This document shows, piece after piece, positions 1 through 64,000 of a stretch of 64,000 bases of DNA (positions are counted from its first letter, which is position 1; each line of letters opens with the position of its first letter). The stretch is taken from the NCBI GenBank assembly GCA_044225825.1, contig JBGAIB010000010.1, positions 20,699-84,698 of the forward strand, given 5' to 3'. Below the pieces are notes generated by a model. It saw only the letters and a list, made by a program, of their open reading frames with translations. It searched no databases and was not told where the DNA came from. Origin of the DNA: Chitinophagales bacterium. Its GTDB lineage: Bacteria > Bacteroidota > Bacteroidia > Chitinophagales > LD1. Position numbers and translations under genes: made by a program.

Positions 1-1383
1 TTGGTATCGCCTAAAGGAAATACTGCACCGCTAGCAGGGCCGGCGGTGCGCGTCATAAGCAGTTTGCCGCTGCGCAGCAGTACGTAGGGCTCGTCGTACA
101 CCACGGGGCGCGAGGTTTTTTCGGCTTCGCAAAACACCACGATGTCATCGGTGCAGTGCATTTCGGGTGCGGCATCTTCCACCACCGTTATATTAAAACC
201 ACAGGTGCTTTTATTACCTGCCACATCGGTGGCGGTATAGGTAACACGGGTAGTGCCCGGGCCCAGTTCTGTACCGCTGGCGGGGCCCTCCTGCAGCAAT
301 ACTTTAGAAGTAGTGCAGTTATCCATAGCCGTTACAGCAGGGTAATCTACCTTCACCTTATCCAGTTCCTTTGGTAATTTAATAATGCGGTCGGTAGGGC
401 ACGAGAGCATGGGTGGGCTTTTATCGACCACTTTAATGGTAAAGCTGCCATTCAGCGTTTTACCCCCTGCGGTAGCCTGGAAACTTAATTGCGATTCGCC
501 CATAGGGAATTCGGAGCCTGAAGGCAGGCCTTCCAATTGTTTTAGCTCGTAAGGGCCGCAACTAACAGTAACCCTTGGTTCGATAAAGTAGACTGTGGCA
601 TTGCAATTTTTTGCATCTGCTACAGCTACCATGTTATCCGGCACTTTAAGGGCAAAACTGTTATCAACCGGTTTGCTGACCTCGCGGTATAAGGCATTGA
701 TATCGGCAGGGTAAAGCGTGCGGTTGTAGAAACGGATTTCATCGAGGCTACCCTTTAAATATTTATAGGCACCACCGGTAAAACAACGGCCAATTTCAAG
801 CGGGTTATCATCGGCTGTAAAGCCTTTGGGTTTCATTTGTTGCCATATCAGGTTGCCGTTCAGGTAGGCGCGCAGCCAACCTTCGTCCAGCACCAGGGCT
901 ATAAAATACCACTCGCCAAATTCGATAGGATGGCTGTTGTAGCTTTTGTCCTCGCCGGTAAAATCGTCGCTTACTTCGAGGCGACTATAAGAATCGCCGA
1001 ATTGGCGGGTTATCAATAGTTTAAATTGGCTGCCCGTGGTATTACCTTTAATAAATAAAGGCAGCACCAGGTTGCCTGCTGCATCGGTTTTTTCGGGCTT
1101 AACCCACATGGTAACGGTAAAAGCGCCGGTAGCAGTTTTAAAAGAGGGGTGGGCAGGAAGTTGCAAAAAGCCGTTTTCGCCGTTAAAGCGCAAGGCACCG
1201 CAGGCGTAGCCAAAGCGGTCCTCGGTGGTGGCAACCCCACGGGGTATTACCGCATCGATATGATTTGGCCCGGCATCGATACCTGAATTATTACAGGGAT
1301 AATGGCATAAAAGACCATCGGCAGGCAGTTGGGCAGCACAAAGCAGGGTACATAATAATAAGAGCAGCGTCGGATATCGCTTC
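1..1383 (-). CDS. Secreted LamG (concanavalin-A-like lectin) plus HYR-domain protein, N-terminal 460 aa. The start codon is at 1383 and the gene continues past the window start.
   Basis: My own translation of the minus strand from the ATG at 1381-1383: MKRYPTLLLLLCTLLCAAQ signal peptide, then a LamG-like region (GEWYFIALVLDEGWLRAYLNGNL, LDEIRFYNRTLY), then repeated HYR-like modules (PPMLSCPTDRII...VDYPAVTAMDNCT; APEMHCTDDIVVFCE). The track omits it because the ORF runs off the window. Confidence 0.6.
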
Positions 1384-1628
1384 ATTTCTCGGGTAAAAAT
1401 ATTGGTAATACGGAGGAAGGCGGCATACGTTACATAATGGTTTTCAATATGTAAAAATGTTTGTCCTATTCAGTAATCAGTTGCGGTATTTAAATGAATT
1501 ATCTATAAATGTTTGATAATGAATAGATAAGGTGGTTTTTAAGGCCTTTTTGGAGCCGGACTTTTGGCGGGTTAGGGGTTTTGCTTACAACTGGGTTAGT
1601 ACCTGTACGGGTTTGATGCGGAAGGTAT

Positions 1629-1658
1629 TTGGAATTTAATTTCCTATGGTTATCTTTG
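1629..1658 (+). promoter_or_regulatory. Bacteroidetes-type promoter for rpsO: -33 TTG at 1629-1631 and -7 box TATCTTTG at 1651-1658
   Basis: TAnnTTTG motif with a TTG 19 nt upstream, about 23 nt before the rpsO ATG. Confidence 0.45.
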
Positions 1659-1680
1659 CGCGCTTTAAACGACGAAAGAA

Positions 1681-1950
1681 ATGCAAGTTACATCTGAAGT
1701 AAAGAAGACCATATTCAAGACCTACGGAGGTTCTGAGACCAATACCGGTTCTACAGCTGGCCAAATTGCCCTGTATACCGAGCGTATTAACCACATCAGC
1801 GGCCACCTGGAAACCAACAAAAAAGATTACGCCAACACCCGCTCGTTGCTGAAACTGGTAGGTAAAAGACGTCGTTTGTTAAATTACATGATGAAGACGG
1901 ACCTGACCGGTTACCGTCAGCTGATTGAGAAGTTGAATATCAGAAAGTAA
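1681..1950 (+). CDS. rpsO: 30S ribosomal protein S15
   Basis: 89 aa; ...GSTAGQIALYTERINHISGHLETNKKDYANTRSLLKLVGKRRRLLNYM is a typical S15 sequence; a terminator follows. Confidence 0.93.
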   Translation: MQVTSEVKKTIFKTYGGSETNTGSTAGQIALYTERINHISGHLETNKKDYANTRSLLKLVGKRRRLLNYMMKTDLTGYRQLIEKLNIRK

Positions 1951-1964
1951 GACTATAAAGAAGA

Positions 1965-1996
1965 GGATGGCGCACAGCCATCCTTTTCGTTTTTTT
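1965..1996 (+). terminator. Rho-independent terminator after rpsO
   Basis: GGATGGC-GCACA-GCCATCC hairpin followed by TTTTCGTTTTTTT. Confidence 0.6.
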
Positions 1997-2186
1997 GGAG
2001 GTGGCAGCCCGCCTTAGGGGCAGCCGGTGATGAAAAAGTCGGAGTAGGTTTTGGGATGGACTACGACTCAAAAAAAAGATCCCCAACGCATAAATATATC
2101 CCACCTTAAGAGCAGCGTTGGCGGAACAGAAAGACGGAATACAAAGCGATTACAAATATTTAGACCAAACCATTAATTATTTAAAG

Positions 2187-4334
2187 ATGAACGTAATTAA
2201 AAAGACGATTGACCTTGGCGGAGGCCGTACGATTGAAATTGAAACAGGCCGCCTTGCCAAGCAAACCGACGGATCGGCCGTAATTAAATACGGCAACACT
2301 ATGTTGCTGGCCACCGTATGTGCCGATAAAAAGGCAAAAGAAGGCGTAGACTTTATGCCGTTAACCGTAGAATACCGCGAAAACATGGCCGCAGTAGGCC
2401 GTATACCCGGTTCCTTCTTTAAACGCGAAGGCAAACCAACCGACGATGAAGTATTGATCAGCCGTTTGATTGACCGCGCGCTGCGTCCGTTGTTCCCGGA
2501 TGATTTCCATGCCAACGTAGTAGTGCAGGTAACCATGATTTCGGGCGATTTGAACGAACTGCCAGATGCACTGGCTTGTTTGGCTGCTTCGGCTGCGCTG
2601 GCAGTTTCCGATCTGCCATTCAACGGCCCTATCAGCGAAGTGCGTGTTGCTAAAATTGACGGTCAACTGGTAATTAACCCTACCAAGAGTGCCCTGGAAA
2701 GCGAAGGCACCACTATCGACCTGATCGTTGCTTCTTCAGCTACCTCTATTGTAATGGTAGAAGGCGAAATGAAAGAAGTGAGCGAAGCCGAAATGGTAGA
2801 AGCCATCATATTTGCCCAGGAAGCTATCTTTAAACAAGTAGCTGTACTGAAAGAACTGGAAGCAGAAGCAGGCAAAACCGAAAAGCGCGCCTACGAACAC
2901 GAAAAACACAACGAAGACCTGCGCAAGCGCTTAAACGACTTCTGCTACGACAAGTGTTGCGAAGTTGCTGCCCAGCAGATTAACGATAAGAAATTGCGCA
3001 CCGAAGCTTTTGATGCAGTTTACGATGCCTTTGAAGCTACCCTTACCGACGAAGAGAAAGAAGAGAATGACTTTTTGTTAGGTATTTACTGGGGCCTGGT
3101 ACAGTACAACGCTGTACGCGATGTAATGTTAGCCCAGAACAAACGCCTTGACGGCCGTAAGATGGATGAGATCCGTCCGATTTGGAGCGAAGTAGGTTAC
3201 CTGCCCGGTCCGCACGGTTCGGCATTATTTACCCGTGGCGAAACACAATCATTAACCACCGTAACCCTGGGTACCAAGCTCGATCAGCAATTGATTGACG
3301 GTGCTATCTATAACTACGAGAAGAAATTCCTGTTGCATTATAACTTCCCACCATTCAGCGTTGGTGAAGCACGTGTACCGCGTGGTACCGGCCGCCGCGA
3401 AGTGGGCCACGGTAACCTGGCATGGCGCGCTATAAACGTAGTGTTGCCAAAGGATTTCCCTTATACGCTGCGTGTAGTATCTGATATTCTGGAATCGAAC
3501 GGTTCGTCATCTATGGCAACTGTTTGTGCCGGTACGTTGGCCTTAATGGATGCCGGTGTGCAAATCAGCAAGCCGGTTTCGGGTATTGCCATGGGTTTAA
3601 TTACCGATGAGAAGAGCGGTAAGTATGTTATCCTGAGCGATATTTTGGGCGATGAAGATCACCTGGGCGATATGGACTTTAAAGTGTGCGGTACCGCCGA
3701 CGGTATCTGCGCCTGCCAGATGGATATTAAAATTAAAGGCTTAAGCCGCGAGCTGCTGACACAGGCACTTGACCAGGCTAAGCGCGGCCGCTTACACATA
3801 CTTGGCGAAATGATGAAGACCATCGATAAGCCACGTGAAGATTACAAACCACAGGCTCCGCGCGTAGTGGTGCTGCAAATTGATAAAGAATACATCGGCG
3901 CCGTAATAGGACCCGGTGGTAAGGTTATCCAGGAAATGCAGCGCGAAACAGGTTGTACTATCGTAATTGAGGAAGTAGGTAACTACGGTAAAGTAGAGAT
4001 CTTCTCGCCGAACAAGGATGGTATTGACCGTGCTGTTGCCAAAATTAAAGGCATTACTGCTACCCCTGAAATAGGTGAAGTTTACGAAGCTACCGTTAAG
4101 AGCATTATGCCTTACGGTGCGTTTGTAGAATTCCTGCCGGGCAAACAAGGCTTGTTGCACATCTCTGAGATTTCGCACAAGCGCCTGGAAACTATGGAAG
4201 GCATCTTTAAAGAAAACGAAGTGGTAAAAGTGAAACTGCTGGGTATTGACAACAAGACCGGTAAGTTTAAACTGAGCCGCAAAGTGTTGCTGGATAAGCC
4301 ACAAGGAAGCAACGAAGGCCAGGCTGCTGAATAA
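2187..4334 (+). CDS. pnp: Polyribonucleotide nucleotidyltransferase (PNPase)
   Basis: The track ORF starts at 2118, but the conserved PNPase N-terminus begins [30 protein letters not shown] at 2187. Two RNase PH domains, a KH domain and a C-terminal S1 domain ([20 protein letters not shown]) are present. Confidence 0.92.
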
Positions 4335-4356
4335 GCAACTAAGCCATGTAATACAA

Positions 4357-4386
4357 AGCCCTGCCGTAAGGCGGGGCTTTTTTATT
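4357..4386 (+). terminator. Rho-independent terminator after pnp
   Basis: AAGCCCTGCC-GTAA-GGCGGGGCTT followed by TTTTTATT. Confidence 0.65.
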
Positions 4387-4451
4387 GCAGGTAGTAAGCT
4401 GATGGCTTTGGAGCGGTTCCATTACTGCCGCTTTTCTGCTAATGTTGCGCT

Positions 4452-5369
4452 ATGATTTTGCTGGACCACCGGCACATTGCAGACCCTTATTTTAACCTGG
4501 CTACCGAAGAGTATTTGGTGCGCCATGCCGATTGCAGCCAACACGATATTCTGTTGTTGTATGTGAATGCACCCTCGATAGTGGTTGGCAAAAACCAGAG
4601 TATTTACCGCGAGGTGAACCTGCCTTACCTGCGCCAAAGCGGTGTGCCTGTGTGCCGGCGCGTAAGCGGCGGAGGCACCGTTTACCACGATGCGGGCAAC
4701 CTGAGCTTTGCTTTTATAAGCGCTTTTGCCGAGCATAAGGTGAACAATTACCTGCATTTTAATGCGCCTATAATTGCCGCTTTGCAAAAGGCGGGCATTG
4801 ATGCGAAGGCCGATGCGCGTAATAATATTTTGGCCGGTGAGAAGAAGATATCGGGTAATGCGCAGTTTACCGACCGCAGGAATATACTTAGCCATGGCAC
4901 CCTGTTGTTTGATGCCAACCTGGATAATTTACGCGGAGCCCTGAAGCAGAATGACTTTATGGTAGAAACTAAGGCTGTTAGTTCGGTGCGCAGCAGTGTT
5001 GCCAATATAAAGGGCTTAAGCCGCCACTGGCCCGATTTAAATGCCTTTATTGATTACCTGCTTACCGAGCTACCCTTACAAGGCACCTATGCCTTTACCG
5101 AAGCTGATAAGGCCGCTGTTACAGAGATGGCGGATAAGCAGTATAGCAGTTATGGCTGGATTTATGGCCGCACACCGGAAACCACCCTGCGGAAGGATGG
5201 TGTAAGCGTAACTATAACGGATGGATTGATAACCGGCATTGAGCAGGAGGGGAGTGCTATTTTACCGGAACTAATGGGACAGGCGTTCAGCTATGAGCAT
5301 TTATTAAAAACGCCGGGCGAGGGGCCCGGCGCGGAAAATTTATTAGTGCGGTTGTTCTTCGGTAGTTGA
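4452..5369 (+). CDS. lplA: Lipoate-protein ligase family protein
   Basis: 305 aa; LplA/LipB-type catalytic domain (…GKNQSIYREVNLPYLRQSGVPVCRRVSGGGTVYHDAGNL…KISGNAQ). Confidence 0.8.
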   Translation: MILLDHRHIADPYFNLATEEYLVRHADCSQHDILLLYVNAPSIVVGKNQSIYREVNLPYLRQSGVPVCRRVSGGGTVYHDAGNLSFAFISAFAEHKVNNYLHFNAPIIAALQKAGIDAKADARNNILAGEKKISGNAQFTDRRNILSHGTLLFDANLDNLRGALKQNDFMVETKAVSSVRSSVANIKGLSRHWPDLNAFIDYLLTELPLQGTYAFTEADKAAVTEMADKQYSSYGWIYGRTPETTLRKDGVSVTITDGLITGIEQEGSAILPELMGQAFSYEHLLKTPGEGPGAENLLVRLFFGS

Positions 5370-6071
5370 AGAACTTGTCTTCTTCTTTTTCTTGTCCATT
5401 TCTATAGCTTCCTGCAGGCTGGACGGTTCTTTTTTGCCTTTGTATTTAGGGTTTTTGCTCCACTCGTAAACACGCTGACCATCGATGTATTTAGATACGA
5501 AGGCATCTTTAATACCCATTTTGCGCACGTCTACTACAAACTGCTTGGCTACTTCTTCATCAGGGAAATAGCTGATGATATAACGGTTCATGCCGTCCAC
5601 TTCTTCGTAACCGATGTAGCGGGGCTGATCGAAATATTTGTTGATGTTAAACTCCTTGTAAAGGCCGATCTGCACTTTGTAAAACGTGCCTTTTTGCGGG
5701 ATGTTTTTCATGTCCTTAATATACTGCTGGGTAACGGTAGTATCGCCGCCTTCCACAAATTCGCCTTTCAGCAGTTGATTTTCCTGGGTAAGTTTTTGCA
5801 CCTGGGTATCGTAAGCAGCCACCTTGTTCTCCAGTTCCGCCTGTTTGGTGCTGGCATAGGCCAGGTCGTCCTTTAAGTGCTTTATTTCGGCTTCGTTGCT
5901 ATCCAGGGTGGTGTGCAGGTCTTCCATTTTGGCTTTGTAGCCTTCCAGGTTGCTCATGTAACCTTTCAGTTCTTCTTTCAGCCTCTTTTTCTCCTCTTTG
6001 GAAAGTTGCTGAGCCGAAACGGAAGTAGCCAATAAAGTACCGCAAAACGCCAGGGTAATTAGTTTCTTCAT
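5343..6071 (-). CDS. Secreted coiled-coil protein with a C-terminal SPOR-like region (hypothetical)
   Basis: Signal peptide MKKLITLAFCGTLLATSVSAQ, a long heptad-rich K/E segment, a globular C-terminus and a lysine-rich tail. Its 3' end overlaps lplA convergently by 27 bp. Confidence 0.55.
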   Translation of the reverse strand: MKKLITLAFCGTLLATSVSAQQLSKEEKKRLKEELKGYMSNLEGYKAKMEDLHTTLDSNEAEIKHLKDDLAYASTKQAELENKVAAYDTQVQKLTQENQLLKGEFVEGGDTTVTQQYIKDMKNIPQKGTFYKVQIGLYKEFNINKYFDQPRYIGYEEVDGMNRYIISYFPDEEVAKQFVVDVRKMGIKDAFVSKYIDGQRVYEWSKNPKYKGKKEPSSLQEAIEMDKKKKKTSSSTTEEQPH

Positions 6072-6176
6072 TGAATGTCAGGATTAGTGTGTGCCGACAA
6101 AGCTAAGCGTTTAGCCCAAAAAAGGAAATTTATCGATGTGATTTTGAGGGGATAACAAATGTTGCTCACCTCTATT

Positions 6177-6297
6177 TACCGGGGCAAGGGGTAAAAAACC
6201 TGATAGACCGGGCAGGATAAAACAATCTTATATAAATGTGCCAAGGAACCCTACATTTGGCATTACCGGCAGGGTAAAACGACCCTGTATATGTGCC
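6177..6297. repeat. Three imperfect direct repeats (ACCGGGCAGGRTAAAAC…TATA..TGTGCC) in the divergent 5343/6365 intergenic region
   Basis: Copies at 6177-6205, 6206-6241 and 6264-6297, seen by eye. Confidence 0.4.
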
Positions 6298-6364
6298 CCC
6301 TTGGTAGCAGCGTGATAGTTTGTAGGTAAGCATGTGTGATTAACCTTTCAACAGACCTATATTT

Positions 6365-7819
6365 ATGGCTCAATACCTCTACCGCCCGGCCCTGGAACTT
6401 GCCGCGATGATACGCGAAGGCAAAGCCACCAGCACGGCTATTGTTACCGAACATCTGGAGCAGATAAAGCAACACAACAGTGCCCTGCATGCACTTGTAA
6501 TGGTATTTGAAGAGGAGGCTTTGGCTACTGCCGCAGCATGTGATGCAGAAGCAGAGGCCGGCCATTTCCGAGGACCATTACATGGGGTACCCGTAACCAT
6601 TAAGGAATCGTTTTGGTTAAAGGGCACCTCCAGCACCAATAACTTTAAGATGTTGAAGGATTTTGTAGCGCCTGAAGACAGCGTGTTGGTGGAGCGCATA
6701 AAAAACAGCGGTGCAGTAATTTTAGGCAAAACCAATGTGCCCCGGAACCTGTTGGATTACCAGGTGGCAGGCGATTTGTATGCCGAGGGTAAAAACCCGT
6801 ATAACACCGATTATGGGCCCGGTGGCAGTAGCGGTGGCGGGGCCGCAGCGCTTGCTGCAGGGTTTACAACGCTTGAACTGGGCAGCGATTTTGGCGGCTC
6901 GGTGCGGGTGCCCTCGAATTTTTGCGGTTTATACGGACTGAAGCCTACCGATAAAACGGTGCCCTTGCATGGCAATATTCCGTTACCGCCTAAGGCCAAA
7001 ACATTTTTAGTGCATATGGCGCAGGCAGGACCGCTGGCGCGCAACATGAACGACCTGGAGGTGTTATGGAAGACGGTAGTAGGGCCGCATGAAAGCGATA
7101 GAAATATACCACGGATAGCCTGGCAAACGCCCACCAAGACCAAACTGAGTGAATATAAAATTGCGTTTACAACAGGTTGGCCGGGCTATGAAGCAAGCAA
7201 CCAGGTTGGGGAAGCGATTCAGCAATTGGTGAACCGGTTTACTGCTGAAGGGGGAAAGGCAGAGAAGGCCATACCCGATGGCACCATACACGAAGATTCG
7301 TTACGCGTATTTGTTTCACTCTTCCCTTATGTAATAGCACAGGGCATGCCCTGGTTTATTCGTGCCCTTGTTAAGCTGGACCTGCGTTTTGGCTTATTGA
7401 AAGGGCAGACAAAGTATTGGAAGGAAATGAACCGATCGTTTAGGATGGATGCCAATGCTTATGCAGAGGCGCTGTTGGAAAGAAGTTTGCTTGTTAAACG
7501 CTGGGAAGAATTTTTTAATACCTACGACTTTTTAATTTGCCCTGTGGCCTTTGGACCGGCTTATAAGCGTTGTAAACTGGGAACCCCGCTTAGTTATGAA
7601 GGCAAAGAGATGCTTTATATAGATTATGTATGGCCCCATAACGCCTGTTTTAATGCATCGGGGCATCCGAGTTTGCACCTGCCGCTGGGTTTGGGTAAGG
7701 AAGGCCTGCCATTGGGATTACAGATAGTGGGACCCTACTGGAGCGAACCTGAACTTATAGCGTTTGGAAAACAACTTGCAGCGCTAACGCCCGGCTTTGT
7801 AAAACCAACCGGATATTAG
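6365..7819 (+). CDS. Amidase (amidase-signature family)
   Basis: 484 aa; Gly/Ser-rich amidase signature (GGSSGGGAAALAAGFTTLELGSDFGGSVRVP) plus the catalytic Ser-cisSer-Lys context. Confidence 0.85.
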   Translation: MAQYLYRPALELAAMIREGKATSTAIVTEHLEQIKQHNSALHALVMVFEEEALATAAACDAEAEAGHFRGPLHGVPVTIKESFWLKGTSSTNNFKMLKDFVAPEDSVLVERIKNSGAVILGKTNVPRNLLDYQVAGDLYAEGKNPYNTDYGPGGSSGGGAAALAAGFTTLELGSDFGGSVRVPSNFCGLYGLKPTDKTVPLHGNIPLPPKAKTFLVHMAQAGPLARNMNDLEVLWKTVVGPHESDRNIPRIAWQTPTKTKLSEYKIAFTTGWPGYEASNQVGEAIQQLVNRFTAEGGKAEKAIPDGTIHEDSLRVFVSLFPYVIAQGMPWFIRALVKLDLRFGLLKGQTKYWKEMNRSFRMDANAYAEALLERSLLVKRWEEFFNTYDFLICPVAFGPAYKRCKLGTPLSYEGKEMLYIDYVWPHNACFNASGHPSLHLPLGLGKEGLPLGLQIVGPYWSEPELIAFGKQLAALTPGFVKPTGY

Positions 7820-8103
7820 GCAATAGAAAGAACCGGGCACCAAACCCGGTTGAAGTCTGGTGGCCGGTTCTGTATACCTTTGGTTAGAACTACATTAATT
7901 TACGCAGGCCTATTATGGTAAGTGCCAGCAAGCCTGTATACAGCAGGGCATGCTTTGTATCCATATCTTGTAATTTTTCTTTAGCCATAAAAAGGGCGCG
8001 GCTTTTCATGCGCTCTATCGGGGTTCTTTTCTTGAAAAACATAATTCACAGTTTTAGGTTAGTTAATGTCCTCTTCTGCAAATATTGTACCTTCGGTTTC
8101 AAG

Positions 8104-8553
8104 ATGATAGAGCTTATTCGCACCGATTCGGGAAACCCTGATTTTGTAAGACTTGTGAAGGAACTGGATGCAGACCTAGCCCAACGCGATGGGGATGAAC
8201 ATGCCTTTTATGCCCAATTCAACAAAATTGCCCCGCTGCGCCATGTAGTAGTAGCTTATGAAAATGAGCAGGCCATCAGTTGCGGAGCAATTAAGGAATT
8301 GGAAGCCGGCAGCATGGAGGTGAAGCGCATGTATACCTTGCCTGCGGCAAGAGGCAGAGGAATAGCACTGCAGGTATTAAAAGCCCTGGAAACATGGGCC
8401 GCAGAACTAGGCTATCAGCAATGTATGCTTGAAACCGGCATACGCCAACCCGAAGCTATTGCCCTATATACCAAGGCAGGATATACCTTAATACCTAATT
8501 ACGGACAGTATGCAGGTGTAGCAAACAGCGTTTGCTTTTGCAAAACTGTATAG
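8104..8553 (+). CDS. GNAT family N-acetyltransferase
   Basis: The track ORF 7915-8553 has an implausible N-terminal extension that is antisense to a possible small minus-strand ORF. The GNAT fold starts at MIELIRTDSGNPDF…; acetyl-CoA motif RGRGIALQVLKALETWAAELGY. The start coordinate could be off by 1 because of an ambiguity when I read the frame. Confidence 0.7.
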   Translation: MIELIRTDSGNPDFVRLVKELDADLAQRDGDEHAFYAQFNKIAPLRHVVVAYENEQAISCGAIKELEAGSMEVKRMYTLPAARGRGIALQVLKALETWAAELGYQQCMLETGIRQPEAIALYTKAGYTLIPNYGQYAGVANSVCFCKTV

Positions 8554-8557
8554 TTGT

Positions 8558-9997
8558 TTACTGAATTACCAGTTTGCGGTGTTCGGTTTGGCCGTTGCTG
8601 TTACGCAAGGCAACTGAATAAACACCGGCCGGTATTTTGCCAAGGTTGATAGATTCAATCTCGTTAGTGAGCACCGATTGGTAAATGCACTGTCCGTTGC
8701 TGTTATAGATAGCAAGTGCGTACGTGCCTTCTTCTTTCAGCAGTTTAAAATCGCCGGAGGTGGGGTTAGGATATACGCGGAAGTTAAATGCCGGGGTTTC
8801 CTTAATACCTGTGCAGGTAGAAAGCTTACCTAAAATGAACAGTGCCGAAGCAGTAAGTGCCGGCTCTACACAACCGCCGTGGTTGAGGTTGCCGTAATTA
8901 ACCAGCTCAATAGACGGTGCACCATTAGCCCTCCAGGCACTATCGGCCTGTACGGCGTTGTGATAATTTACCTGTTCATCGGCGGTGCAATAGGCGATTT
9001 TAACCGGTTTGGCAGGGGCCCAATTCAGCATGTCGTTTTCGGCAAGGATAGCGCGCAACGGGTGGTTAGGGTCGTTAATGAAGGCATCCATGATGGAGTC
9101 CTTGATCATGTTGCGCGGTATGGGATTACAAAAGGCATCAATGTCGCCGGTAGAGAAGTTGCGGCTATAAAACATTTGCGGCAAGGTAGTATCGTAAGGG
9201 CTTTTGAAAATATCAGCCGGATTAGGATATAACTGCTGTAGCGATGGATAAACCGAGTGATAACCCAATAACAGATAAGGCAAATAGCTTGGTGTAGCAT
9301 ACGGTGTAAATGACAGCATGAGGTCGACCATGGTAACTTTTAAGTCGTAAGGGCCTGACATAGGTGCCAGCGCTACAACGTTGAACTCATTCTGGAAACT
9401 ATCCTGAATAAGTTTGGCGATGGCCATGGTGCTATAACCGCCCTGCGAATAACCGGTGATGGCTACTTCGCCGCTTAATGGCACGGTAAGCGTATCGCAC
9501 AACTGACGCGCAGCGCGCATAATGTTGATGGCGGCATAACCGGTATGGAAAGCGTTAATGTACGGGTGAATGATAATGCTGCTATCGCTATCGCCTAAGC
9601 CCAGTTCGTCGGGCATGGCCGTTACTACGCCACCGATACCTGCAAAGAAGAAACCAATGGGGCGTTCAGGACCATTGTAACTGGGCACCTGATCGCGGCG
9701 GGCGAAGGTACCGTGTGCATAACAACCTAATGCGCTGGGGCAGGTGGTGTTTTTAGGAACCACAACAATGCCGGAAGCATTTACCAGCGAATCGAGGTGT
9801 TTGTAAGGCGTTTTATAAATAACCTGGTATACATCGATAGCATATTGCGGAGCAACCGGAAGACTAAAGCCGGTGCTATTTAAAAAGCTATCTAGCTGGG
9901 CAGCCGTGTAGCTTTGTTGCAGGTGGTAGTTTACTAATTGGGCGTTGCTGCGGAAGGCAAAAAACAGTAGGGCTAATACGACATACAGACGAGTCAT
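8558..9997 (-). CDS. Secreted alpha/beta-hydrolase (lipase/esterase, GYSQGG nucleophile elbow) with a T9SS C-terminal sorting domain
   Basis: Start moved to the internal ATG giving MTRLYVVLALLFFAFRSNAQ. GYSQGG motif; C-terminal ~80 aa (FRVYPNPTSGDFKLL…GVYSVALRNSNGQTEHRKLVIQ) typical of type-A T9SS CTDs. Confidence 0.75.
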   Translation of the reverse strand: MTRLYVVLALLFFAFRSNAQLVNYHLQQSYTAAQLDSFLNSTGFSLPVAPQYAIDVYQVIYKTPYKHLDSLVNASGIVVVPKNTTCPSALGCYAHGTFARRDQVPSYNGPERPIGFFFAGIGGVVTAMPDELGLGDSDSSIIIHPYINAFHTGYAAINIMRAARQLCDTLTVPLSGEVAITGYSQGGYSTMAIAKLIQDSFQNEFNVVALAPMSGPYDLKVTMVDLMLSFTPYATPSYLPYLLLGYHSVYPSLQQLYPNPADIFKSPYDTTLPQMFYSRNFSTGDIDAFCNPIPRNMIKDSIMDAFINDPNHPLRAILAENDMLNWAPAKPVKIAYCTADEQVNYHNAVQADSAWRANGAPSIELVNYGNLNHGGCVEPALTASALFILGKLSTCTGIKETPAFNFRVYPNPTSGDFKLLKEEGTYALAIYNSNGQCIYQSVLTNEIESINLGKIPAGVYSVALRNSNGQTEHRKLVIQ

Positions 9998-10094
9998 TGC
10001 GGATAATTTTTGGATGCGGAAGTTATTGTTTTTACGGAGAAACCAGAGGTAATAACAGCACCTGCAGAATTTTGTTTTGATGTAGAGGTAGTTG

Positions 10095-10513
10095 GTAAAC
10101 AAAAAGAGCAACCCTGTTGAGGATTGCTGTTTGGTACCGAAGGTGGGAATCCCCGCCTGACCGGCTTTGCCTTTCAGTCGGGCAGGCCCGCCTGATTTGA
10201 CTTTGCCATCTCAGTCAGGCAGGGAACCCACACACCCGGAGGTGTGTAAAACAAAAAGAGCAACCCTGTTGAGGATTGCTCGTTGGTACCGAAGGTGGGA
10301 ATCCCCGCCTGACCGACTGCGTCTTACAGTCGGGCAGGGAACCCACACACCCGGAGGTGTGTAAAACAAAAAGAGCAACCCTGTTGAGGATTGCTCTTTG
10401 GTACCGAAGGTGGGAATCCCCGCCTGACCGACTTCGTCTTACAGTCGGGCAGGGAACCCACACACCCGGAGGTGTGTAAAACAAAAAGAGCAACCCTGTT
10501 GAGGATTGCTCTT
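10095..10513 (-). repeat. Tandem array of 3.5 units (period 115 bp; first unit 153 bp). Each unit copies the 3' third of tRNA-Leu (variable arm to CCA) with a ~35-nt hairpin inserted in the T-loop, plus a terminator hairpin.
   Basis: Unit starts at about 10128, 10281, 10396 and 10511 (10511 is the genuine tRNA). Nearly identical copies of tggtaccgaaggtgggaatc…gaacccacacacccggagg…aaaaagagcaaccctgttgaggattgctctt; these produce the track's look-alike ORFs 10167-10364, 10276-10479 and 10391-10621. Confidence 0.85.
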
Positions 10514-10599
10514 TGGTACCGAAGGTGGGAATCGAACCCACACACCCGGAGGGTACACGATTTTGAGTCGTGCGCGTCTACCAGTTCCGCCACTTCGGC
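10514..10599 (-). tRNA. tRNA-Leu (anticodon CAA), type II with long variable arm, CCA encoded
   Basis: Reverse complement reads GCCGAAGTGGCGGAACTGGTAGACGCGCACGACTCAAAATCGTGTACCCTCCGGGTGTGTGGGTTCGATTCCCACCTTCGGTACCA. Acceptor GCCGAAG/CTTCGGT, anticodon loop CTCAAAA, T-arm GTGGGTTCGATTCCCAC. Confidence 0.88.
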
Positions 10600-10612
10600 A
10601 GCTTTGGGAGCG

Positions 10613-10642
10613 CAAATGTAAAAGAAATCGGAAGCCCTGCAA
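10613..10642 (-). promoter_or_regulatory. Putative promoter for tRNA-Leu: -7 box TACATTTG and -33 TTG read on the minus strand
   Basis: The reverse complement of 10613-10620 is TACATTTG; a TTG sits 19 nt upstream; the tRNA 5' end lies about 14 nt downstream. Confidence 0.45.
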
Positions 10643-10659
10643 ACACTTTTATAAGCAGC

Positions 10660-13275
10660 TTATACCTGTTCTTCTAATTCTTTGTATTTCATAATCTGGT
10701 CGAGCGCATCGGGAACTACATCGCTGATAATGGTGATGAAGGAGCCTTTCTCGGCATTTTTAATGGCCCAGTCGATGGCTTCGCTTTCCAGCTTCAACAC
10801 GGTTATTTTTTTGCCGGGGTCGATGTTCTTTATACCCGTGGTAATAAGGCTGATGATCTCGTCCTCGGTTTTTCCGCGCAGGTTTTTATCCTGCCGGATG
10901 ATGATCTCATCAAACACTTTTGCGGCCTCTTCGCCCAGTTCAATGGTATCCTGGTCGCGGCGGTCGCCTACCCCTGCTACGATGCCTACCTTTTTAGTGG
11001 CATCTACCTTACGCACAAATTTGCCTATGGCCTGCATACCGTGGGCATTATGGGCGTAATCGATTAACACCGTATAATCTTTAAAGCGGAACATATTCAT
11101 ACGGCCCGGTGTTTGCGCCGGCGATGGGGCAAAAGTTTCGAGCGCTTGTTTAATATCTTCTGTTTTGAAATCGAACAAGTAAGCTGCCAATACTGCGGCC
11201 AGGGAGTTTTGTATGTTGAATTCAGCTTTGCCACCGAAGGTGAGCGGCACGTTGGCTACCTTATCGACACGGATTTTCCAGTTGCCTTTTAAGATGGTTA
11301 TAAACCCGTTTTCAAATACACAGGCAATGCCATGATTGGCACAATGCTCTTTAATACGCGGGTTGTTTTCGTCCATGCTGAAGAGCGCAATTTTGCAATC
11401 CAGTTCTTCGCGCATTTTGTAAACCAGGTCGTCGTCGGCATTTAATACGGCATAGCCTCCCGGCATTACCGATTTGGCCACCACTGCTTTTACGCGGGCC
11501 AGTTGTTCCAGTGTATCGATGCCCTGCAGGCCCAGGTGGTCGGCGGCAATATTGGTAACCACTGCCAGGTTGCAGTTATGGAAACCCAAACCGGCGCGCA
11601 GAATACCTCCACGGGCACATTCCAGCACGGCAAAATCAACGGTAGGGTCCTTCAACACAAACTCGGCACTGATGGGGCCTGTACAATCACCGCGCATCAT
11701 CAGTTGATTTTGCACATAAACGCCATCGGTAGTAGTAAAGCCAACTTTGTGGCCCATTTGCTTTACAATGTGGGCTATTAGGCGGGTAGTGGTTGTTTTA
11801 CCGTTGGTACCTGATACGGCTATAATGGGAATACGTGCAGAGGAACCCGGAGGATAGAGCATATCAATTACAGGTTCGGCTACGTTACGGCCAATGCCAT
11901 CGGTGGGGTCCAGGTGCATACGGAAGCCTGGTGCAGCGTTTACCTCCAGCACAGCACCACCATTTTCATTAATGGGCACAGTAAGGTCTTCGGCCATGAT
12001 GTCTATACCGCAGATGTCAAGCCCAATAATGCGGGCTATACGTTCGGCCATCATAATATTACTTGGGTGTACCAGGTCGGTAACATCGGTGGCAGTGCCG
12101 CCCGTAGAAAGGTTAGCGGTTGGTTTTAACCACAACTCATAACCATTATCCAGCACAGAATCGAGTGTGAGATTCTTATCTTTTAGAATGTTCAGCGTAA
12201 AGTCATCCACCTTAATAGCAGTCAGCACTTTTTCGTGTCCATATCCACGGCGGGGATCGCTGTTAACAATATCAATCAATTGCTGGATGGTGTGCTTGCC
12301 ATCGCCTATTACAGCCGCCGGTGTGCGCAATGCCGCTGCCACAAATTTGTAGTTGATTACCAATACGCGGTGATCGCGACCGGTAATAAACTTTTCGCAG
12401 ATAACTGCGCGGCCATATTTTTTTGCTGCCGCCATGCCTGCCAGGGCTTCTTCCCAAGTGCGCAGGTTAGTAGTGGCGCCTTTGCCGTGGTTACCATCCA
12501 GTGGTTTGGTAACAACCGGGTAGCCGATTTTTTTGATCGCAGCAGCTAAATCGTCTTCGTCGTAAACTACCGATCCACGAGGTACGGGCACTTCGGCAGC
12601 TTCCAGCAGGTTTTTGGTATCTTCTTTATCGCAGGCAATTTCTACAGCGATGGAAGAAGTGGTAGAAGCTACGGTTGCCTGTATGCGTCTTTGATTTTTC
12701 CCGTAACCCAATTGTACCAACGAGTGCCGGTTGAGGCGTATCCATGGGATATTGCGTTTGATTGCTTCCTCTACAATTGATCCTGTACTTGGCCCCAGGC
12801 GTTCGTCTTCTCGTATTTCGCGGAGCTTTTGAATATCGGCGGCTAAATCATACTCCACATTGGCAATAAGCGCTTCGGCAATAGATACGGCTGCTTTAGC
12901 TGCGAAAACACCGGCCTTTTCCTCGTAATACGAAAACACTACGTGGTATACACCAGGCGTGCTTGTTTCGCGGGTGCGTCCAAAGCCGCAGTCCATACCG
13001 GCAAGGGTTTGTATTTCGAGGGCAATGTGTTCAATTACATGTCCCATCCAGGTGCCTTCTTTAACGCGAGAGAAGAAACCGCCCTCGGTGCCTTCGCTGC
13101 ACCGGTGCGAATACATGGTAGGGAACATCTTTTCGATACGTTCGGAAAAGCCGGGTATTTTATTGGTGGGCTTTTGCTCCATGTCCTCCAGATCGAGGCG
13201 CATTACAATTAACTTGTGACGTTTATTGCTCCAGTAGTTGGGGCCCTTCATTACTTTAATGTCGATAATCTTCAT
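10660..13275 (-). CDS. cphA: Cyanophycin synthetase
   Basis: 871 aa; CphA N-terminal domain (MKIIDIKVMKGPNYWS), ATP-grasp middle domain and C-terminal Mur-ligase-like domain (IIAVSGTNGKTTTTRL). Confidence 0.9.
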   Translation of the reverse strand: MKIIDIKVMKGPNYWSNKRHKLIVMRLDLEDMEQKPTNKIPGFSERIEKMFPTMYSHRCSEGTEGGFFSRVKEGTWMGHVIEHIALEIQTLAGMDCGFGRTRETSTPGVYHVVFSYYEEKAGVFAAKAAVSIAEALIANVEYDLAADIQKLREIREDERLGPSTGSIVEEAIKRNIPWIRLNRHSLVQLGYGKNQRRIQATVASTTSSIAVEIACDKEDTKNLLEAAEVPVPRGSVVYDEDDLAAAIKKIGYPVVTKPLDGNHGKGATTNLRTWEEALAGMAAAKKYGRAVICEKFITGRDHRVLVINYKFVAAALRTPAAVIGDGKHTIQQLIDIVNSDPRRGYGHEKVLTAIKVDDFTLNILKDKNLTLDSVLDNGYELWLKPTANLSTGGTATDVTDLVHPSNIMMAERIARIIGLDICGIDIMAEDLTVPINENGGAVLEVNAAPGFRMHLDPTDGIGRNVAEPVIDMLYPPGSSARIPIIAVSGTNGKTTTTRLIAHIVKQMGHKVGFTTTDGVYVQNQLMMRGDCTGPISAEFVLKDPTVDFAVLECARGGILRAGLGFHNCNLAVVTNIAADHLGLQGIDTLEQLARVKAVVAKSVMPGGYAVLNADDDLVYKMREELDCKIALFSMDENNPRIKEHCANHGIACVFENGFITILKGNWKIRVDKVANVPLTFGGKAEFNIQNSLAAVLAAYLFDFKTEDIKQALETFAPSPAQTPGRMNMFRFKDYTVLIDYAHNAHGMQAIGKFVRKVDATKKVGIVAGVGDRRDQDTIELGEEAAKVFDEIIIRQDKNLRGKTEDEIISLITTGIKNIDPGKKITVLKLESEAIDWAIKNAEKGSFITIISDVVPDALDQIMKYKELEEQV

Positions 13276-13413
13276 GCACGGTGGTTTTTGTTAAGGCTAG
13301 TTGCACAGGTAATTATTTGCAATTTAAAATTTTAGCACCATTGGTTTAGTTTGTTGAAAAATACTTAGACTTTTAGAGGGTGTTTAAGCAATTTTGCGCC
13401 CTTAACGCAGCGA

Positions 13414-14286
13414 ATGACACCAAAGGGGAAATTGATTGCCATAGGAGGTGCCGAAGACAAAGGCACTGATTTAGAGGCAGGTATAATAAAACGTAGTCAG
13501 CTTAATTTTTTTGAGATAGGGATTTTAAAAACCATTTCGGATTTATTGGCGGACAAAGGCAATCGTATAGAGATTGTTACCACAGCTTCCTCGATACCCG
13601 ATGAGGTAGGAGAGAACTATGTAAGCGCTTTTGCCAAACTGGGTTGCGGCAATGTAGGTCATCTGAAAATACGCGTGCGCGATGATGTTTTTACACCGGA
13701 CTATATTGAGCGGATTAAGACCTGTAAGGCGGTGATGTTTTCAGGCGGCAACCAGTTACGGTTATCATCCATTTTCGGTGGGACTGAGTTTTTGGACATT
13801 GTGATCAGCCGCTATTTGCACGAAGATTTTATTATAGCCGGCACCAGCGCAGGTGCGATGGCTATGAGCAACACCATGATATACGAAGGCAATGCCACCA
13901 ATGCGCATTTAAAAGGTGAAGTAAAAATTACTACCGGCCTGGGTTTTATCAATGGCGTAATCATCGATTCGCATTTTAATAAGCGCGGGCGTTTCCCCCG
14001 ACTGGCGCAGGCAGTTGCCGCCAATCCCGGTGCCATTGGTATTGGGTTAGGTGAAGACACCGGCGTAATTGTGGTGAATGGAGAGGAGTTACAGGCTATA
14101 GGCTCCGGTGCTGTAATGATTCTGGACGGGCGTAACATCCATTACAATAACATCGCTGATATTGAGTTTGATGAGCCTATATCGGTTGAGAATATTATTG
14201 TGCACGTAATGGCCAAAGGGAATAGTTATAATGTGCGCACCCGTAAGTTTAAAGCTGCTGAGGTGATTGTTAAGCCTGCAGAATAG
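13414..14286 (+). CDS. cphB: Cyanophycinase (peptidase S51)
   Basis: 290 aa; MTPKGKLIAIGGAEDKG…, catalytic Ser in GTSAGAMAMS; divergent from cphA. Confidence 0.88.
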   Translation: MTPKGKLIAIGGAEDKGTDLEAGIIKRSQLNFFEIGILKTISDLLADKGNRIEIVTTASSIPDEVGENYVSAFAKLGCGNVGHLKIRVRDDVFTPDYIERIKTCKAVMFSGGNQLRLSSIFGGTEFLDIVISRYLHEDFIIAGTSAGAMAMSNTMIYEGNATNAHLKGEVKITTGLGFINGVIIDSHFNKRGRFPRLAQAVAANPGAIGIGLGEDTGVIVVNGEELQAIGSGAVMILDGRNIHYNNIADIEFDEPISVENIIVHVMAKGNSYNVRTRKFKAAEVIVKPAE

Positions 14287-14297
14287 TCAATTGCTTT

Positions 14298-15233
14298 TTA
14301 CCTGTAGATAGCTGCTTCTTCCTGTCCATCGCTGGTTTTAAGCCCCCGGTACATGCCTTCGCTGTTAAAGCAAAGTTCAATGTTTCCGTTTTGGTCTATT
14401 GCTATAAGACCGCCTTCGCCTTGTAAAGCTACCAGCTTTTTCATCACTACTTCTTCGCAGGCCTGTTTTAGAGTGAACCCCTTGTATTCCATCAGGCAGC
14501 TAACATCATAAGCCGTTACGGCACGGATAAAGAGTTCGCCATGGCCGGTGCAGGAAATGGCGCAGGTATTGTTATTTGCGTACGTACCTGCCCCGATAAT
14601 GGGAGAATCGCCCACGCGCCCAAATTTTTTGTTGGTCATGCCGCCGGTGGAAGTGGCTGCGGCCAGATTGCCCTGCTGATCCAACGCTACAGCTCCCACG
14701 GTGCCGAATTTTTTATCATCCCCGGTTTGGACGTTGTGATCCAGGAAGGAGCTATCTTCTTCTTTAGCTTTGAGGAATTGCTGATATCGGAAGTCGTCGT
14801 CAAAATAGGTGTCGGGCATAAAGGTAAGGCCCTGCAGTGCCGCAAATTGCTCGGCTCCTGCACCACACAAAAAAACATGGTCGCTTTTTTCCATTACAGC
14901 ACGGGCGAGTGTAACGGGGTTCTTTACATTTTTAATGAGTGATACGGCACCTGCGGAGCGATCTTTACCCCACATAATACTGGCATCCATTTCATGCTTG
15001 CCCTCGTTATTAAAAACTGCACCTCTGCCGGCATTAAACAACGGACAATCCTCCAGGTTACGCACGGTGGCTTCTACAGCATCCAAAGCACTGCCTCCCC
15101 GGGCAAGTATGTTATAACCTTCCTGTAATGCGGTTTGTAAGGCCTGTATATATAACTGTTCTTTTTCGGCGGTTAAAGAGGAGCGCAGAATGGTGCCTGC
15201 GCCGCCGTGTAAGGCAATTGCAAATTTGCTCAT
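14298..15233 (-). CDS. iaaA: Isoaspartyl dipeptidase / plant-type L-asparaginase (Ntn hydrolase)
   Basis: Start set at MSKFAIALHGGAGT (the track ORF extends to 15323 with an Arg-rich, implausible leader). Autoproteolytic GTVGAVA motif. Completes a cyanophycin-to-Asp/Arg degradation set. Confidence 0.82.
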   Translation of the reverse strand: MSKFAIALHGGAGTILRSSLTAEKEQLYIQALQTALQEGYNILARGGSALDAVEATVRNLEDCPLFNAGRGAVFNNEGKHEMDASIMWGKDRSAGAVSLIKNVKNPVTLARAVMEKSDHVFLCGAGAEQFAALQGLTFMPDTYFDDDFRYQQFLKAKEEDSSFLDHNVQTGDDKKFGTVGAVALDQQGNLAAATSTGGMTNKKFGRVGDSPIIGAGTYANNNTCAISCTGHGELFIRAVTAYDVSCLMEYKGFTLKQACEEVVMKKLVALQGEGGLIAIDQNGNIELCFNSEGMYRGLKTSDGQEEAAIYR

Positions 15234-15429
15234 GCGGCTAAAGTAGAATTTTTCATGCTTTGCAGCTTTGGGTTGCCGGCTTGTCCTAATTCTTCTAATT
15301 CTTACTGAAAGGGATGAAGCCATGTGTTGATGTCTATCTTTACGTTAAGAGTTACTAAATAGGCTGTTTACGGTCTGGCATCTTGTGTAAAGCGGCCGCA
15401 GTAACATCTACTAACCAAAACAGCAGCAG

Positions 15430-16287
15430 ATGAAAAACGTTATCCTAACAGCAGTTACACTGCTCGTGCTAATCAGTGGCGCGTGGGCGCAGGGGGCAAA
15501 AACCGCAGAAACTAAATCAACTACCCGCGGTAGTGTAGCAGATACCATAGAGGCAATCTATCTGGATTCTGCATCGGTACACCTGTATATACCGGGCAGT
15601 ATAAGTAAGGGTTCAAACGGTGCGGGTTTGGCCTACAACCCCGTTAAGAAACTGTATTATGCGGCTTTTGCCGGCAACAGTTCATTTCCATTAATAGTTT
15701 TTAAAGCAAATGGCGATGTACTTGCTGATACCTGCATTACCGGTATTGATTTACGGGGTATATGGTATAATAGCAAAACCGGCATGCTGGAAGGGAATGG
15801 GTATTCGACGGAAGGCATTGTACAATATAAAACAGATAAAAAGGGTGTGCCGGTGAGCTATGTGGTAGTATTAGAAGATCTGGAGCAGCCCGATGATAAC
15901 AGCACTGCTGCATTTGATGCCATGAATAATGAGCTGTTGTTTCTGGACCCTGACTTTGGACTTGAGGATGTAGAAATTGTACGGTATAACAAAACCACCG
16001 GACAAAGATTAGGCAGCATGACGCTTTATGTAGATGCAGAAACTATAGATTACCTGAATACCTCTACCGTAGTATATACCGGTATTAAAGGCGCTGAACT
16101 GGGTATACTTGATTACGACCTTGCCATTATACATCTGTTTGATATGGCTACAGGAGATGAGGCCAAAACAGTGTATTTGCCCTATGATGCTTTAACACAG
16201 GACCGTTTCAATTTTTCGTATGCCAACGGCATGTTTTGGTTGTTTGATACGGAGTACCGGGTGTGGGATGGATTTAAAATGAAGTAA
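15430..16287 (+). CDS. Hypothetical secreted protein
   Basis: Signal peptide MKNVILTAVTLLVLISGAWAQ; no recognisable catalytic motif. Confidence 0.6.
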   Translation: MKNVILTAVTLLVLISGAWAQGAKTAETKSTTRGSVADTIEAIYLDSASVHLYIPGSISKGSNGAGLAYNPVKKLYYAAFAGNSSFPLIVFKANGDVLADTCITGIDLRGIWYNSKTGMLEGNGYSTEGIVQYKTDKKGVPVSYVVVLEDLEQPDDNSTAAFDAMNNELLFLDPDFGLEDVEIVRYNKTTGQRLGSMTLYVDAETIDYLNTSTVVYTGIKGAELGILDYDLAIIHLFDMATGDEAKTVYLPYDALTQDRFNFSYANGMFWLFDTEYRVWDGFKMK

Positions 16288-16373
16288 TACAATCCCCGGC
16301 TTGTAAAGCACAAACGCCAAATACGAACACAGGTGGCAGAGGCGGCGTAAACGGTAAGCAAAACCTGTTAACT

Positions 16374-16886
16374 ATGCCACCCATCAACGCCACATTTCCT
16401 GCACAAGTAGGACACCATTACGATGTTTTAAGTGATTTCGATGCAGCCTGCAACGTACTTAACCGCAGCATCCTGCATTTTTACATGGCTCCCAAAAACC
16501 TGGTGAAAAAGGCCGGGCCAATCCTGGAGAAATTTGTTTCGGCTTTTCCGCCAAAAGGAAAGAAGGCCGATAAACAAAACATGAACAGCGTATTGGAATT
16601 TATTGATAAGCTGGATGACTTTACTGCCAAAACCATTGAGTTGTACGAAGAACACAAAATGTACAATGCAGAAAGTGCTGCTTACCTGAACAAGATAAAG
16701 CAATTACACCGCAAGTATCAGAAGAACAGTACCCTTTTTACGAAGGAGTATGCCCAACTGGCACCGGAGTTTGTAGTGTTGCAAAACGAGTTGGATAAGA
16801 TTACCGAGAAAGCCGTGAACGTTAGCGGCATGCTGAAAGATATAGAAGAGAAGTGGACCGCACTCAGCAAGTCCATTAACATATAA
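16374..16886 (+). CDS. Hypothetical protein, helical and K/E-rich; an alternative start at 16485 is possible
   Basis: 170-aa ORF followed by a strong terminator; no recognisable family. Confidence 0.5.
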   Translation: MPPINATFPAQVGHHYDVLSDFDAACNVLNRSILHFYMAPKNLVKKAGPILEKFVSAFPPKGKKADKQNMNSVLEFIDKLDDFTAKTIELYEEHKMYNAESAAYLNKIKQLHRKYQKNSTLFTKEYAQLAPEFVVLQNELDKITEKAVNVSGMLKDIEEKWTALSKSINI

Positions 16887-16913
16887 GAGTGGTTTTTTGG
16901 TTTCACACAGGGC

Positions 16914-16942
16914 CTTCCGGGCTTCGTGCCCGGAAGTTTTTT
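16914..16942 (+). terminator. Rho-independent terminator
   Basis: CTTCCGGGC-TTCGT-GCCCGGAAG followed by TTTTTTC. Confidence 0.7.
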
Positions 16943-17031
16943 CTCCTTACCTGTTAACTACCGAAAGCGACTGATGTAACAATTGGGTGTTGATTATTGT
17001 GCCGCCTACGGCCAATTTTCTTCGCCCTTTT

Positions 17032-17595
17032 TTAAATTTCGCCCTTATCGAGCAGCAATTTTGTTTTCAGGATACTTGCCACCGACAGGCCATCGCGAAT
17101 TTCGCCACGCATGCACATTTCGTAAACTTCGTTAAAAGGCAGTTTACGTAAGGTAAGTTGTTCGTCTTCTTCGGGTTCGGCGCCTATATAGCTTAGTCCG
17201 CGTGCTACAAACGTATAGGAGATCTCATCGGTTGTACTGTTGGAGAGCTGCATCTCGAGGATCATCGTCATTTTTTCAGCTTTTAAACCTACTTCTTCGT
17301 GCAGTTCGCGATGTGCGGTTGCCTCGGGTGAAGTGCCAAGCGGGCAGCCCCCTTCGGGTACTTCCCATTCATAGCTGTTTAAGGGGTACCGGTATTGCCC
17401 TACCAACCAGGTGTTATTGTTTTCGTCGAGCGGTATGATTGCAATAGCCAGCGTTTTAAAATGAACCACGCCATAAATGCCGTTGTTGCCGGCTGGGTTC
17501 AGCACTTTGTCTTCAATAATGCCAATCCATTTGTTTTCGTATTTCACCTCCGAGGACAGTTTGGTCCAGGGGTTTGGCGCTTCGTTCATTTTCAT
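17032..17595 (-). CDS. NUDIX hydrolase (ADP-ribose pyrophosphatase-like)
   Basis: Nudix box GGCPLGTSPEATAHRELHEEVGL. Confidence 0.85.
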   Translation of the reverse strand: MKMNEAPNPWTKLSSEVKYENKWIGIIEDKVLNPAGNNGIYGVVHFKTLAIAIIPLDENNNTWLVGQYRYPLNSYEWEVPEGGCPLGTSPEATAHRELHEEVGLKAEKMTMILEMQLSNSTTDEISYTFVARGLSYIGAEPEEDEQLTLRKLPFNEVYEMCMRGEIRDGLSVASILKTKLLLDKGEI

Positions 17596-17600
17596 AGCAG

Positions 17601-18347
17601 CTATTTTACGCGGGCAACGATAAAGATAGAAGTGCTGAGCATAGGTACGGTAGTGGTATCGGTATTAAAGATGTTATTTACCAGCCAGCGTTTCAGGGTA
17701 CCTTCCTTCAATACATCCATAGGAGCCGTGATGTATTTCATTTCCATGATCTCGAAACCTGATTCTTCCAGTAATTTTTTAATACGCGGTTTAGTATAGA
17801 TACGTGCATTGGCAAAGCGCTCGTGTATGGGGCGCGGCAGCCAGCTAAAGAAGGGCACCCGGTTCCAGGGCAACAAAGGCAGGTTAGCGCCGTGAGTTTC
17901 GAATACCCACCATTTGTTAGGAACCGAAATGGCGCATAAGGCTCCCGGTTTTAACCAGCGCGTAAAACGTTTTACGGTTTCTTCGCTATTAAAGTGTTCA
18001 ATTACTTCAAAGCAAATAAGACGGTCGTATTGTTGTGGTAGGTCTTCGTGTTCAATATCCTTTATTACAATATCGCAGTTGGTAATGCCCTGGGCCTGTT
18101 TTGCTTTATTAAACTCGGCCGTATGGTCAAAAATATCAACGCCGGTGCAGCTTTTCATTGCGCCGCTCATTAGTAAAAGGGTAGCTCCGTTACCGGCACC
18201 TATTTCAAGCAGGTTCAGATTTTTATCGCAAAAACCGGGTATTTGTTTTACCAGGTCTACACGCCGGGTAATAATTTTATCGGTGCTATCGGCAGGGCGG
18301 CCCAGGTAATGTGCACCATCAAAAAGGGTTTCATCTACACGCGTCAT
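17601..18347 (-). CDS. Class I SAM-dependent methyltransferase
   Basis: Motif I LLEIGAGNGAT; stop/start overlap with the upstream CDF gene. Confidence 0.8.
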   Translation of the reverse strand: MTRVDETLFDGAHYLGRPADSTDKIITRRVDLVKQIPGFCDKNLNLLEIGAGNGATLLLMSGAMKSCTGVDIFDHTAEFNKAKQAQGITNCDIVIKDIEHEDLPQQYDRLICFEVIEHFNSEETVKRFTRWLKPGALCAISVPNKWWVFETHGANLPLLPWNRVPFFSWLPRPIHERFANARIYTKPRIKKLLEESGFEIMEMKYITAPMDVLKEGTLKRWLVNNIFNTDTTTVPMLSTSIFIVARVK

Positions 18348-19342
18348 GCTTCCAATCCGTGTCTTTGGTTACGTAATACATTTTCCAGGTTCCACTCAAT
18401 ACGCGCTTTAAAAGGCTGTTGCCTTACCGGGCAATCACTAATCTGACATATAGCGCAACTACGCGGCAGGCAGGGGTCGCCGTGGATAAAGAATTCTACC
18501 TGCGTGGCATATTTATCATTCACTGTTTTCGCTATTTCTTCCAATAGATTATGTGCTTCTTCCATGGTATCGTACCAAGGCACCGTTGCATGGCAGTCGA
18601 TATGCAACTTGTTACCATACTGGATGATGCGCAGGTTGTGCACGTCAATCCATTCGGGTTTGCGATGGCTGTTCAGCAATTCAATAACGGATTTAACCGT
18701 TTGTTCGTCCACCTCATCCATAATACCGCCAATAGAACGGCGTAGCAACTTGATACCCGTAACTATAATTACACCACCAAAGATGATGGCTACCACGTTA
18801 TCGAGAAAGTAAAGTTTGGTAAGCAGTATTAAGCCCAGGCCAACCAGGATGCCGAAGGATGAATAAGCATCGCTTTTAAGGTGTTCGCCATCGGCTTTTA
18901 AAACCAGCGATTTTTCTTTTTCTCCACTCTTAGCCAGGTAATACCCGAGAAAATAATTAATGACACCGGATACGACCACAATGCCGATACCAATATCAAG
19001 ATGCTCGAGCGTACGTGGTTCGAAAAAGGCGAAGATGCTTTTGGTAATGATGAGGATTCCGGCGATGATGATTAGAATACCTTCGAAGCCGGCGGAGATA
19101 AATTCCACCTTGCCATGACCATAGGGGTGATCGTAATCCTTTGGCTTGCCTGATAAATAAAGGCTATACAGAGCAAATGCACCGGCCACCACGTTGATGA
19201 TAGACTCCAGCGCATCGGTAAGGATGGTATTAGAATGGGTGAGGAGGTAAGCAATGAACTTGGCCGACAGCAACAATACACCTGCTACCAGAGCAACAAG
19301 CTGGTAATTAAAAAGGCGCTGTTCGGTTGAGTTTTTTTCCAC
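18344..19342 (-). CDS. Cation diffusion facilitator (CDF) family metal efflux transporter with a Cys-rich C-terminal tail
   Basis: Six TM helices, HxxxD-type motifs, C-terminal cytoplasmic domain plus the extra tail HGDPCLPRSCAICQISDCP. Confidence 0.82.
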   Translation of the reverse strand: MEKNSTEQRLFNYQLVALVAGVLLLSAKFIAYLLTHSNTILTDALESIINVVAGAFALYSLYLSGKPKDYDHPYGHGKVEFISAGFEGILIIIAGILIITKSIFAFFEPRTLEHLDIGIGIVVVSGVINYFLGYYLAKSGEKEKSLVLKADGEHLKSDAYSSFGILVGLGLILLTKLYFLDNVVAIIFGGVIIVTGIKLLRRSIGGIMDEVDEQTVKSVIELLNSHRKPEWIDVHNLRIIQYGNKLHIDCHATVPWYDTMEEAHNLLEEIAKTVNDKYATQVEFFIHGDPCLPRSCAICQISDCPVRQQPFKARIEWNLENVLRNQRHGLEA

Positions 19343-19345
19343 CTG

Positions 19346-19960
19346 TTATATTTTACTGCAGATAGGGCAGGTGGCTTGGTTATGGCCCCTGGCCGGACAA
19401 TATTCGCGCCCTAAATAAATGATTTGCAGGTGAAGTTTGTTCCAAAGTTTTTCGGGAAACAACCTTTTGGCATCCTTTTCGGTTTGCTCCACGCTTTTAC
19501 CGTTGCTCAATTTCCAGCGATGCATAAGGCGGTGGATGTGCGTATCGACCGGGAAGGCTGGTTTATCAAAAACCTGGGTCATGATAACCGATGCAGTTTT
19601 ATGACCTACGCCGGGTAGTTCTTCAAGCGCTTCGAAGGTGTCGGGCACTTGGCCCTTATGTTTTTCAATTAATATTTCGGAAAGGCGATGAATAGCTTTT
19701 GATTTTGCCGGTGCAAGGCCACAGGGTCGTATAATATCCTCTATGTCCTTTACATCCAGCTTCACCATTTTTTGTGGTGTATCGGCCCGTTCAAATAAAA
19801 AGGGGGTAGTAAGGTTTACCCGTTTATCGGTACACTGGGCGGAAAGTAATACCGAAATAAGCATGGTGTAGGCATCCTTATGGTCCAGCGGAATTTGCGG
19901 ATTGGGGTAAAGGCGGTTCAGCGTTTTGATGATAAATTCAACGCGCTCACTTTTAGTCAT
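19346..19960 (-). CDS. nth: Endonuclease III (DNA glycosylase/AP lyase)
   Basis: HhH-GPD (LPGVGHKTASVI) and the C-terminal 4Fe-4S cluster loop C-x6-C-x2-C-x5-C. The ATG at 19960 is preferred over the track's TTG start at 19978. Confidence 0.9.
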   Translation of the reverse strand: MTKSERVEFIIKTLNRLYPNPQIPLDHKDAYTMLISVLLSAQCTDKRVNLTTPFLFERADTPQKMVKLDVKDIEDIIRPCGLAPAKSKAIHRLSEILIEKHKGQVPDTFEALEELPGVGHKTASVIMTQVFDKPAFPVDTHIHRLMHRWKLSNGKSVEQTEKDAKRLFPEKLWNKLHLQIIYLGREYCPARGHNQATCPICSKI

Positions 19961-20009
19961 ACCCCGCAAAGATAGCAAGCTATGGCCAACCTATGGTGCG
20001 GGCCGGTTG

Positions 20010-21536
20010 CTAAAACAAGCAATCGCCGGTCATTTCCATCGGTGCTTCGATACCCATCAGTTCTAACACGGTAGGCGCAATATCGGCCAGTTTGCCGTTA
20101 TTGAGCGAAGGCATATACTCTTTATCTACCAGAAAGAAGGGAACTGGATTTTTGGTGTGTGCTGTGTTGGGGCTACCATCCTCATTAATCATATAGTCGG
20201 CGTTGCCGTGGTCGGCAGTAATTAAAAACGTATAGCCATTCGCCAAACCGGTTTCTACTAAACGCTTAACACAGGCATCCACTGTTTCGCAGGCTTTAAC
20301 GGCTGCTTTAAAATCGCCGGTATGGCCTACCATATCGGCATTGGCAAAGTTGATGCACACAAAATCGGGCCAGTGTGCCTCCAGTTCAGCCACCATTTTA
20401 TCGGTTAATTCGTAAGCGCTCATTTCGGGCTGCAAATCGTACGTGGCTACTTTAGGCGATGGCACCATAATTCGCTTTTCGCCTTCAAATTCTTTTTCTC
20501 GGCCGCCGCTAAAGAAAAATGTTACATGCGGGTACTTTTCGGTTTCGGCCATGCGGAGCTGCTTCAGTTTGTGCTGTTCAAGCACTTCGCCAAGGGTGTT
20601 GACCACCGTATCGTTATCAAAAATTACCTGCACATCTTTATAGGTAGCATCGTAATTGGTCATGGTTACGTAATGCAGGTTTAAGGTGTGCATGCCGTAA
20701 TCGGGCATTGTCTGTTGCGTAAGCACAGTCGTGATTTCGCGACAACGGTCGGTTCGGAAATTGAAACAGATAACGGCATCGCCTTCCATTATTTTTGCAT
20801 AAGGCATGCCCTGTGCATCGGTACGCACAACAGGCTTTATGAACTCGTCGGTTACCCCTTCGGCATAACTGTTTTCTACCGCCTTAATTACGTCTGTTGT
20901 TTGCAAGCCGTCGCCATTGGTAAGCATGTCGTAGGCCAGTTTTACACGCTCCCAGCGCTTATCGCGGTCCATGGCATAATAACGGCCGCAAACCGTAGCA
21001 ATATGACCGGTGGAGTTTTGTAAGTGATTGTCTAATTCTTTCAGAAACCCTAAACCACTTTTAGGGTCGCAATCGCGGCCATCGGTAAAGGCGTGTACAA
21101 AAACCTGATCCTTGCTCAGGCCATATTCGCCTGCATAATCGCAAAGGGCTTTTACATGGTCGATGTGCGAATGCACCCCTCCATTACTAACCAGGCCCAT
21201 GAGGTGCAGGGGCTTTTTATTTTTAAGGCAGTAGTCGAAAGCTTCCTTCAGTGTTTTGTTGGCTTTTAACTCGCCATTCTGGATGGCAACATTAACGCGG
21301 AGCAGTTCCTGATAAACGATGCGACCGGCCCCGATATTCAGGTGACCCACTTCGCTATTGCCCATTTGTCCGCCCGGCAGGCCCACAAATTCGCTATGGG
21401 TTTGGAGTTCGCTATTGGGGTATTTTTCGTATAAACTGTTAATAAAAGGGGTGTTTGCCTGTGCAATTGCACTGGCTTGCGGTTTGGAGCCCTTGCCCCA
21501 GCCATCCATAATTATCAGTACCACTTTCTTGTTCAT
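20010..21536 (-). CDS. gpmI: 2,3-bisphosphoglycerate-independent phosphoglycerate mutase
   Basis: Start set at MNKKVVLIIMDGWG (the track ORF extends 46 codons upstream); iPGM metal-binding residues are conserved. Confidence 0.9.
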   Translation of the reverse strand: MNKKVVLIIMDGWGKGSKPQASAIAQANTPFINSLYEKYPNSELQTHSEFVGLPGGQMGNSEVGHLNIGAGRIVYQELLRVNVAIQNGELKANKTLKEAFDYCLKNKKPLHLMGLVSNGGVHSHIDHVKALCDYAGEYGLSKDQVFVHAFTDGRDCDPKSGLGFLKELDNHLQNSTGHIATVCGRYYAMDRDKRWERVKLAYDMLTNGDGLQTTDVIKAVENSYAEGVTDEFIKPVVRTDAQGMPYAKIMEGDAVICFNFRTDRCREITTVLTQQTMPDYGMHTLNLHYVTMTNYDATYKDVQVIFDNDTVVNTLGEVLEQHKLKQLRMAETEKYPHVTFFFSGGREKEFEGEKRIMVPSPKVATYDLQPEMSAYELTDKMVAELEAHWPDFVCINFANADMVGHTGDFKAAVKACETVDACVKRLVETGLANGYTFLITADHGNADYMINEDGSPNTAHTKNPVPFFLVDKEYMPSLNNGKLADIAPTVLELMGIEAPMEMTGDCLF

Positions 21537-21585
21537 AGCGCAAATGTATTGCACTTTCTTATTTTTGAGCGTACCCGAACGAGAT

Positions 21586-22794
21586 ATGAGGATTTTAGCA
21601 CTTGTAATTTTATTGTTCACTTGCGGAACAATACAGGCCCAGATGGACACTGTGCGCCTGCTTTTTTCTACCAATAAGTATGAATTAACCTCTGATCATA
21701 AAAGAGAGATTGATTCGCTTTTGGCTAAAAAAAGCCAGTTAACCCGGTTGAAAATTGCCGGGCATACCGATAATGTTGGCCGCGAAAGCTACAATCAGCA
21801 ACTTTCGGGCAAACGGGCGTCGTCGGTTTATGACTATTTGCGGAAAAACGGTGTGGATACGGCTATGTTGTTTGTGAAGTTTTATGGCAGCAGCGATCCG
21901 CGCGTGCCCAACAGCAATTCGGAGAACCAGGCCAAGAACAGAAGGGTAGATATAGTAGCTGCCTGGATTGATACCGGATCGATAGGCACCCCGCAAGCTC
22001 CTCCACCACCGAAGGAGTACCATGTTACATTTACCAATGGTGTACATGTTAGTTTTGTAGAGGGCAGTTTCGACAAGAGTAAGGAAGCTGCGATTGTAGC
22101 CAGTGATGCAAGCCAACTGGGAGGAGAGCCGCCTGTTACCATTATTAATAACACCGTACAAATGCGCACGGCCAATATGCTTACCAGCACCGTAACCGGC
22201 GAACCACTTGTATGTAGGTTGGTAGCCTGTTTTAATGGCTTAAGCGGAGCTACCCAGCCTGTTGAGATATGGATTCCGGTAAGTGGCCCAACTGCCTGTG
22301 CCGCCGAAAAGTTTTTGATGTGGGAGCAAAGTGTTGGTGATGACGGTAAAACACGTTGGAAACAATTAGCGAAAACAGTGGTGGTAAAAACCGTAAACGG
22401 CAAGCAATACTTTGTGTTGCCCGACGTACCCACGAATGGCTGCATTAACTGGGATTTAAAACTGAGCGACTATTGCGAGGAGGTGGATTCGTTTAACCTG
22501 GAAGTGCGCAAGAACGCCAAGAATAGCAAGTTGTTTACCAAAGTATCTTTCCGTAAAGTTGAATTGGAAGACAGTGTTGCTAATATATTGTACGAACCAA
22601 TACCGGAAGGCAGCCGTTGTGGTATTAAGGTTGTAAAACGCACGGAAACCTCGGTGCGCCTAACGGCCCGCCTGTTGGATACCAAAAACCGCGCTTACCG
22701 TTTTAATGCCTTGCCTTTAACTGCGTTTCAATTTGATAAGGAGCGCAAGACTTACTTTTTAACCAAAAAGACACTGAAAGCCTACAGAAAGTAG
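21586..22794 (+). CDS. OmpA-family protein (N-terminal OmpA-like peptidoglycan-binding domain)
   Basis: Start at MRILALVILLFTCGTIQAQ; OmpA_C-like motif …LKIAGHTDNVGRESYNQQLSGKRASSVYDYL…NRRVDI. Confidence 0.75.
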   Translation: MRILALVILLFTCGTIQAQMDTVRLLFSTNKYELTSDHKREIDSLLAKKSQLTRLKIAGHTDNVGRESYNQQLSGKRASSVYDYLRKNGVDTAMLFVKFYGSSDPRVPNSNSENQAKNRRVDIVAAWIDTGSIGTPQAPPPPKEYHVTFTNGVHVSFVEGSFDKSKEAAIVASDASQLGGEPPVTIINNTVQMRTANMLTSTVTGEPLVCRLVACFNGLSGATQPVEIWIPVSGPTACAAEKFLMWEQSVGDDGKTRWKQLAKTVVVKTVNGKQYFVLPDVPTNGCINWDLKLSDYCEEVDSFNLEVRKNAKNSKLFTKVSFRKVELEDSVANILYEPIPEGSRCGIKVVKRTETSVRLTARLLDTKNRAYRFNALPLTAFQFDKERKTYFLTKKTLKAYRK

Positions 22795-22993
22795 GAGTGT
22801 AGTGCATTTGTGGGGGCAAATCCTTCTATTTCAGATTATTACCTGTGTACGGCCCCGTGGGCTACGTGCTTATGTGCATTTAATTGTGGAAAGTTTTAAT
22901 GCCCAAATGCCATCTTTTACTGCCTATATTCGTTGAATTAGCAGACAGCGTTTTATTGGCACGGATTTCGAATAGGAAACCCCAGGAGACAAA

Positions 22994-23395
22994 ATGAAAA
23001 ACAAAACCACCATTGCAGTTATTGCATTCTTATTGCTTAGTTCCATTTTTGTGCAGGCGAACCCTACACAAAGTTTTGACGGCATTACCGGTGCTATTCG
23101 CAGTGGGAATGCTTCGGCCCTGGCTGCTAATTTTCAGGGTAATGTGGAGGTGACTATTAAAGATGCCAGCGGCAGTTACAGTAAAACGCAAGCCGAGGTG
23201 GTGTTAAAGAATTTCTTTGCCCAACATGCACCTAAATCTTTCGCCATTGCCCACGAGGGTACATCGCCGGAAGGTTCTAACAAGTATATCATCGGTAACC
23301 TTACTACCGCAGCCGGTAATTACCGGGTATATGTGTATGCCAAAATAACCGGTGGTAGCCTGGCTATACAGGAAATACGTTTCGAAGAGCAATAA
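22994..23395 (+). CDS. Small secreted protein of a DUF4783-like type (hypothetical)
   Basis: Signal peptide; 133 aa. Confidence 0.55.
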   Translation: MKNKTTIAVIAFLLLSSIFVQANPTQSFDGITGAIRSGNASALAANFQGNVEVTIKDASGSYSKTQAEVVLKNFFAQHAPKSFAIAHEGTSPEGSNKYIIGNLTTAAGNYRVYVYAKITGGSLAIQEIRFEEQ

Positions 23396-23404
23396 GCCCA
23401 ACGC

Positions 23405-24535
23405 TTATCCAAAGATTTGTTTAGCTATAATTTCAGCATTATGGCGGTTGCCAAAGTTGGCTTCCAGTAAATGCCTGCGGCGTTCGATGTCTTTTTCCGT
23501 AAAGGGCATTTGCATTAAATCACCGATAATACGTTTGAGCGCGTTGGGGTTATCTTCTACCACACACAGGTTTTCGAGACCGGTATAGTTTACCATTTTA
23601 CCATTTACTACTACATGACGGCCACGGTAAAGGGAATTGAGCAGTTTTAATTTGATACCCGTGCTTTGGAACGTAAGCAGCAGGTTAATGTGCGCTTCGC
23701 TCATCAGCTCGCTCATTTTTTCGAATGGCGGGTTTTCAATCAGCTCAATGTTCTTGATGTTTTTGATTTCCTTCTTTAAGGCTGCGGTAGGATTTTTACC
23801 GGCAAAAATGAACTTGTAAGGCGAGCCTTCGGCTATTTTTTTGGCAATAAACATGGCAGCCTGGTTGTTTTCGACTACGCTTAAATTGCCATGATAAAGT
23901 ATGAATTTGCCGGTGCCCGGTGTGCTGGTTACTTCCTGATTACTATGAAAAGCGCTCACGTAGCTGATGCTTTCGTAGCTTTGGCGCAGGTATTCGTAAT
24001 CGCTTTTGCTGATGGCAAAAATGCGGTCGGCGCTCTTTAACTCATCCTCAAACTTCTTCAACTTCTTTGATTCGAGATTGAAGTAGAATTTGATGAGGTA
24101 GTTACTCTCGCTCTCCTTTAAACTGCGGTAATAATCCCATTCCACATTGTGCATGCGCACTGCCTTCAGTTTATCCTTCAGGGCAGGGTGATTCAGGTAA
24201 AAGCAGGTATGCAAACCCTCGAACAATACCGGGCTGTTATCTGCCACCAGATTGGTCAACATTTCATCGCTTTGGCGCGAGCCCACGATATAAGGCAGGC
24301 TGCTGTAGATGGCCTGGTAAAACTTTTTGCGGGGGTAGTAATAGACCTTTTCGCACAGGTTATCCAGTACTTCGCTCTTTTCGCGGCCATAGTGGAAACA
24401 ATGCAGGTGCACCTTGATGCCGAGATCGGTAAGGGCTTTGATTTTATAAAACACATCAATTACACCACCGTAGTCCGGGGGATAGGGCACATTGAAGGAT
24501 ACTATATGTAATCGTTTACCCGAGTAGTTGTTCAT
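23405..24535 (-). CDS. Glycosyltransferase family 4
   Basis: GT-B fold; C-terminal E-x7-E-like region. Confidence 0.75.
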   Translation of the reverse strand: MNNYSGKRLHIVSFNVPYPPDYGGVIDVFYKIKALTDLGIKVHLHCFHYGREKSEVLDNLCEKVYYYPRKKFYQAIYSSLPYIVGSRQSDEMLTNLVADNSPVLFEGLHTCFYLNHPALKDKLKAVRMHNVEWDYYRSLKESESNYLIKFYFNLESKKLKKFEDELKSADRIFAISKSDYEYLRQSYESISYVSAFHSNQEVTSTPGTGKFILYHGNLSVVENNQAAMFIAKKIAEGSPYKFIFAGKNPTAALKKEIKNIKNIELIENPPFEKMSELMSEAHINLLLTFQSTGIKLKLLNSLYRGRHVVVNGKMVNYTGLENLCVVEDNPNALKRIIGDLMQMPFTEKDIERRRHLLEANFGNRHNAEIIAKQIFG

Positions 24536-25616
24536 AATATGCCCGCAGTTTCACTTCTTCCTGTTCCCAGCAAAATACCAGCCTGCCCTGCTTGCAGTTT
24601 TGTTGCAAATGTGCGTAAAATGTATGGTCGCTCAAAAGACGGTTGAGTCCTTTTTTTATTTCATCTACTGCACAACTTTCTACCAGCAGGGCCATGGGAT
24701 ATTGGCTGTTGATGGCGGCGTATTCGGGGAAGTTGATACACAGTTGGGGGATACCGGCCTGCATGTAATCGAAAAATTTGTTGGAGAGAGAATAATAATA
24801 GCTCAGCCCTTTGTTCTCGAGCAGATTTACGCCAACGGTAGCGTTGGCAGTTAGTTCTTTTAGATTGGACGGGGACACATAGCCCGAAAAATGCACCTTA
24901 CCCTGCAAACCCTCCAGCTTCACCTGTTCGCGCAACTGTTGCGAAAGGTCGCCTTCGCCGGCTAACAGAAGTGTTGCGTTGATGCCGTGCATGGCTGTTA
25001 TCAGGTGTTCTAATCCCCGGCCTTCATTTAACGCCCCCTGGTAGAGAATAATGGCATCAGCACCCCGTGTTTGTGGCCTGGGCTGGCTACTAACAGGCAC
25101 ATTGCGTATAACCCCTGCCTGTATGCCATATTGTTTCGTGAAGATATCCGCTATACCTTGCGACACCGTGTAAACCAGATTGAATCGCGGGAGAAACGTG
25201 CGTTCCACCCATTGCCATATTTTTTGCACCTGCGGACGGCGCACTACTTCGGGCACTTCGGTAAACAACTCGTGTGCATCGTACGCCAGTTTGGCACCTT
25301 TTAATTTACCCGCATAATAGGCGGGAACTATGGTATCCAGATCAACGGCGCAAACTGCATTAAAGCGTCGGCTTAGTAAATACAAAAACAGCCGCAGGTT
25401 ATATTCCACATAAAATAATTTGCCGGCAGTGAACCAACAGTTCAGGCGTGTTTGCTTATACGGCTCTTGTTGCAAGGGAACTGACGTTTTGAGTTTGCGC
25501 CCTACCAATTCTACTGAATAACCTGCCCGGCTAAGACTTCGGCAAATGCGTTGCATGCGCTGATCGTAGCTTAAATCGTTGGTTACTGTAAAAATCAAGT
25601 GATTTACTTTTTCCAC
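24516..25616 (-). CDS. Glycosyltransferase family 4 (group 1)
   Basis: GT4 C-terminal domain; overlaps the downstream GT gene by 20 bp and the upstream recQ by 13 bp. Confidence 0.75.
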   Translation of the reverse strand: MEKVNHLIFTVTNDLSYDQRMQRICRSLSRAGYSVELVGRKLKTSVPLQQEPYKQTRLNCWFTAGKLFYVEYNLRLFLYLLSRRFNAVCAVDLDTIVPAYYAGKLKGAKLAYDAHELFTEVPEVVRRPQVQKIWQWVERTFLPRFNLVYTVSQGIADIFTKQYGIQAGVIRNVPVSSQPRPQTRGADAIILYQGALNEGRGLEHLITAMHGINATLLLAGEGDLSQQLREQVKLEGLQGKVHFSGYVSPSNLKELTANATVGVNLLENKGLSYYYSLSNKFFDYMQAGIPQLCINFPEYAAINSQYPMALLVESCAVDEIKKGLNRLLSDHTFYAHLQQNCKQGRLVFCWEQEEVKLRAYYEQLLG

Positions 25617-27517
25617 GTCAACTTTCCTTCGGGGGTTCGTTCAATTTTACCGGCGTTTAGCAGTTGTTCCAATACAGGCCAAAGCACTTCTTTGGTTTGG
25701 CCTGTTTGGTTAACCAGGTCAGCAGTGCTTAAATCGGCGGTTCTTAATTTGCTTTCCACCAGTTCGGCAATGTTAGCCATTTCAGAAGTGTTGGGTGCTT
25801 TATTTTTCCGTTCCACGCACACATCGCAAATGCCGCAATCCTGATCCAGTATTTCGCCAAAGTATTTCACCAGTTTGCGGGTTCGGCAATGGAGATTATC
25901 GGTCAGGTAGTCGCGCATGGTTTTCAGGCGTTCCTCATAGGCTGTTTTGCGACGATTGATAAACGCATTATCCAACCGTAAATTGTCGAAACTAACACGT
26001 GGTTTCATCCAAAATAGCTGTGGTTTATCCTTACGGGGGCGGTAGGCTACTATGCCCTGTTTATCCAGTATGTTTAGTTGCTTAACTGTTTCATCAACCG
26101 GTATTTTTAGGCGGCGGGCGATGGCATCTTCTTCTACCGTTACGTAATCATCGAATACCCCTTCGGAGGTTCGCAATATGAATTTTACCAGCGGTTCCAG
26201 CCGCACATTCTCTACCTGAAATTTGTAGAGCACATCCTTTGTGCAAATTACTTTTACCTGCGATTTCTCGAATATGCCTTCTGCCAGCATTAGCCATTCC
26301 TGCTGTTCCAGCAATTTTAGCGCAACCAGTGTTTTTACCGGGTTCAGCTTATGTTTCTCGCAAAAGTCACGTATGTCGAAATCATAGACTTTAGGCCCTT
26401 CGTCTGTAACGCCGTCGTTATAAGCGATGCGCAGATAGCCGCCCAGTTTATCGTATACTTCGCGCACGAGTTCTACGGTAGGGAAACCTTCCTTTATCTT
26501 TTCATCAAGTTCGGCTAGATCGGCATTTTCGAGCAATTGCACCGCATACGCTTTTTGCTCGTCGCGTCCGGCACGACCTGCTTCCTGAAAGTAGGCCTCC
26601 AAACTATCAGCTACATCCATATGCGCTACCACGCGGACTTCGGGTTTATCGATACCCATTCCAAAGGCGTTTGTGCAAACTATAACCCGGGTTTTATTGG
26701 TCATCCATTCGTTTTGCTTGCGATTGCGTTGATCGGGCGGTAAACCGGCATGATAGTAGTCGGCTTTAATGCGCTGCTTGTTTAGCGCGTCGGCAATTTC
26801 TTTAGTGCGCCTGCGGTTGCGTACATATACGATCGCCGTTCCATTTACCTTTTGCAAAATATCAACCAGGGATTTCAGGCGGTTAATGGTAGGCCTTACA
26901 ACATAGCTCAGGTTTTTGCGTGCAAAGCTTTTTTTGAAAACCTGTCCGTTTTTAAACAGGAGTTTTTGCTGAATATCTTCTACTACTTCGGGTGTGGCAG
27001 TGGCCGTGAGTGCAATAACCGGCACTTTTAGTTGTTCGCGAACTTCAGCAATACGCAAATAGGAAGGCCGGAAATCGTAGCCCCATTGCGAAATGCAGTG
27101 TGCTTCATCAATGGCCAGCATTCGGATATTCATCTTTGCCAGGCGCATTCGGAATGCATCGCTGCTCAATCGCTCAGGTGATATATACAGGAACTTGTAG
27201 TTGCCGAATACGCAGTTATCGAGCAAGCGATCCATCTCGCGATAGGTTTGGCCGGTGTAGATAGCGGCTGCTTTTATGCCCCGCTTCTCGAGGTTAGCAA
27301 CCTGATCTTTCATTAAAGCTATTAGCGGAGATATAACTAAACAAAGACCGTCCTGCGCCAGTGCTGGCACCTGAAAGCAAATGCTTTTTCCACCACCTGT
27401 AGGCAATAAGGCTAAGGTATCGCGGCCGGCGAGTATGGATTGGACAATATCTTCCTGCAATGGACGAAATTGTTCGAACCCCCAATATTGTTTTAGTATT
27501 TCGCGTGGCGAGGCCAT
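25604..27517 (-). CDS. recQ: ATP-dependent DNA helicase RecQ
   Basis: Start at MASPREILKQYWGFEQFRPLQ; Walker A PTGGGKS, DEAH box, RQC zinc-binding cysteines and an HRDC-like C-terminus. Confidence 0.9.
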   Translation of the reverse strand: MASPREILKQYWGFEQFRPLQEDIVQSILAGRDTLALLPTGGGKSICFQVPALAQDGLCLVISPLIALMKDQVANLEKRGIKAAAIYTGQTYREMDRLLDNCVFGNYKFLYISPERLSSDAFRMRLAKMNIRMLAIDEAHCISQWGYDFRPSYLRIAEVREQLKVPVIALTATATPEVVEDIQQKLLFKNGQVFKKSFARKNLSYVVRPTINRLKSLVDILQKVNGTAIVYVRNRRRTKEIADALNKQRIKADYYHAGLPPDQRNRKQNEWMTNKTRVIVCTNAFGMGIDKPEVRVVAHMDVADSLEAYFQEAGRAGRDEQKAYAVQLLENADLAELDEKIKEGFPTVELVREVYDKLGGYLRIAYNDGVTDEGPKVYDFDIRDFCEKHKLNPVKTLVALKLLEQQEWLMLAEGIFEKSQVKVICTKDVLYKFQVENVRLEPLVKFILRTSEGVFDDYVTVEEDAIARRLKIPVDETVKQLNILDKQGIVAYRPRKDKPQLFWMKPRVSFDNLRLDNAFINRRKTAYEERLKTMRDYLTDNLHCRTRKLVKYFGEILDQDCGICDVCVERKNKAPNTSEMANIAELVESKLRTADLSTADLVNQTGQTKEVLWPVLEQLLNAGKIERTPEGKLTWKK

Positions 27518-27561
27518 GGCGACAAAATAAAGCATTTGTCGCTGAGCAATAACCCTTGAAG

Positions 27562-28161
27562 TTAATTTGTGGTTATGGAGGTAAAGGTTATCTGAATCCG
27601 TATGGAGGGTCCAATAACTGGTTTTTCAAGTGTAAAAGTGATATACGATTCGCCCACCATTTCCCTGAACTTAGCGTAATTGCCAACGCGGATGAATTTG
27701 TTTTTGGAAAGTACGATTTGTCCATAACGTAAGGCATCGGGGTCTCTACCAAAATCAAGGGTTTGAAACTCAGGGAAACAGCGATCGTGAAAGGCTTGAA
27801 CGTAATTTTGAAATTGCAGATAGGTAGAATCATCGCATTTGCGGTCGTTATTGGTTAAGCCCATCGGTTTACTACTAAAGTACATGGTCTGAATTCGAAA
27901 TTTTTTGCCGTCCAGGTTCTTGGCAGTATCCTTATCGAGCAAGATGTAGCCTTGTTCCCATTCAGAGCCACTTAGAATGTCGTTTTTTACCTCGTAGTTG
28001 AAAGTATCGCGGTTGGTATTACCTCTAAATGGGACAAAGCCTGTTTCGCCGGAAGCAAGTGCTACCTTCATGACGTAGCAGTAGTTATCGGTTTGCTGTG
28101 CATTAATACGGGTAGAAAAGGCAACAATTGTTGCCAGGAACAGAAATAGTGGGTTTCTCAT
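27562..28161 (-). CDS. Hypothetical secreted protein
   Basis: Start moved to MRNPLFLFLATIVAFSTRINAQ (ATG at 28159-28161). Confidence 0.55.
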   Translation of the reverse strand: MRNPLFLFLATIVAFSTRINAQQTDNYCYVMKVALASGETGFVPFRGNTNRDTFNYEVKNDILSGSEWEQGYILLDKDTAKNLDGKKFRIQTMYFSSKPMGLTNNDRKCDDSTYLQFQNYVQAFHDRCFPEFQTLDFGRDPDALRYGQIVLSKNKFIRVGNYAKFREMVGESYITFTLEKPVIGPSIRIQITFTSITTN

Positions 28162-28319
28162 AACAGGTGTAATATATAGATTATTCTGTGTTTTGTTAGG
28201 GTATAGATGCCGGTAACATACAAATGGCACACCAATTGCCAACAAAATTTAAAGTGCGCCGGACAGCTCAATTTCTGTTCATAATCTTCGTTACTTTTGA
28301 CCGTTTATAAATAAGATAT

Positions 28320-30974
28320 ATGCTGCGAAAAGTTTTAATTGGCCTGGGTGTTTTTTTGTTGCTGCTGATTGCCACGGCAATAGCACTGCCGTTTATTTTT
28401 AAGGATAAGATTAATGCACTGGTAAAAGAGGAGATCAATAAAAACCTGAATGCCAGGGTAGATTATGCCGATTACGGCCTAACGCTTATAAGCAGTTTCC
28501 CCAATTTTACCCTTACGCTTGATAATCTTTCGGTGGTGGGTATTGATAATTTTAAAGGCGACACTCTTGCTGCGGTAAAGCATACTGCAGTAACGATTGA
28601 CCTGATGAGTATGTTTAAGGGCGAGAAATACAAGTTACTGGCCTTTAAACTGGAAGAACCTGTGCTACATGCCATTGTGGATTATGATGGAAAGGCCAAC
28701 TGGGATATCGTTAAGCCAAGCACAACCTCTACCACTACCGAGCAATCGAAATTTGCGCTGGAAGCCAAAAAGGTGCAAATAACCGACGGCGAACTAAGCT
28801 ATGAGGATAGAAAAGGAGGGGCTGTAGCTTCCATCCACGATCTGGATTTTGAAGGCAGCGGAGATGTAACCCAGGATATTTATGATTTAACTACCAAAAC
28901 CAATATAGCTGCGCTGAGCTTTAAGAATGGGTTGGTATCATATTTAAGCAAAGCTAAACTGGAGGCTATCGTAAATCTATCGATTGATAACCGGGTTAAC
29001 AAGTATACGTTTAAGGACAATTCCATTAACCTGAATGATTTGGGATTGCAGTTTGACGGCTATGTGCAAACACAGAAGGAAGACTTAAACCTGGATGTGA
29101 ACTTTAAATCGAAGAAGACAGAATTCAAGAGCATATTATCGTTGCTGCCTGCCGTTTATGCTAAGGATTTTGATAAGATTAAAACCAGCGGTACACTTGA
29201 CCTGAAAGGCTCCGTAAAAGGGTTATATAACGTCAAAACCTATCCGGCCTTTAACCTGGATTGGAAGGTTGGAAATGCTATGTTCCAATATCCCGATTTG
29301 CCGGTAGCCGTACGCAACATCAATATAGTTTCTACTGTGGTTAAGCCACAGGGCAGCCTGGACCTGACAGTTGTGGACATCCCCAAACTGCATTTTGAAG
29401 CTGGAAGCGACCCGGTGGATGCCAAGATCAACGTTAAAACACCTGTAAGCGACCCTAATGTTAGTGCAGATATACACGGGACCATGAACCTGGCCAATGT
29501 GCCTAAGTTTTATCCTATGGAAGGCGTGAAAAGCATGGCAGGCTTGCTGAAATTAAATCTGCTGTTTAAGGGGCGTAAAAGTGATTTGGATAAGAAGAAT
29601 TACGAAGCTATTACCGCGGCAGGTGATGCCAACATCAGCGGGTTATATTACGACAGTAAGGATTTACCAATGCCGGTACGGGTAAACTCGATGCAGATGA
29701 ATTTTAGCCCACAGAATATTAAGTTAAGTAACCTGGTTGCCGTTGTAGGCCATACTGATTTAAATGCTTCGGGCACGCTGGATAACTTTATGAGCTATCT
29801 GTTTGGTAAGGGAGATTTAGTAGGAACACTGAATTTAAAATCTGGGGTATTTGATGCCAATGAATGGCTGAGCAAAGATGCCGATGCCCCTGTAAGTAAT
29901 ACTGCCACAAAGGACACCTCGCATACACAGTTTTTTAAGGTGCCGGCGCAAATCAACTTTACCGCTAATTCGGAGTTTGGAAAGATATTCTATGACAAGA
30001 TTGTGCTGCAAAATGTAAAAGGAGAGGTAGTAGTTAAAGATGAGGCGATTCACCTGAACAATCTGTTCGCGAATCTGCTTGGTGGTAGTGCTACCATTTC
30101 GGCGGATTATGTAACCAAGAATCTGAATAACCCGGATGTTAGTTTTACCTACGACATCAAGGATTTTGATATTCAGCAAACCTACAAGGCAGTTGACCTG
30201 AGTTCGAAGATGGCCCCGGTAATCAAGCATATCAACGGTGCATTCAGCAGCGATTTGAAAGGAAGCGGAAAACTAAATCCGGATATGAGTGTAGATTATA
30301 AATCGCTGACCGGAGATGGTAAGGTACAATTGACCAATGCCAAAATTACAGGTTTGCCTATGCTGGCCGAGATTACCAAGGTGGCAAAAATACCGGCCCT
30401 TCAAAATCTGGAATTAAAAGATGGCTGGACAGTTTTGAAGTTTAAGGACGGTAAAGTGAATGTGGACCCTACTGATTTTAAATTCGGCAATGGCTACAAC
30501 ATCAACTTTAAAGGCGCTAACGGTTTCGATCAAACCATTGATTACGATGTGCGCCTGGATGTGCCAAGCAAGGAGCTAGGCCCTGCCACTTCGGTAGCGC
30601 AAAGCATGTTGGCCAAAGTGCCCGGGGTAAGTGCTACTATGCCTGATGTAGTCGGATTTCTATTTAAAGTAACTGGCCCGTTCTCCAAGCCGCAGGTAAA
30701 ACTAAACAAGGTAACGGCGGGCGGCAGTTCAGTGAAGGATGTATTGACAGATACTGCTAACGACCTGAAAAAACAGGCAGAGGAAGAGGCTAAGAAGAAA
30801 GCCGATGAGTTAAAGAAACAGGCCGAAGATCAGTTTAACAAGCAGAAACAGGCTGCACAGGAAGCCGCAGATAAAGCCCGTAAAGAGGCAGAGCAAAAGG
30901 CACGCGAAGCGGCTGAGAAAGCAAAGAAGGAAGCTGAAGACAAGCTCAAAAATGTAATCAAGTGGCCTAAGTAA
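28320..30974 (+). CDS. AsmA-family outer-membrane biogenesis protein with a C-terminal K/E/A-rich coiled-coil tail
   Basis: N-terminal TM anchor, long AsmA-like periplasmic region, last ~120 aa highly charged (KKQAEEEAKKKADELKKQAEDQ…). Confidence 0.7.
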   Translation: MLRKVLIGLGVFLLLLIATAIALPFIFKDKINALVKEEINKNLNARVDYADYGLTLISSFPNFTLTLDNLSVVGIDNFKGDTLAAVKHTAVTIDLMSMFKGEKYKLLAFKLEEPVLHAIVDYDGKANWDIVKPSTTSTTTEQSKFALEAKKVQITDGELSYEDRKGGAVASIHDLDFEGSGDVTQDIYDLTTKTNIAALSFKNGLVSYLSKAKLEAIVNLSIDNRVNKYTFKDNSINLNDLGLQFDGYVQTQKEDLNLDVNFKSKKTEFKSILSLLPAVYAKDFDKIKTSGTLDLKGSVKGLYNVKTYPAFNLDWKVGNAMFQYPDLPVAVRNINIVSTVVKPQGSLDLTVVDIPKLHFEAGSDPVDAKINVKTPVSDPNVSADIHGTMNLANVPKFYPMEGVKSMAGLLKLNLLFKGRKSDLDKKNYEAITAAGDANISGLYYDSKDLPMPVRVNSMQMNFSPQNIKLSNLVAVVGHTDLNASGTLDNFMSYLFGKGDLVGTLNLKSGVFDANEWLSKDADAPVSNTATKDTSHTQFFKVPAQINFTANSEFGKIFYDKIVLQNVKGEVVVKDEAIHLNNLFANLLGGSATISADYVTKNLNNPDVSFTYDIKDFDIQQTYKAVDLSSKMAPVIKHINGAFSSDLKGSGKLNPDMSVDYKSLTGDGKVQLTNAKITGLPMLAEITKVAKIPALQNLELKDGWTVLKFKDGKVNVDPTDFKFGNGYNINFKGANGFDQTIDYDVRLDVPSKELGPATSVAQSMLAKVPGVSATMPDVVGFLFKVTGPFSKPQVKLNKVTAGGSSVKDVLTDTANDLKKQAEEEAKKKADELKKQAEDQFNKQKQAAQEAADKARKEAEQKAREAAEKAKKEAEDKLKNVIKWPK

Positions 30975-30991
30975 GCCTAGCTGAACAAATA

Positions 30992-31030
30992 AAAACGCCC
31001 TGCAACTTTCGAAGCAGGGCGTTTTGTTTA
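30992..31030. terminator. Bidirectional rho-independent terminator between the convergent asmA-like and flotillin genes
   Basis: AAAACGCCCTGC-AACTTTCGAA-GCAGGGCGTTTTGTTT. Confidence 0.7.
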
Positions 31031-31043
31031 ATTACGTTTACTA

Positions 31044-32957
31044 TTAATTCTGTTGGTCACTGTCTTTCTTCATTACCTTTTTCAACAGTTCCATACCAAG
31101 TAAACCACTGATGGGGCCATTGGCGCCATCGTTGTTGCCCCCGGCAATCAACACTTCCGGTATCACCTTAATTTTGTTGGTGCCTATGGCTTCAGTGATC
31201 TTTAACTGCGTAAAGTTATCGCCGCCCATAGCGCTTACTGCCAGTTTGTAAGCCTCGGCAGAGGACTTACCGATGGCCAGAATTTTTTCAGCTTCCGCGC
31301 TACCTGTTTTCGATATTTTTTCGGCTTCGGCATTGGCCATCAATTTTACCTGTTCGCTTTGCGCCTGTGCCACCAGCTTGGTTTTTTCTGCTTCCGCACT
31401 TGCCAATATCTTAATCCTGTCACTCTCGGCATTCGATTGCAAACGCACTGAATTGGCCTCACCGGTAGCTTTTTCCACAGCTGCGTCGGCAATGCGTTTG
31501 GCAATTACAACACCCTGGTCGGCCTTTACGATATCTTTCTGTATCTCGGCAATGGCTGTTTCCTTTTCAAGCGCCTGGCGTGTTTCCTGCGCTTTCATCT
31601 GGGTTTCGTATGTCACCTTCTGTTCTTCGGCCAGTTTACGATCCGTAAGGGTCTTCATCAGGCTTTCCGGAGGAACGATATCACCTATCAGGGTATCGAC
31701 GCCAAACACGTTGTATTGCTCCAATACCTTACCGATATGGTTGCGGGCGGCTTCCTGCCTTTCTTTACGGGTTCCCAGGAAGGCGATTACATCACTATCC
31801 TGCGTCGAGTTACGGAAATAGTTTCCGATGGTAGGTTCCAGTACCTGCGATACCAGGTTATTCATGTTACCGAAGCGGGCAATTACTTTAGGTGCTTCGG
31901 TAGAAGGTATGTGAATGATCTGCGATACATCCAGGTTGAACGGGAAACCGTCGCGCGAACGCACGGTAATGGTAGAAAGGTTCTTATCCAATTGGTGCGA
32001 TTCGCTGCGGGCACTTGCCCAGTTAAGCACCAGGTTGGTGGTAGGTACCAATTCCGACCGCATTATAAATGGGTTTAGCGGATACTTACCAGGCCCCATG
32101 GGTTCGGCCCAAACGCCTTTTTTGCCTTTGGCTACAATATTGCCATGCTTAAATTCTACACCGCTAAGGTCTTGCCCTTCTTCGCCCACATAGCTAATAA
32201 TAACACCAACGTGGCCAATAGGAATCTCCGTCATTTTCACTTCTTCGATTTTTACAAACCAGGGGTTGAGGTTATACGAGCCGGCCAGTATTACCTGCTG
32301 CTGTAAACCACGGTTACCACCTGCGGCTAAAAAGGCATCGGCGTCCTGGAAGTTAGTATGGCCTTCTACCGGTTTACCGGCAATTTGACCGGCTTCAATG
32401 GCTTCACCGTCCATCGTAGTAACAATGCCTACCATGTTCTCCTGAATATGTACCATATCGGTTATCATAAGATCGAAGAGAAAGGTGTTTATCCGATACG
32501 TACCTGCGGTAAGCACAGATGTTTGACGACCTTTGCGACCCCCGTTATTAATAAATGCTTCTGCATCCTGAAAGCTATCACAGTTGACCCGGCGAGCCAG
32601 AATGCGACCGGTTTCTAACTCGCGGCCATCCTTAGCAAGTAACAATCCGATTTTACCGTTAGGAATAACGGTAAACGATTGCATGGTTACATCGTATTGC
32701 CAGAACCAATACCAGAAGTAGATGCCCGGAGGCAGCGTGCCTGCCTGGAAACCGGCTTCGCCTTTAGTGGCAATAATCCGGCCTTCAGGTAATTGTTTGT
32801 GTTCGCCGAACAGCACAAACTTTTTGGTTACTAATCCTATTCTGTCTTCAGGTATGATAACAATGCCAAACAGGCGGAATAAAGGGCGGTAGAATACGAT
32901 CATTAGTATGACCGTTACAATAGGTACAATGATGTACAGCAATGAACTGATGTCCAT
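31044..32957 (-). CDS. SPFH/band-7 flotillin-family protein (YqiK-like)
   Basis: N-terminal TM helix, SPFH domain and an extended Ala/Glu-rich flotillin repeat region; 637 aa. Confidence 0.8.
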   Translation of the reverse strand: MDISSLLYIIVPIVTVILMIVFYRPLFRLFGIVIIPEDRIGLVTKKFVLFGEHKQLPEGRIIATKGEAGFQAGTLPPGIYFWYWFWQYDVTMQSFTVIPNGKIGLLLAKDGRELETGRILARRVNCDSFQDAEAFINNGGRKGRQTSVLTAGTYRINTFLFDLMITDMVHIQENMVGIVTTMDGEAIEAGQIAGKPVEGHTNFQDADAFLAAGGNRGLQQQVILAGSYNLNPWFVKIEEVKMTEIPIGHVGVIISYVGEEGQDLSGVEFKHGNIVAKGKKGVWAEPMGPGKYPLNPFIMRSELVPTTNLVLNWASARSESHQLDKNLSTITVRSRDGFPFNLDVSQIIHIPSTEAPKVIARFGNMNNLVSQVLEPTIGNYFRNSTQDSDVIAFLGTRKERQEAARNHIGKVLEQYNVFGVDTLIGDIVPPESLMKTLTDRKLAEEQKVTYETQMKAQETRQALEKETAIAEIQKDIVKADQGVVIAKRIADAAVEKATGEANSVRLQSNAESDRIKILASAEAEKTKLVAQAQSEQVKLMANAEAEKISKTGSAEAEKILAIGKSSAEAYKLAVSAMGGDNFTQLKITEAIGTNKIKVIPEVLIAGGNNDGANGPISGLLGMELLKKVMKKDSDQQN

Positions 32958-33184
32958 AGTTAAATTGTTTTTGGGTTTAATGGAATAATAAAGGGTATGT
33001 TGTTTGAATGTGTCAACAGCACAGCTCAGAATGGCTTACTGAGCGTACTCACGGCGGGATCATTTAGTGTATGGGTATATATGGTTGTTATGTATAAGAC
33101 GAAGTGCGCCGTGGCAAATTGTTTAAACTGGTTAAAATATTTTTTGCGCTATTCATTATCAATTAGTTATAGGGGCTTGGGGAT

Positions 33185-33224
33185 AAAAAAAATGCAGCCC
33201 GGTATCCGGACTGCATTTTTAAAA
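33185..33224. terminator. Bidirectional terminator downstream of the M43 protease gene
   Basis: An A-run, then TGCAGCCCGG-TAT-CCGGACTGCA, then TTTTT. Confidence 0.65.
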
Positions 33225-33239
33225 GGTTGTTGTCGGCGG

Positions 33240-34541
33240 TTAGTTTTTCTGGAACTTTTGAACGCTGATTTGGTCGCCCTGCATAAAACGCAGGAAGTAA
33301 ATACCGGCGGGTTGACTGCTGAGGTCAAGCGTGGTAGCATTCAATAAAATTCCGTCGTTCAGTTTTTCTCCTAAAGCATTCAATAAGGTGTATTGCACCT
33401 GGCTTAGTTGCGAAGGCAAGGTAATGTGCAGGCTGTTGCCGGCAGGGTTAGGATACACTGAAATTTTTGCCAGCGGTGTTTGTGGGTCTTTAATGTTGGT
33501 AGCGCCGTTTACAAATACGTCAGCTATACCTGCGCGTGAGGTTTGCAGCATAGCGTGCATTACATCAATTTGATGGTGTGTAAACATATTCAGGCAACGG
33601 TCGTCGCTATAGTCCATGTAGTTCTCAATCATATCCGGCACATCAACAGGTGCATCTACGCAGGAGTTGTCGGTGGTATCGCAGGTTTGTTGGTGTGCAT
33701 CCGAAGCCTTCGGGGTATCATCAATGCCATCGCCGTCAAATTTGTTGCAGCCGGTGGTATCGCCCCATATGTGACGTAAGCCAAGGTAGTGGCCGATTTC
33801 GTGCACGGCACTGCGACCACCTGCCACAGTTGGGTCAATAGGGGCAGTAAAATTGCGGCCTACACAAGGGTAATGTAATACTACACCCTGGTGTGCCGAG
33901 TCGGTAGAAGAACCAGCATCCCAGTTGGGGGCATTAACAGGAGGGAAGGCATAGCCCAAAACACCAAGGCCGTTCATGATGTTACAAACCCATACATTCA
34001 GATAACGATCAGTTGGCCAGCAATCCTTGCCGCCGGTGGCAGCTGTTTTTACGTTATCGGTAAATGGTTCGAAACCCAGAAAACCGGTAGGTGCCCCCTG
34101 CGTGCGGGTAATACCGTTTGTCGGGTTGCCATCGGGATCGGTAGTAGCCAGAACAAACTCAATATGGGTATCGCCCGCAACAGGTTTAAACACGTCGCGT
34201 GTTTTTACCGTATCGGCTGTAGTACGGCGGTAATCTTCATTCAGCACTTCGATTTGCGATTGAATTACTGAATCAGGGATGTTTTCTTCAGGGGCTGTAT
34301 ACACCACATGGAATACTACGCGGATGCGGTAAATGGTGTCATCGGCGCTGCGGTTATCGCGGTTTGATTTTGCTAGCTGCAAGGCCTTTTCGAAACAGGT
34401 ATTTACCTGCTGTTCGTAACCCGGATGTTGCTGGTCAAACGATTTGATAACATCGTAGCTGCCGCAGCGTTTGGTATACGTTTGGGCAAAGAGCGATGCC
34501 ATAAGGCAGAGCGCGAAAGCGGTACTAAGTATTCTTTTCAT
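33240..34541 (-). CDS. Secreted M43 (pappalysin/cytophagalysin-type) zinc metalloprotease with a T9SS C-terminal sorting domain
   Basis: HEIGHYLGLRHIWGD zincin motif; CTD …ISVYPNPAGNSLHITLP…GIYFLRF…. Confidence 0.85.
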   Translation of the reverse strand: MKRILSTAFALCLMASLFAQTYTKRCGSYDVIKSFDQQHPGYEQQVNTCFEKALQLAKSNRDNRSADDTIYRIRVVFHVVYTAPEENIPDSVIQSQIEVLNEDYRRTTADTVKTRDVFKPVAGDTHIEFVLATTDPDGNPTNGITRTQGAPTGFLGFEPFTDNVKTAATGGKDCWPTDRYLNVWVCNIMNGLGVLGYAFPPVNAPNWDAGSSTDSAHQGVVLHYPCVGRNFTAPIDPTVAGGRSAVHEIGHYLGLRHIWGDTTGCNKFDGDGIDDTPKASDAHQQTCDTTDNSCVDAPVDVPDMIENYMDYSDDRCLNMFTHHQIDVMHAMLQTSRAGIADVFVNGATNIKDPQTPLAKISVYPNPAGNSLHITLPSQLSQVQYTLLNALGEKLNDGILLNATTLDLSSQPAGIYFLRFMQGDQISVQKFQKN

Positions 34542-34564
34542 GAAGTGGGAGGAGTTTTAAGGTT

Positions 34565-36709
34565 CTATTTAGCCAATAATAATTTTCCGGTATAAGCGGC
34601 ATTGTTGCCAGTAAAATGCAGAAAATACAAACCGTTGGAATGGTTGTTCAGATCTATAAACAACGTGTTGGCGGTAATGTTTTCTTCCGTAACCATTTCA
34701 CCCAGCGCATTGGTAACTGCCACCTTGGAATAAGTGCCGGCAGCAGCCAAACGAACTGCCACCAACCCGGTAGATGGGTTAGGGAAAATTTGAACGGACG
34801 GTTTATTATCTATGGATGCTACTCCCAACGCCTGGTTATTCTCTGCATTTATGTTATCCAGATACAGCGCATTACCCCAGCCACTTACGTTTTCAAATTT
34901 AAAGGTCACCTTGTTTTGACCTGCTGCAAATGGTATCGGCAGGTTAACGGTTTTCCATTGGTTAGGCGAAGGTGTAAACTGTTGTGACTGATCAGGAGCG
35001 GTTGCCAGTACACTACCACTCTGGCTCCAGCAGCGGGTCCACTTGCTGCCACAGTTAAGGCTATAGTACACGTTCAGCGAATCGTAGAGGGTGCTGCTTT
35101 TTTGGGCATAGGCCAAATCGAATTTTAATTGCGGGTATGGCGTGTTACTAAAATCGTAGGCATCTGTAATAAGTGCATCGCGCTTTTTGTTAGGGTTAGT
35201 AGCGTAAGCCGAATTATCGAATACGGTGCTGGTATTGCTAAGGCCGTAAGCGCCGTTAAAGGAGGCTTGCCAGGTTAAATCGTTATTGGGGTTGTAGATA
35301 GACCAGTTTGTTTGCGGGAAACCGCCTTCAAAAGTTTCGGTAAACGGTAAAGCGGCTGCGTTTCCACCATCGTAGGCATAAAAGGTACCGTCTTTACTAT
35401 CGTTCAGGCTGTAGTTGTCCGCCCCTTGTCCGTTAACCCCTGTAAAGGTAACGTCAATGGTATTAAGGCCAGCGCTGGCTAATTGTACGGGCATAGCAAC
35501 ATCAACGGTTGCCAGGGGCGCTAACGAACCGTTCCAGGGTACAATTTGCACTCCACTACCATTTACCTGAAAGTAGAACGTACCGGAGGTGATTGTAGTG
35601 GTGCCTTCATTACGCAAGGTAATGTAAGGGGTAAATGAAAGAGAGCAGATGGTGTCGATTGGATTGGAAATGTTAGCCACCGCAGCATCCAGTGCATAGA
35701 AACATTGTGTGCTGGCATTCTTAATTGCACTACGTGGATTATCGAGCACAAAATTCATACGGTTAACCTGACCCTGCGTAAACATGTTGCGGCAGGCATC
35801 GTCGGTATAATCCATGTAGTTCATAAACATATCGCCATTGGGAGCCGAGCCGGTACAAGATACATGGGGGAAAGTTGGGCAACCAAAATTCATATCACCC
35901 TGGTCAGGGGTATCGCTGATGCCATCATTACCGGCTCCCTGATCGCCGGCACATTTGCCGCCATCATCGCCCCATACGTGCTGCAGGCCAAACCAATGTC
36001 CAACCTCGTGCGAAATAGTTTTTCCTAATGTATAAGTTGGTATCAGGGTTCCTGTTGTGCCGATTGTATTAAACCGCGCAACTACGCCATCCTCATCAGC
36101 AGGGCTGAAATAAGGGAAGGCCGAGTAGGCTAAAACACCATCCGTTACCAGCTGACCGCCCATGCGAACACTCCAGATATTGAGGTAGCGGGTATGATCC
36201 CAAATGGTGGCAGGTTTCAGGTAGTTATCAATAATAGAATCGCTGTTCCAGGTAGCCTGGGAGAATTGTTCGCGCAGGATGCCGGTTGTGGGGTTCCCGT
36301 CCGGATCAAAACGTGCCAGACAAAAATGAATGTGCGGATTACCCAATACACCTACAAATGCAGCAGGTATATTTACATTATCAGGGTCCAACGCATTGAA
36401 GTCGCGGTTGAGTGCATCAATCTGTGAAATTACCTGTGCATCGGTAATGTTTTCTCCGGTTCCGAGTGCATCGCCGTTATGGATAATATGGAAAACAACC
36501 GGCACATAAACCTCCTGTTGGAGTGCGTTTGCTCCACGTTGTTCACCACCTTGTTGCAGTTGCGCAAGTGCATCATTATACTGTTGCATTAATTGGGGAT
36601 TGGCAACAAGTTTGCGCTTTATCAGTTCAGCTGTTCCGCACCAGTTTTGTTGGGCTTGCAGGCTGATAAGAAACATGAGAAACAGGTAGAGGAGAATTGG
36701 CTTTTTCAT
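34565..36709 (-). CDS. Secreted M43 zinc metalloprotease, second paralog, with extra beta-rich domains and a T9SS CTD
   Basis: HEVGHWFGLQHVWGD; CTD VQIFPNPSTGLVAVRL…GLYFLHF. Start at MKKPILLYLFLMF; the track starts 5 codons earlier at 36724. Confidence 0.85.
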   Translation of the reverse strand: MKKPILLYLFLMFLISLQAQQNWCGTAELIKRKLVANPQLMQQYNDALAQLQQGGEQRGANALQQEVYVPVVFHIIHNGDALGTGENITDAQVISQIDALNRDFNALDPDNVNIPAAFVGVLGNPHIHFCLARFDPDGNPTTGILREQFSQATWNSDSIIDNYLKPATIWDHTRYLNIWSVRMGGQLVTDGVLAYSAFPYFSPADEDGVVARFNTIGTTGTLIPTYTLGKTISHEVGHWFGLQHVWGDDGGKCAGDQGAGNDGISDTPDQGDMNFGCPTFPHVSCTGSAPNGDMFMNYMDYTDDACRNMFTQGQVNRMNFVLDNPRSAIKNASTQCFYALDAAVANISNPIDTICSLSFTPYITLRNEGTTTITSGTFYFQVNGSGVQIVPWNGSLAPLATVDVAMPVQLASAGLNTIDVTFTGVNGQGADNYSLNDSKDGTFYAYDGGNAAALPFTETFEGGFPQTNWSIYNPNNDLTWQASFNGAYGLSNTSTVFDNSAYATNPNKKRDALITDAYDFSNTPYPQLKFDLAYAQKSSTLYDSLNVYYSLNCGSKWTRCWSQSGSVLATAPDQSQQFTPSPNQWKTVNLPIPFAAGQNKVTFKFENVSGWGNALYLDNINAENNQALGVASIDNKPSVQIFPNPSTGLVAVRLAAAGTYSKVAVTNALGEMVTEENITANTLFIDLNNHSNGLYFLHFTGNNAAYTGKLLLAK

Positions 36710-36775
36710 ACGGTTGGCAAACATAGCCGAATTAGGGACTTTGCGAAACGCCGCCCCCGCCGGGTGGATAATTTG

Positions 36776-37159
36776 CTAATTATAGATTCCGGGGTCTGGT
36801 TCATCGAAAAAGGCATCCTCAATATGGTAGATTTCAAAGCTGCCCTGTTTTACTGTAACTGAAACAATATCAAACCTTACCGGACTTTCAATTTCTTGTT
36901 GCTGAACAACAAAGGCGGCCGCAGCCTGCTTCATTAACCGGCGTTTAGCCTTGCTTACAAAGGTTTCAGGCTGGCCGTAAAGAAGATTACTTCGTGTTTT
37001 TACCTCGGTGAATACAATATACTTTCCATGACGGGTTATGAGATCCACCTCCGCCCTGCCACTACGATAATTCTGAGCCAGCAGAATATGCCCTTTGGAT
37101 AACAGAAGCTCTAAAGCTGCCTGTTCGCCTTGTTTACCGGTGTTGTTATGCGATGCCAT
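36776..37159 (-). CDS. YraN family (UPF0102) endonuclease-like protein
   Basis: GEQAALELLLSKGHILLAQNYRSGRAEVDLI…FTEVKTRS is typical of YraN. Confidence 0.8.
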   Translation of the reverse strand: MASHNNTGKQGEQAALELLLSKGHILLAQNYRSGRAEVDLITRHGKYIVFTEVKTRSNLLYGQPETFVSKAKRRLMKQAAAAFVVQQQEIESPVRFDIVSVTVKQGSFEIYHIEDAFFDEPDPGIYN

Positions 37160-37198
37160 TACTCAGGTAGTTCGGGTAAATGTAGCGCTATTCATAAA

Positions 37199-37243
37199 TA
37201 AAAAGCGCGTCCTTATTCCCATTCGGTATAAAGACGCGCTTTA
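37199..37243. terminator. Strong bidirectional terminator between the giant adhesin gene and yraN
   Basis: AAAAGCGCGTCCTTATTCCCATTCGGTATAAAGACGCGCTTT. Confidence 0.65.
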
Positions 37244-37262
37244 AAGAGTGCCGGTAGTTGGT

Positions 37263-40200
37263 TTAGTGCACCAGAGTTATACTGCCAACTTTTTGGATCT
37301 TCTTATTATCAAGGAAGGTGATATCAGCTTCGTAGGCGCTGAACTGGTTGGTGCTGTCAAACACTTTAATGCCCCAACGGTTGAAAATCTTTAAGTCTAC
37401 CGTCTTAATTCCTTCACCATAGATTTGGAATACATCGTTATTGCCATCACCATTTGGTGTAAAGGCATTCGGGATAAAGACCGGTAAATTGTTTTCAACC
37501 AGCACGTTAATAGTAGCCGTTGCCACGCAGTTTTTGTTGTAGGTAATGGTTAATACAAAATCGGTGCTGCGGTTGTACGGTGTAACCAGCGGGTTAGGAC
37601 AATCAATACAACTTAAACCAAGGGTAGGGCTCCAGTTGTAACTACTGATAACCGAAGTACTATATTGAGAGAAGGTGCTGATTAACTGCACGCTTTCGCC
37701 CAATTGAATAGTGGTATCGTGCGGCAGTATTTCTGCCACACCTTCTGCGGGTTCCAGGATCAGCGCCTGGTGGGTTGTAGGGCAACCCCAGTTATTAATG
37801 GCTTGTATGGTATGGTTGCCGGCACTCAGGTTATAAAAATCGCCGGAGTATTGCACCGGTCCGCCGTCTACACCAAATTGATAAGGCATATTCTGCGTGG
37901 TAAGGCCAATTATATGAATAGCACCGTCATCGTAATCGGCACCATAACAAGAGGTAGAATCGGTAGTGATAGTAAACACATCCGGAATGGCATCTACGAC
38001 TGTGCCCATGGCCGTATTGGTACAACCGTTGTTATCGGAATATACAATGCTGTAATCGCCGGGGGCAAGATCATATACCACCCCATTAATTGGGAAGAAG
38101 AAGTTGGCAAAATCCTGCGTAACCGAGAAGCTATAAGGTGGGGTACCACCGGTCATGGTGGCAGTTAAGGTACCATTTGCTTCGTCCTGGCATTTAACCG
38201 GGGTAGTGGTGATAATAGCGGTTAGATTGGTTGGCTGGTTTACATTGGCAGCACCTGTTGCCGAACAACTGCGGCTGTCGGTAACAGTTACCGAATAAAA
38301 GCCTGCCAATAAACCACTGGCAATCTGGGTGGCATCGCCACTACTCCACAAGAATGTGTAGGGCGGGGTACCACCTTGTGGGTTTGCATCTATGCTGCCG
38401 CTTGGGGCATTAAAGCAAAGAGCATCGGATGGAGTTGGATTTAATAGCAAGGCTGGGGGTGCTGTAATGGTTAAACTGGTGGAGGCACTGCAACCGTTAC
38501 CATCGGTAACAACAACGGTGTATGTGTTGGCACCTAAGCCTGTTTGGGGATTAGGACCAGCCTGTCCGTTCCAGGTATAAGTGAAGGTGCCTGTACCACC
38601 GGCAGGATTTACCTGAGCCGTACCATCGGTGCCACCTGCGCAGCTAACGTTGGTAACTACGGAGGCTCCAAATACAATGGCAGCAGGTTGGGTAATGTTG
38701 TAGGAGGCGCTTACCGAGCAGTTGTTGGCATCGTAAGCTGTTACGATGTAAGTGCCTGCAGCAAGGCTTGAAATTGTCTGTGTGTTGCCGCTAGGCGACC
38801 AGGTATAGGTGTAAGCACCGGTACCTCCTGCAGGATTAGCGGTTATGGATCCGGTATTACCACCATTGCATTGTAAATTAACGATGGTAGCTGCTCCTAA
38901 GGTGATAGCCGAAGACGGTTCTGTTACCTGGTATTGGGCAGTTACCGAGCATGAGTTGGCATCAGCAACTGTAACCGTGTAGGTATTAGCAGTTAAGCTG
39001 CTAATAGTTTGGGTGTTACCTGCTCCGGGGCTCCAGGTATAGTTGTAAGCACCTGTGCCGCCTGCAGGGTTTGCTGTAATCGATCCTGTTGCGCCACCAA
39101 AACAAGCCACATTGGTTATAGCGGCAGGATTAAGGGTTAAGGCCACAGGTTGGGTCACCGTATAGGTTGCCGTTTGGGTGCAGCTGGTATTATCGGTAAC
39201 TGTAACGTTATACGTGCCTGCAGGGATATTTAATAGGTCTTCGGTTGTGTAAGCGTTGTTGTTCCAGTTGTAAGTAAAGGTTGGTAAGCCATTGGTTATG
39301 GTTATGTCAATAGCCGCATCGCTGTTGCCGTTACATTGCACATTGGTTACAGTACCATTGATTTGAATTTGTGCCGGTTGATTTACGATATAGGAGGCTG
39401 TTGCGGTGCACAAGCTATCGTCGGTTACGGTTAGTTGGTACGTTTGAGCCGTTAAGCCTGAAGCCGTTTGATTGGTGCCACCGCCATTGTTCCAGAGGTA
39501 GGTATAAGGCGTTGCACCACCGGTAGGATTAGCCGTGATGCTACCGTTATTACTACCAAAACAACTTACGTTGGTGATAGCTGGTGCGCCTAACGATAAT
39601 CCGCTTGCAGGCTGTGCCAGAATTTGCGATACAGTGGCGGTGCAGCCTTTACTATCAGTAACAGTTACGTTATAGGTTGCTGCAGTTAAGCTTGTTGCGT
39701 TGGCCGTAGTTTGTGAACTATTCGGACTCCACTGATAGGTATAACCCGGGGCCCCCGGGGTACCACCACCGGCGGTTACATTTATAAATCCATCGTTACC
39801 ATTAAAGCAACGAATGTCCTTAAACGAACTTATGGTTAAAGTTAGTAACGGAGGCTGGTTGATTGTAAAGCTGCCCGTTACACTACAGTTGTTGCCGTCT
39901 TTTACAGTAACCGTGTAGTTGCCCTGGCCTAAGTTGGAATTTGTGGCGGTGCTTGGGCTGGGATTATTGCTCCATGTGTAGGTGTAACCTGCGCCTGTAC
40001 CACCGGAGGGCGTAAGGGCGATACTGCCCGTGCTGCCACCGTTGCAGCTAACATCGGTTACTACCTGCGTAAAACTTACTGCCGTTGGTTGGGTAAGTGT
40101 AATGGTGTCCTTACCGATACAGCCGAGTGCATCCGTAACTGTTACATAATAGGTGCCTGCTATTAGGTTTTGGGCTGAATCGATGTTGCCGGTTGCAGCA

Positions 40201-43088
40201 TTGGCGCTCCACGTAAAGGTGTAAGGGGCATTGCCAACAGGAACCACCTTTATTTTACCGTTGTTGCCACCATTGCAGCTAACATTGGTAGCAGTGTGCG
40301 ATAAGGTAAGGCTGGCTTGTACCGCGCGAACCGTATCGTATACGGTGCAAAGTCCACCACTCATACTAACAACGTAGGTAGTAGTACCCGTTGGAACTAC
40401 GCTTTGTGGATTATTGGTGCCCACCAGGGTACCTGCAGGCACAGCGCGCCACTGATACTGGAACGTATTACCGGGTTGTGGTGAGCCGGTAGGCGTTGCA
40501 GTAAGGTTGATGGCATTATTAGCACAGTAGTTAATATCGGGGCCGGCATCCACTTTTACACTGGTGTCGATGGTTACTGTTACAACATCGCTGCCGGAGC
40601 AGGTGCCGTTTGAAACGTTAACCGTGTAGTTCTGCGTGCTGAAAGGTGCTGCGGTTGGATTTTTAATGGTTGCATTTGAAACTCCGTTGAGACCGGTGGA
40701 AGGGGTCCAGGTGATAGCGAAACTATTGTAATCGGGTTTGCAGTAACGCATTACCATCTTAGGACGTTCGTTGGTTACTGTAGCCACCGGAACGATAGAA
40801 CATTGGTCAACATTCGCGCGGCTGTAAATACACATGTTAGGCGAGTTGGTGTAAATAACCTTATTGTTCAGGTTGCCATTTGTGCCTGCACTGTAAAAGC
40901 AAATTTCAACCACAATATTTGATTGGCCGTCCCAATCATAGAGGCTATCCAGCGAGTGCAGGATAGGGCCGGTGTAATTGAGTGGTACCGATACTGTTTT
41001 TGGCAGGAATACAGTTTTTAAACCTGTTTGCCAGGTGCTTAACGAGGTAGCACTGGTGCAGCCCATTTTTATTGTAAAGTTCTGCTGCCCTGCCGTGCTG
41101 TTAAACACCCCTACGATCCAACCTAACTGGCTGATGGTAGCACCGCTGGTGCCCATAGCGGCCTGTAACTCGGCTGCTGTATACAACATTTGCATGCGTA
41201 TGCTCTTATTGAAGTTACCGTAGGTGGTAATGTTGTTTGTTGGTGTTCCTGCAGCAATGTTATAGCCTGTACCTGCCGAATCGATAGAGTAAATACCGTT
41301 ACAGCCATAATAGTTAATACCACAGTTAACGGGGGTAGCTGTAAAATCTAACTGTACCTGCTGACCCGGGCATATGGTGGAAGGTGTTACAGTGGCATTA
41401 ACCGGTGGACCGGTGCCGCTTACTGTAACGACAACATTATCGGATAAAGTGCAACCTCCGGCATCGGTAACAGATAGGGTATAAGTGGTGGTATATTGAG
41501 GACTTGCTACTGCATTGACGGTATTAGCTCCTGTTAAACTGGCAGCGGGGGTCCAACTATAGGTGTAGGTACCTGCCGGGTTAACCGTTCCGGTAAGCGG
41601 CGTGGTTTGATTGGCGCAAATGGTTACGTCGTTGCCGGCATTTACTGTGAAAGTAGCAGGGTTAACCGTTACCGTACCGCTTGCACTGGCCGTACACCCT
41701 ATAGTATTGGTATAGGTAACTGTATAGCTTGTGGTAGTAGCCGGTGTTACACTGATACTGGAGGCGGTTCCGCCGGTATTCCAGGAATAAGTTCCACCGG
41801 TTGGGCTAACGGTAGCTGTGAGTGTGGCCGGGGCATTTGCACAAACAGTGGCTGAGTTTACTGAAACAGTTGGGTTAGCTGCAATTTGAACTGAACGGGA
41901 GCTTACATCGGTGCAGCCATTGCCTGCTGTAACTACAAGTGAAATAAGATAGGTGCCCGGTGCATTATAAGTATGTGCCGGAGGGTTTTGAGCGGTGGAT
42001 GTGGTGCCATCGCCAAAATTCCAGGCGTAGGAAACACCGCCCACGCTGGCGTTGGCAATAGTAACCGTACCGCTGCTACCGCAGATAGTGGCAGGTGTAG
42101 CGGTAAAACTGGAAGTTGGAGCCATTCCAAAGGTGCTGCCGTTCCAGTTAAAGTTCCATCCCGACCCGTTCGCACTGAAGTTATCTATCATGATGGCATA
42201 GGTATGGCCTGCAATTAATGTAGCAGGCGGACAGGTTTCGCCGGCTGCCCCTGCTGCACCGCTGGTAGGGCAAACGGTGGTACTGGCGGTTGACATGCCA
42301 ATAGGAGAGGATGTTTGATTAGCATAGTTGTAATTGCAACTAATGGTATTGTTGTTGAGGTTATTGGTGCCGCAACCATTGGTGATATCAAAAACTGCCC
42401 AGTCGAGCTCGGTATTAGCACCAGATGGTGTACACGACCATTGCAACGAACCGGCAGTGCCTACCGAAAAGGAATACCAAACCGAGCTAAATGCGCCTAA
42501 GGTAAAACAACTGGGGTCGTAAACGCCGGTTCCGGTAGGCCCGGTGCCCAGGGTAAAAGCACTTAAGTCGCACACCTGTGTAGCAGTGCCGCAGGTGGTG
42601 CCAGGCGAAGGAGGTGGTGTGCCTGAAGTAATGCAAACCTGAAAATTACCATCACCGTTAAATGCACTTACTTCCACATAAAATTGTGTACCTGCCGTGG
42701 TGGTTTGGTTTACTGTTACCGCACCGCCATTAGTTGCCGAAACCTGGCAGGAGGTGCCCAGGCTGGATAAACTACCACAGGTGCCTGTATACACCGATAC
42801 GCCGATGCGTTGGGCAGCCGGGCTACCTGTCGGGGTAACTGTAATGGTATTGGCTGTTCCGTTTGAAACAAAAGTGTACCAAACATCGTTCGTCCAGTTG
42901 GTAAAACCGCAACTGGCGGTAGCCCAGGTAGTGCTTGTTGCACCTATGTTATTACCATTTATACATACGTTGCCTGTGGCGGGTATGGTTATTGGAATAG
43001 CATTGGCACAATCATCATTTAAAGGTTGTGCCTGCAAACCCGTTACAAAAGCGGCGAAAAACAGGAGTGTAAAAACTAGCTTGTTCAT
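37263..43088 (-). CDS. Giant cell-surface adhesin with many SprB-type repeats and a gliding-motility/T9SS type-B C-terminal domain (CHU_C)
   Basis: Start at [21 protein letters not shown]. About 20 copies of ~85-aa modules (…[11 protein letters not shown]…[11 protein letters not shown]…LTAGTY.VTVTD.NGC…). C-terminus [39 protein letters not shown]. Confidence 0.85.
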   Translation of the reverse strand: [1941 protein letters not shown]

Positions 43089-43347
43089 GTATAAAATTAG
43101 GGCGACTAAATTAAACTTCGTAGCGACTTTATGCGGAAAAATTAATTGATCTATATCAAGACCCGAGAACACCCAAATGTGTTGCATTAAAGCCGGCCGG
43201 GCCGGCAACAAGTTGTCCACTTAAATATAAGGGTTTTAAACCGTTGTGCAAGGCGGTTTGGGTAAACAGGTGTGTTTACACCGTAATTTGGTGTTCACAA
43301 TAAATGGTTTAGGTTTGCCACACTCTTAAAACCAAAACAAAAGCTAT

Positions 43348-44676
43348 ATGGGAGAAAAAATTACCATCAGCCGAGGTAAACTGAAAGTACCTGAAAATCC
43401 GGTTATTCCTTTTATTGAAGGAGATGGAACAGGCCCCGATATCTGGAGGGCCTCCGTGCGCGTTATTGATGCTGCCGTTGAAAAAGCATACAAAGGCAAG
43501 AAAAAGATAGAATGGAAGGAAGTGTTAGCCGGCGAAAAAAGCTTCAACGCTACAGGCAACTGGCTTCCGGATGAAACGCTGGATGCTTTCCGTGAATACC
43601 TGGTAGGCATTAAAGGACCATTAACTACCCCGGTAGGTGGCGGCATCCGTTCATTGAATGTAGCCTTACGCCAGATACTGGATCTTTACGTGTGTTTACG
43701 TCCGGTGCGTTATTATGCCGGTACACCATCACCAGTAAAGCGTCCGGAAGCAGTTAACATGGTTATCTTCCGTGAAAACACGGAGGATATCTATGCCGGT
43801 ATCGAATTCAAAGGTGGCAGTCCTGAATCGCTGGAATTATTGAAGTTTTTGAAGAAGAAGTTCGAAAAAGACTTTGGTAAAATACGTTTTAGCGATAAAA
43901 AGCGTGGCAAAGAATATTTGAAGATTGCCAAACTGAAAGATGGAGATCCTGAAACATGTGTGGGTATTGGTATTAAGCCAGTGTCTCGCATCGGTTCGCA
44001 GCGTTTGATCCGTTCGGCCATTGAATATGCTATCCGCCATAACCGAAAGTCGCTTACACTGGTGCACAAGGGTAATATCATGAAATTTACCGAAGGTGCC
44101 TTCCGCGATTGGGGTTACCAACTGGCAGAAACTGAGTTTGCAGCCCAAACTTATACCTGGAACCAGTGGGAAAAAACCAAGAAAGAGAAAAACGAAGCTG
44201 CTGCTAACGAGGAAATGAAAGCCGCACAGGCAGCCGGCAAGGTTATTATTAAGGATTCTATTGCGGATATTACCCTGCAGCAGGTATTAACCCGTCCGGA
44301 TGATTTTGATGTAATTGCCACCCTTAACCTGAATGGCGATTACCTGAGTGATGCCCTGGCTGCCCAGGTGGGTGGTATCGGTATTGCACCGGGCGCTAAC
44401 ATTAACTATGTTACCGGTCATGCTATTTTTGAAGCTACCCACGGTACTGCTCCAAAATACGCCAACCTTGACAAGGTAAACCCGGGTTCGGTTATCCTTT
44501 CCGGTGCTATGATGCTGGAATATCTTGGCTGGGATAATGCCGCCAAGATGATTCACCGCGGCCTTGAGAATGCCATCGCCAACAAACGCGTTACTTACGA
44601 TTTCGCCCGCCTGATGGAAGGTGCTACCGAAATTAAATGCAGCGAGTTTGCCGATGAAATCATCAAAGGCTTCTAA
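43348..44676 (+). CDS. icd: NADP-dependent isocitrate dehydrogenase
   Basis: 442 aa; homodimeric ICDH motifs; followed by a strong terminator. Confidence 0.9.
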
Positions 44677-44720
44677 ACGAAGTAAGCCGGCAGGGTAATA
44701 CCTGCCATTAAAGCATATTA

Positions 44721-44749
44721 CGCCGGCCGGTTGGCCGGCGTTTTTTTTT
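44721..44749 (+). terminator. Rho-independent terminator after icd
   Basis: CGCCGGCC-GGTT-GGCCGGCG followed by TTTTTTTTT. Confidence 0.8.
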
Positions 44750-44965
44750 GGGTATGGATATGTACGGCGAAGCAAAAAGTGACCACAGAATTGGGTACTG
44801 CCGGAGCATGCCGGCCATTACCTGCCGGGTACGTCTATAAGGAGAGGCTGAAAGCAGGTGGCCGGAATATTTAACAAACGGTTTTCGGGGCCTTTACGAT
44901 TAACCCTATGATTATCAATTATCCACAGTAAATTAGCGATTTAGGAAACAGGGCGCATAATCTCT

Positions 44966-44995
44966 TTGTTATTTTGATTGTAACTGTTATATTTG
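44966..44995 (+). promoter_or_regulatory. Bacteroidetes-type promoter of the rpmB-rpmG operon: TTG at 44966-44968 and -7 box TATATTTG at 44988-44995
   Basis: Exact TAnnTTTG, 19-nt spacer to TTG, about 22 nt before the rpmB ATG. Confidence 0.5.
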
Positions 44996-45017
44996 CGCCT
45001 CCAAATTAAAAAGCGTC

Positions 45018-45260
45018 ATGAGCAAAGTATGTGAATTGACAGGTAAGCGTCCCTTATTCGGTAATACAGTTTCGCACTCGAACCGTAAAAGCAGACGCAA
45101 ATTTTTACCCAACCTGAAAAAGAAGAAATTCTTCATCCCTGAATTGGATGAATGGGTAGAGTTAAAAGTGAGCGTAACAGCTCTGCGCACCATCAACAAG
45201 AAAGGTATCTATAACTACCTGAAAGAGTTGAACAAAAAGGGCGACATTAAATTGAATTAA
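45018..45260 (+). CDS. rpmB: 50S ribosomal protein L28
   Basis: 80 aa; MSKVCELTGKRPLFGNTVSHSNRKSRRKF…. Confidence 0.92.
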   Translation: MSKVCELTGKRPLFGNTVSHSNRKSRRKFLPNLKKKKFFIPELDEWVELKVSVTALRTINKKGIYNYLKELNKKGDIKLN

Positions 45261-45281
45261 TAACTTAGTAAAGCAACCCTT

Positions 45282-45470
45282 ATGGCCAAGAAGAGCAAAG
45301 GAAACCGCATACAGGTAATACTGGAATGCACCGAGCAAAAAGCTGCCGGTGTTCCTGGTATGAGTCGCTATATGACTTATAAAAACCGTAAAACCACTAC
45401 TGAAAGGATTGAACTTAAAAAGTACAACCCTTTTATGAAGAAAGTAACTGTTCATAAAGAAATTAAATAA
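45282..45470 (+). CDS. rpmG: 50S ribosomal protein L33
   Basis: 62 aa; [51 protein letters not shown]…. Confidence 0.92.
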
Positions 45471-45478
45471 GGATACAC

Positions 45479-45646
45479 ATGGCTAAAATTTCAAAGAACG
45501 CGCGTACCGACCGTCAAACCGTAGCAGGTTCTAAGGACTATGTTAAGGTTATTAAAGCGGTAAAAGGCAAAACCAACAACTACTCTTTCCTTGAGAAGAT
45601 CGTTCACAAGGATAAAGTGCAGGACTTTTTAGCCGGCAAAGAGTAA
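45479..45646 (+). CDS. Small conserved basic protein (DUF4295-like) that typically follows rpmG in Bacteroidota
   Basis: 55-aa ORF missing from the track (<60 aa): MAKISKNARTDRQTVAGSKDYVKVIKAVKGKTNNYSFLEKIVHKDKVQDFLAGKE. Confidence 0.6.
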   Translation: MAKISKNARTDRQTVAGSKDYVKVIKAVKGKTNNYSFLEKIVHKDKVQDFLAGKE

Positions 45647-45667
45647 TTATTTGAATGATATGTAAGC

Positions 45668-45706
45668 AGAAAGCATCTTTCGGGAAGAGGGGTGCTTTTT
45701 TGTTTT
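45668..45706 (+). terminator. Terminator-like hairpin plus T-run after the rpmB-rpmG-DUF4295 operon
   Basis: GAAAGCATC…GGGGTGCTTTTTTGTTTTT. Confidence 0.45.
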
Positions 45707-45754
45707 TATCCGGGTGCTAACAACCCGGTTAGTAAACAGGCACAAACAAGAAGT

Positions 45755-46708
45755 ATGGGACTATTTGACTTTTTTACCAAGGAGAAGAAAGAGGACCTGG
45801 ACAAAGGCCTGGAAAAAACCAAAGAGGGGTTCTTTTCCAAAATCTCTCGCGCCATTGCAGGTAAATCGAAAGTGGATGACGAGGTACTGGATAACCTGGA
45901 AGAAGCCCTTGTATCGGCCGATGTGGGTCTGGCTACCACTATTAAAATTATTGAGCGCATCGAGAAGCGTGTGGCCCGTGATAAATTCGTGTCTACCTCC
46001 GAATTGAACGGACTTATTCGTGATGAAATAGAAGGCATACTTGCCGAAAATAAGAATGAAGATCAAGAGGGTTTTACAACGCCTGCCGGTGTTGCCCCAT
46101 ACGTAATAATGGTGGTAGGCGTTAACGGAGCGGGAAAAACAACCACTATCGGTAAACTATCGCACCAGTTTAAGATGGCAGGTAAAAAGGTGGTGCTTGG
46201 TGCTGCAGATACTTTCCGTGCAGCAGCAATAGATCAGTTGGATGTTTGGGCACAACGTGCTGGCGTAGAAATTGTAAAAAGCCAAATGAATGCCGATCCT
46301 GCGTCCGTAGCTTTTCAGGCCGTAGAACGTGGACTGGCAGTAGGGGCTGATGTTATAATTATTGATACCGCCGGTCGATTGCACAACCGCGTAGATTTGA
46401 TGAATGAGCTTAGCAAGATCCGCCGGGTTATGCAAAAGGTAATACCGGATGCACCACATGACGTGTTGTTGGTACTGGATGGCAGCACCGGTCAGAATGC
46501 GATTGAGCAAGCCAAGCAATTTACAGCGGCCACACAGGTTACTGCACTGGCAATTACCAAGCTGGATGGCACAGCCAAAGGTGGTGTTGTATTAGGTATT
46601 TCCGATCAGTTCCATATCCCTGTCAAGTATATCGGCGTTGGCGAGCAAATCGACAAACTTCAGGTGTTCAATAAAAAACTGTTTGTGCAGAGTTTGTTTA
46701 AAGGGTAA
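45755..46708 (+). CDS. ftsY: Signal recognition particle receptor FtsY
   Basis: Start at MGLFDFFTKEKKE (the track ORF starts 21 codons earlier); NG domain with GVNGAGKTTT, DTAGR and TKLDG boxes. Confidence 0.9.
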   Translation: MGLFDFFTKEKKEDLDKGLEKTKEGFFSKISRAIAGKSKVDDEVLDNLEEALVSADVGLATTIKIIERIEKRVARDKFVSTSELNGLIRDEIEGILAENKNEDQEGFTTPAGVAPYVIMVVGVNGAGKTTTIGKLSHQFKMAGKKVVLGAADTFRAAAIDQLDVWAQRAGVEIVKSQMNADPASVAFQAVERGLAVGADVIIIDTAGRLHNRVDLMNELSKIRRVMQKVIPDAPHDVLLVLDGSTGQNAIEQAKQFTAATQVTALAITKLDGTAKGGVVLGISDQFHIPVKYIGVGEQIDKLQVFNKKLFVQSLFKG

Positions 46709-46710
46709 GA

Positions 46711-48021
46711 ATGAAAACGAAGGCAATAAAGAAAGATAAGGTTAGTGTTATTACGCTCGGCTGTTCTAAAAATTTGGTGGACAGCGAAGTGATGATGGGG
46801 CAATTGCAGCACGGCGGCTACGACGTGAAGCACGATAAATGGAATAAGGGCCGCAATATTGTAATCGTAAATACCTGTGGTTTTATTGATCGGGCCAAGG
46901 AAGAGAGCATCAATACGATATTGGAATATGCTGATGCAAAAAGCAAAGGCAAGATTGAGAAATTGTATGTAACCGGGTGCCTATCGCAGCGTTATAAGGA
47001 TAACCTCGAGGAAGAAATACCGGAGGTAGATGCCTTTTTCGGCACTATGGAACTACCCCGTTTGCTGAAAACCCTAAAAGTTGATTACCAGCACGAGCTG
47101 ATAGGGGAGCGGTTGCTAAGCACGCCCTCGCATTATGCCTATTTAAAGATTTCGGAAGGGTGCAACCGCACTTGCTCATTTTGTGCTATTCCGTTGATGC
47201 GCGGCAAGCATATATCGCGCACCATTGAGGACCTGGTAGACGAGGCTAAAAAGCTTGCGGCAAAAGGAGTAAAGGAATTGATGCTGATTGCCCAGGAGCT
47301 GACATTTTATGGACTCGATATCTACAAGAAACGCCGTTTACCTGAACTGCTTGCCGAGTTAAGCAAAGTTGAAGGTATAGAATGGATACGTTTGCACTAC
47401 GCCTATCCCGCACAATTCCCTATGGAGATTATTGATGCTATTGCTGAGAACCCCAAGGTGTGTAATTACCTGGATATGCCTCTGCAACATGCCAGCGATA
47501 ATGTGTTAACTGCTATGCGCCGCAATATTACCAATGCCGATACGCGTACACTTATTGAGCAGATACGCAGCCGTATACCCGGTATAGCCATCCGCACGAC
47601 TATGTTGGTTGGTTACCCCGGTGAAACGGAGCAGGATTTTGAAGACCTTAAGACCTTTGTGGAAGAAATGCGTTTCGACCGCCTTGGTGTATTTACGTAT
47701 TCGCACGAGGAAAATACCCGTGCACATAATGTAGAAGACGATATAAGTGCGGACCTGAAAGCGGAACGCGCGGCTGAGTTAATGAGTGTACAGGAGCAGA
47801 TAAGCGCAGAATTGAATGAGAAGAAGGTAGGACAAACCTTCAAAGTTCTTTTCGATAGAAAAGAAGGTGGTTACTTTATCGGTCGCACGGAATATGATTC
47901 TCCGGAAGTAGATAATGAAGTACTTGTAGATGCTAAATCGCAATACGTACGGGTAGGCGACTTTGCCCATGTAAAGATTACCCGGGCAGAGGAGTTTGAC
48001 CTATACGGGGAAGTTATATAA
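46711..48021 (+). CDS. rimO: Ribosomal protein S12 methylthiotransferase RimO
   Basis: MTTase N-terminal cysteines (C…C…C), radical-SAM CNRTCSFCAIP and a TRAM domain. Confidence 0.9.
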   Translation: MKTKAIKKDKVSVITLGCSKNLVDSEVMMGQLQHGGYDVKHDKWNKGRNIVIVNTCGFIDRAKEESINTILEYADAKSKGKIEKLYVTGCLSQRYKDNLEEEIPEVDAFFGTMELPRLLKTLKVDYQHELIGERLLSTPSHYAYLKISEGCNRTCSFCAIPLMRGKHISRTIEDLVDEAKKLAAKGVKELMLIAQELTFYGLDIYKKRRLPELLAELSKVEGIEWIRLHYAYPAQFPMEIIDAIAENPKVCNYLDMPLQHASDNVLTAMRRNITNADTRTLIEQIRSRIPGIAIRTTMLVGYPGETEQDFEDLKTFVEEMRFDRLGVFTYSHEENTRAHNVEDDISADLKAERAAELMSVQEQISAELNEKKVGQTFKVLFDRKEGGYFIGRTEYDSPEVDNEVLVDAKSQYVRVGDFAHVKITRAEEFDLYGEVI

Positions 48022-48040
48022 GTGCTTGCGCTAACAAATA

Positions 48041-48058
48041 CCTTTTATAATTTCGCTT
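48041..48058 (+). promoter_or_regulatory. Conserved promoter-proximal motif CCTTTTATAATTTCGC about 5-22 nt before the ATG, copy 1
   Basis: A near-identical 16-18-mer precedes the paralogous gene at 51025. Confidence 0.45.
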
Positions 48059-48062
48059 TACT

Positions 48063-48584
48063 ATGCGCAAAGCCCTGTCCCTGGGAGTTATTTCAAGTGT
48101 CCTATTAGGGCTCTTAGGGCTTTACCTGTTTTTTACTGCCGCAATAATGTGGGCCAAAATTGAAGCTGAACAAAAACTTGCTCAAGTTCCGGCTGCTTCC
48201 CTTGAACAATTCCGTTTTTCGGAACAGGCTTTTGCGGCACTACCAAGGCCGGAAGGTAATGATGATGAGCTTGTGATTGAGGGCGTACTTTATGATATTA
48301 AGGAGGTTGTACACCAGCAAGGAAGCGTTTTGGTGTATGGATTTAATGACTCTAAGGAATCGAGACTGCTAGGAAAATTAGCAGGTTGGCTGAACAATGA
48401 ATCGGCCAGCGATAAGAGCAGTAATCCTACTGCCGTAATTTTGTTTTTACCTGAATGTATAATGGCCCGGAGCGAGTTTGTGTTTATTGACCAGATAACG
48501 TTCTCACCAATTCCGTTTATGCCTAGCCGATTGGTTACGGGCATCCGCTCGGTAATTTCTCCTCCACCCGATAACCGATCTTGA
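48063..48584 (+). CDS. Single-pass membrane protein of unknown family, paralog A, partnered with a TBDR
   Basis: N-terminal TM helix; shares the blocks AF..L.R.EGND.EL.IEG.LYDIK and PPP.NR at the C-terminus with the product of 51025-51555. Confidence 0.6.
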   Translation: MRKALSLGVISSVLLGLLGLYLFFTAAIMWAKIEAEQKLAQVPAASLEQFRFSEQAFAALPRPEGNDDELVIEGVLYDIKEVVHQQGSVLVYGFNDSKESRLLGKLAGWLNNESASDKSSNPTAVILFLPECIMARSEFVFIDQITFSPIPFMPSRLVTGIRSVISPPPDNRS

Positions 48585-48670
48585 TTTATTCTAAATCAGG
48601 AGGTCTAGTGTTTCTATTAAGGAACGCTGTGCCTGTTATTGTGTTATTGACTAACGTGAAAAGAAATTAC

Positions 48671-50923
48671 ATGAAAAAAATCACATTATTATTTATATTA
48701 TTCAACTCTCTTATTGCAATAGCTCAAAATCCTGCCTCCGATTCTATTATTGTTGTAAAGGAGGTAGTTGTTTCGGCTAACCGTTTTGAAACGCCAAAGG
48801 CAAATGTGGCTCAGCAAATTGAGGTATACGGGAAAGAAAAAATCGAATCTTTTAACGCCCCCACTTCCGGCGATGTATTAATGCAAACTGGTTTGGTAAA
48901 CGTACAAAAAAGCCAGCAGGGCGGTAGCAGCCCCATTCTACGCGGTTTTGAGGCCAGCAGGGTATTATTGGTGGTTGATGGTGTGCGAATGAACAATATC
49001 ATCTACCGTGCAGGCCACCTGCAAAACGTAATTACAATCGATAACAGCATGCTTGATCGCATTGAGGTGCTTTTTGGTCCGGCTTCTTCTATGTTCGGCA
49101 GCGATGCGCTGGGAGGTGTCATGCACTTTATCAGCCGTCGTCCTCAGTTGGCCACTGGTGAAAAAAAGGTAGAGGTGCATGGTAATGCATTGGTAAGGTA
49201 TAACTACGGTAATACGGAGTTTACTCCACATTTGGATTTTAACGTGGCTACCAAGAAGTTTGCATCCTTAACCTCTGCTACCTTCAGTCACTTTGGTGAC
49301 CTGCGCCAAGGCAAAAAGCGCAATTTTCTGAACGACATGCCCGGCACAGATTTTATATGGGACAGAAACTTTTATGTTAAGCGGTTTGGTACCAGCGATT
49401 CGATTATTGCCAATAATGACCCCAGCATTCAACGCGGCAGTGGCTATAAGCAATACGATCTGATGCAAAAATTTTTGTTTAAGCAGGATGATCATATCAC
49501 CCACCTGTTAAACGTTCAATTTAGTAACACTACCAATGTGCCGCGTTACGACCGTTTAACCGACCTTTCAGGGGGGAAACTTAAAGCGGCTGAATGGTAT
49601 TATGGCCCGCAAACAAGATTATTGGCTGCTTATGAGTTCTCTTATCTTAATCCGGGCGGAGCTATTGATGAAGTAAAGGCCGGTGTTAACTACCAGTTTA
49701 TAGTAGAAAGCCGTCACAACCGCGATGTAAATAAACGATTCAGAACAGACCGTACTGAAAAAGTAAACGTGCCTGCCTTTTTCGGACATATTCGCAAGCA
49801 ACTGGGTGCAAATACGATTATTGGTGGTATAGAAGGGCAGTTCAATACATTAAAGTCAAGCGCTGTGCAAACCGATGTTATTGAAGATACTACAAAGGCT
49901 GCTACCACCCGTTATCCGGATGGCAAAAACAGCATGAATAGCGTGGCGTTATTCGTTTCCCACTCTTACAATTGGAAAGATAGAATTATAATCAGCGAAG
50001 GATTGCGTTATAACTATGTAGGGCTTAGCTCTCAGGTGGATAGCAACCTTACCTACCGTTTGAACTTCGGAACATTGAAACAAAATCACCATGCCATCAG
50101 TGGCAACATCGGTGTGGTGTTTAATACCAATGTTGGTTTCCGTGCAGCAATTAGCGGGTCAACAGGTTTCCGTGCTCCAAATGTGGACGATCTGGTTAAA
50201 ATTTTTGAATCAGCTCCCGGTGCTGTTATTGTGCCTAATCCTAAGTTGAAACCTGAGTATACTTTTAATGGGGAGGTAACGTTGAGCCAGACTTTCGCCA
50301 AGCGGGTTACGGTTAGCGCAACAGGATTTTATACCTATATAAAGAATGTGATTCAAACCGACAAGGACAGCTACCTGGGTCAGGATTCTATTGTGTATGA
50401 TGGCGTGCTTAGTAAGGTTATGACCGCGCAAAACAAAGGGAAGGCTTTTATAGCAGGTGCTGGTGCGCAGTTAGATGCGCGAATTACTAATTGGTTCAGG
50501 GTATACGGTTCATTTAACTTTACCTATGGCCGTACGATTGGCGACACAACAATCCTAAATGAAGATTCAACCACCCATGTAGAAACCGATTACGATCCCC
50601 TTGACCACATCCCACCCTTCTTTGGCAAGGTGGGTACGGAGTTTAGCTACAAAAACTTTAGCTCTAATTTCTTTGTGCTTTATAACGGCAAAAAGAAAAT
50701 TGAGGACTACAGCAACAGTGGAGAAGATAATGGCGCCTATGCAACACCCTACGGTATGCCAGCCTGGATGACCTTTAATATTCGTGCTGCCTACAAGGTT
50801 ACCAAGAACTTTGGCGTAGAAGCCGGTGTCGATAACCTGCTCGATACTAACTACCGCGTATTTGCCTCTGGTATCAGTGGAATGGGCCGTACCTTCTTTG
50901 TTACTTTAAGAGCCAACTTTTAG
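48671..50923 (+). CDS. TonB-dependent receptor, paralog A
   Basis: Start at MKKITLLFILFNSLIAIAQ; plug domain, 22-strand barrel, C-terminal aromatic residue (…VTLRANF). Confidence 0.85.
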   Translation: MKKITLLFILFNSLIAIAQNPASDSIIVVKEVVVSANRFETPKANVAQQIEVYGKEKIESFNAPTSGDVLMQTGLVNVQKSQQGGSSPILRGFEASRVLLVVDGVRMNNIIYRAGHLQNVITIDNSMLDRIEVLFGPASSMFGSDALGGVMHFISRRPQLATGEKKVEVHGNALVRYNYGNTEFTPHLDFNVATKKFASLTSATFSHFGDLRQGKKRNFLNDMPGTDFIWDRNFYVKRFGTSDSIIANNDPSIQRGSGYKQYDLMQKFLFKQDDHITHLLNVQFSNTTNVPRYDRLTDLSGGKLKAAEWYYGPQTRLLAAYEFSYLNPGGAIDEVKAGVNYQFIVESRHNRDVNKRFRTDRTEKVNVPAFFGHIRKQLGANTIIGGIEGQFNTLKSSAVQTDVIEDTTKAATTRYPDGKNSMNSVALFVSHSYNWKDRIIISEGLRYNYVGLSSQVDSNLTYRLNFGTLKQNHHAISGNIGVVFNTNVGFRAAISGSTGFRAPNVDDLVKIFESAPGAVIVPNPKLKPEYTFNGEVTLSQTFAKRVTVSATGFYTYIKNVIQTDKDSYLGQDSIVYDGVLSKVMTAQNKGKAFIAGAGAQLDARITNWFRVYGSFNFTYGRTIGDTTILNEDSTTHVETDYDPLDHIPPFFGKVGTEFSYKNFSSNFFVLYNGKKKIEDYSNSGEDNGAYATPYGMPAWMTFNIRAAYKVTKNFGVEAGVDNLLDTNYRVFASGISGMGRTFFVTLRANF

Positions 50924-50948
50924 CATTTCGGCATTATGTTCTAAGAGT

Positions 50949-50980
50949 CGCAGGCATGGTAATATGTCTGCGGCTTTTTT
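50949..50980 (+). terminator. Rho-independent terminator after TBDR A
   Basis: CGCAGGCAT-GGTAAT-ATGTCTGCG followed by GCTTTTTT. Confidence 0.65.
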
Positions 50981-51000
50981 AACATCGTCAATATGATGCC

Positions 51001-51018
51001 CTTTTTATAATTTCGCCT
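51001..51018 (+). promoter_or_regulatory. Conserved promoter-proximal motif CTTTTTATAATTTCGCC, copy 2
   Basis: Matches 48041-48058. Confidence 0.45.
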
Positions 51019-51024
51019 TAATTA

Positions 51025-51555
51025 ATGCGACGTTGGTTAGCCATATTACTTTTTACCTTTCTACTGCTTAACCTGGCAGGTGTGTTTGTATTTTTTATGG
51101 GCCAACAGGGTATTATACGGCATCAAATGAGTGAACTGCTAAACGATAAAAGTGCCGAGCCCTCCCTGGTATTTCATTTTAGTTCAACCGCTTTTAACAA
51201 TCTTACAAGGCTGGAAGGTAATGATAAGGAGTTGCTGATTGAAGGTGAATTGTACGATATTAAGACTATTACAAAATCAGGGGATAACGTTACTGTATAC
51301 GTTTATCACGATTGGGCTGAAACAGATTTGTTACGGCACTTTATGGATTGGGTAGGCAATGGAAGCAAACACAAATCGCATCATCCCATTGCCCAATCAT
51401 TTTTTATGCCTTACTATGCGAAGGCGGTTTGCACCTGGTCGTATACCCTTCCTGTACAAATGACATCGCTCCATTCCGAAGCCACCGGAATTTTACCCGG
51501 TTGGCCTTGTGGCATGATCATTCCACCCCCCAATACCAGGCTTGGCGCTTCATAG
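51025..51555 (+). CDS. Single-pass membrane protein of unknown family, paralog B
   Basis: See paralog A; about 30% identity across the periplasmic part. Confidence 0.6.
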   Translation: MRRWLAILLFTFLLLNLAGVFVFFMGQQGIIRHQMSELLNDKSAEPSLVFHFSSTAFNNLTRLEGNDKELLIEGELYDIKTITKSGDNVTVYVYHDWAETDLLRHFMDWVGNGSKHKSHHPIAQSFFMPYYAKAVCTWSYTLPVQMTSLHSEATGILPGWPCGMIIPPPNTRLGAS

Positions 51556-51626
51556 CCTGCAGTCGGCCTGCCCGGTCGGAACTCTTGATATTTTATGGAA
51601 TTAGAATAACCGGATACGGTTAAATT

Positions 51627-53678
51627 ATGCATGTAAGGAAATACTTAGTTGCCTTGTGCATTGGTATGGCGCATATGCTATATGCCCAAACCGATACGCT
51701 TACCGGTGAGATAAATGAAGTAGTAGTAACTGGCTTGCGGGAAGCCAGCCGACGCGAAACCGTGTTGGATGTTGTGCCATTGGAAACGGCCACGATGCGC
51801 CAAAAAGGGGCATTTAATATTAGCGACGGTTTGAGTAAACTACCTGGCATTAGCCAATTGAACACCGGTGTTGCTATCTCAAAACCTGTTATACGCGGTA
51901 TGTATGGTAACCGCATTCTGGTATTGTTGTCGGGTTTGCGTTTTGATAATCAGCAGTGGCAGGATGAGCATGGAATGGGATTGAGCGATATAGGTATTGA
52001 AAGGGTGGAAGTTATTAAAGGGCCGATGGCCGTTTTGTATGGAACCGATGCAGTTGGCGGCTTACTTAATGTTATTGAGGAACAGAAAGCCGAAGTAGGA
52101 ACGTTCCAACTGGATATTAATACACGTTTCCACTCTAATACACTTGGCACAGTTAACGACCTGTGTATAAAAGGTAACAGAAATAATACCTGGTGGCGGG
52201 TGAGACTGGGGGTCGAGGGACATTCTGATTATTCGGACGGGAAGAACGTAAGGGCACTGAACTCGCGCAGCGATGGATATTATTTTAAGGGTACCTTCGG
52301 CGTACAGCGCAGAAGCGTTTCATCCGAAAACAACTATCATTTTTCAATGAATGATTTCGGATTTATCATGAATGATATCCTTGACTTTATGGACCCTGAT
52401 GCCCGGTACACCCGCAAATTAAACGGGCCCTTTCATAAGGTTATTCTGAACGTTTTCTCTTCACGCAACAAAATTCAGCTTCGCAATTCATTGCTTAAAA
52501 TTGATGCAGGCTTTCAGTCTAACTCCAGAATGGAAAATGAAGGTGGTGGCAAGATTTCGCTGAACATGCTGCTTACAACCGGCCTGTACCACCTGGAGTG
52601 GATTAAGCCCCTAACTGATCGACTGGAATTTATAGTAAGCCAAAATACCAGCTACGAGAACAATACCAATTTCGGAGGCCGGAAAATTATACCCGATGCA
52701 CATATGCTGGAAGCCAGTATTGCAGGATTTATTAAGTATAATGCAGGGAAGGTGGTGGTGGAAACCGGCGTTGGATTAAATGACAGATGGATAAAAACGT
52801 TGTTAACGCCGCTTGTAAACACGCCTGACAAGGGAACTGTAATTACTCCTTTCTCGCGTAATCGCATTTCGTTTAATGCGCTGAGCGGCGTTGCAATTAA
52901 TCCATTGAACGGCCTTAATATTAAGGTAAACGTTGCTACCGGTTTACGTGCACCAAACCTTGCAGAGCTTTCCAGCAATGGTTTGCGCGAAGGAACGTAC
53001 CGCTACGAAATCGGCGATATGAACCTGCGCAATGAACAGAATATAAATATCGACCTGGGAATTACCCATAAAACTGATTGGTTCGGCTATTCACTGAGCG
53101 GTTTTATAAGTCTGTTCGATAATTTTATTTACATCACACCAACCAGCGAAGAATACCTGGGGTTCCGTATTTACCGTTATAAACAACAGAACACTTTATA
53201 TACCGGAGGAGAAGCAGAATTTGAATTTACACCTCAGGGTGCGGTTAAAGGGCTGGAGTTTTCTGTTAGTGGGGCTTACCTGTATTCGATTGGAAAGGAT
53301 GGTAATTACATTCCGTTTACCACGGCTCCAAAGATATCTCCGACGGTAAGATATAGCCATTCTTTTGGGAAGCACGTAAGGAATATATATGCTTCACTGG
53401 GATTTGATTATGTATTTCAGCAGTACCGTACAGCTCCCGAAGAATTACCGACTGATGCCTATTACCTAATGAACGCAGCTATAGGAGCTGAATTTGCTTT
53501 CAGAAAAGCCGGTTTTACCATTGGTATTGCAGGCAATAACCTCCTGAATGCTGCTTATTACGACCACCTTTCGCGCCTGAAGGAGTTCGGAGTTAGAAAC
53601 ATCGGGCGCAACATCACCGTCAACCTTTTTATACCAATAGTATTTAATTATTCAAAAAACCAAACCAAAACAAAGTAG
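51627..53678 (+). CDS. TonB-dependent receptor, paralog B
   Basis: Signal peptide, plug domain (…VVTGLREASRRETVLDV…IERVEVIKGP), beta-barrel. Confidence 0.85.
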   Translation: MHVRKYLVALCIGMAHMLYAQTDTLTGEINEVVVTGLREASRRETVLDVVPLETATMRQKGAFNISDGLSKLPGISQLNTGVAISKPVIRGMYGNRILVLLSGLRFDNQQWQDEHGMGLSDIGIERVEVIKGPMAVLYGTDAVGGLLNVIEEQKAEVGTFQLDINTRFHSNTLGTVNDLCIKGNRNNTWWRVRLGVEGHSDYSDGKNVRALNSRSDGYYFKGTFGVQRRSVSSENNYHFSMNDFGFIMNDILDFMDPDARYTRKLNGPFHKVILNVFSSRNKIQLRNSLLKIDAGFQSNSRMENEGGGKISLNMLLTTGLYHLEWIKPLTDRLEFIVSQNTSYENNTNFGGRKIIPDAHMLEASIAGFIKYNAGKVVVETGVGLNDRWIKTLLTPLVNTPDKGTVITPFSRNRISFNALSGVAINPLNGLNIKVNVATGLRAPNLAELSSNGLREGTYRYEIGDMNLRNEQNINIDLGITHKTDWFGYSLSGFISLFDNFIYITPTSEEYLGFRIYRYKQQNTLYTGGEAEFEFTPQGAVKGLEFSVSGAYLYSIGKDGNYIPFTTAPKISPTVRYSHSFGKHVRNIYASLGFDYVFQQYRTAPEELPTDAYYLMNAAIGAEFAFRKAGFTIGIAGNNLLNAAYYDHLSRLKEFGVRNIGRNITVNLFIPIVFNYSKNQTKTK

Positions 53679-53679
53679 T

Positions 53680-54099
53680 ATGAAAAAAACAATGTTTTCC
53701 TCACTGGCTATTGCAGCCGCTCTTTTCGTTTTTATGGTAGGCATGTCGTCTTGCGAAAAAGACGAAGGTAAACTGCCTAACATTTCATTTAAAACCACTG
53801 CCGGCTATACCGCTGCCGACAAAACTGTTGCAGCCGGTGATACCATAGTAGTGGGTATCAATGCTTCTAAATCGGAAGAAGAAGATGTGCTGAAAACCTT
53901 TAACATTTCAAAAAGTGTAGATGGTGCATCTTCCACAACTGTTCAAACTATCACCTTAAGCGCTGCACAGGAAGATACCTATAGCCAGGACTTTTCGCTG
54001 GTTGCTGGTTCTGCTGGCCATACCGAAAAGTATACCTTTACTGTGAGCAACCGTGATGGTTTAACCAATAGCGTTAATTTCACATTAACTGTTCAGTAA
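53680..54099 (+). CDS. Small lipoprotein (hypothetical), translationally coupled to TBDR B
   Basis: Lipobox …VGMSSC; starts 2 nt after the TBDR stop. Confidence 0.6.
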   Translation: MKKTMFSSLAIAAALFVFMVGMSSCEKDEGKLPNISFKTTAGYTAADKTVAAGDTIVVGINASKSEEEDVLKTFNISKSVDGASSTTVQTITLSAAQEDTYSQDFSLVAGSAGHTEKYTFTVSNRDGLTNSVNFTLTVQ

Positions 54100-54102
54100 T
54101 TA

Positions 54103-54219
54103 ATGGGGCCTGGTCCGCAAAAGGTTAAAGAGTTCATTCAGCGTTATGCAAACTTGCTGGCACTGGGGATGATGTTGCTTTTGGCGGCTGTAGCTATTTT
54201 ATTCTTTACCCGTTATTAA
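54103..54219 (+). CDS. Candidate 38-aa tail-anchored membrane peptide (MGPGPQKVKEFIQRYANLLALGMMLLLAAVAILFFTRY)
   Basis: ORF missing from the track (<60 aa), starting 4 nt after the lipoprotein stop and followed by a terminator; hydrophobic C-terminal helix. Confidence 0.25.
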   Translation: MGPGPQKVKEFIQRYANLLALGMMLLLAAVAILFFTRY

Positions 54220-54241
54220 ACGCCGGTATCATAAAGGTCAT

Positions 54242-54268
54242 AAAAGCCGCCTCACCAGGCGGCTTTTT
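54242..54268. terminator. Bidirectional terminator; the M48 gene's stop codon lies within the hairpin
   Basis: AAGCCGCCT-CACC-AGGCGGCTT followed by TTT. Confidence 0.65.
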
Positions 54269-55358
54269 CATTTATAGAAACTTGTATTTCCTTAAACAGT
54301 GAATCAAGCACGGGGTTTGGTGTAATGCTGTAATTTGCTGTTGCGATAGCATTTTTCACCGCCGTTATACGTTCAGATGTTAAAGGATGGGTGCTTAAAA
54401 AACCTGGATAATTGCCCTGTTGCTTTTCTTCCTTTTGTAGTGTTTCAAACAATCCGATCATCCCCTGTTGATCAATATGTTGTTCGCCCAAAAGCTTCAA
54501 TCCATTCAAATCAGCCTCTGTTTCAAATTCGCGTGAATAGGAGAGCTGTTTTAACTGATCAGCATTTTGCACTACCACGGCCGCAACACCCGTTGCATCA
54601 CCGATTACCAGCGAAATAACCAAATAGGAGGAGAGTGCCCTGAATAAACTGCGGGTTGAGTGCTTAAGTGCAACATGTGAATATTCATGCGAAAGTAAGG
54701 CCGCAAGTTCGTCGTAGTTATTCATTTTATGCAGTATGCCTGCATATACCACTATACGGCCACCCGGCAAGGCAAAGGCATTTACGATCGAATCATTAAT
54801 TACGGTAATGGTTACCGGGTATGCTGATGCAAAATGCAATTGATTGAAGAACAGGGTAGCATTTTTGCCGGCTTCCTTATTTTGTTGGGCTCCCTGAGTA
54901 AATTCCCGGTAAGCTTTCTCGCCGATTTCCTGCTCCGTGCTCATTGGAACTGCCAGAGCTGCCTTATCGGCCAGTGCCGGGATAAGTAAAAAGTATAGCA
55001 ACAAGGGTACTATCACCACTAGTATGCCTGCCAGTCCAAGTGCTATCATAAACTTGCTGATACCTTTTTTCGCACTGGTTTCGCTGAAAGCGCTCAGCGG
55101 GTAATGCGTTCTTAAGGCTTCCTCAAACCCCGGTGTGCTCACCGTGAAATGGACATCCGGAAACTTCCGGTTACGCCATACCTTATAACCGCCGGTATAA
55201 TCCTTACCGGGCAACATATCTTCGGGTTGCCATATTACCTGCGAAATTATTCCGCCCGTTTCAGTAATGAGCAATTTAAGGCTGTATGTACCCAGCTCGA
55301 TATTTATGTTTCTGCCACCGGCAGCGTTGTTGTCGTAATAAGTGCCTTTAAACAGCAT
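54252..55358 (-). CDS. M48-family zinc metallopeptidase with N-terminal extension and TM segment
   Basis: HEYSHVALKHS (HExxH) motif. Confidence 0.8.
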   Translation of the reverse strand: MLFKGTYYDNNAAGGRNINIELGTYSLKLLITETGGIISQVIWQPEDMLPGKDYTGGYKVWRNRKFPDVHFTVSTPGFEEALRTHYPLSAFSETSAKKGISKFMIALGLAGILVVIVPLLLYFLLIPALADKAALAVPMSTEQEIGEKAYREFTQGAQQNKEAGKNATLFFNQLHFASAYPVTITVINDSIVNAFALPGGRIVVYAGILHKMNNYDELAALLSHEYSHVALKHSTRSLFRALSSYLVISLVIGDATGVAAVVVQNADQLKQLSYSREFETEADLNGLKLLGEQHIDQQGMIGLFETLQKEEKQQGNYPGFLSTHPLTSERITAVKNAIATANYSITPNPVLDSLFKEIQVSINEKAAW

Positions 55359-55470
55359 GATCCTTGTTTAAGGCTGCAATTTACAATGACCTGGCTATTA
55401 GCAGGGGGCTAACTTATTACATCTACTTAATAATATTGTAAATTGACGGCCGGGATAGTTTATTTGTAGT

Positions 55471-56463
55471 ATGAACCTGAACGTACGGGTATTTATTAAG
55501 GTATATGTTGCCATAGCGGTGTTCTTCCTCATTTTGTTTGTGGGCACCTGCGGTTACATGGCTATTGAGAACTATACCTTTTTAGAGGCCTTGTATATGA
55601 CCGTAATTACCCTTGCCACTATCGGTTATGGTGAGGTGCACCCGCTTAGCTCCTCAGGCCGGGTGTTTACCATCATCCTTACGCTGGCTAACCTGGGAAC
55701 GTTCACCTATTTTATCGCACAGATATCCAGCTATTTTCTGGATGGAGAATTTACACGAACATTAAAATTGGTTAGAATGGAAAAAGCAATTTCCGAGCTA
55801 AAAGACCACGTTATTATTTGTGGTTTTGGCCGAAATGGACGCGAGGCGGCCAAACTTTTTGTAGCAGGTGGCCGGGAGTTTGTGGTAATTGAGCAAACCC
55901 CACCAGATATCAGCCTGGGCGATTTGCACGTTCCGTTCTACTTACAGGATAATGCAACAAGGGATGAGGCTCTGATTAAGGCCGGCATTGCAAATGCGGC
56001 GGCTCTTATTTCTACATTACCGAATGATGCTGATAATTTGTTTGTGGTGCTTACGGCACGTGAGCTAAATAAACGGATACGCATTGTTAGCCGGGCATCG
56101 CACGATACCTCGGTCCGTAAGTTGAAGACGGCCGGAGCAAACAATGTGATTATGCCAGATAAGATTGGCGGGGCACACATGGCTACACTGGTTCTTAGTC
56201 CTGACATAAAGGAGTTTATGGACTTAATGAACACCCAGTACTCCGATCACTTTGCAGTGCAGGAAATTCCAGTGGGTAAAACCATTTCACTTGAAGAACT
56301 GGATGCCTGGAGAGTAACAGGTGCTACGGTATTGGGTATTAAAAACATGGAGGGTGATTTTGCACTAAATCCTATAGGCACTACAGTGCTACGCCCCGGC
56401 AACAGATTAATTGCGATGGGCGCACAAAACCAATTAAAGCGGCTATCAGACCTGCTCAATTAG
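55471..56463 (+). CDS. Two-TM potassium channel with an RCK (TrkA-N/TrkA-C) gating domain
   Basis: Selectivity filter TLATIGYGEV; Rossmann GxGxxG (ICGFGRNG) of the RCK domain. Confidence 0.85.
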   Translation: MNLNVRVFIKVYVAIAVFFLILFVGTCGYMAIENYTFLEALYMTVITLATIGYGEVHPLSSSGRVFTIILTLANLGTFTYFIAQISSYFLDGEFTRTLKLVRMEKAISELKDHVIICGFGRNGREAAKLFVAGGREFVVIEQTPPDISLGDLHVPFYLQDNATRDEALIKAGIANAAALISTLPNDADNLFVVLTARELNKRIRIVSRASHDTSVRKLKTAGANNVIMPDKIGGAHMATLVLSPDIKEFMDLMNTQYSDHFAVQEIPVGKTISLEELDAWRVTGATVLGIKNMEGDFALNPIGTTVLRPGNRLIAMGAQNQLKRLSDLLN

Positions 56464-56484
56464 TGATCCCGGTTTATAAATGAA

Positions 56485-59400
56485 CTATCGAACAATTACC
56501 AGTTTGCCAAATCCTTTTTTGAAGTATTTGTCGTAGTTAGTTCCCATGTGATCCATTTCTTTATCATCCAAACGGGTAGTTACCCGGTAAAAATAAACAC
56601 CGTTGGCCAGTAAATCGCCATAGGTATCGCGGCCATCCCAGGTATATTCAGAAATGTTGCGGCCGATATGTATTGGCCCTAACTCTTCCTTGGTTATTTC
56701 CTTAACCACCGTTCCCTTAATGGTCATAATTTGTATGCGCATATAATCCGGAACTTCGTTACCCGTAATGGTAAAGATGAACTTAGTGGCGGTAGTAAAA
56801 GGATTAGGGTAATTAAGGATGTTGGTGATCATAGGTTTGTTAATCACCTCAAAGCTTATTTTATAGTCGTAGAAGCGGTTGTTCTCGTTACGGCTTTCCA
56901 TACTACTGTTGTTGCCGCTGCGGTCACGGTCGCGAATAATCAGTTCGTAGGTTCCATCAATGGTAAATGTAGGTTTCAACTCAACCTGAGCCTTGTTCCC
57001 TTTGGTAAGGTTAGTTGAGTCAGCCGGATAAAACTTCATGGTTATGTTATCGAAATTCAGGCGGCGCAGGGTCGATTCGCCGGGGTATTTCAAATATAAA
57101 TCCAACAACGAAGAATCATTCAGCGCTAAAAACTTGTTTTCATCCTTCAACGTTACCATAATAGTAGGTTGCGTGGAAACGATATCGCCATTGAAGATGT
57201 GCTGCCCGTCAAACGTTACATCTAATAACGGGTTAATCTTATCGCCAACCGTTTTAAAGTTCAGTTCAGCGTAGTTATTAAAGTGGTATTGTTCTAATTG
57301 ATCTTCATTGGGGTTGGCTTCAATAACCAACCGGTTCAATCCTTCGTACGTATTGCTGTTAATGGATTGTCCGTATGAGAGCACTATAAAGCTATCCTGC
57401 TGCCCGGGCAGTGGAGCATGGCGTATCAGTGTATCGTATACATGGAACTGCGCATCGCGGATGGTATAAGACGCCAGCATGCTGTCCATTGGTATATCTG
57501 TTACGTTCTCCAATGCTACTTCTACATGCATGTTGCCTCCCATCGGCACCGAATCCACAAAACTGAAATACTTAGCTGGGTTAATGGCTGCCTCAGGCGC
57601 TTTCTTATACAGGATGCGCCAGTATTGCAATTGCGTGGGGGTGCGTAACGAATCATCGCGGGTGCGTAAGCGCAAACGCATGTAAGGGTATTGTTGTGCA
57701 CTAAAGTTGTTAATCAGGTTAAAGGTGTCGGTGGTGGAAAGCAGTACGGTTTCAATGCCATTGTTTTGCACGCCAATCAGGTCCACTGTATCAATGTCTT
57801 TGGTGTTGCCTTCACGGCTTTGTAGCTGAAAGTGCATGCTGCCCCATTCTTGTGCAGGACCTATTTTAGGTGAGGTCATTTGACCGGCAAACCATAAGCC
57901 GGTAAAATCGATGGAAGCCTGTATATAAGGGGAATAGCTGCTTTGGGTTACAAATGTACTTTGGAAGTTAGGATTGCCTTTTTGGGTGAAATAGATGAAC
58001 GGACCATTCAGCGAGCCATTTTTGAACTGCGAAGCCGGTAATAAAAAACTGCTTTCCAACGCATTTACCAAAGTATCATCCCACTGAGGGTAAATGCTGG
58101 TCATATTGTTATCACTATAAGCCAACACGTAAAAACCTGCGGGAATTGAATCGATAAAGTTTTTGATCACTACACTCCATGGCTGGTTCGAAATCTGCGA
58201 AGCTCCGGGCACTGTTGGATCCACAGCTCCGTGCACACCGGTTGTTTTAAAATCGTAACCGTATTGAATATAGTATTTGCCATCGCAGTGGTAGTTGCCG
58301 AATTTATCACCCCAGTTGTCGGTATTTGAGGGTAGCAGATTCATACTATACCACGGGAATCCGGTAACGTTATCAATAACCGCGAAGGTAATGCCGTTGT
58401 TAAAGCCACAACCACCCATACGGAAACGGTGCATGTTGTAGTTGTTATAGTCCCAACCCATCGATTCGGAACTCAGAGGGCCGCCAAAGGCATCGGCTAT
58501 ACCGGTTTTTACAAAAATGTTATTGACTGAGGATGGGAACTTAAAGATACGATCAGTGTCCATCAGCATGTTCAGGTAGTTGTCCTTTTGCCACTGGTAA
58601 TAATGCGATTGGTTCCAGCCGGGGTATTCACCGGCCAGGTATATAAAGCTGCTGTAACGCCAGCGCGGACTGCTGGAATCAATTGCTACACGCCAGTAGT
58701 AAACAACACTATCCTTATAGGTGATGGTGGGTTTCCAGTGAAGCACTCCACCCGATTGGTAAATGATTTTTGTTTCAAGCGGAGCAAGGAAAAGTTCCGA
58801 TGTATCGATCTCAAAACGGTAATTCCGTGCAGGCGCAAAAGGATTAACCGTCGAAGCCTTTAATGTAACCCCCTGCTGCGAATCGATGGCGAATTCGTAG
58901 GGATAGATAGGAATTACATCATCGTTCTGTATGTAGATGGAAGCCGGAATAGTAAGACCGTTATTGTTCTCCGCCATTTCATCTACATGATAATCGGCAT
59001 CTACGTAAGGATAGAATAAGTTTTGGCCGTATGTAGCACCCGCGGTAGCAGTTGGTAAAACAAAGGTTACTGTATCCTTGTAGTAAGGAGCCGGAATGTA
59101 TTTTTTGTAGTAGGCCGAAACCGAATCGTTGTTAGCGCCAAAGGAATAACGGGTAAGTGAAACTGATATAGTGTCCTTACGGGCACGGCCTAGATTGGTA
59201 ACAATCACATGCACCTCAAACGAATCGGTGCCCGGGGTAACGGAAGCAGGATTAAAATAAACGGAAGATTCGTTTACTGCATAATCAGGTTTGGGGTATT
59301 GATTTAATCGTAGGGCAGGGTCGCCGTGCAGGGTCATCTCATAGGCAACCATCATATCAAAATCTGCCGTGCCGCAACAGGCTACTACATCGCTCATAGC

Positions 59401-61626
59401 AGAGCGCACACATTCTCCAAAGGTATTGGTATAACGGCGGTTGCTGAGTTCCTGGTAAACCTTGCTGGTAAAACGGTCGAGACTATTGGATATGCTTAAA
59501 CTGGTGGTTGCCATAAAGGCAATAGCACCAACCTGTGGCTCCAGCACAAAGCGTTCGCTGTATCCCGGTGTACTGGTATGTATCAGTCCGGCAAAACATC
59601 CGTTAGATATTATAACTGGTAGCTTGCCCTGGTTGGTGTAGTTCTCAGGCTCATCAATACTAAAATCGAAAGCGCCGGTAGCCGAGTGTCCGAAGAAAGT
59701 GATAAGCGAAACTCCTTTATTTATATCCGCTTTAATTATGGCTGACTGTGATTGATCGATAGGAGCATTGGTGGTTTTAGAATAGGTGGTTACCGATGCA
59801 CCCCACAAAGTATCTTCTACTACTTTTTTATATTGGTCTAGATAATACCGGAACATAGTTTGCTCCGTTGAGCCCGTTCCCCCGCTAAAGTGTAACACCC
59901 TCTTTTGCCATTCCTTGTTATCAATAGGTTCGCTATTGGAGTAGCTGTTTTGCTGTGCTTCGTATGTTTGCACTTTATCGAGGTAATCCTGCACTTGCTG
60001 CGGGTTTTGGGCGGCTAAACGGCCTATACAAACCAGCATGGTATCGTTTGTGCGCGATGCCGCTAACAGGTTATCGGAGCCCGGGTAACCGAAGGTTGGT
60101 ACCAAATCCAGGTTATACTGGTTACCGGTGCTGCGCTTTGTTGTTGGGCTCTCAATGGCTTTACCCACCAGAAACACATGTTTAGGTGCAACAGTCCAAT
60201 GGCTATTAGCCCATTGAATAAAATTACGGATGGCCAATGGTGATTTCTTTACACCATAACTAAACTGGTCGTAAAGGGTATCTACATTTATAATAACCGC
60301 CTGATAGCGACCGCTGGCCGGGTTGTCATCCATATCGCGATAAGAACGATATAGCTCTACAGGGTTACTTCCGCCATTATTGAACAGAGATGAACTGGCT
60401 ATCAGCACATAGTCGCCTTTATTAGCTGCGCTGTTGAAGTTCTGGAAGAACAAGGGTGTAAGGTTAGTAACAGTGGTATAAGAGGAAACATCGCCGCTCA
60501 CTAACACGAGTTCGCGCGTGGTACCGGGTTGACTTGGTGCCGGTAACACAAAGCGCAGAGGAGAGGAGCCAGGTGATTGGGTTGATGTTAACCTGAGCCC
60601 ATTGGTTAAATCGTATAGTACCGGTTGTAAACCGTTATCGTTAAAGTTGTTGATCTCGAGATAGCGGCTATTAGGGCTGGCATCGAGGGTAAAGTAAAAA
60701 CGGTTTTGACCCTGGAAGTTAAAATTGCGAGGGTAGCGCAGTTCGCTCATGTAAGCCACATTTTGTTTGGTGCTTACAGCCTGGTCACTGGTATAGAATT
60801 TAATGTTGTTGCTGCTTTGTAGTTGGTTCAGCGGCACACTGCCTGTAATTCGGTTAAGCTTAAAGCCTACGAAAGCTGTGCCCTGCTGATATACGTTATA
60901 GGTATTCACATCGATACGCGCACTGTGGCCTTCGTTACTGTTATTGGCGAATACCGCATTGAAAACCGCAGCCGGTCCGCTCAGGTTTACATCAGGCGTA
61001 GCCAACACATATGTTTGGGCCGTGCTACCGAAAAAGTTGCCGGCAAAACCTTCACCTATATCATAAATAGAGCGATAGACTTCGTCGTTACCGGAAGAAA
61101 GGTATTTGCCTTCGTAATATTTGTTGGTAGTAATCTGGCGGGCCGTCCACATAAAATAGGGCTCCTTGGCCGGCGGATTCAATAAGTTGTTCTGTACGTT
61201 GGCCAAGCGAAGGTTGGCCTGGTTGCTGCGGATGGTTAGGTAATAAATGGAAGTATCGGTAAAAAGGCTGTAATAAGGGTGGGGCTGCATATCGCCAGTG
61301 CGGTATAAGAAGCTGTCTACATCACCTATGTTTCGTTTGCCGTAGAATTCAATGTAATCGCTGCCGGTTAATGTGCTGCCCGTAGCAGAAATAAATAATG
61401 GAACCTGTTGCCCATTGTGGTAAATAGCAAAGTTGTTGACGTTAATGCCGCTAAAACTACTGCTGTAAGCTATAAGGGTTGAGTAAGGAATACGATAAAC
61501 ACCGTCCTGCCATACTTTAATTTTATAATGGGGTTGGCTGTAATCTATCCACTCGTTACCATACGGCTGAGCTTTACACCACAGTAGCGAAACCAGTAAT
61601 GCCGTAAAAAGTAAAATTCTCCTCAT
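56485..61626 (-). CDS. PorU-like T9SS C25 (gingipain-family) peptidase, unusually long at 1713 aa, with a C-terminal T9SS sorting domain
   Basis: PorU-like N-terminus (…HYKIKVWQDGVYRIPYSTL…IYHNGQQV), C25 catalytic His/Cys context (FFGHSATG…ISNGCFAG), C-terminal ~90 aa CTD (NYPNPFTTATKFIFTI…GVYFYRVTT). Confidence 0.6.
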   Translation of the reverse strand: MRRILLFTALLVSLLWCKAQPYGNEWIDYSQPHYKIKVWQDGVYRIPYSTLIAYSSSFSGINVNNFAIYHNGQQVPLFISATGSTLTGSDYIEFYGKRNIGDVDSFLYRTGDMQPHPYYSLFTDTSIYYLTIRSNQANLRLANVQNNLLNPPAKEPYFMWTARQITTNKYYEGKYLSSGNDEVYRSIYDIGEGFAGNFFGSTAQTYVLATPDVNLSGPAAVFNAVFANNSNEGHSARIDVNTYNVYQQGTAFVGFKLNRITGSVPLNQLQSSNNIKFYTSDQAVSTKQNVAYMSELRYPRNFNFQGQNRFYFTLDASPNSRYLEINNFNDNGLQPVLYDLTNGLRLTSTQSPGSSPLRFVLPAPSQPGTTRELVLVSGDVSSYTTVTNLTPLFFQNFNSAANKGDYVLIASSSLFNNGGSNPVELYRSYRDMDDNPASGRYQAVIINVDTLYDQFSYGVKKSPLAIRNFIQWANSHWTVAPKHVFLVGKAIESPTTKRSTGNQYNLDLVPTFGYPGSDNLLAASRTNDTMLVCIGRLAAQNPQQVQDYLDKVQTYEAQQNSYSNSEPIDNKEWQKRVLHFSGGTGSTEQTMFRYYLDQYKKVVEDTLWGASVTTYSKTTNAPIDQSQSAIIKADINKGVSLITFFGHSATGAFDFSIDEPENYTNQGKLPVIISNGCFAGLIHTSTPGYSERFVLEPQVGAIAFMATTSLSISNSLDRFTSKVYQELSNRRYTNTFGECVRSAMSDVVACCGTADFDMMVAYEMTLHGDPALRLNQYPKPDYAVNESSVYFNPASVTPGTDSFEVHVIVTNLGRARKDTISVSLTRYSFGANNDSVSAYYKKYIPAPYYKDTVTFVLPTATAGATYGQNLFYPYVDADYHVDEMAENNNGLTIPASIYIQNDDVIPIYPYEFAIDSQQGVTLKASTVNPFAPARNYRFEIDTSELFLAPLETKIIYQSGGVLHWKPTITYKDSVVYYWRVAIDSSSPRWRYSSFIYLAGEYPGWNQSHYYQWQKDNYLNMLMDTDRIFKFPSSVNNIFVKTGIADAFGGPLSSESMGWDYNNYNMHRFRMGGCGFNNGITFAVIDNVTGFPWYSMNLLPSNTDNWGDKFGNYHCDGKYYIQYGYDFKTTGVHGAVDPTVPGASQISNQPWSVVIKNFIDSIPAGFYVLAYSDNNMTSIYPQWDDTLVNALESSFLLPASQFKNGSLNGPFIYFTQKGNPNFQSTFVTQSSYSPYIQASIDFTGLWFAGQMTSPKIGPAQEWGSMHFQLQSREGNTKDIDTVDLIGVQNNGIETVLLSTTDTFNLINNFSAQQYPYMRLRLRTRDDSLRTPTQLQYWRILYKKAPEAAINPAKYFSFVDSVPMGGNMHVEVALENVTDIPMDSMLASYTIRDAQFHVYDTLIRHAPLPGQQDSFIVLSYGQSINSNTYEGLNRLVIEANPNEDQLEQYHFNNYAELNFKTVGDKINPLLDVTFDGQHIFNGDIVSTQPTIMVTLKDENKFLALNDSSLLDLYLKYPGESTLRRLNFDNITMKFYPADSTNLTKGNKAQVELKPTFTIDGTYELIIRDRDRSGNNSSMESRNENNRFYDYKISFEVINKPMITNILNYPNPFTTATKFIFTITGNEVPDYMRIQIMTIKGTVVKEITKEELGPIHIGRNISEYTWDGRDTYGDLLANGVYFYRVTTRLDDKEMDHMGTNYDKYFKKGFGKLVIVR

Positions 61627-61629
61627 CCG

Positions 61630-62742
61630 CTAGTCCTTTTGCTTCTTGTTTATATCAATCCTCACCGAAATAACGTGGGAATAAAGACCTGCTCCGTCCT
61701 CTTTGTCCTTTATGGTAGTAAGGTTAGTAAGGGCATAGTCGATAGAAATAATTTTAACGTGGATACCTGCGCCCAGGTTAGGGGATACCACAAAGCGTTT
61801 TTTACCAAGTTCATCGGTAGCCCGCTGCAGGTTTCCTACACCGGTGCGTAGCGATACATCAATATCCTTTGCCGGCACATATTTAAGTTCCAGGCCTGCT
61901 GTTAAATCCATACTGATAGGCTTACCTGAAATCAGTACGTTGCGCTTGCCATCGGTTGTAAACCCGAAGTTTACTTCAGGGGTAACAAAGAATTTGTTCT
62001 TGATGTTGGCCTCGTATGCAGCCCCCAAAGTGATTACCGGGGTTGTGATTTCAAGGCTGTTTTTAGGTAACTGGTTATTGGTTTGCAGTAATACCTGCTT
62101 CTCGGCGTCACTAAAACTCATGGTCCAGGCATTAAAGGTGCTGCTGATATCGCGGGCCATTAAGCCAAAACGCCATTGCTTGTAACGGTATTGCAAGCCG
62201 GCATCAATTCCAAAGCCATAGGCTTTAGCAAAGTGACCAATCTGACGGTAAATTATTTTAGCGCTACCACCAATACTTAAGCCTTTTACAGGCAGCATTT
62301 GTGCATAGTGAAACATAAAGGCGTAATCGGCAGCGCTGAACGAAGTTATCTTGCTGTAATCAATACTTCCATCAGGTTGTACTAAAAACAGGGTGTTAGG
62401 AATGTCATCCACCCCAAAACGGAAGAAGGAAAAGCCCAGGACCCGCTTTTTTTGCTGCACGGGCACAGCCACCGATACAAAATCGTATTTCGCTATACCC
62501 GCAAAATATTCGGAGTGCATAATGCCAATCTGAAACGTGTTTGGAATATTTACCAGTCCGGCAGGGTTATAGTAATTGGAGTATACATCACCAGTAGTGG
62601 CCGCCTGCGCGTTGCTCATTGCCAGGCCGCGGGCGCCAACGCCTATGCTCAAAAACTCGTTGCTGTATTTACGCACTACTTGCGCCTGTATACCAGCTAC
62701 GCTTATAAGCACTAAAAAAACTAGTAGGGTTCCTCTTCTCAT
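61630..62742 (-). CDS. PorV/PorQ-like (FadL-fold) T9SS outer-membrane beta-barrel protein
   Basis: Signal peptide plus the motif EFLSIGVGARGLAMSNAQAATTGDVYSNYYNPAG, which resembles the conserved PorV/LptO N-terminal PFL…AR…G…A…NPA block. Ends 3 nt before the PorU-like start. Confidence 0.5.
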   Translation of the reverse strand: MRRGTLLVFLVLISVAGIQAQVVRKYSNEFLSIGVGARGLAMSNAQAATTGDVYSNYYNPAGLVNIPNTFQIGIMHSEYFAGIAKYDFVSVAVPVQQKKRVLGFSFFRFGVDDIPNTLFLVQPDGSIDYSKITSFSAADYAFMFHYAQMLPVKGLSIGGSAKIIYRQIGHFAKAYGFGIDAGLQYRYKQWRFGLMARDISSTFNAWTMSFSDAEKQVLLQTNNQLPKNSLEITTPVITLGAAYEANIKNKFFVTPEVNFGFTTDGKRNVLISGKPISMDLTAGLELKYVPAKDIDVSLRTGVGNLQRATDELGKKRFVVSPNLGAGIHVKIISIDYALTNLTTIKDKEDGAGLYSHVISVRIDINKKQKD

Positions 62743-62744
62743 AT

Positions 62745-63401
62745 TTATACCTTCAACAATTCTTGCCAGCTATAACGCAATACAACGTCCATATTGTGCA
62801 AGGCCTCAGCAAATTGACGTTTCTCTTTTACGGAAAACTCAGTTTTTGTTACCATGCCGTAAACCCGGTTCAATCCAAATACGATGTTCTCCAAATCATC
62901 GAACAAAAACAGGAACCTTCTCTGTTTGAAAAAGTGAAACCTTTCCAAAAACACCCGCTTTTGTTCCTCTAAAGAAAGCGAATCAAAGTAATTCTGCAAA
63001 ACAGCCATATCGGCGTTATCCACTATTTCATAAAACCGACTACAAATGCTGGCATCATGCAGTAAAATCTGCCGGTCCAGCATCATTTCAACCGCTATAT
63101 GCGCCAGCACCGATAACCTTAATCGCGTGCGATCGAGCCCGGCATTTACAAAAGACTGTGTAAACAGGTGCTGCTGTTGCATAAAGGCCGGGGAATTATG
63201 AAATCTTTTATCGCCTGCGTAATGGGCCAGTATACCTTTATGCACTTCGGCCAGATCTGGGTTCTCCGGTAACTCCATGGTCTTAATTAAGGAGTTGTAA
63301 GTCTTTGAAAAACCAATAGTTAAGTCGGGTATGGTTAAAGCGGCAACAAACAACGGGCTGTTGAGAGGCAATTCGGTATAATAGTGCGATAAAAAGTGCA
63401 T
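62745..63401 (-). CDS. Possible acyl carrier protein phosphodiesterase (AcpH-like) / hypothetical
   Basis: MHFLSHYYTEL… N-terminus and overall pattern recalled from AcpH; weak. Confidence 0.35.
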   Translation of the reverse strand: MHFLSHYYTELPLNSPLFVAALTIPDLTIGFSKTYNSLIKTMELPENPDLAEVHKGILAHYAGDKRFHNSPAFMQQQHLFTQSFVNAGLDRTRLRLSVLAHIAVEMMLDRQILLHDASICSRFYEIVDNADMAVLQNYFDSLSLEEQKRVFLERFHFFKQRRFLFLFDDLENIVFGLNRVYGMVTKTEFSVKEKRQFAEALHNMDVVLRYSWQELLKV

Positions 63402-63491
63402 TCTGATATATTTGTGCAAGTTAAGGCTTAACTGTTAACCAAACTAATGGGCATTGTTCCCCACACGGGAATTGTTTTAAAATCGTTGAAA

Positions 63492-64000
63492 ATGGGATTT
63501 GTAGAGGAGTTAAAATGGCGCAATATTCTGCATGATGTGATGCCGGGTACCGATGAACTGTTGAACAAGGAAATGGTGACCGGATATATTGGTTTTGACC
63601 CAACTGCCGATTCTCTGCACGTAGGCCATTTAATGCAGGTAATGACCTTGCTGCATTTCCAAAAAGCAGGGCATAAACCCGTGGCTTTGGTTGGGGGCGC
63701 AACCGGTATGGTTGGCGACCCAACTGGCAAAAGCACGGAGCGCAATTTACTTACACCGGAAGAGGTAAATTACAACCTCCAGTGTATAAAAAAGCAGCTT
63801 GAAAAGTTCCTGGACTTTGATTGCGGCAACAATTCGGCGATTGTGGTTAACAACTACGACTGGTTTAAGGATTACAGCTTCCTCGATTTTATTCGCGAGG
63901 TAGGCAAATACATCACAGTTAATTACATGATGGCGAAGGATAGTGTGAAACTGCGCCTGGAAAGCGAAGATCGCGAGGGGATGAGCTTTACCGAGTTTTG
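63492..64000 (+). CDS. tyrS: Tyrosine--tRNA ligase, N-terminal part (continues beyond window end)
   Basis: [51 protein letters not shown]…KSTER contains class I HIGH (HVGH). Missing from the track because the ORF runs off the window. Confidence 0.88.

Follow-up and report, generated by a model that had tools for sequence, protein, structure and literature searches.

The tandem array that follows the tRNA gene of the 64-kb window (the whole stretch of Chitinophagales DNA that was analyzed) is likely to be a nuclease-less, tandemly amplified remnant of a family of selfish elements that reside at tRNA genes. The repeated unit belongs to a recurrent architecture in which an intact tRNA gene is accompanied by a small GIY-YIG nuclease gene and by a partial tRNA copy that carries a palindrome in a conserved loop. 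We found this architecture at many different tRNAs in several phyla; the initial annotation of the window, which described the array itself, had overlooked it.

The single tRNA that ARAGORN detects in the window is a tRNA-Leu(CAA), to which Rfam RF00005 gives 58.5 bits, its gathering score being 29. Approximately 14 nt upstream of its 5' end lies a candidate promoter, the boxes of which we take to resemble the Bacteroidetes TTTG/TAnnTTTG consensus. As assembled, three head-to-tail units of 115, 115 and 152 bp lie 3' of the tRNA and are followed by a fourth terminator (Table 1). When parsed from CCA to CCA, each unit consists of the terminator AAGAGCAATCCTCAACAGGGTTGCTCTTTTTGTTTT, a 5-nt filler (ACACA), the 19-nt segment CCTCCGGGTGTGTGGGTTC, which is identical to the tRNA from the variable arm up to C56, a hairpin (hereafter HP), and GATTCCCACCTTCGGTACCA, which is the last 20 nt of the tRNA from G57 to CCA. 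In every unit the HP interrupts the T-loop precisely at the junction of TTC and GATT (C56^G57), such that each surplus tRNA copy is split by an insert of 35-72 nt at this position, and the HP is absent from the real tRNA. Units 1 and 2 differ from one another by 1 nt, and unit 3 differs in a terminator base and in the interiors of its HPs. ARAGORN, Rfam, TRF and the parsing of the units thereby bear out an earlier description of the locus as an intact tRNA-Leu(CAA) with a tandem array of tRNA 3' copies and terminators behind it, including the exact position of the hairpin, the doubled hairpin of the most distal unit and the four terminators between the tRNA and the lipase gene. Of the unit sizes given there, 115 bp stands for the two proximal units; the most distal one is 152 bp in length and not 153 bp.

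Table 1. Features of the tRNA-Leu(CAA) locus, in window coordinates
Feature	Position	Strand	Remarks
Putative Bacteroidota-type promoter	10613..10646	-	read from the sequence
Candidate promoter box TTTG	10643..10640		19-nt spacing to the next box
Candidate promoter box TAcaTTTG	10620..10613		
tRNA-Leu(CAA)	10514..10599	-	intact, encoded CCA, unbroken T-loop TTCGATT; ARAGORN, Rfam RF00005
Unit 1	10399..10513	-	115 bp
Unit 1 terminator	10513..10478		
Unit 1 filler	10477..10473		ACACA
Unit 1 tRNA ~38-56 copy	10472..10454		
Unit 1 hairpin	10453..10419	-	reference HP copy, CCTGCCCGACTGTAAGACGAAGTCGGTCAGGCGGG, 35 nt; arms CCTGCCYGACT / RRTCAGGCGGG
Unit 1 tRNA 57-76 copy	10418..10399		
Unit 2	10284..10398	-	115 bp
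Unit 2 terminator	10398..10363		
Unit 2 filler	10362..10358		
Unit 2 tRNA 5' segment	10357..10339		
Unit 2 hairpin	10338..10304		1 nt different from the unit 1 hairpin
Unit 2 tRNA 3' segment	10303..10284		
Unit 3	10132..10283	-	152 bp
Unit 3 terminator	10283..10248		ACGAGC variant
Unit 3 filler	10247..10243		
Unit 3 tRNA 5' segment	10242..10224		
Unit 3 hairpin 3a	10223..10187		37 nt
Unit 3 hairpin 3b	10186..10152		35 nt
Unit 3 tRNA 3' segment	10151..10132		
Fourth terminator copy	10097..10131	-	AACAGC variant; unique sequence after it, up to the T9SS lipase gene
T9SS lipase gene	start codon 9997		Pfam matches

TRF reports the array as the sole sizeable tandem repeat of the window, with a period of 115 bp, 2.8 copies and 98% matches, and with an overlapping period of 152 bp. 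The component motifs, the HP among them, each occur four times and are confined within the window to the array, where shuffled sequences lead one to expect none; terminator-like sites number four against 1.1 expected. All four terminators are of one type, as would be expected from purely local duplication, a point against descent from a selfish element. Two spurious ORFs overlap the array (10215..10541 and 10324..10593). A CRISPR array was rejected as a description of the locus, given that the whole 115-bp unit repeats and that there are no unique spacers.

Beyond the window, the HP pattern CCTGCCYGACT-N6-16-RRTCAGGCGGG is present in at least 119 genome loci in Bacteroidota, Ignavibacteriota, Marinimicrobia and Planctomycetota, where our own arithmetic, assuming even base composition, predicts approximately 6 chance matches in 596 Gb. 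Tandem HP-HP pairs also occur outside the window, and this dispersal agrees with the earlier suggestion that the hairpin multiplies independently as a MITE- or REP-like module. Among the matches listed, about one HP copy in five lies at C56^G57 of a partial tRNA copy, within GGTTC^GA(A/T)TCC, and the tRNAs concerned are Leu-CAA, Leu-GAG, Lys, Ser, Arg (three times), Trp and Val; the split copy is located downstream of the intact tRNA, on the same strand and with the same identity. No direct repeats that could represent target-site duplications are found at the T-loop insertions. Across HP copies in general, direct repeats occur in 15% versus 2.4% of controls, mostly within pre-existing heptamer arrays. 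When the HP is removed in silico from the HP loci, ARAGORN places it in no confidently called full-length tRNA, the exception being L119, where an ambiguous 'tRNA-???' call spans the HP site in a near-full-length pseudo-copy. A tRNA intron of the group I or archaeal bulge-helix-bulge kind was rejected on this ground and for want of an Rfam ribozyme match. A dif/Xer-like site was likewise considered on account of the 11+6+11 geometry and rejected, as loop length ranges between 6 and 16 nt and single genomes contain many copies. A phage origin was rejected as well, since the HP pattern has 2 matches in 2.9 million viral contigs and close relatives of the nuclease are few there.

At many HP loci, a small GIY-YIG nuclease gene of UPF0213/SLX1 type forms part of the unit. 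Clustering of the 1427 ORFs that lie within approximately 4 kb of HP copies (119 HP loci of 8 kb) yields the GIY-YIG family as the one common to the most loci (8) and as the sole family of nuclease or mobility type; none of the 15 largest clusters is a transposase or an integrase. Loci of the downstream type, that of the window among them, run from the intact tRNA through a terminator, the ORF, the T-stem 5' strand with TTC and the palindrome to a segment from G57 to the tRNA 3' end and a last terminator. The nuclease gene stands directly beside the intact tRNA gene on the same strand, with the partial tRNA duplicate on its far side. Units bearing the ORF are found at L026, L043, L064, L096 (three copies), L103 and L105 (two copies), with Pfam GIY-YIG E values of 6e-15 to 5e-19. 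The related ORFs encode 79-86 aa (typically ~85), comprising the catalytic domain alone with no appended DNA-binding domain, and their nearest solved relatives are the UPF0213 proteins BH0048 (1ZG2; E = 3e-11) and EF2693 (1YWL; 2e-10) and SLX1 (1e-4). Tyr5, Tyr16, Arg26, His30 and Glu62 are invariant in the alignment, and we presume that they match the GIY-YIG catalytic residues. The reading frame itself crosses GGTTC into the 5' arm of the HP and stops there, with GSLPD as its last codons. A GS[LP]P[DAEGV]-stop ending, which is GGTTC plus CCTGCC... in translation, is present in about 50 of 120 family proteins (37 with a stricter pattern). In the metagenome loci that encode relatives of the nuclease, an intact same-strand tRNA is adjacent in 60 of 80 (17 upstream, 46 downstream), and a CCYGCC-type palindrome lies within 400 nt in 45 of 80, versus 1 of 31 control windows. 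The loop positions stay the same between relatives of the nuclease, but the palindrome type differs. One such locus is 97% identical between Pedobacter soli and P. kyungheensis, and what separates the two species there is a segment of about 230 nt, the ORF. Arrays, too, are frequent, being present at L096 (three units, closed chromosome), L105, L054, L068, L136 and L189. At 11 of 21 loci, the sequence behind the outermost tRNA 3' copy is unlike that behind the intact tRNA and the internal units, which fits an element that carries its own tRNA end and terminator.

These observations suggest how the selfish element might work. Its autonomous form would be a gene for an ~85-aa GIY-YIG protein beside an intact tRNA and a palindrome-split partial tRNA duplicate. 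Read as an insertion, the element would consist of tRNA 57-76 plus terminator, the optional ORF, a short T-stem copy and the HP, placed at C56^G57. An element that begins with the tRNA 57-76 patch and is inserted at C56^G57 would therefore bring the piece that regenerates the tRNA and push the original 3' end downstream. The nuclease would break tRNA-gene DNA at or near the conserved loop, and repair through short tRNA-derived homologies would copy the element in. Misaligned repair between direct repeats may then add or remove units, a step for which phage SegB provides an experimental precedent. The palindrome would mark the end of the element and destroy the loop motif in the surplus copy. 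The precise C56^G57 junction, the element's own terminator at 11 of 21 loci and the ORF polymorphism between sister species may be read as indirect signs of copying-in at an element-free allele. Since the intact tRNA keeps a cleavable site when the target is regenerated, the element does not sit easily with classical homing.

As for the window, a search of all 64 kb with the family profile in six frames detects no GIY-YIG family ORF, nor do the units show any trace of one. By analogy with the ORF-bearing loci, we infer that the array descends from an ORF-bearing unit whose ORF was lost, or else from a unit that never carried it. A single founder unit, marked by its junction (the ACACA filler), would have been amplified to three, with the HP doubling again in unit 3. 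The three units probably arose by unequal crossing-over, as the initial annotation had suggested, or by duplication, at the 3' end of the tRNA.

Chief among the other explanations is that the HP is an autonomous REP/MITE-like palindrome that inserts after TTC, with the T-loop TTC^GA as its best site, and survives only in dispensable tRNA fragments; slippage or unequal crossing-over would have produced the fragments, and the GIY-YIG genes would be unrelated neighbors that share a liking for tRNAs. Roughly three-quarters of the strict HP copies elsewhere are solo, with lineage-specific flanks and no GIY-YIG gene within 4 kb, and because of this the HP may be moved by some agent other than the GIY-YIG nuclease. 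The flanks also betray a preferred site (of 123 copies, 65 have T at -2 and about 60 have GA at +1/+2; TTC^GA and TTC^GG are the commonest junctions), tandem HP-HP pairs like that of unit 3 occur, and tRNA 3'-end repeats have arisen at E. coli tyrT/tyrV without HP or GIY-YIG gene. Against this stand the ORF stop codon within the HP in ~40% of the nuclease family members, the enrichment of palindromes around the ORFs, and the variation of palindrome type with the nuclease relative at constant loop positions. Moreover, no RAYT, IS200-type or other transposase recurs near the HPs in the 8-kb loci, and the arms are identical across phyla, unlike those of species-specific REP families. We therefore consider an autonomous palindrome unlikely, although it is the strongest competitor of the selfish tRNA element.

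It is less probable still that the array is functional RNA, in which tRNA-3'-like fragments with an extended T-arm work as small RNAs or lure away, as decoys, enzymes or toxins that bind T-arms, or that the four terminators insulate the lipase gene from transcription of the tRNA. The units are predicted to fold very stably (unit 1 at -56.1 kcal/mol, z = -6.2), hairpin 3a retains its pairing through changes on both arms (CGACT/AGTCG to TGACT/AGTCA), and the analogous E. coli tyrT repeats yield the RttR small RNA. However, palindrome arm symmetry can persist through DNA-level repair with no selection on RNA. Mismatches in the HP arms weakly favor the tRNA-sense strand, and palindromes of the upstream type are perfectly symmetric. 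Each unit opens with a strong terminator (12-13 bp plus U-tract), and downstream units should therefore be weakly transcribed. Partial tRNA copies decay elsewhere, with T-stem mismatches at L096 and L130 and a diverged 3' end at L043, and no Rfam family matches the unit: in the window the tRNA alone reaches threshold, and sub-threshold miRNA and plastid matches are chance matches to the hairpins. The same design at unrelated tRNAs, in two orientations, better suits a DNA parasite. On the selfish-element reading, the array today probably contributes nothing beyond stable hairpins and additional terminators in the stretch from the tRNA to the lipase gene.

Scars left by integrase-type islands or phages that repeatedly integrated at the tRNA-Leu 3' end and were lost are very improbable. 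Direct repeats of a tRNA 3' segment are a hallmark of such integrations (PMC9897764), but here merely 115 bp separate the repeats, with no cargo, and the hairpin breaks all copies at one identical base. The units have a single junction and a single terminator in common, which indicates that they were duplicated as a unit, and the HP pattern is nearly absent from viral contigs. The 17 ORFs between 2.1 and 25.6 kb have housekeeping or metabolic Pfam assignments and include no integrase or transposase, in agreement with earlier statements that no integrase is nearby and that the array is not an attL/attR pair. The proposal that the array is a scar linked to an acquired cyanophycin cluster finds no support, in that relatives have the same order of asparaginase, S51 peptidase and cphA (CphA 86-92% identical). 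With the lipase and CphA homologs as synteny anchors, no orthologous tRNA-Leu(CAA) site, whether empty or ORF-bearing, was found in this lineage: the lipase homologs (67-72% identity) lie in unrelated gene neighborhoods, and next to the CphA homologs (86-92% identity) the cyanophycin genes are kept with no tRNA after cphA.

An assembler's false expansion of a single tRNA and terminator is equally improbable: in an independent short-read assembly of the same sample (Logan SRR28480388) contigs end on both sides of the array, as a repeat would lead one to expect, and short reads are unable to resolve it, but the units differ at defined positions, with a different structure in unit 3, and are therefore not assembler stutter, and independent genomes, the closed chromosome CP058703.1 among them, show both the HP and the entire architecture again.

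The selfish tRNA element resembles several known systems in part. REP/BIME sequences with their RAYT, Rickettsia palindromic elements and yeast mitochondrial GC clusters are mobile palindromes. Like them, the HP is a short, GC-rich, imperfect palindrome that is dispersed, sometimes tandem, free of obvious target duplication and tolerated only where harmless; its at least 119 loci agree with the dispersed 20-40-nt imperfect palindromes of REP/RAYT or IS200/IS605 systems. It differs in that its arms are conserved across phyla and not species-specific, in its preference for conserved tRNA loops and in its overlap with a GIY-YIG ORF; no transposase-like family, such as the Y1 (HUH) transposase of those systems, recurs within the 8-kb loci, and their GTAG head is absent, the HP starting with CCTGCC. 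At E. coli tyrT/tyrV, the classical precedent for an ORF-less array, tandem units lie directly 3' of the tRNA (178 bp x 3.1 in the reference that we checked), and each contains the last 19 nt of the tRNA, starting in the T-loop at A58, much as the three units of the window end in a tRNA 3' end. However, the E. coli units have no hairpin insertion, no T-stem 5' strand, no terminator at the unit start and no known link to a nuclease gene; their sequence is unrelated, and they give rise to the RttR small RNA and tpr. With integrase islands and prophages the element shares inserted DNA that replaces the displaced part of the tRNA and leaves the gene intact, with a partial tRNA copy at the far end (PMC9897764), and the distal copy with a different downstream flank in 11 of 21 loci resembles an attR. 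Unlike them, the element family has no integrase, measures 0.1-0.35 kb rather than kilobases, forms tandem arrays and has a palindrome-split copy; the uninterrupted identical core that both copies of an att site possess is absent from the window, where all surplus copies are split.

The closest comparison is with SegB of phages T4 and T6, a free-standing GIY-YIG homing endonuclease in a tRNA gene cluster, whose cleavage motif, RAWTSGAAC, is the T-loop on the other strand, and which amplifies tRNA-containing segments in tandem in a manner that depends on the nuclease and on recombination (PMC13096335). Common to both are a GIY-YIG gene among tRNA genes (60 of 80 loci), a motif at the very place of the HP, and segmental tandem amplification, as in the window and the arrays elsewhere. 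A nuclease ORF within the element is present at the six ORF-bearing loci and absent from the window. SegB loci have neither a palindrome nor a loop-split partial tRNA copy, and SegB itself is encoded by phages and includes a DNA-binding region. The I-TevI/Seg architecture of approximately 200 aa or more is absent from the chromosomal proteins described here. That the nuclease is of the SLX1/UPF0213 type with no DNA-binding domain, and not of the Seg/I-TevI type, counts against the reading favored here.

SLX1 cuts branched and stem-loop DNA, a type of substrate that would suit the palindrome or the loop target. To our knowledge, UPF0213 proteins have not been connected with tRNA genes or with mobility. 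We tentatively entertain a broader possibility, somewhat doubtful on present evidence: that UPF0213/SLX1-type nucleases and GC-rich palindromes form a hitherto unrecognized class of mobile element in which a structure-specific nuclease would insert DNA at the conserved hairpin tips of tRNA genes (T-loop 56^57, D-loop 20^21) with no integrase or transposase. The tRNA would be regenerated from the carried patch, palindrome-only derivatives would have spread across phyla, and the window array would be a non-autonomous member mobilized or amplified in trans.

Islands that carry an integrase classically land at tRNA genes, which phage GIY-YIG nucleases are known to cut. As far as we have found, no chromosomal parasite of ~0.3 kb that combines a minimal nuclease gene with a palindrome and a tRNA patch of its own has been described: the searchable literature, which mostly leaves out subscription journals and whose silence is not proof, contains no description of a palindrome plus GIY-YIG tRNA element. 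For annotation, the finding flags spurious ORFs and GIY-YIG gene calls that are lengthened by read-through into the hairpin or the neighboring tRNA. If the element is what we propose, it would provide a function for part of the uncharacterized UPF0213 family, account for a class of partial tRNA genes as well as for the assembly breaks beside tRNAs, supply biochemists with a compact nuclease together with its site, and identify a dispersed palindrome that crosses phyla.

In the 64-kb window, ARAGORN predicted a single tRNA, the tRNA-Leu(CAA), and this gene is followed by three tandem units (U1, U2 and U3). Each unit consists of a terminator hairpin of 12-13 bp with its U-tract, a 5-base filler (ACACA), 19 nt that run from the tRNA variable arm to C56 and are identical to the tRNA, a GC-rich imperfect hairpin (HP) of 35 nt, and 20 nt from G57 to the CCA end; U3 contains a tandem HP pair of 37 + 35 nt. 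Each component occurs four times in the 64 kb, always at this locus, and shuffled sequences yielded none. The array is real and beyond chance. We re-derived every part of the structure described in the initial annotation, save that the distal unit is 152 bp rather than 153 bp. The array is the sole substantial tandem repeat of the window; a 24-bp repeat (2.3 copies, 80% matches) lies within the cyanophycin synthetase gene at 11385..11443.

Features of the tRNA-Leu(CAA) locus, in window coordinates
Feature	Position	Strand	Remark
Cyanophycin synthetase gene (cphA)	13275..10660	-	precedes tRNA-Leu(CAA)
tRNA-Leu(CAA), CCA encoded	10599..10514	-	ARAGORN; Rfam 58.5 bits
U1, 115 bp	10513..10399	-	starts directly after tRNA CCA
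U2, 115 bp	10398..10284	-	head-to-tail with U1
U3, 152 bp	10283..10132	-	head-to-tail with U2
Fourth terminator	10131..10097	-	after U3
T9SS-sorted lipase, start codon	9997	-	about 100 bp past fourth terminator
First unit, insertion register	10533..10419	-	C56^G57 reading
Second unit, insertion register	10418..10304	-	C56^G57 reading
Third unit, insertion register	10303..10152	-	C56^G57 reading

The ACACA junction is common to all units, which shows that one founder unit was amplified to three. Outside HP, only one of the 80 bases of the unit is variable. The HP interiors vary more: those of U1 and the second U3 copy (U3b) differ at 4 of 12 central positions, and the first U3 copy (U3a) differs further still, with pairing kept through changes on both arms. 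Since the tRNA- and terminator-derived parts are identical while the HP interiors have diverged, this suggests homogenisation against the functional tRNA, or older HPs. The U3 HP underwent one extra doubling.

We scanned one genome per species for HP using the pattern CCTGCCYGACT-N6-16-RRTCAGGCGGG and observed at least 119 loci, with about 6 matches expected by chance (our estimate, assuming even base composition). Chance probably accounts for the few matches in high-GC Alphaproteobacteria and Actinobacteria. The same arms are dispersed over several phyla, bearing out the earlier proposal of a MITE-like module. Among the matches listed, Bacteroidota hosts include Chitinophagaceae, Saprospiraceae, Cyclobacteriaceae, Rikenellaceae, Lentimicrobiaceae, Pedobacter, Psychroflexus and Parafilimonas, and hosts beyond this phylum include Ignavibacteriota, Marinimicrobia, Planctomycetota and Omnitrophota; several copies in one genome are frequent, and 28 nt is the most frequent length, with longer variants differing centrally. 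HP is nearly absent from viruses (2 matches in 2.9 million viral contigs). Roughly three-quarters of the strict copies among the matches listed are solo, with lineage-specific flanks and no nuclease gene within 4 kb. In one Rikenellaceae genome the flanks are heptamer arrays; in Bacteroidales and Psychroflexus they are other short repeats, and in Planctomycetota they are inverted repeats. HP junctions prefer T at -2 and GA at +1/+2. The solo copies and this preference keep alive the view that HP is an independent mobile palindrome. In the Rikenellaceae MAG CAZWFL (L012, L038, L062, L073, L082, L110, L124), HPs lie inside long GGTCTTC or GGGCTTC heptamer arrays, always with the junction TTC^GG; these heptamers could be microsatellites that were there beforehand and served as targets, or the traces of repeated insertion events.

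About one-fifth of the HP copies among the matches listed are preceded by ...GGTTC and followed by GA(A/T)TCC and a tRNA 3' end. When HP was removed in silico and ARAGORN was rerun, the HP site fell within no confidently called full-length tRNA; the exception is a Marinimicrobia tRNA-Val locus (L119), where an ambiguous 'tRNA-???' was called across the HP site of a near-full-length pseudo-copy. The other HP-split fragments lie 80-600 nt downstream of an intact tRNA, on the same strand and with the same 3' end, and the tRNAs concerned are Leu-CAA (five loci including the window), Leu-GAG, Lys-CTT, Ser, Arg-TCT, Arg-ACG, Arg-CCG, Trp and Val. Because split copies lie downstream of so many different intact tRNAs, a clean intact tRNA with a surplus copy that is interrupted at C56^G57 is the general pattern and not peculiar to the window.

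Variants of this layout were also observed. The near-full-length pseudo-copies of L119 (~7030-7300, minus-strand orientation) have HP in the T-loop and the anticodon loop replaced by a small palindrome, CCCGCCTGGGCGGG, and the last one contains three tandem HP-like palindromes. At a Cyclobacteriaceae tRNA-Leu-CAA locus (L099), the intact gene is flanked on both sides by 5' pseudo-copies in which a different hairpin, TCCCGCTAAGGCGGGA, replaces the D-arm-to-anticodon region, and a separate T-loop copy has HP. A tRNA-Leu-like pseudo-copy at a viral contig end (L215) has two 20-nt palindromes before TTC (positions 53/54) and not after it; thus, the T-loop position is not absolutely fixed across all relatives.

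At several loci (L026, L043, L064, L096, L103, and L105 with two units), an ORF of about 85 codons occupies the interval separating the terminator from the T-stem copy; L096, on a closed chromosome (CP058703.1), has three tandem ORF-bearing units of 324 bp each. These ORFs match the Pfam GIY-YIG profile with E = 6e-15 to 5e-19. Among 1427 clustered ORFs from the 119 HP loci listed, the GIY-YIG family is common to the most loci (8) and is the only recurring family of nuclease or mobility type, with no transposase or integrase cluster among the 15 largest. The family consists of the catalytic domain only, its nearest solved structures being the UPF0213 proteins BH0048 and EF2693, followed by SLX1, and its invariant residues are Tyr5, Tyr16, Arg26, His30 and Glu62, which we take to be catalytic. 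The ORF reads through GGT-TCC-CTG-CCC-GAC-TGA, so that GSLPD forms the C-terminus of the protein and the stop codon falls within HP. We counted about 50 C-termini of the form GS[LP]P[DAEGV] among 120 database relatives (37 under a stricter pattern), indicating that the ORF-HP overlap is a family trait. The annotated C-termini of P0211, P0212, P0228, P0197 and P0200 (...VAQLDRATVS, ...APVAQ) are the translated 5' part of the downstream tRNA (GTAGCTCAGTTGGATAGAGC...), so that read-through into the adjoining tRNA or hairpin makes many database entries of the family over-long.

Starting from the protein, we surveyed 80 metagenome loci with nuclease relatives of 42-65% identity. An intact same-strand tRNA directly adjoins the ORF in 60 of them (17 upstream of the ORF, 46 downstream), and a CCYGCC...GGCRGG palindrome lies within 400 nt in 45 of the 80, compared with 1 of 31 control windows from the same contigs. 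The upstream type has a very regular order: tRNA 1-20, palindrome, tRNA 21 to ~35, ORF and intact tRNA. Its palindrome, most often the perfect 20-mer CCTGCCTGCCGGCAGGCAGG, lies at GGATA^GAGC of the D-loop. Different palindromes occupy the same loop positions in L144, L186 and L204 and at Gln, Asn and Pro tRNA loci. Both types have a constant palindrome position and a variable opposite end of the duplicated tRNA piece, the latter lying 7-10 nt before C56 in ORF-bearing units, compared with 8 to ~60 nt in ORF-less units.

Pedobacter soli (L020) and P. kyungheensis (L112) are 97% identical across the tRNA-Arg(CCT) locus and both have HP-split partial copies, whereas the GIY-YIG ORF, about 230 nt, is present in P. 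soli only. At this locus, HP occupies the D-loop of 5' pseudo-copies and is oriented against the tRNA. Units without an ORF, like those of the window, were also seen beside Lys, Arg, Trp, Val and Glu tRNAs (L054, L068, L077, L119, L133, L136), sometimes adjoining ORF-bearing units; ORF-less units are probably derivatives. No ORF of the family occurs anywhere in the 64-kb window. Two ORFs of 108 and 89 codons (10215..10541 and 10324..10593, minus strand) cross the array; both are products of the repeats without a match to the GIY-YIG profile, and are thus likely gene miscalls. Each array unit has a predicted fold of -56 kcal/mol (z = -6.2), which would be consistent with a function as RNA, but three observations make this unlikely: a strong terminator stands at the start of every unit, partial copies have decayed at other loci, and no Rfam family matches. 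Earlier suggestions of an att-type recombination scar or an acquired island find no support, as none of the 17 ORFs between 2.1 and 25.6 kb is a mobility gene and relatives with 86-92% identical CphA (L208, L209, L210) retain the asparaginase/S51 peptidase/cphA arrangement. After cphA, these relatives have no tRNA and the genes differ in each, placing the synteny break exactly at the tRNA and array (10097..10660).

Read in the insertion register at C56^G57, the unit becomes tRNA 57-76 with terminator, the ORF where present, a short T-stem copy with TTC, and HP. Such an insert would rebuild the tRNA from its own patch and push the original 3' end away. In keeping with this, the sequence following the most distal 3' copy is unrelated to that following the intact tRNA or internal units at 11 of 21 loci; at 7 of 21, including the window, it is the same as after the intact tRNA. 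The architecture and its recurrence are observed, as are the overlap of ORF and HP and the polymorphism of the ORF; beyond these, we infer four steps. The nuclease would cut tRNA-gene DNA at or near a conserved loop, and repair through short tRNA-derived homologies would install the element. Repeated or misaligned repair between direct repeats would then produce arrays in which the first copy alone stays intact, and the palindrome would mark the element end, the loop motif of the surplus copy being destroyed. Because such an element restores its target, a site open to cleavage is left behind, at odds with classical homing.

The sole experimentally studied analogue is SegB, a GIY-YIG nuclease of the phage T4/T6 tRNA cluster. 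The motif at which it cleaves, RAWTSGAAC, is the opposite strand of the T-loop, and the enzyme causes tandem amplification of a tRNA-containing segment in a manner that depends on the nuclease and on recombination (PMC13096335). As a system, the element resembles this free-standing homing element, but its nuclease is of the SLX1/UPF0213 type and lacks a DNA-binding domain. Integrative islands likewise bring a replacement tRNA end, whereas the element has no integrase; unlike both, it has a palindrome. Among classical cases, E. coli tyrT/tyrV comes nearest to the window as an ORF-less array: it has 3.1 copies of a 178-bp unit, and every copy includes the final 19 nt of the tRNA, from a point within the T-loop onwards; RttR and tpr are annotated there. 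In K-12 (L239, 705..1263), the tRNA-derived part starts at A58, 1-2 bases from the HP insertion point. Breakpoints in the T-loop may be common to tRNA-linked repeats in general. We found no description of a GIY-YIG/palindrome tRNA element in the searchable literature, the coverage of which is incomplete. The best explanation of the window locus is that it is what remains, amplified and without the nuclease gene, of a GIY-YIG/palindrome element that is widespread at tRNA genes.

Follow-up and report, generated by a model that had tools for sequence, protein, structure and literature searches.

The 64,000-nt stretch of DNA analysed here (the window) carries three neighbouring genes, cphA, cphB and iaaA, that most likely constitute a cyanophycin storage module resident in the chromosome of a Chitinophagales bacterium, a reading to which we assign a probability of about 0.85. 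All three genes are intact, and every catalytic residue checked is conserved in three of the three proteins. Homology lends good support to intracellular cyanophycin synthesis and to its breakdown in two steps to Asp and Arg, and so to the complete pathway proposed in the initial annotation. In particular, CphA1 would use ATP to polymerise Asp and Arg into multi-L-arginyl-poly-L-aspartate, starting from self-made primers; upon nitrogen demand, the cytoplasmic serine peptidase CphB would cut the polymer into beta-Asp-Arg dipeptides; and IaaA, an Ntn-hydrolase that would cleave itself before Thr178, would split beta-Asp-Arg into its two free amino acids, Asp and Arg. The module and its neighbours are:

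10098 to 10513 (about), minus strand: tandem array of three tRNA-Leu 3′-half pseudo-copies with a terminator after each, outside the module
10514 to 10599, minus strand: tRNA-Leu(CAA) (ARAGORN; Rfam RF00005, 58.5 bits), a neighbour outside the module
10660 to 13275, minus strand: cphA, cyanophycin synthetase 1, 871 aa, with N, ATP-grasp G and Mur-ligase-like M domains
13276 to 13413, no strand: divergent cphA/cphB intergenic (putative promoter) region, 138 bp
13414 to 14286, plus strand: cphB, intracellular cyanophycinase, 290 aa, an S51 serine peptidase
14298 to 15233, minus strand: iaaA-type isoaspartyl aminopeptidase/plant-type asparaginase, an Ntn hydrolase of 311 aa from the ATG at 15233

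The cphA and cphB genes diverge from a 138-bp spacer, cphB and iaaA converge with 11 bp separating their stop codons, and a gap of 60 bp lies between the cphA stop codon and the 5′ end of tRNA-Leu(CAA). The three genes, their orientations and the tRNA distance are as first annotated, with the outer end at 15233 being an internal ATG (M31) of a longer iaaA reading frame. Within the cphA/cphB spacer, alignment reveals a core (TTTTTTTCAACA ... AAAATTTTAAATTGCAA) that is common to the three closest relatives (L001-L003) and one further locus (L013), and absent from more distant loci. We infer a possible regulatory function for this core; the intergenic alignment contains no recognisable regulator site, and the motif is conserved among the closest relatives only. 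Around the module lie housekeeping genes (PNPase, lipoate ligase, amidase, NUDIX, CDF transporter, Endo III, iPGM, RecQ, IDH and FtsY), and Pfam identifies T9SS sorting domains in genes near the cluster.

CphA scores 1277.3 bits against the NCBI equivalog profile TIGR02068 (cut-off 850) and 1198.5 bits against NF010623 (cut-off 877), and its Pfam domains follow the order PF18921 (Cyanophycin_syn N domain), RimK/ATP-grasp families, PF08245 and PF02875 (Mur_ligase_M/C). It aligns over its full length with CphA1 of Synechocystis sp. UTEX2470 (PDB 7lg5, 7txv; 993 bits to 7lg5, 51% identity), which has the same length and N-G-M architecture. With residue roles as assigned in PMC9262961, the two enzymes have in common the catalytic His of the G domain (H263, Su H267), the catalytic Asp-His pair of the M domain (D580/H581, Su D585/H586), the M-domain P-loop, which is intact (GTNGKTT, residues 489-495), the tetramerisation Trp (W666, Su W672) and the Cx19HxxEH primer-generating site of the N domain, which is complete (C59, H79, E82 and H83); the N domain of the window enzyme additionally keeps H57, R70 and E87. 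The loss of catalytic residues, which the initial annotation named as counting against its reading, is not seen. Cyanophycin synthesis from Asp, Arg and ATP is predicted for this enzyme, and the prediction is well supported by homology. Further, since the zinc-peptidase-like site of its N domain is intact, CphA should generate its own primers and is predicted to be primer-independent; the Cx19HxxEH motif marks this subtype and is found in 83% of nr70 CphA1 sequences (PMC9262961). In contrast to its Synechocystis counterpart, the window enzyme comes from a Bacteroidota host and falls within a large Bacteroidota clade, a long branch away from the cyanobacterial enzyme. An exact look-up of the protein yielded just a 3.4-kb Logan contig, which adds no context.

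CphB scores 228 bits against the NCBI equivalog profile TIGR02069 (cut-off 126.6) and carries a Peptidase_S51 domain (PF03575, Pfam). It shares its fold family, catalytic triad and most putative pocket residues with two cyanophycinases of solved structure, and its match to PDB 7uqv (180 bits) is better than that to CphB of the cyanobacterium Synechocystis PCC 6803 (PDB 3en0, 122 bits). The Ser-His-Glu triad is kept as S145 (GTSAG), H187 (DSHF) and E214 (GEDT), aligned with the motifs of both structures. The substrate pocket, presumably made up in Synechocystis CphB of a Gln, an Asp-Gln and three Arg, retains five of six residues (Q114, D185, R191, R193 and R196); the sixth, the Gln beside the catalytic His, is replaced by Ser, changing the DQHF of the Synechocystis enzyme to DSHF. 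In CphB, the TIGR02069 match begins at residue 7 and the N terminus (MTPKGKLIAIGG) lacks a hydrophobic leader. As the protein does not extend beyond the profile at its N-terminal end, it has no predicted signal peptide, and it appears to be the intracellular form rather than the extracellular CphE.

The longest iaaA reading frame extends from 14298 to 15323 on the minus strand (341 aa), and homologues back a start at M31: the alignments with the 310-aa orthologues of L001-L003 begin at this residue, and residues 1-2 of E. coli IaaA align with residues 31-33 of the long frame. IaaA matches Asparaginase_2 (PF01112, Pfam) with 387.7 bits and the precursor of E. coli IaaA/EcAIII (PDB 2zak; also 1k2x) with 338 bits, an Ntn hydrolase with the same G/T autoprocessing site and Asp-binding residues. 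In particular, the autoproteolysis site reads FG/TVGAVALD, its nucleophilic Thr (T208 of the long frame, T178 from M31) corresponds to the first residue of the solved beta subunits, and the Asp-binding motifs GRVGDSP and CTGHGE are kept (roles as in PMC10206079). The alignment to E. coli IaaA shows neither a signal peptide nor an N-terminal extension. The window protein differs from E. coli IaaA in that its gene forms part of a cyanophycin cluster and in that its best NCBIfam match, the beta-aspartyl-peptidase NF007589, reaches 387.4 bits, under the equivalog cut-off of 567; the profile match places it in the broader family and leaves its orthology to E. coli IaaA uncertified by NF007589. Overall, with CphA and CphB above their equivalog cut-offs, a strong PF01112 match for IaaA and all three proteins aligning over their full length with solved structures, the gene identities of the initial annotation hold. 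An additional housekeeping role for IaaA is likely, because IaaA enzymes from cph clusters are promiscuous (PMC10206079).

Sharon & Schmeing (Sci Rep 2023, PMC10206079) surveyed cphA1-cyanophycinase-iaaA clusters, for example that of Roseivivax halodurans, in which the same three enzyme families are grouped as in the window, and found all three genes clustered in 49 of the 153 RefSeq genomes possessing them. They identified CphA1 in 86 Bacteroidota genomes, with a cyanophycinase in every one, and IaaA or IadA in only 22% of cphA1-bearing Bacteroidota. Because of this low proportion, the window cluster is a minority, 'complete' version for its phylum, and it differs from the surveyed clusters also in its uncultured Chitinophagales host. 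The arrangement is already documented and common to many relatives, nothing points to its recent horizontal acquisition, and its significance beyond annotation is small. It adds one more case of a heterotrophic member of the Chitinophagales, many of which are known only as freshwater or wastewater MAGs, with a full cyanophycin cycle that appears primer-independent, and an instance, within the Bacteroidota, of a clustered IaaA that would take care of the final degradation step, one that the survey noted is mostly left unexplained in this phylum. The module is of relevance for nitrogen storage in freshwater and wastewater communities, as well as for those mining enzymes to produce biopolymers.

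Every one of the 80 nearest species that encode CphA belongs to the Bacteroidota, most of them to the Chitinophagales, and their CphA proteins are 72-92% identical to that of the window, versus 51% for Synechocystis; like the T9SS sorting domains of the neighbouring genes, these 80 of 80 loci agree with the Bacteroidota host first assigned. Lakes and wastewater are the source of many of the related MAGs. The three closest relatives (L001-L003, CphA identities of 91-92%) all have cphA, cphB and iaaA. In L001 and L003, the three genes lie near the window's right-flank block but inverted, with right-flank genes 50-88% identical; in L002, all three are present and the contig ends short of this block. 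Homology with these relatives stops immediately outside the three cph genes. Across the 80 related loci, cphB adjoins cphA in about 50; iaaA is found within the ±10-kb locus in 27, and in about 20 it is the immediate neighbour of cphB, oriented in either of two ways. The arrangement iaaA> <cphB cphA> is scattered over the whole NJ tree of CphA, a deep branch included, and the pairwise identities of CphA, CphB and IaaA co-vary (Pearson r = 0.71-0.83). One clade combines a CphA identity of 82-83% with a CphB identity of only 56-58%, which hints at some gene replacement in the module's history. Beyond L001 and L003, the flanks of cphA are not conserved and no further gene family occurs in more than 8 of 81 loci; the commonest neighbours across the 80 loci (families f3 and f6) resemble membrane glycosyltransferase-like proteins unrelated to cyanophycin. 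Presence at the same locus throughout the family, which the initial annotation named as refuting its reading, is seen only at a genus-like distance, not order-wide. Because the flanks diverge beyond these two relatives, the comparison stops short of showing order-wide inheritance at one fixed locus, and ancient transfers within the Bacteroidota are conceivable.

These distributions are consistent with a module inherited within the Bacteroidota lineage, whose cphB and iaaA would often have been lost or relocated in other branches. A tRNA adjoins cphA in none of the 37 related loci scanned, and the adjacency to tRNA-Leu in the window would be the outcome of a lineage-specific inversion, presumably in this direction, with breakpoints hugging the three-gene unit. 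It is possible, though we consider it unlikely, that the three-gene unit is a discrete recombination module in Chitinophagales, flipped or relocated here beside a tRNA-Leu whose unusual array would point to a type of recombination hot spot not described before. Under that reading, the breakpoints would lie a few bases from the cphA stop codon and some 60-100 bp upstream of iaaA, and the novelty would reside in the tRNA-fragment array and the mobility of the module, not in cyanophycin metabolism.

The locus could alternatively serve cyanophycin utilisation, scavenging the polymer or beta-Asp-Arg from co-occurring cyanobacteria and not mainly storing nitrogen internally, as would suit the scavenging clusters of cphB plus a dipeptidase that have been described (PMC10206079) and the lake and wastewater origin of many related MAGs. 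However, this is very unlikely: cphA is complete with its catalytic residues intact, CphB and IaaA both lack a signal peptide or N-terminal extension, Pfam finds no transporter gene in or beside the module, and published scavenging clusters typically lack cphA1 and carry transporters (PMC10206079). Similarly, there is only a faint chance that iaaA serves general protein repair or acts as an asparaginase and lies beside cphB incidentally, with cphA and cphB alone forming the functional module. The promiscuity of cluster-borne IaaA enzymes, the recognisable IaaA or IadA in only about 22% of cphA1-bearing Bacteroidota (both PMC10206079) and the window protein's score under the equivalog cut-off (387 versus 567) all fit an incidental gene, but iaaA directly adjoins cphB in those roughly 20 of 80 loci, which show two different orientations and span the whole CphA tree, its identities co-vary with those of CphA at r = 0.83, and the rearrangement breakpoints leave it inside the unit.

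A three-gene storage module resident in the chromosome also agrees with the composition of the DNA. The comparison of GC and codon usage between 10.6-15.3 kb and its surroundings, suggested in the initial annotation, yielded no atypical signal: the GC, GC3 and codon log-likelihood z-scores of cphA, cphB and iaaA are within about 1.5 SD of 41 window genes, and 10660-15233 deviates little from the window mean in its tetranucleotide and dinucleotide signatures. Pfam finds no integrase or transposase in the 37 ORFs scanned from the 2-54 kb part of the window, a set that leaves out two ORFs of more than 1,700 aa (37263-43187 and 56485-61626) as well as 1-2.1 kb and 54-64 kb. A search for repeats on either side of 10660-15233, direct or inverted, yielded short matches only, consistent with chance. 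The tRNA-derived units, 115-152 nt each, stand in tandem directly 3′ of tRNA-Leu with nothing intervening, and the cph cluster lies on its 5′ (promoter) side, so the cluster is not bracketed; the 60-bp spacer between cphA and the tRNA contains a Bacteroidota-type promoter match, read by eye (TTTG-N19-TAcaTTTG). Integrases that target tRNA genes insert at the tRNA 3′ end, and an island would extend from there. The horizontal acquisition first proposed, by site-specific integration at tRNA-Leu with the repeats as att remnants, could draw on the 60-bp distance, the partial copies of the tRNA 3′ end close by, the homology with L001-L003 that ends right outside a discrete three-gene unit and the patchiness of cphB and iaaA among relatives, but it is largely refuted by the position of the cluster 5′ of the tRNA, by repeats that are real yet enclose no cargo and form no att-like brackets, by the typical composition, the ORFs scanned free of integrases and the missing flanking repeats, by the 37 related loci without an adjoining tRNA, by the same right flank near the module in L001 and L003 and by nearest homologues that are all Bacteroidota.

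The pseudo-copies in the tRNA-Leu array have a hairpin inserted in the T-loop, and this 36-nt insert occurs nowhere else in the window. Exact-pattern scans of JGI metagenome contigs gave 0 matches to the repeat-array junction and 0 to the tRNA terminator. A scan of viral contigs with the tRNA-Leu 3′ end gave a single match, in L082, which was rejected as an attP: it belongs to a phage tRNA-gene array, whose tRNA-Leu(TAG) has the same T-arm and acceptor sequence as the tRNA-Leu of the window.

The best-supported reading of the genes at 10660-15233 is a textbook cyanophycin cycle, with every activity predicted from homology. The open reading frames were found in the places and orientations described by the initial annotation, and curated profiles identify all three of them.

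The cyanophycin unit and its tRNA neighbour
10098-10513, minus strand: tandem array of three units, directly 3′ of tRNA-Leu(CAA)
10514-10599, minus strand: tRNA-Leu(CAA), the neighbour of cphA
10660-13275, minus strand: cphA, cyanophycin synthetase, 871 aa (TIGR02068 and Pfam domains)
13414-14286, plus strand: cphB, cyanophycinase, 290 aa (TIGR02069 and Peptidase_S51)
14298-15323 as the longest open reading frame, minus strand: iaaA, Asparaginase_2 Ntn hydrolase, 341 aa (PF01112)

The cphA and cphB genes are divergent with 138 bp between them, cphB and iaaA are convergent and 11 bp apart, and 60 bp separate the cphA stop codon from the 5′ end of the tRNA gene, as previously reported. In the predicted cycle, CphA1 would polymerise Asp and Arg in an ATP-dependent reaction, a cytoplasmic CphB would cleave the polymer to β-Asp-Arg, and IaaA would hydrolyse β-Asp-Arg to Asp and Arg. 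Profile matches and conserved catalytic residues support the earlier proposal of synthesis and full breakdown to both amino acids, as predicted activities.

CphA scores 1277 bits against the curated profile TIGR02068 (cut-off 850), has the Pfam domain order Cyanophycin_syn, ATP-grasp, Mur_ligase_M and Mur_ligase_C, and aligns end to end with CphA1 of Synechocystis sp. UTEX2470 (PDB 7lg5; 993 bits by phmmer, 51% identity by BLASTP). The residues whose change inactivates each CphA1 active site have been described (PMC9262961), and the alignment to 7lg5 indicates that all of them are kept. In particular, H263 in the G domain corresponds to Synechocystis H267, D580/H581 in the M domain correspond to D585/H586, with the P-loop GTNGKTT at 489-495, and the tetramerisation tryptophan W666 corresponds to W672. 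The Cx19HxxEH motif of the N domain is complete (C59, H79, E82 and H83, plus H57, R70 and E87). This motif cuts cyanophycin into primers, resulting in a primer-independent enzyme, and is present in full in 83% of non-redundant CphA1 sequences (PMC9262961). From the complete motif and that published result, we predict a primer-independent CphA1.

CphB scores 228 bits against the curated profile TIGR02069 (cut-off 126.6), matches Peptidase_S51, and aligns with solved cyanophycinases (7uqv, 180 bits; 3en0, 122 bits). It retains the serine S145 (in GTSAG), the histidine H187 and the glutamate E214. Most of what we take to be the substrate-pocket residues are kept; the glutamine that precedes the catalytic histidine (DQHF) is replaced by serine (DSHF). 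As it lacks an N-terminal leader, CphB is of the intracellular type. IaaA scores 388 bits against PF01112 (Asparaginase_2) and 338 bits against the E. coli IaaA/EcAIII precursor (PDB 2zak); its best NCBIfam match is the beta-aspartyl-peptidase NF007589, at 387 bits, which is under the equivalog cut-off of 567. The self-cleavage site, the nucleophilic threonine and the substrate-binding segments GRVGDSP and CTGHGE are all kept, and the FG|TVGAVALD site pairs with residue 1 of solved beta subunits. The IaaA from a Roseivivax halodurans cyanophycin cluster hydrolyses β-Asp-Arg yet is promiscuous (PMC10206079). The enzyme studied here probably serves both cyanophycin turnover and the clearance of isoaspartyl peptides.

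The coordinate 15233, used by the initial annotation, is an internal ATG (M31 of the long iaaA frame) that leaves a 311 aa product. It is the better start codon, because the three closest relatives have orthologues of 310 aa whose alignments begin at this ATG, and because residues 1-2 of E. coli IaaA pair with residues 31-33 of the long frame. DNA similarity to the closest relatives also fades upstream of this ATG. The 30-residue N-terminal extension is arginine-rich and not a signal peptide.

Of 27,349 complete genomes in a published survey, 1,614 had cphA1; where a cyanophycinase gene was present as well, the two were clustered in 81% of genomes, and a cluster of cphA1, cyanophycinase and iaaA together was seen in 49 of 153 (PMC10206079). 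CphA1 occurred in 86 Bacteroidota genomes, all 86 with cyanophycinase and only 22% with IaaA or IadA, and the authors state that, for most Bacteroidota, the dipeptidase has yet to be identified (PMC10206079). Compared with those genomes, the window belongs to the minority in which a clustered iaaA accounts for the final step. Since the survey already contains the cphA1-cyanophycinase-iaaA arrangement, the window adds an uncultured species to its documented instances.

Scanning a single genome for each species yielded 501 stretches that encode a CphA relative. The 80 best of these 501 loci are all from Bacteroidota (72-92% identity); most are Chitinophagales MAGs, and Taibaiella, Edaphocola and Flavipsychrobacter are also represented. 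In their neighbour-joining tree, rooted on the Synechocystis enzyme, the 80 CphA sequences form a single clade on a long branch. Among the same 80 loci, a divergent cphB adjoins cphA in about 50, while iaaA lies inside the ±10 kb locus in 27 and directly adjoins cphB in about 20. The window's arrangement (iaaA> <cphB cphA>) is scattered over the tree, including the deep branch L075, and the co-directional variant (<iaaA <cphB cphA>) forms one clade. Moreover, the pairwise identities of CphA, CphB and IaaA co-vary (Pearson r = 0.71-0.83). In one clade (L004, L005, L006, L010, L011 and L074), CphA is 82-83% identical to that of the window and CphB only 56-58%, which suggests some cphB replacement or accelerated evolution; ancient transfers within the phylum may have occurred. 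In these six loci, upstream of cphA, cphB is always followed by a protein of about 260 aa (family f4) with no function assigned, and in L011 and L074 iaaA is 3.6-4.6 kb away; the set is possibly a variant module for degradation. In many Chitinophagales loci, neither cphB nor iaaA occurs within 10 kb of cphA (L030, L034, L036, L043, L046, L055, L059 and L062, and the Taibaiella/Edaphocola loci L058, L064, L066, L069 and L070). In several of them, two genes for polytopic membrane proteins (families f3 and f6) come after cphA; from their sequences, these proteins look glycosyltransferase-like.

The three closest loci (L001, L002 and L003) carry all three genes, with identities of 91-92% for CphA, 82-84% for CphB and 76-78% for IaaA. 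In L001 and L003, a right-hand block holds homologues of the window genes at 15430-19960 (50-88% identity), and the cyanophycin unit is inverted with respect to this block, with 2.5-5 kb of other genes between them (window 10660-15430 compared with L001:7889-17472 and L003:8040-15276); the L002 contig stops short of the block. The common ancestor therefore already had the module in this neighbourhood. On the cphA side, homology to the three loci is lost no more than a few bases past the stop codon, and on the iaaA side some 60-100 bp before the ATG, and therefore rearrangement breakpoints lie tight against the module; the junction of tRNA and cphA is a rearrangement breakpoint specific to this lineage. 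Past L001 and L003, the cphA flanks are not conserved. Synteny places the unit near the same right-hand block in these two relatives, but a fixed locus throughout the family is unsupported because no other gene family is common to more than 8 of the 81 loci. General loss of synteny at 75% CphA identity explains the unconserved flanks equally well.

Horizontal acquisition of the cluster at tRNA-Leu, which the initial annotation had proposed, is not supported; every test run speaks against it, from composition, mobile genes and geometry to distribution, synteny, tRNA adjacency and the closest relatives. Among 41 window genes, the z-scores for GC, GC3 and synonymous-codon log-likelihood are 1.43, 0.86 and 0.48 for cphA, -0.24, -0.42 and -0.39 for cphB, and 1.25, 0.15 and -0.25 for iaaA, and the tetranucleotide and dinucleotide distances of 10660-15233 to the whole window lie at the mean of same-size sliding windows; GC and codon usage are typical of the window. 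Pfam scans of 37 window ORFs of up to 1,700 aa (2-54 kb) gave no match to an integrase, transposase or phage gene. The genes identified are housekeeping genes or type IX secretion system (T9SS) cargo: PNPase, lipoate-protein ligase, amidase, GNAT, T9SS lipase, NUDIX, methyltransferase, CDF transporter, Endo III, iPGM, OmpA, glycosyltransferases, RecQ, SPFH, M43 peptidases, IDH, FtsY, radical-SAM methylthiotransferase and TonB receptors. The repeats once regarded as att-like are tRNA-derived, contiguous tandem units of 115-152 nt with no cargo between them, all 3′ of the tRNA, while the cluster sits 5′ of it; no direct or inverted repeats were found bracketing the cluster. Across 37 related loci scanned, none has a tRNA beside cphA.

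The array of tRNA-Leu 3′ halves and terminators is the only odd feature nearby, and is a separate matter from the cyanophycin cluster. Each unit contains the tRNA's variable-arm and T-stem segment (CCTCCGGGTGTGTGGGTT), a 36 nt GC-rich hairpin inserted where the T-loop would be, the 3′ T-stem and acceptor with CCA (GATTCCCACCTTCGGTACCA), and the intrinsic terminator of the tRNA in duplicate form. Identity among the inner units is 97-98%, whereas the outermost is 152 nt long with two hairpin inserts; the fold of one unit is much more stable than that of shuffled sequence (z = -6.5). This hairpin is unique within the window, and exact patterns for the array junction and tRNA terminator had no match in JGI metagenome contigs. 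An IMG/VR phage contig (L082:3859-6899) with an array of 14 tRNA genes was a chance match through the tRNA-Leu 3′ end. By eye, the 60 bp spacer (10600-10659, minus strand) contains TTTG-N19-TAcaTTTG, ending 13 nt before the mature tRNA 5′ end, which we take to be a Bacteroidota-type promoter for tRNA-Leu. With no terminator-like site in the spacer, transcription of cphA may run on into the tRNA gene.

Beside iaaA, the ORFs at 15430-16287 and 16374-16886 (both plus strand) have no Pfam or NCBIfam match, and their products share only 50-55% identity with the corresponding L001 and L003 proteins, compared with 74-88% for adjacent genes. An 884 aa ORF (28320-30974, plus strand) has no Pfam match at E <= 1e-5. 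Two very large ORFs, at 37263-43187 and 56485-61626 (both minus strand), encode 1975 and 1714 aa. Three secreted hydrolases (8558-10111, 33240-34541 and 34565-36724, all minus strand), one lipase-like and two M43 metallopeptidases, have T9SS C-terminal sorting domains, which confirm that the host belongs to Bacteroidota and has a type IX secretion system.
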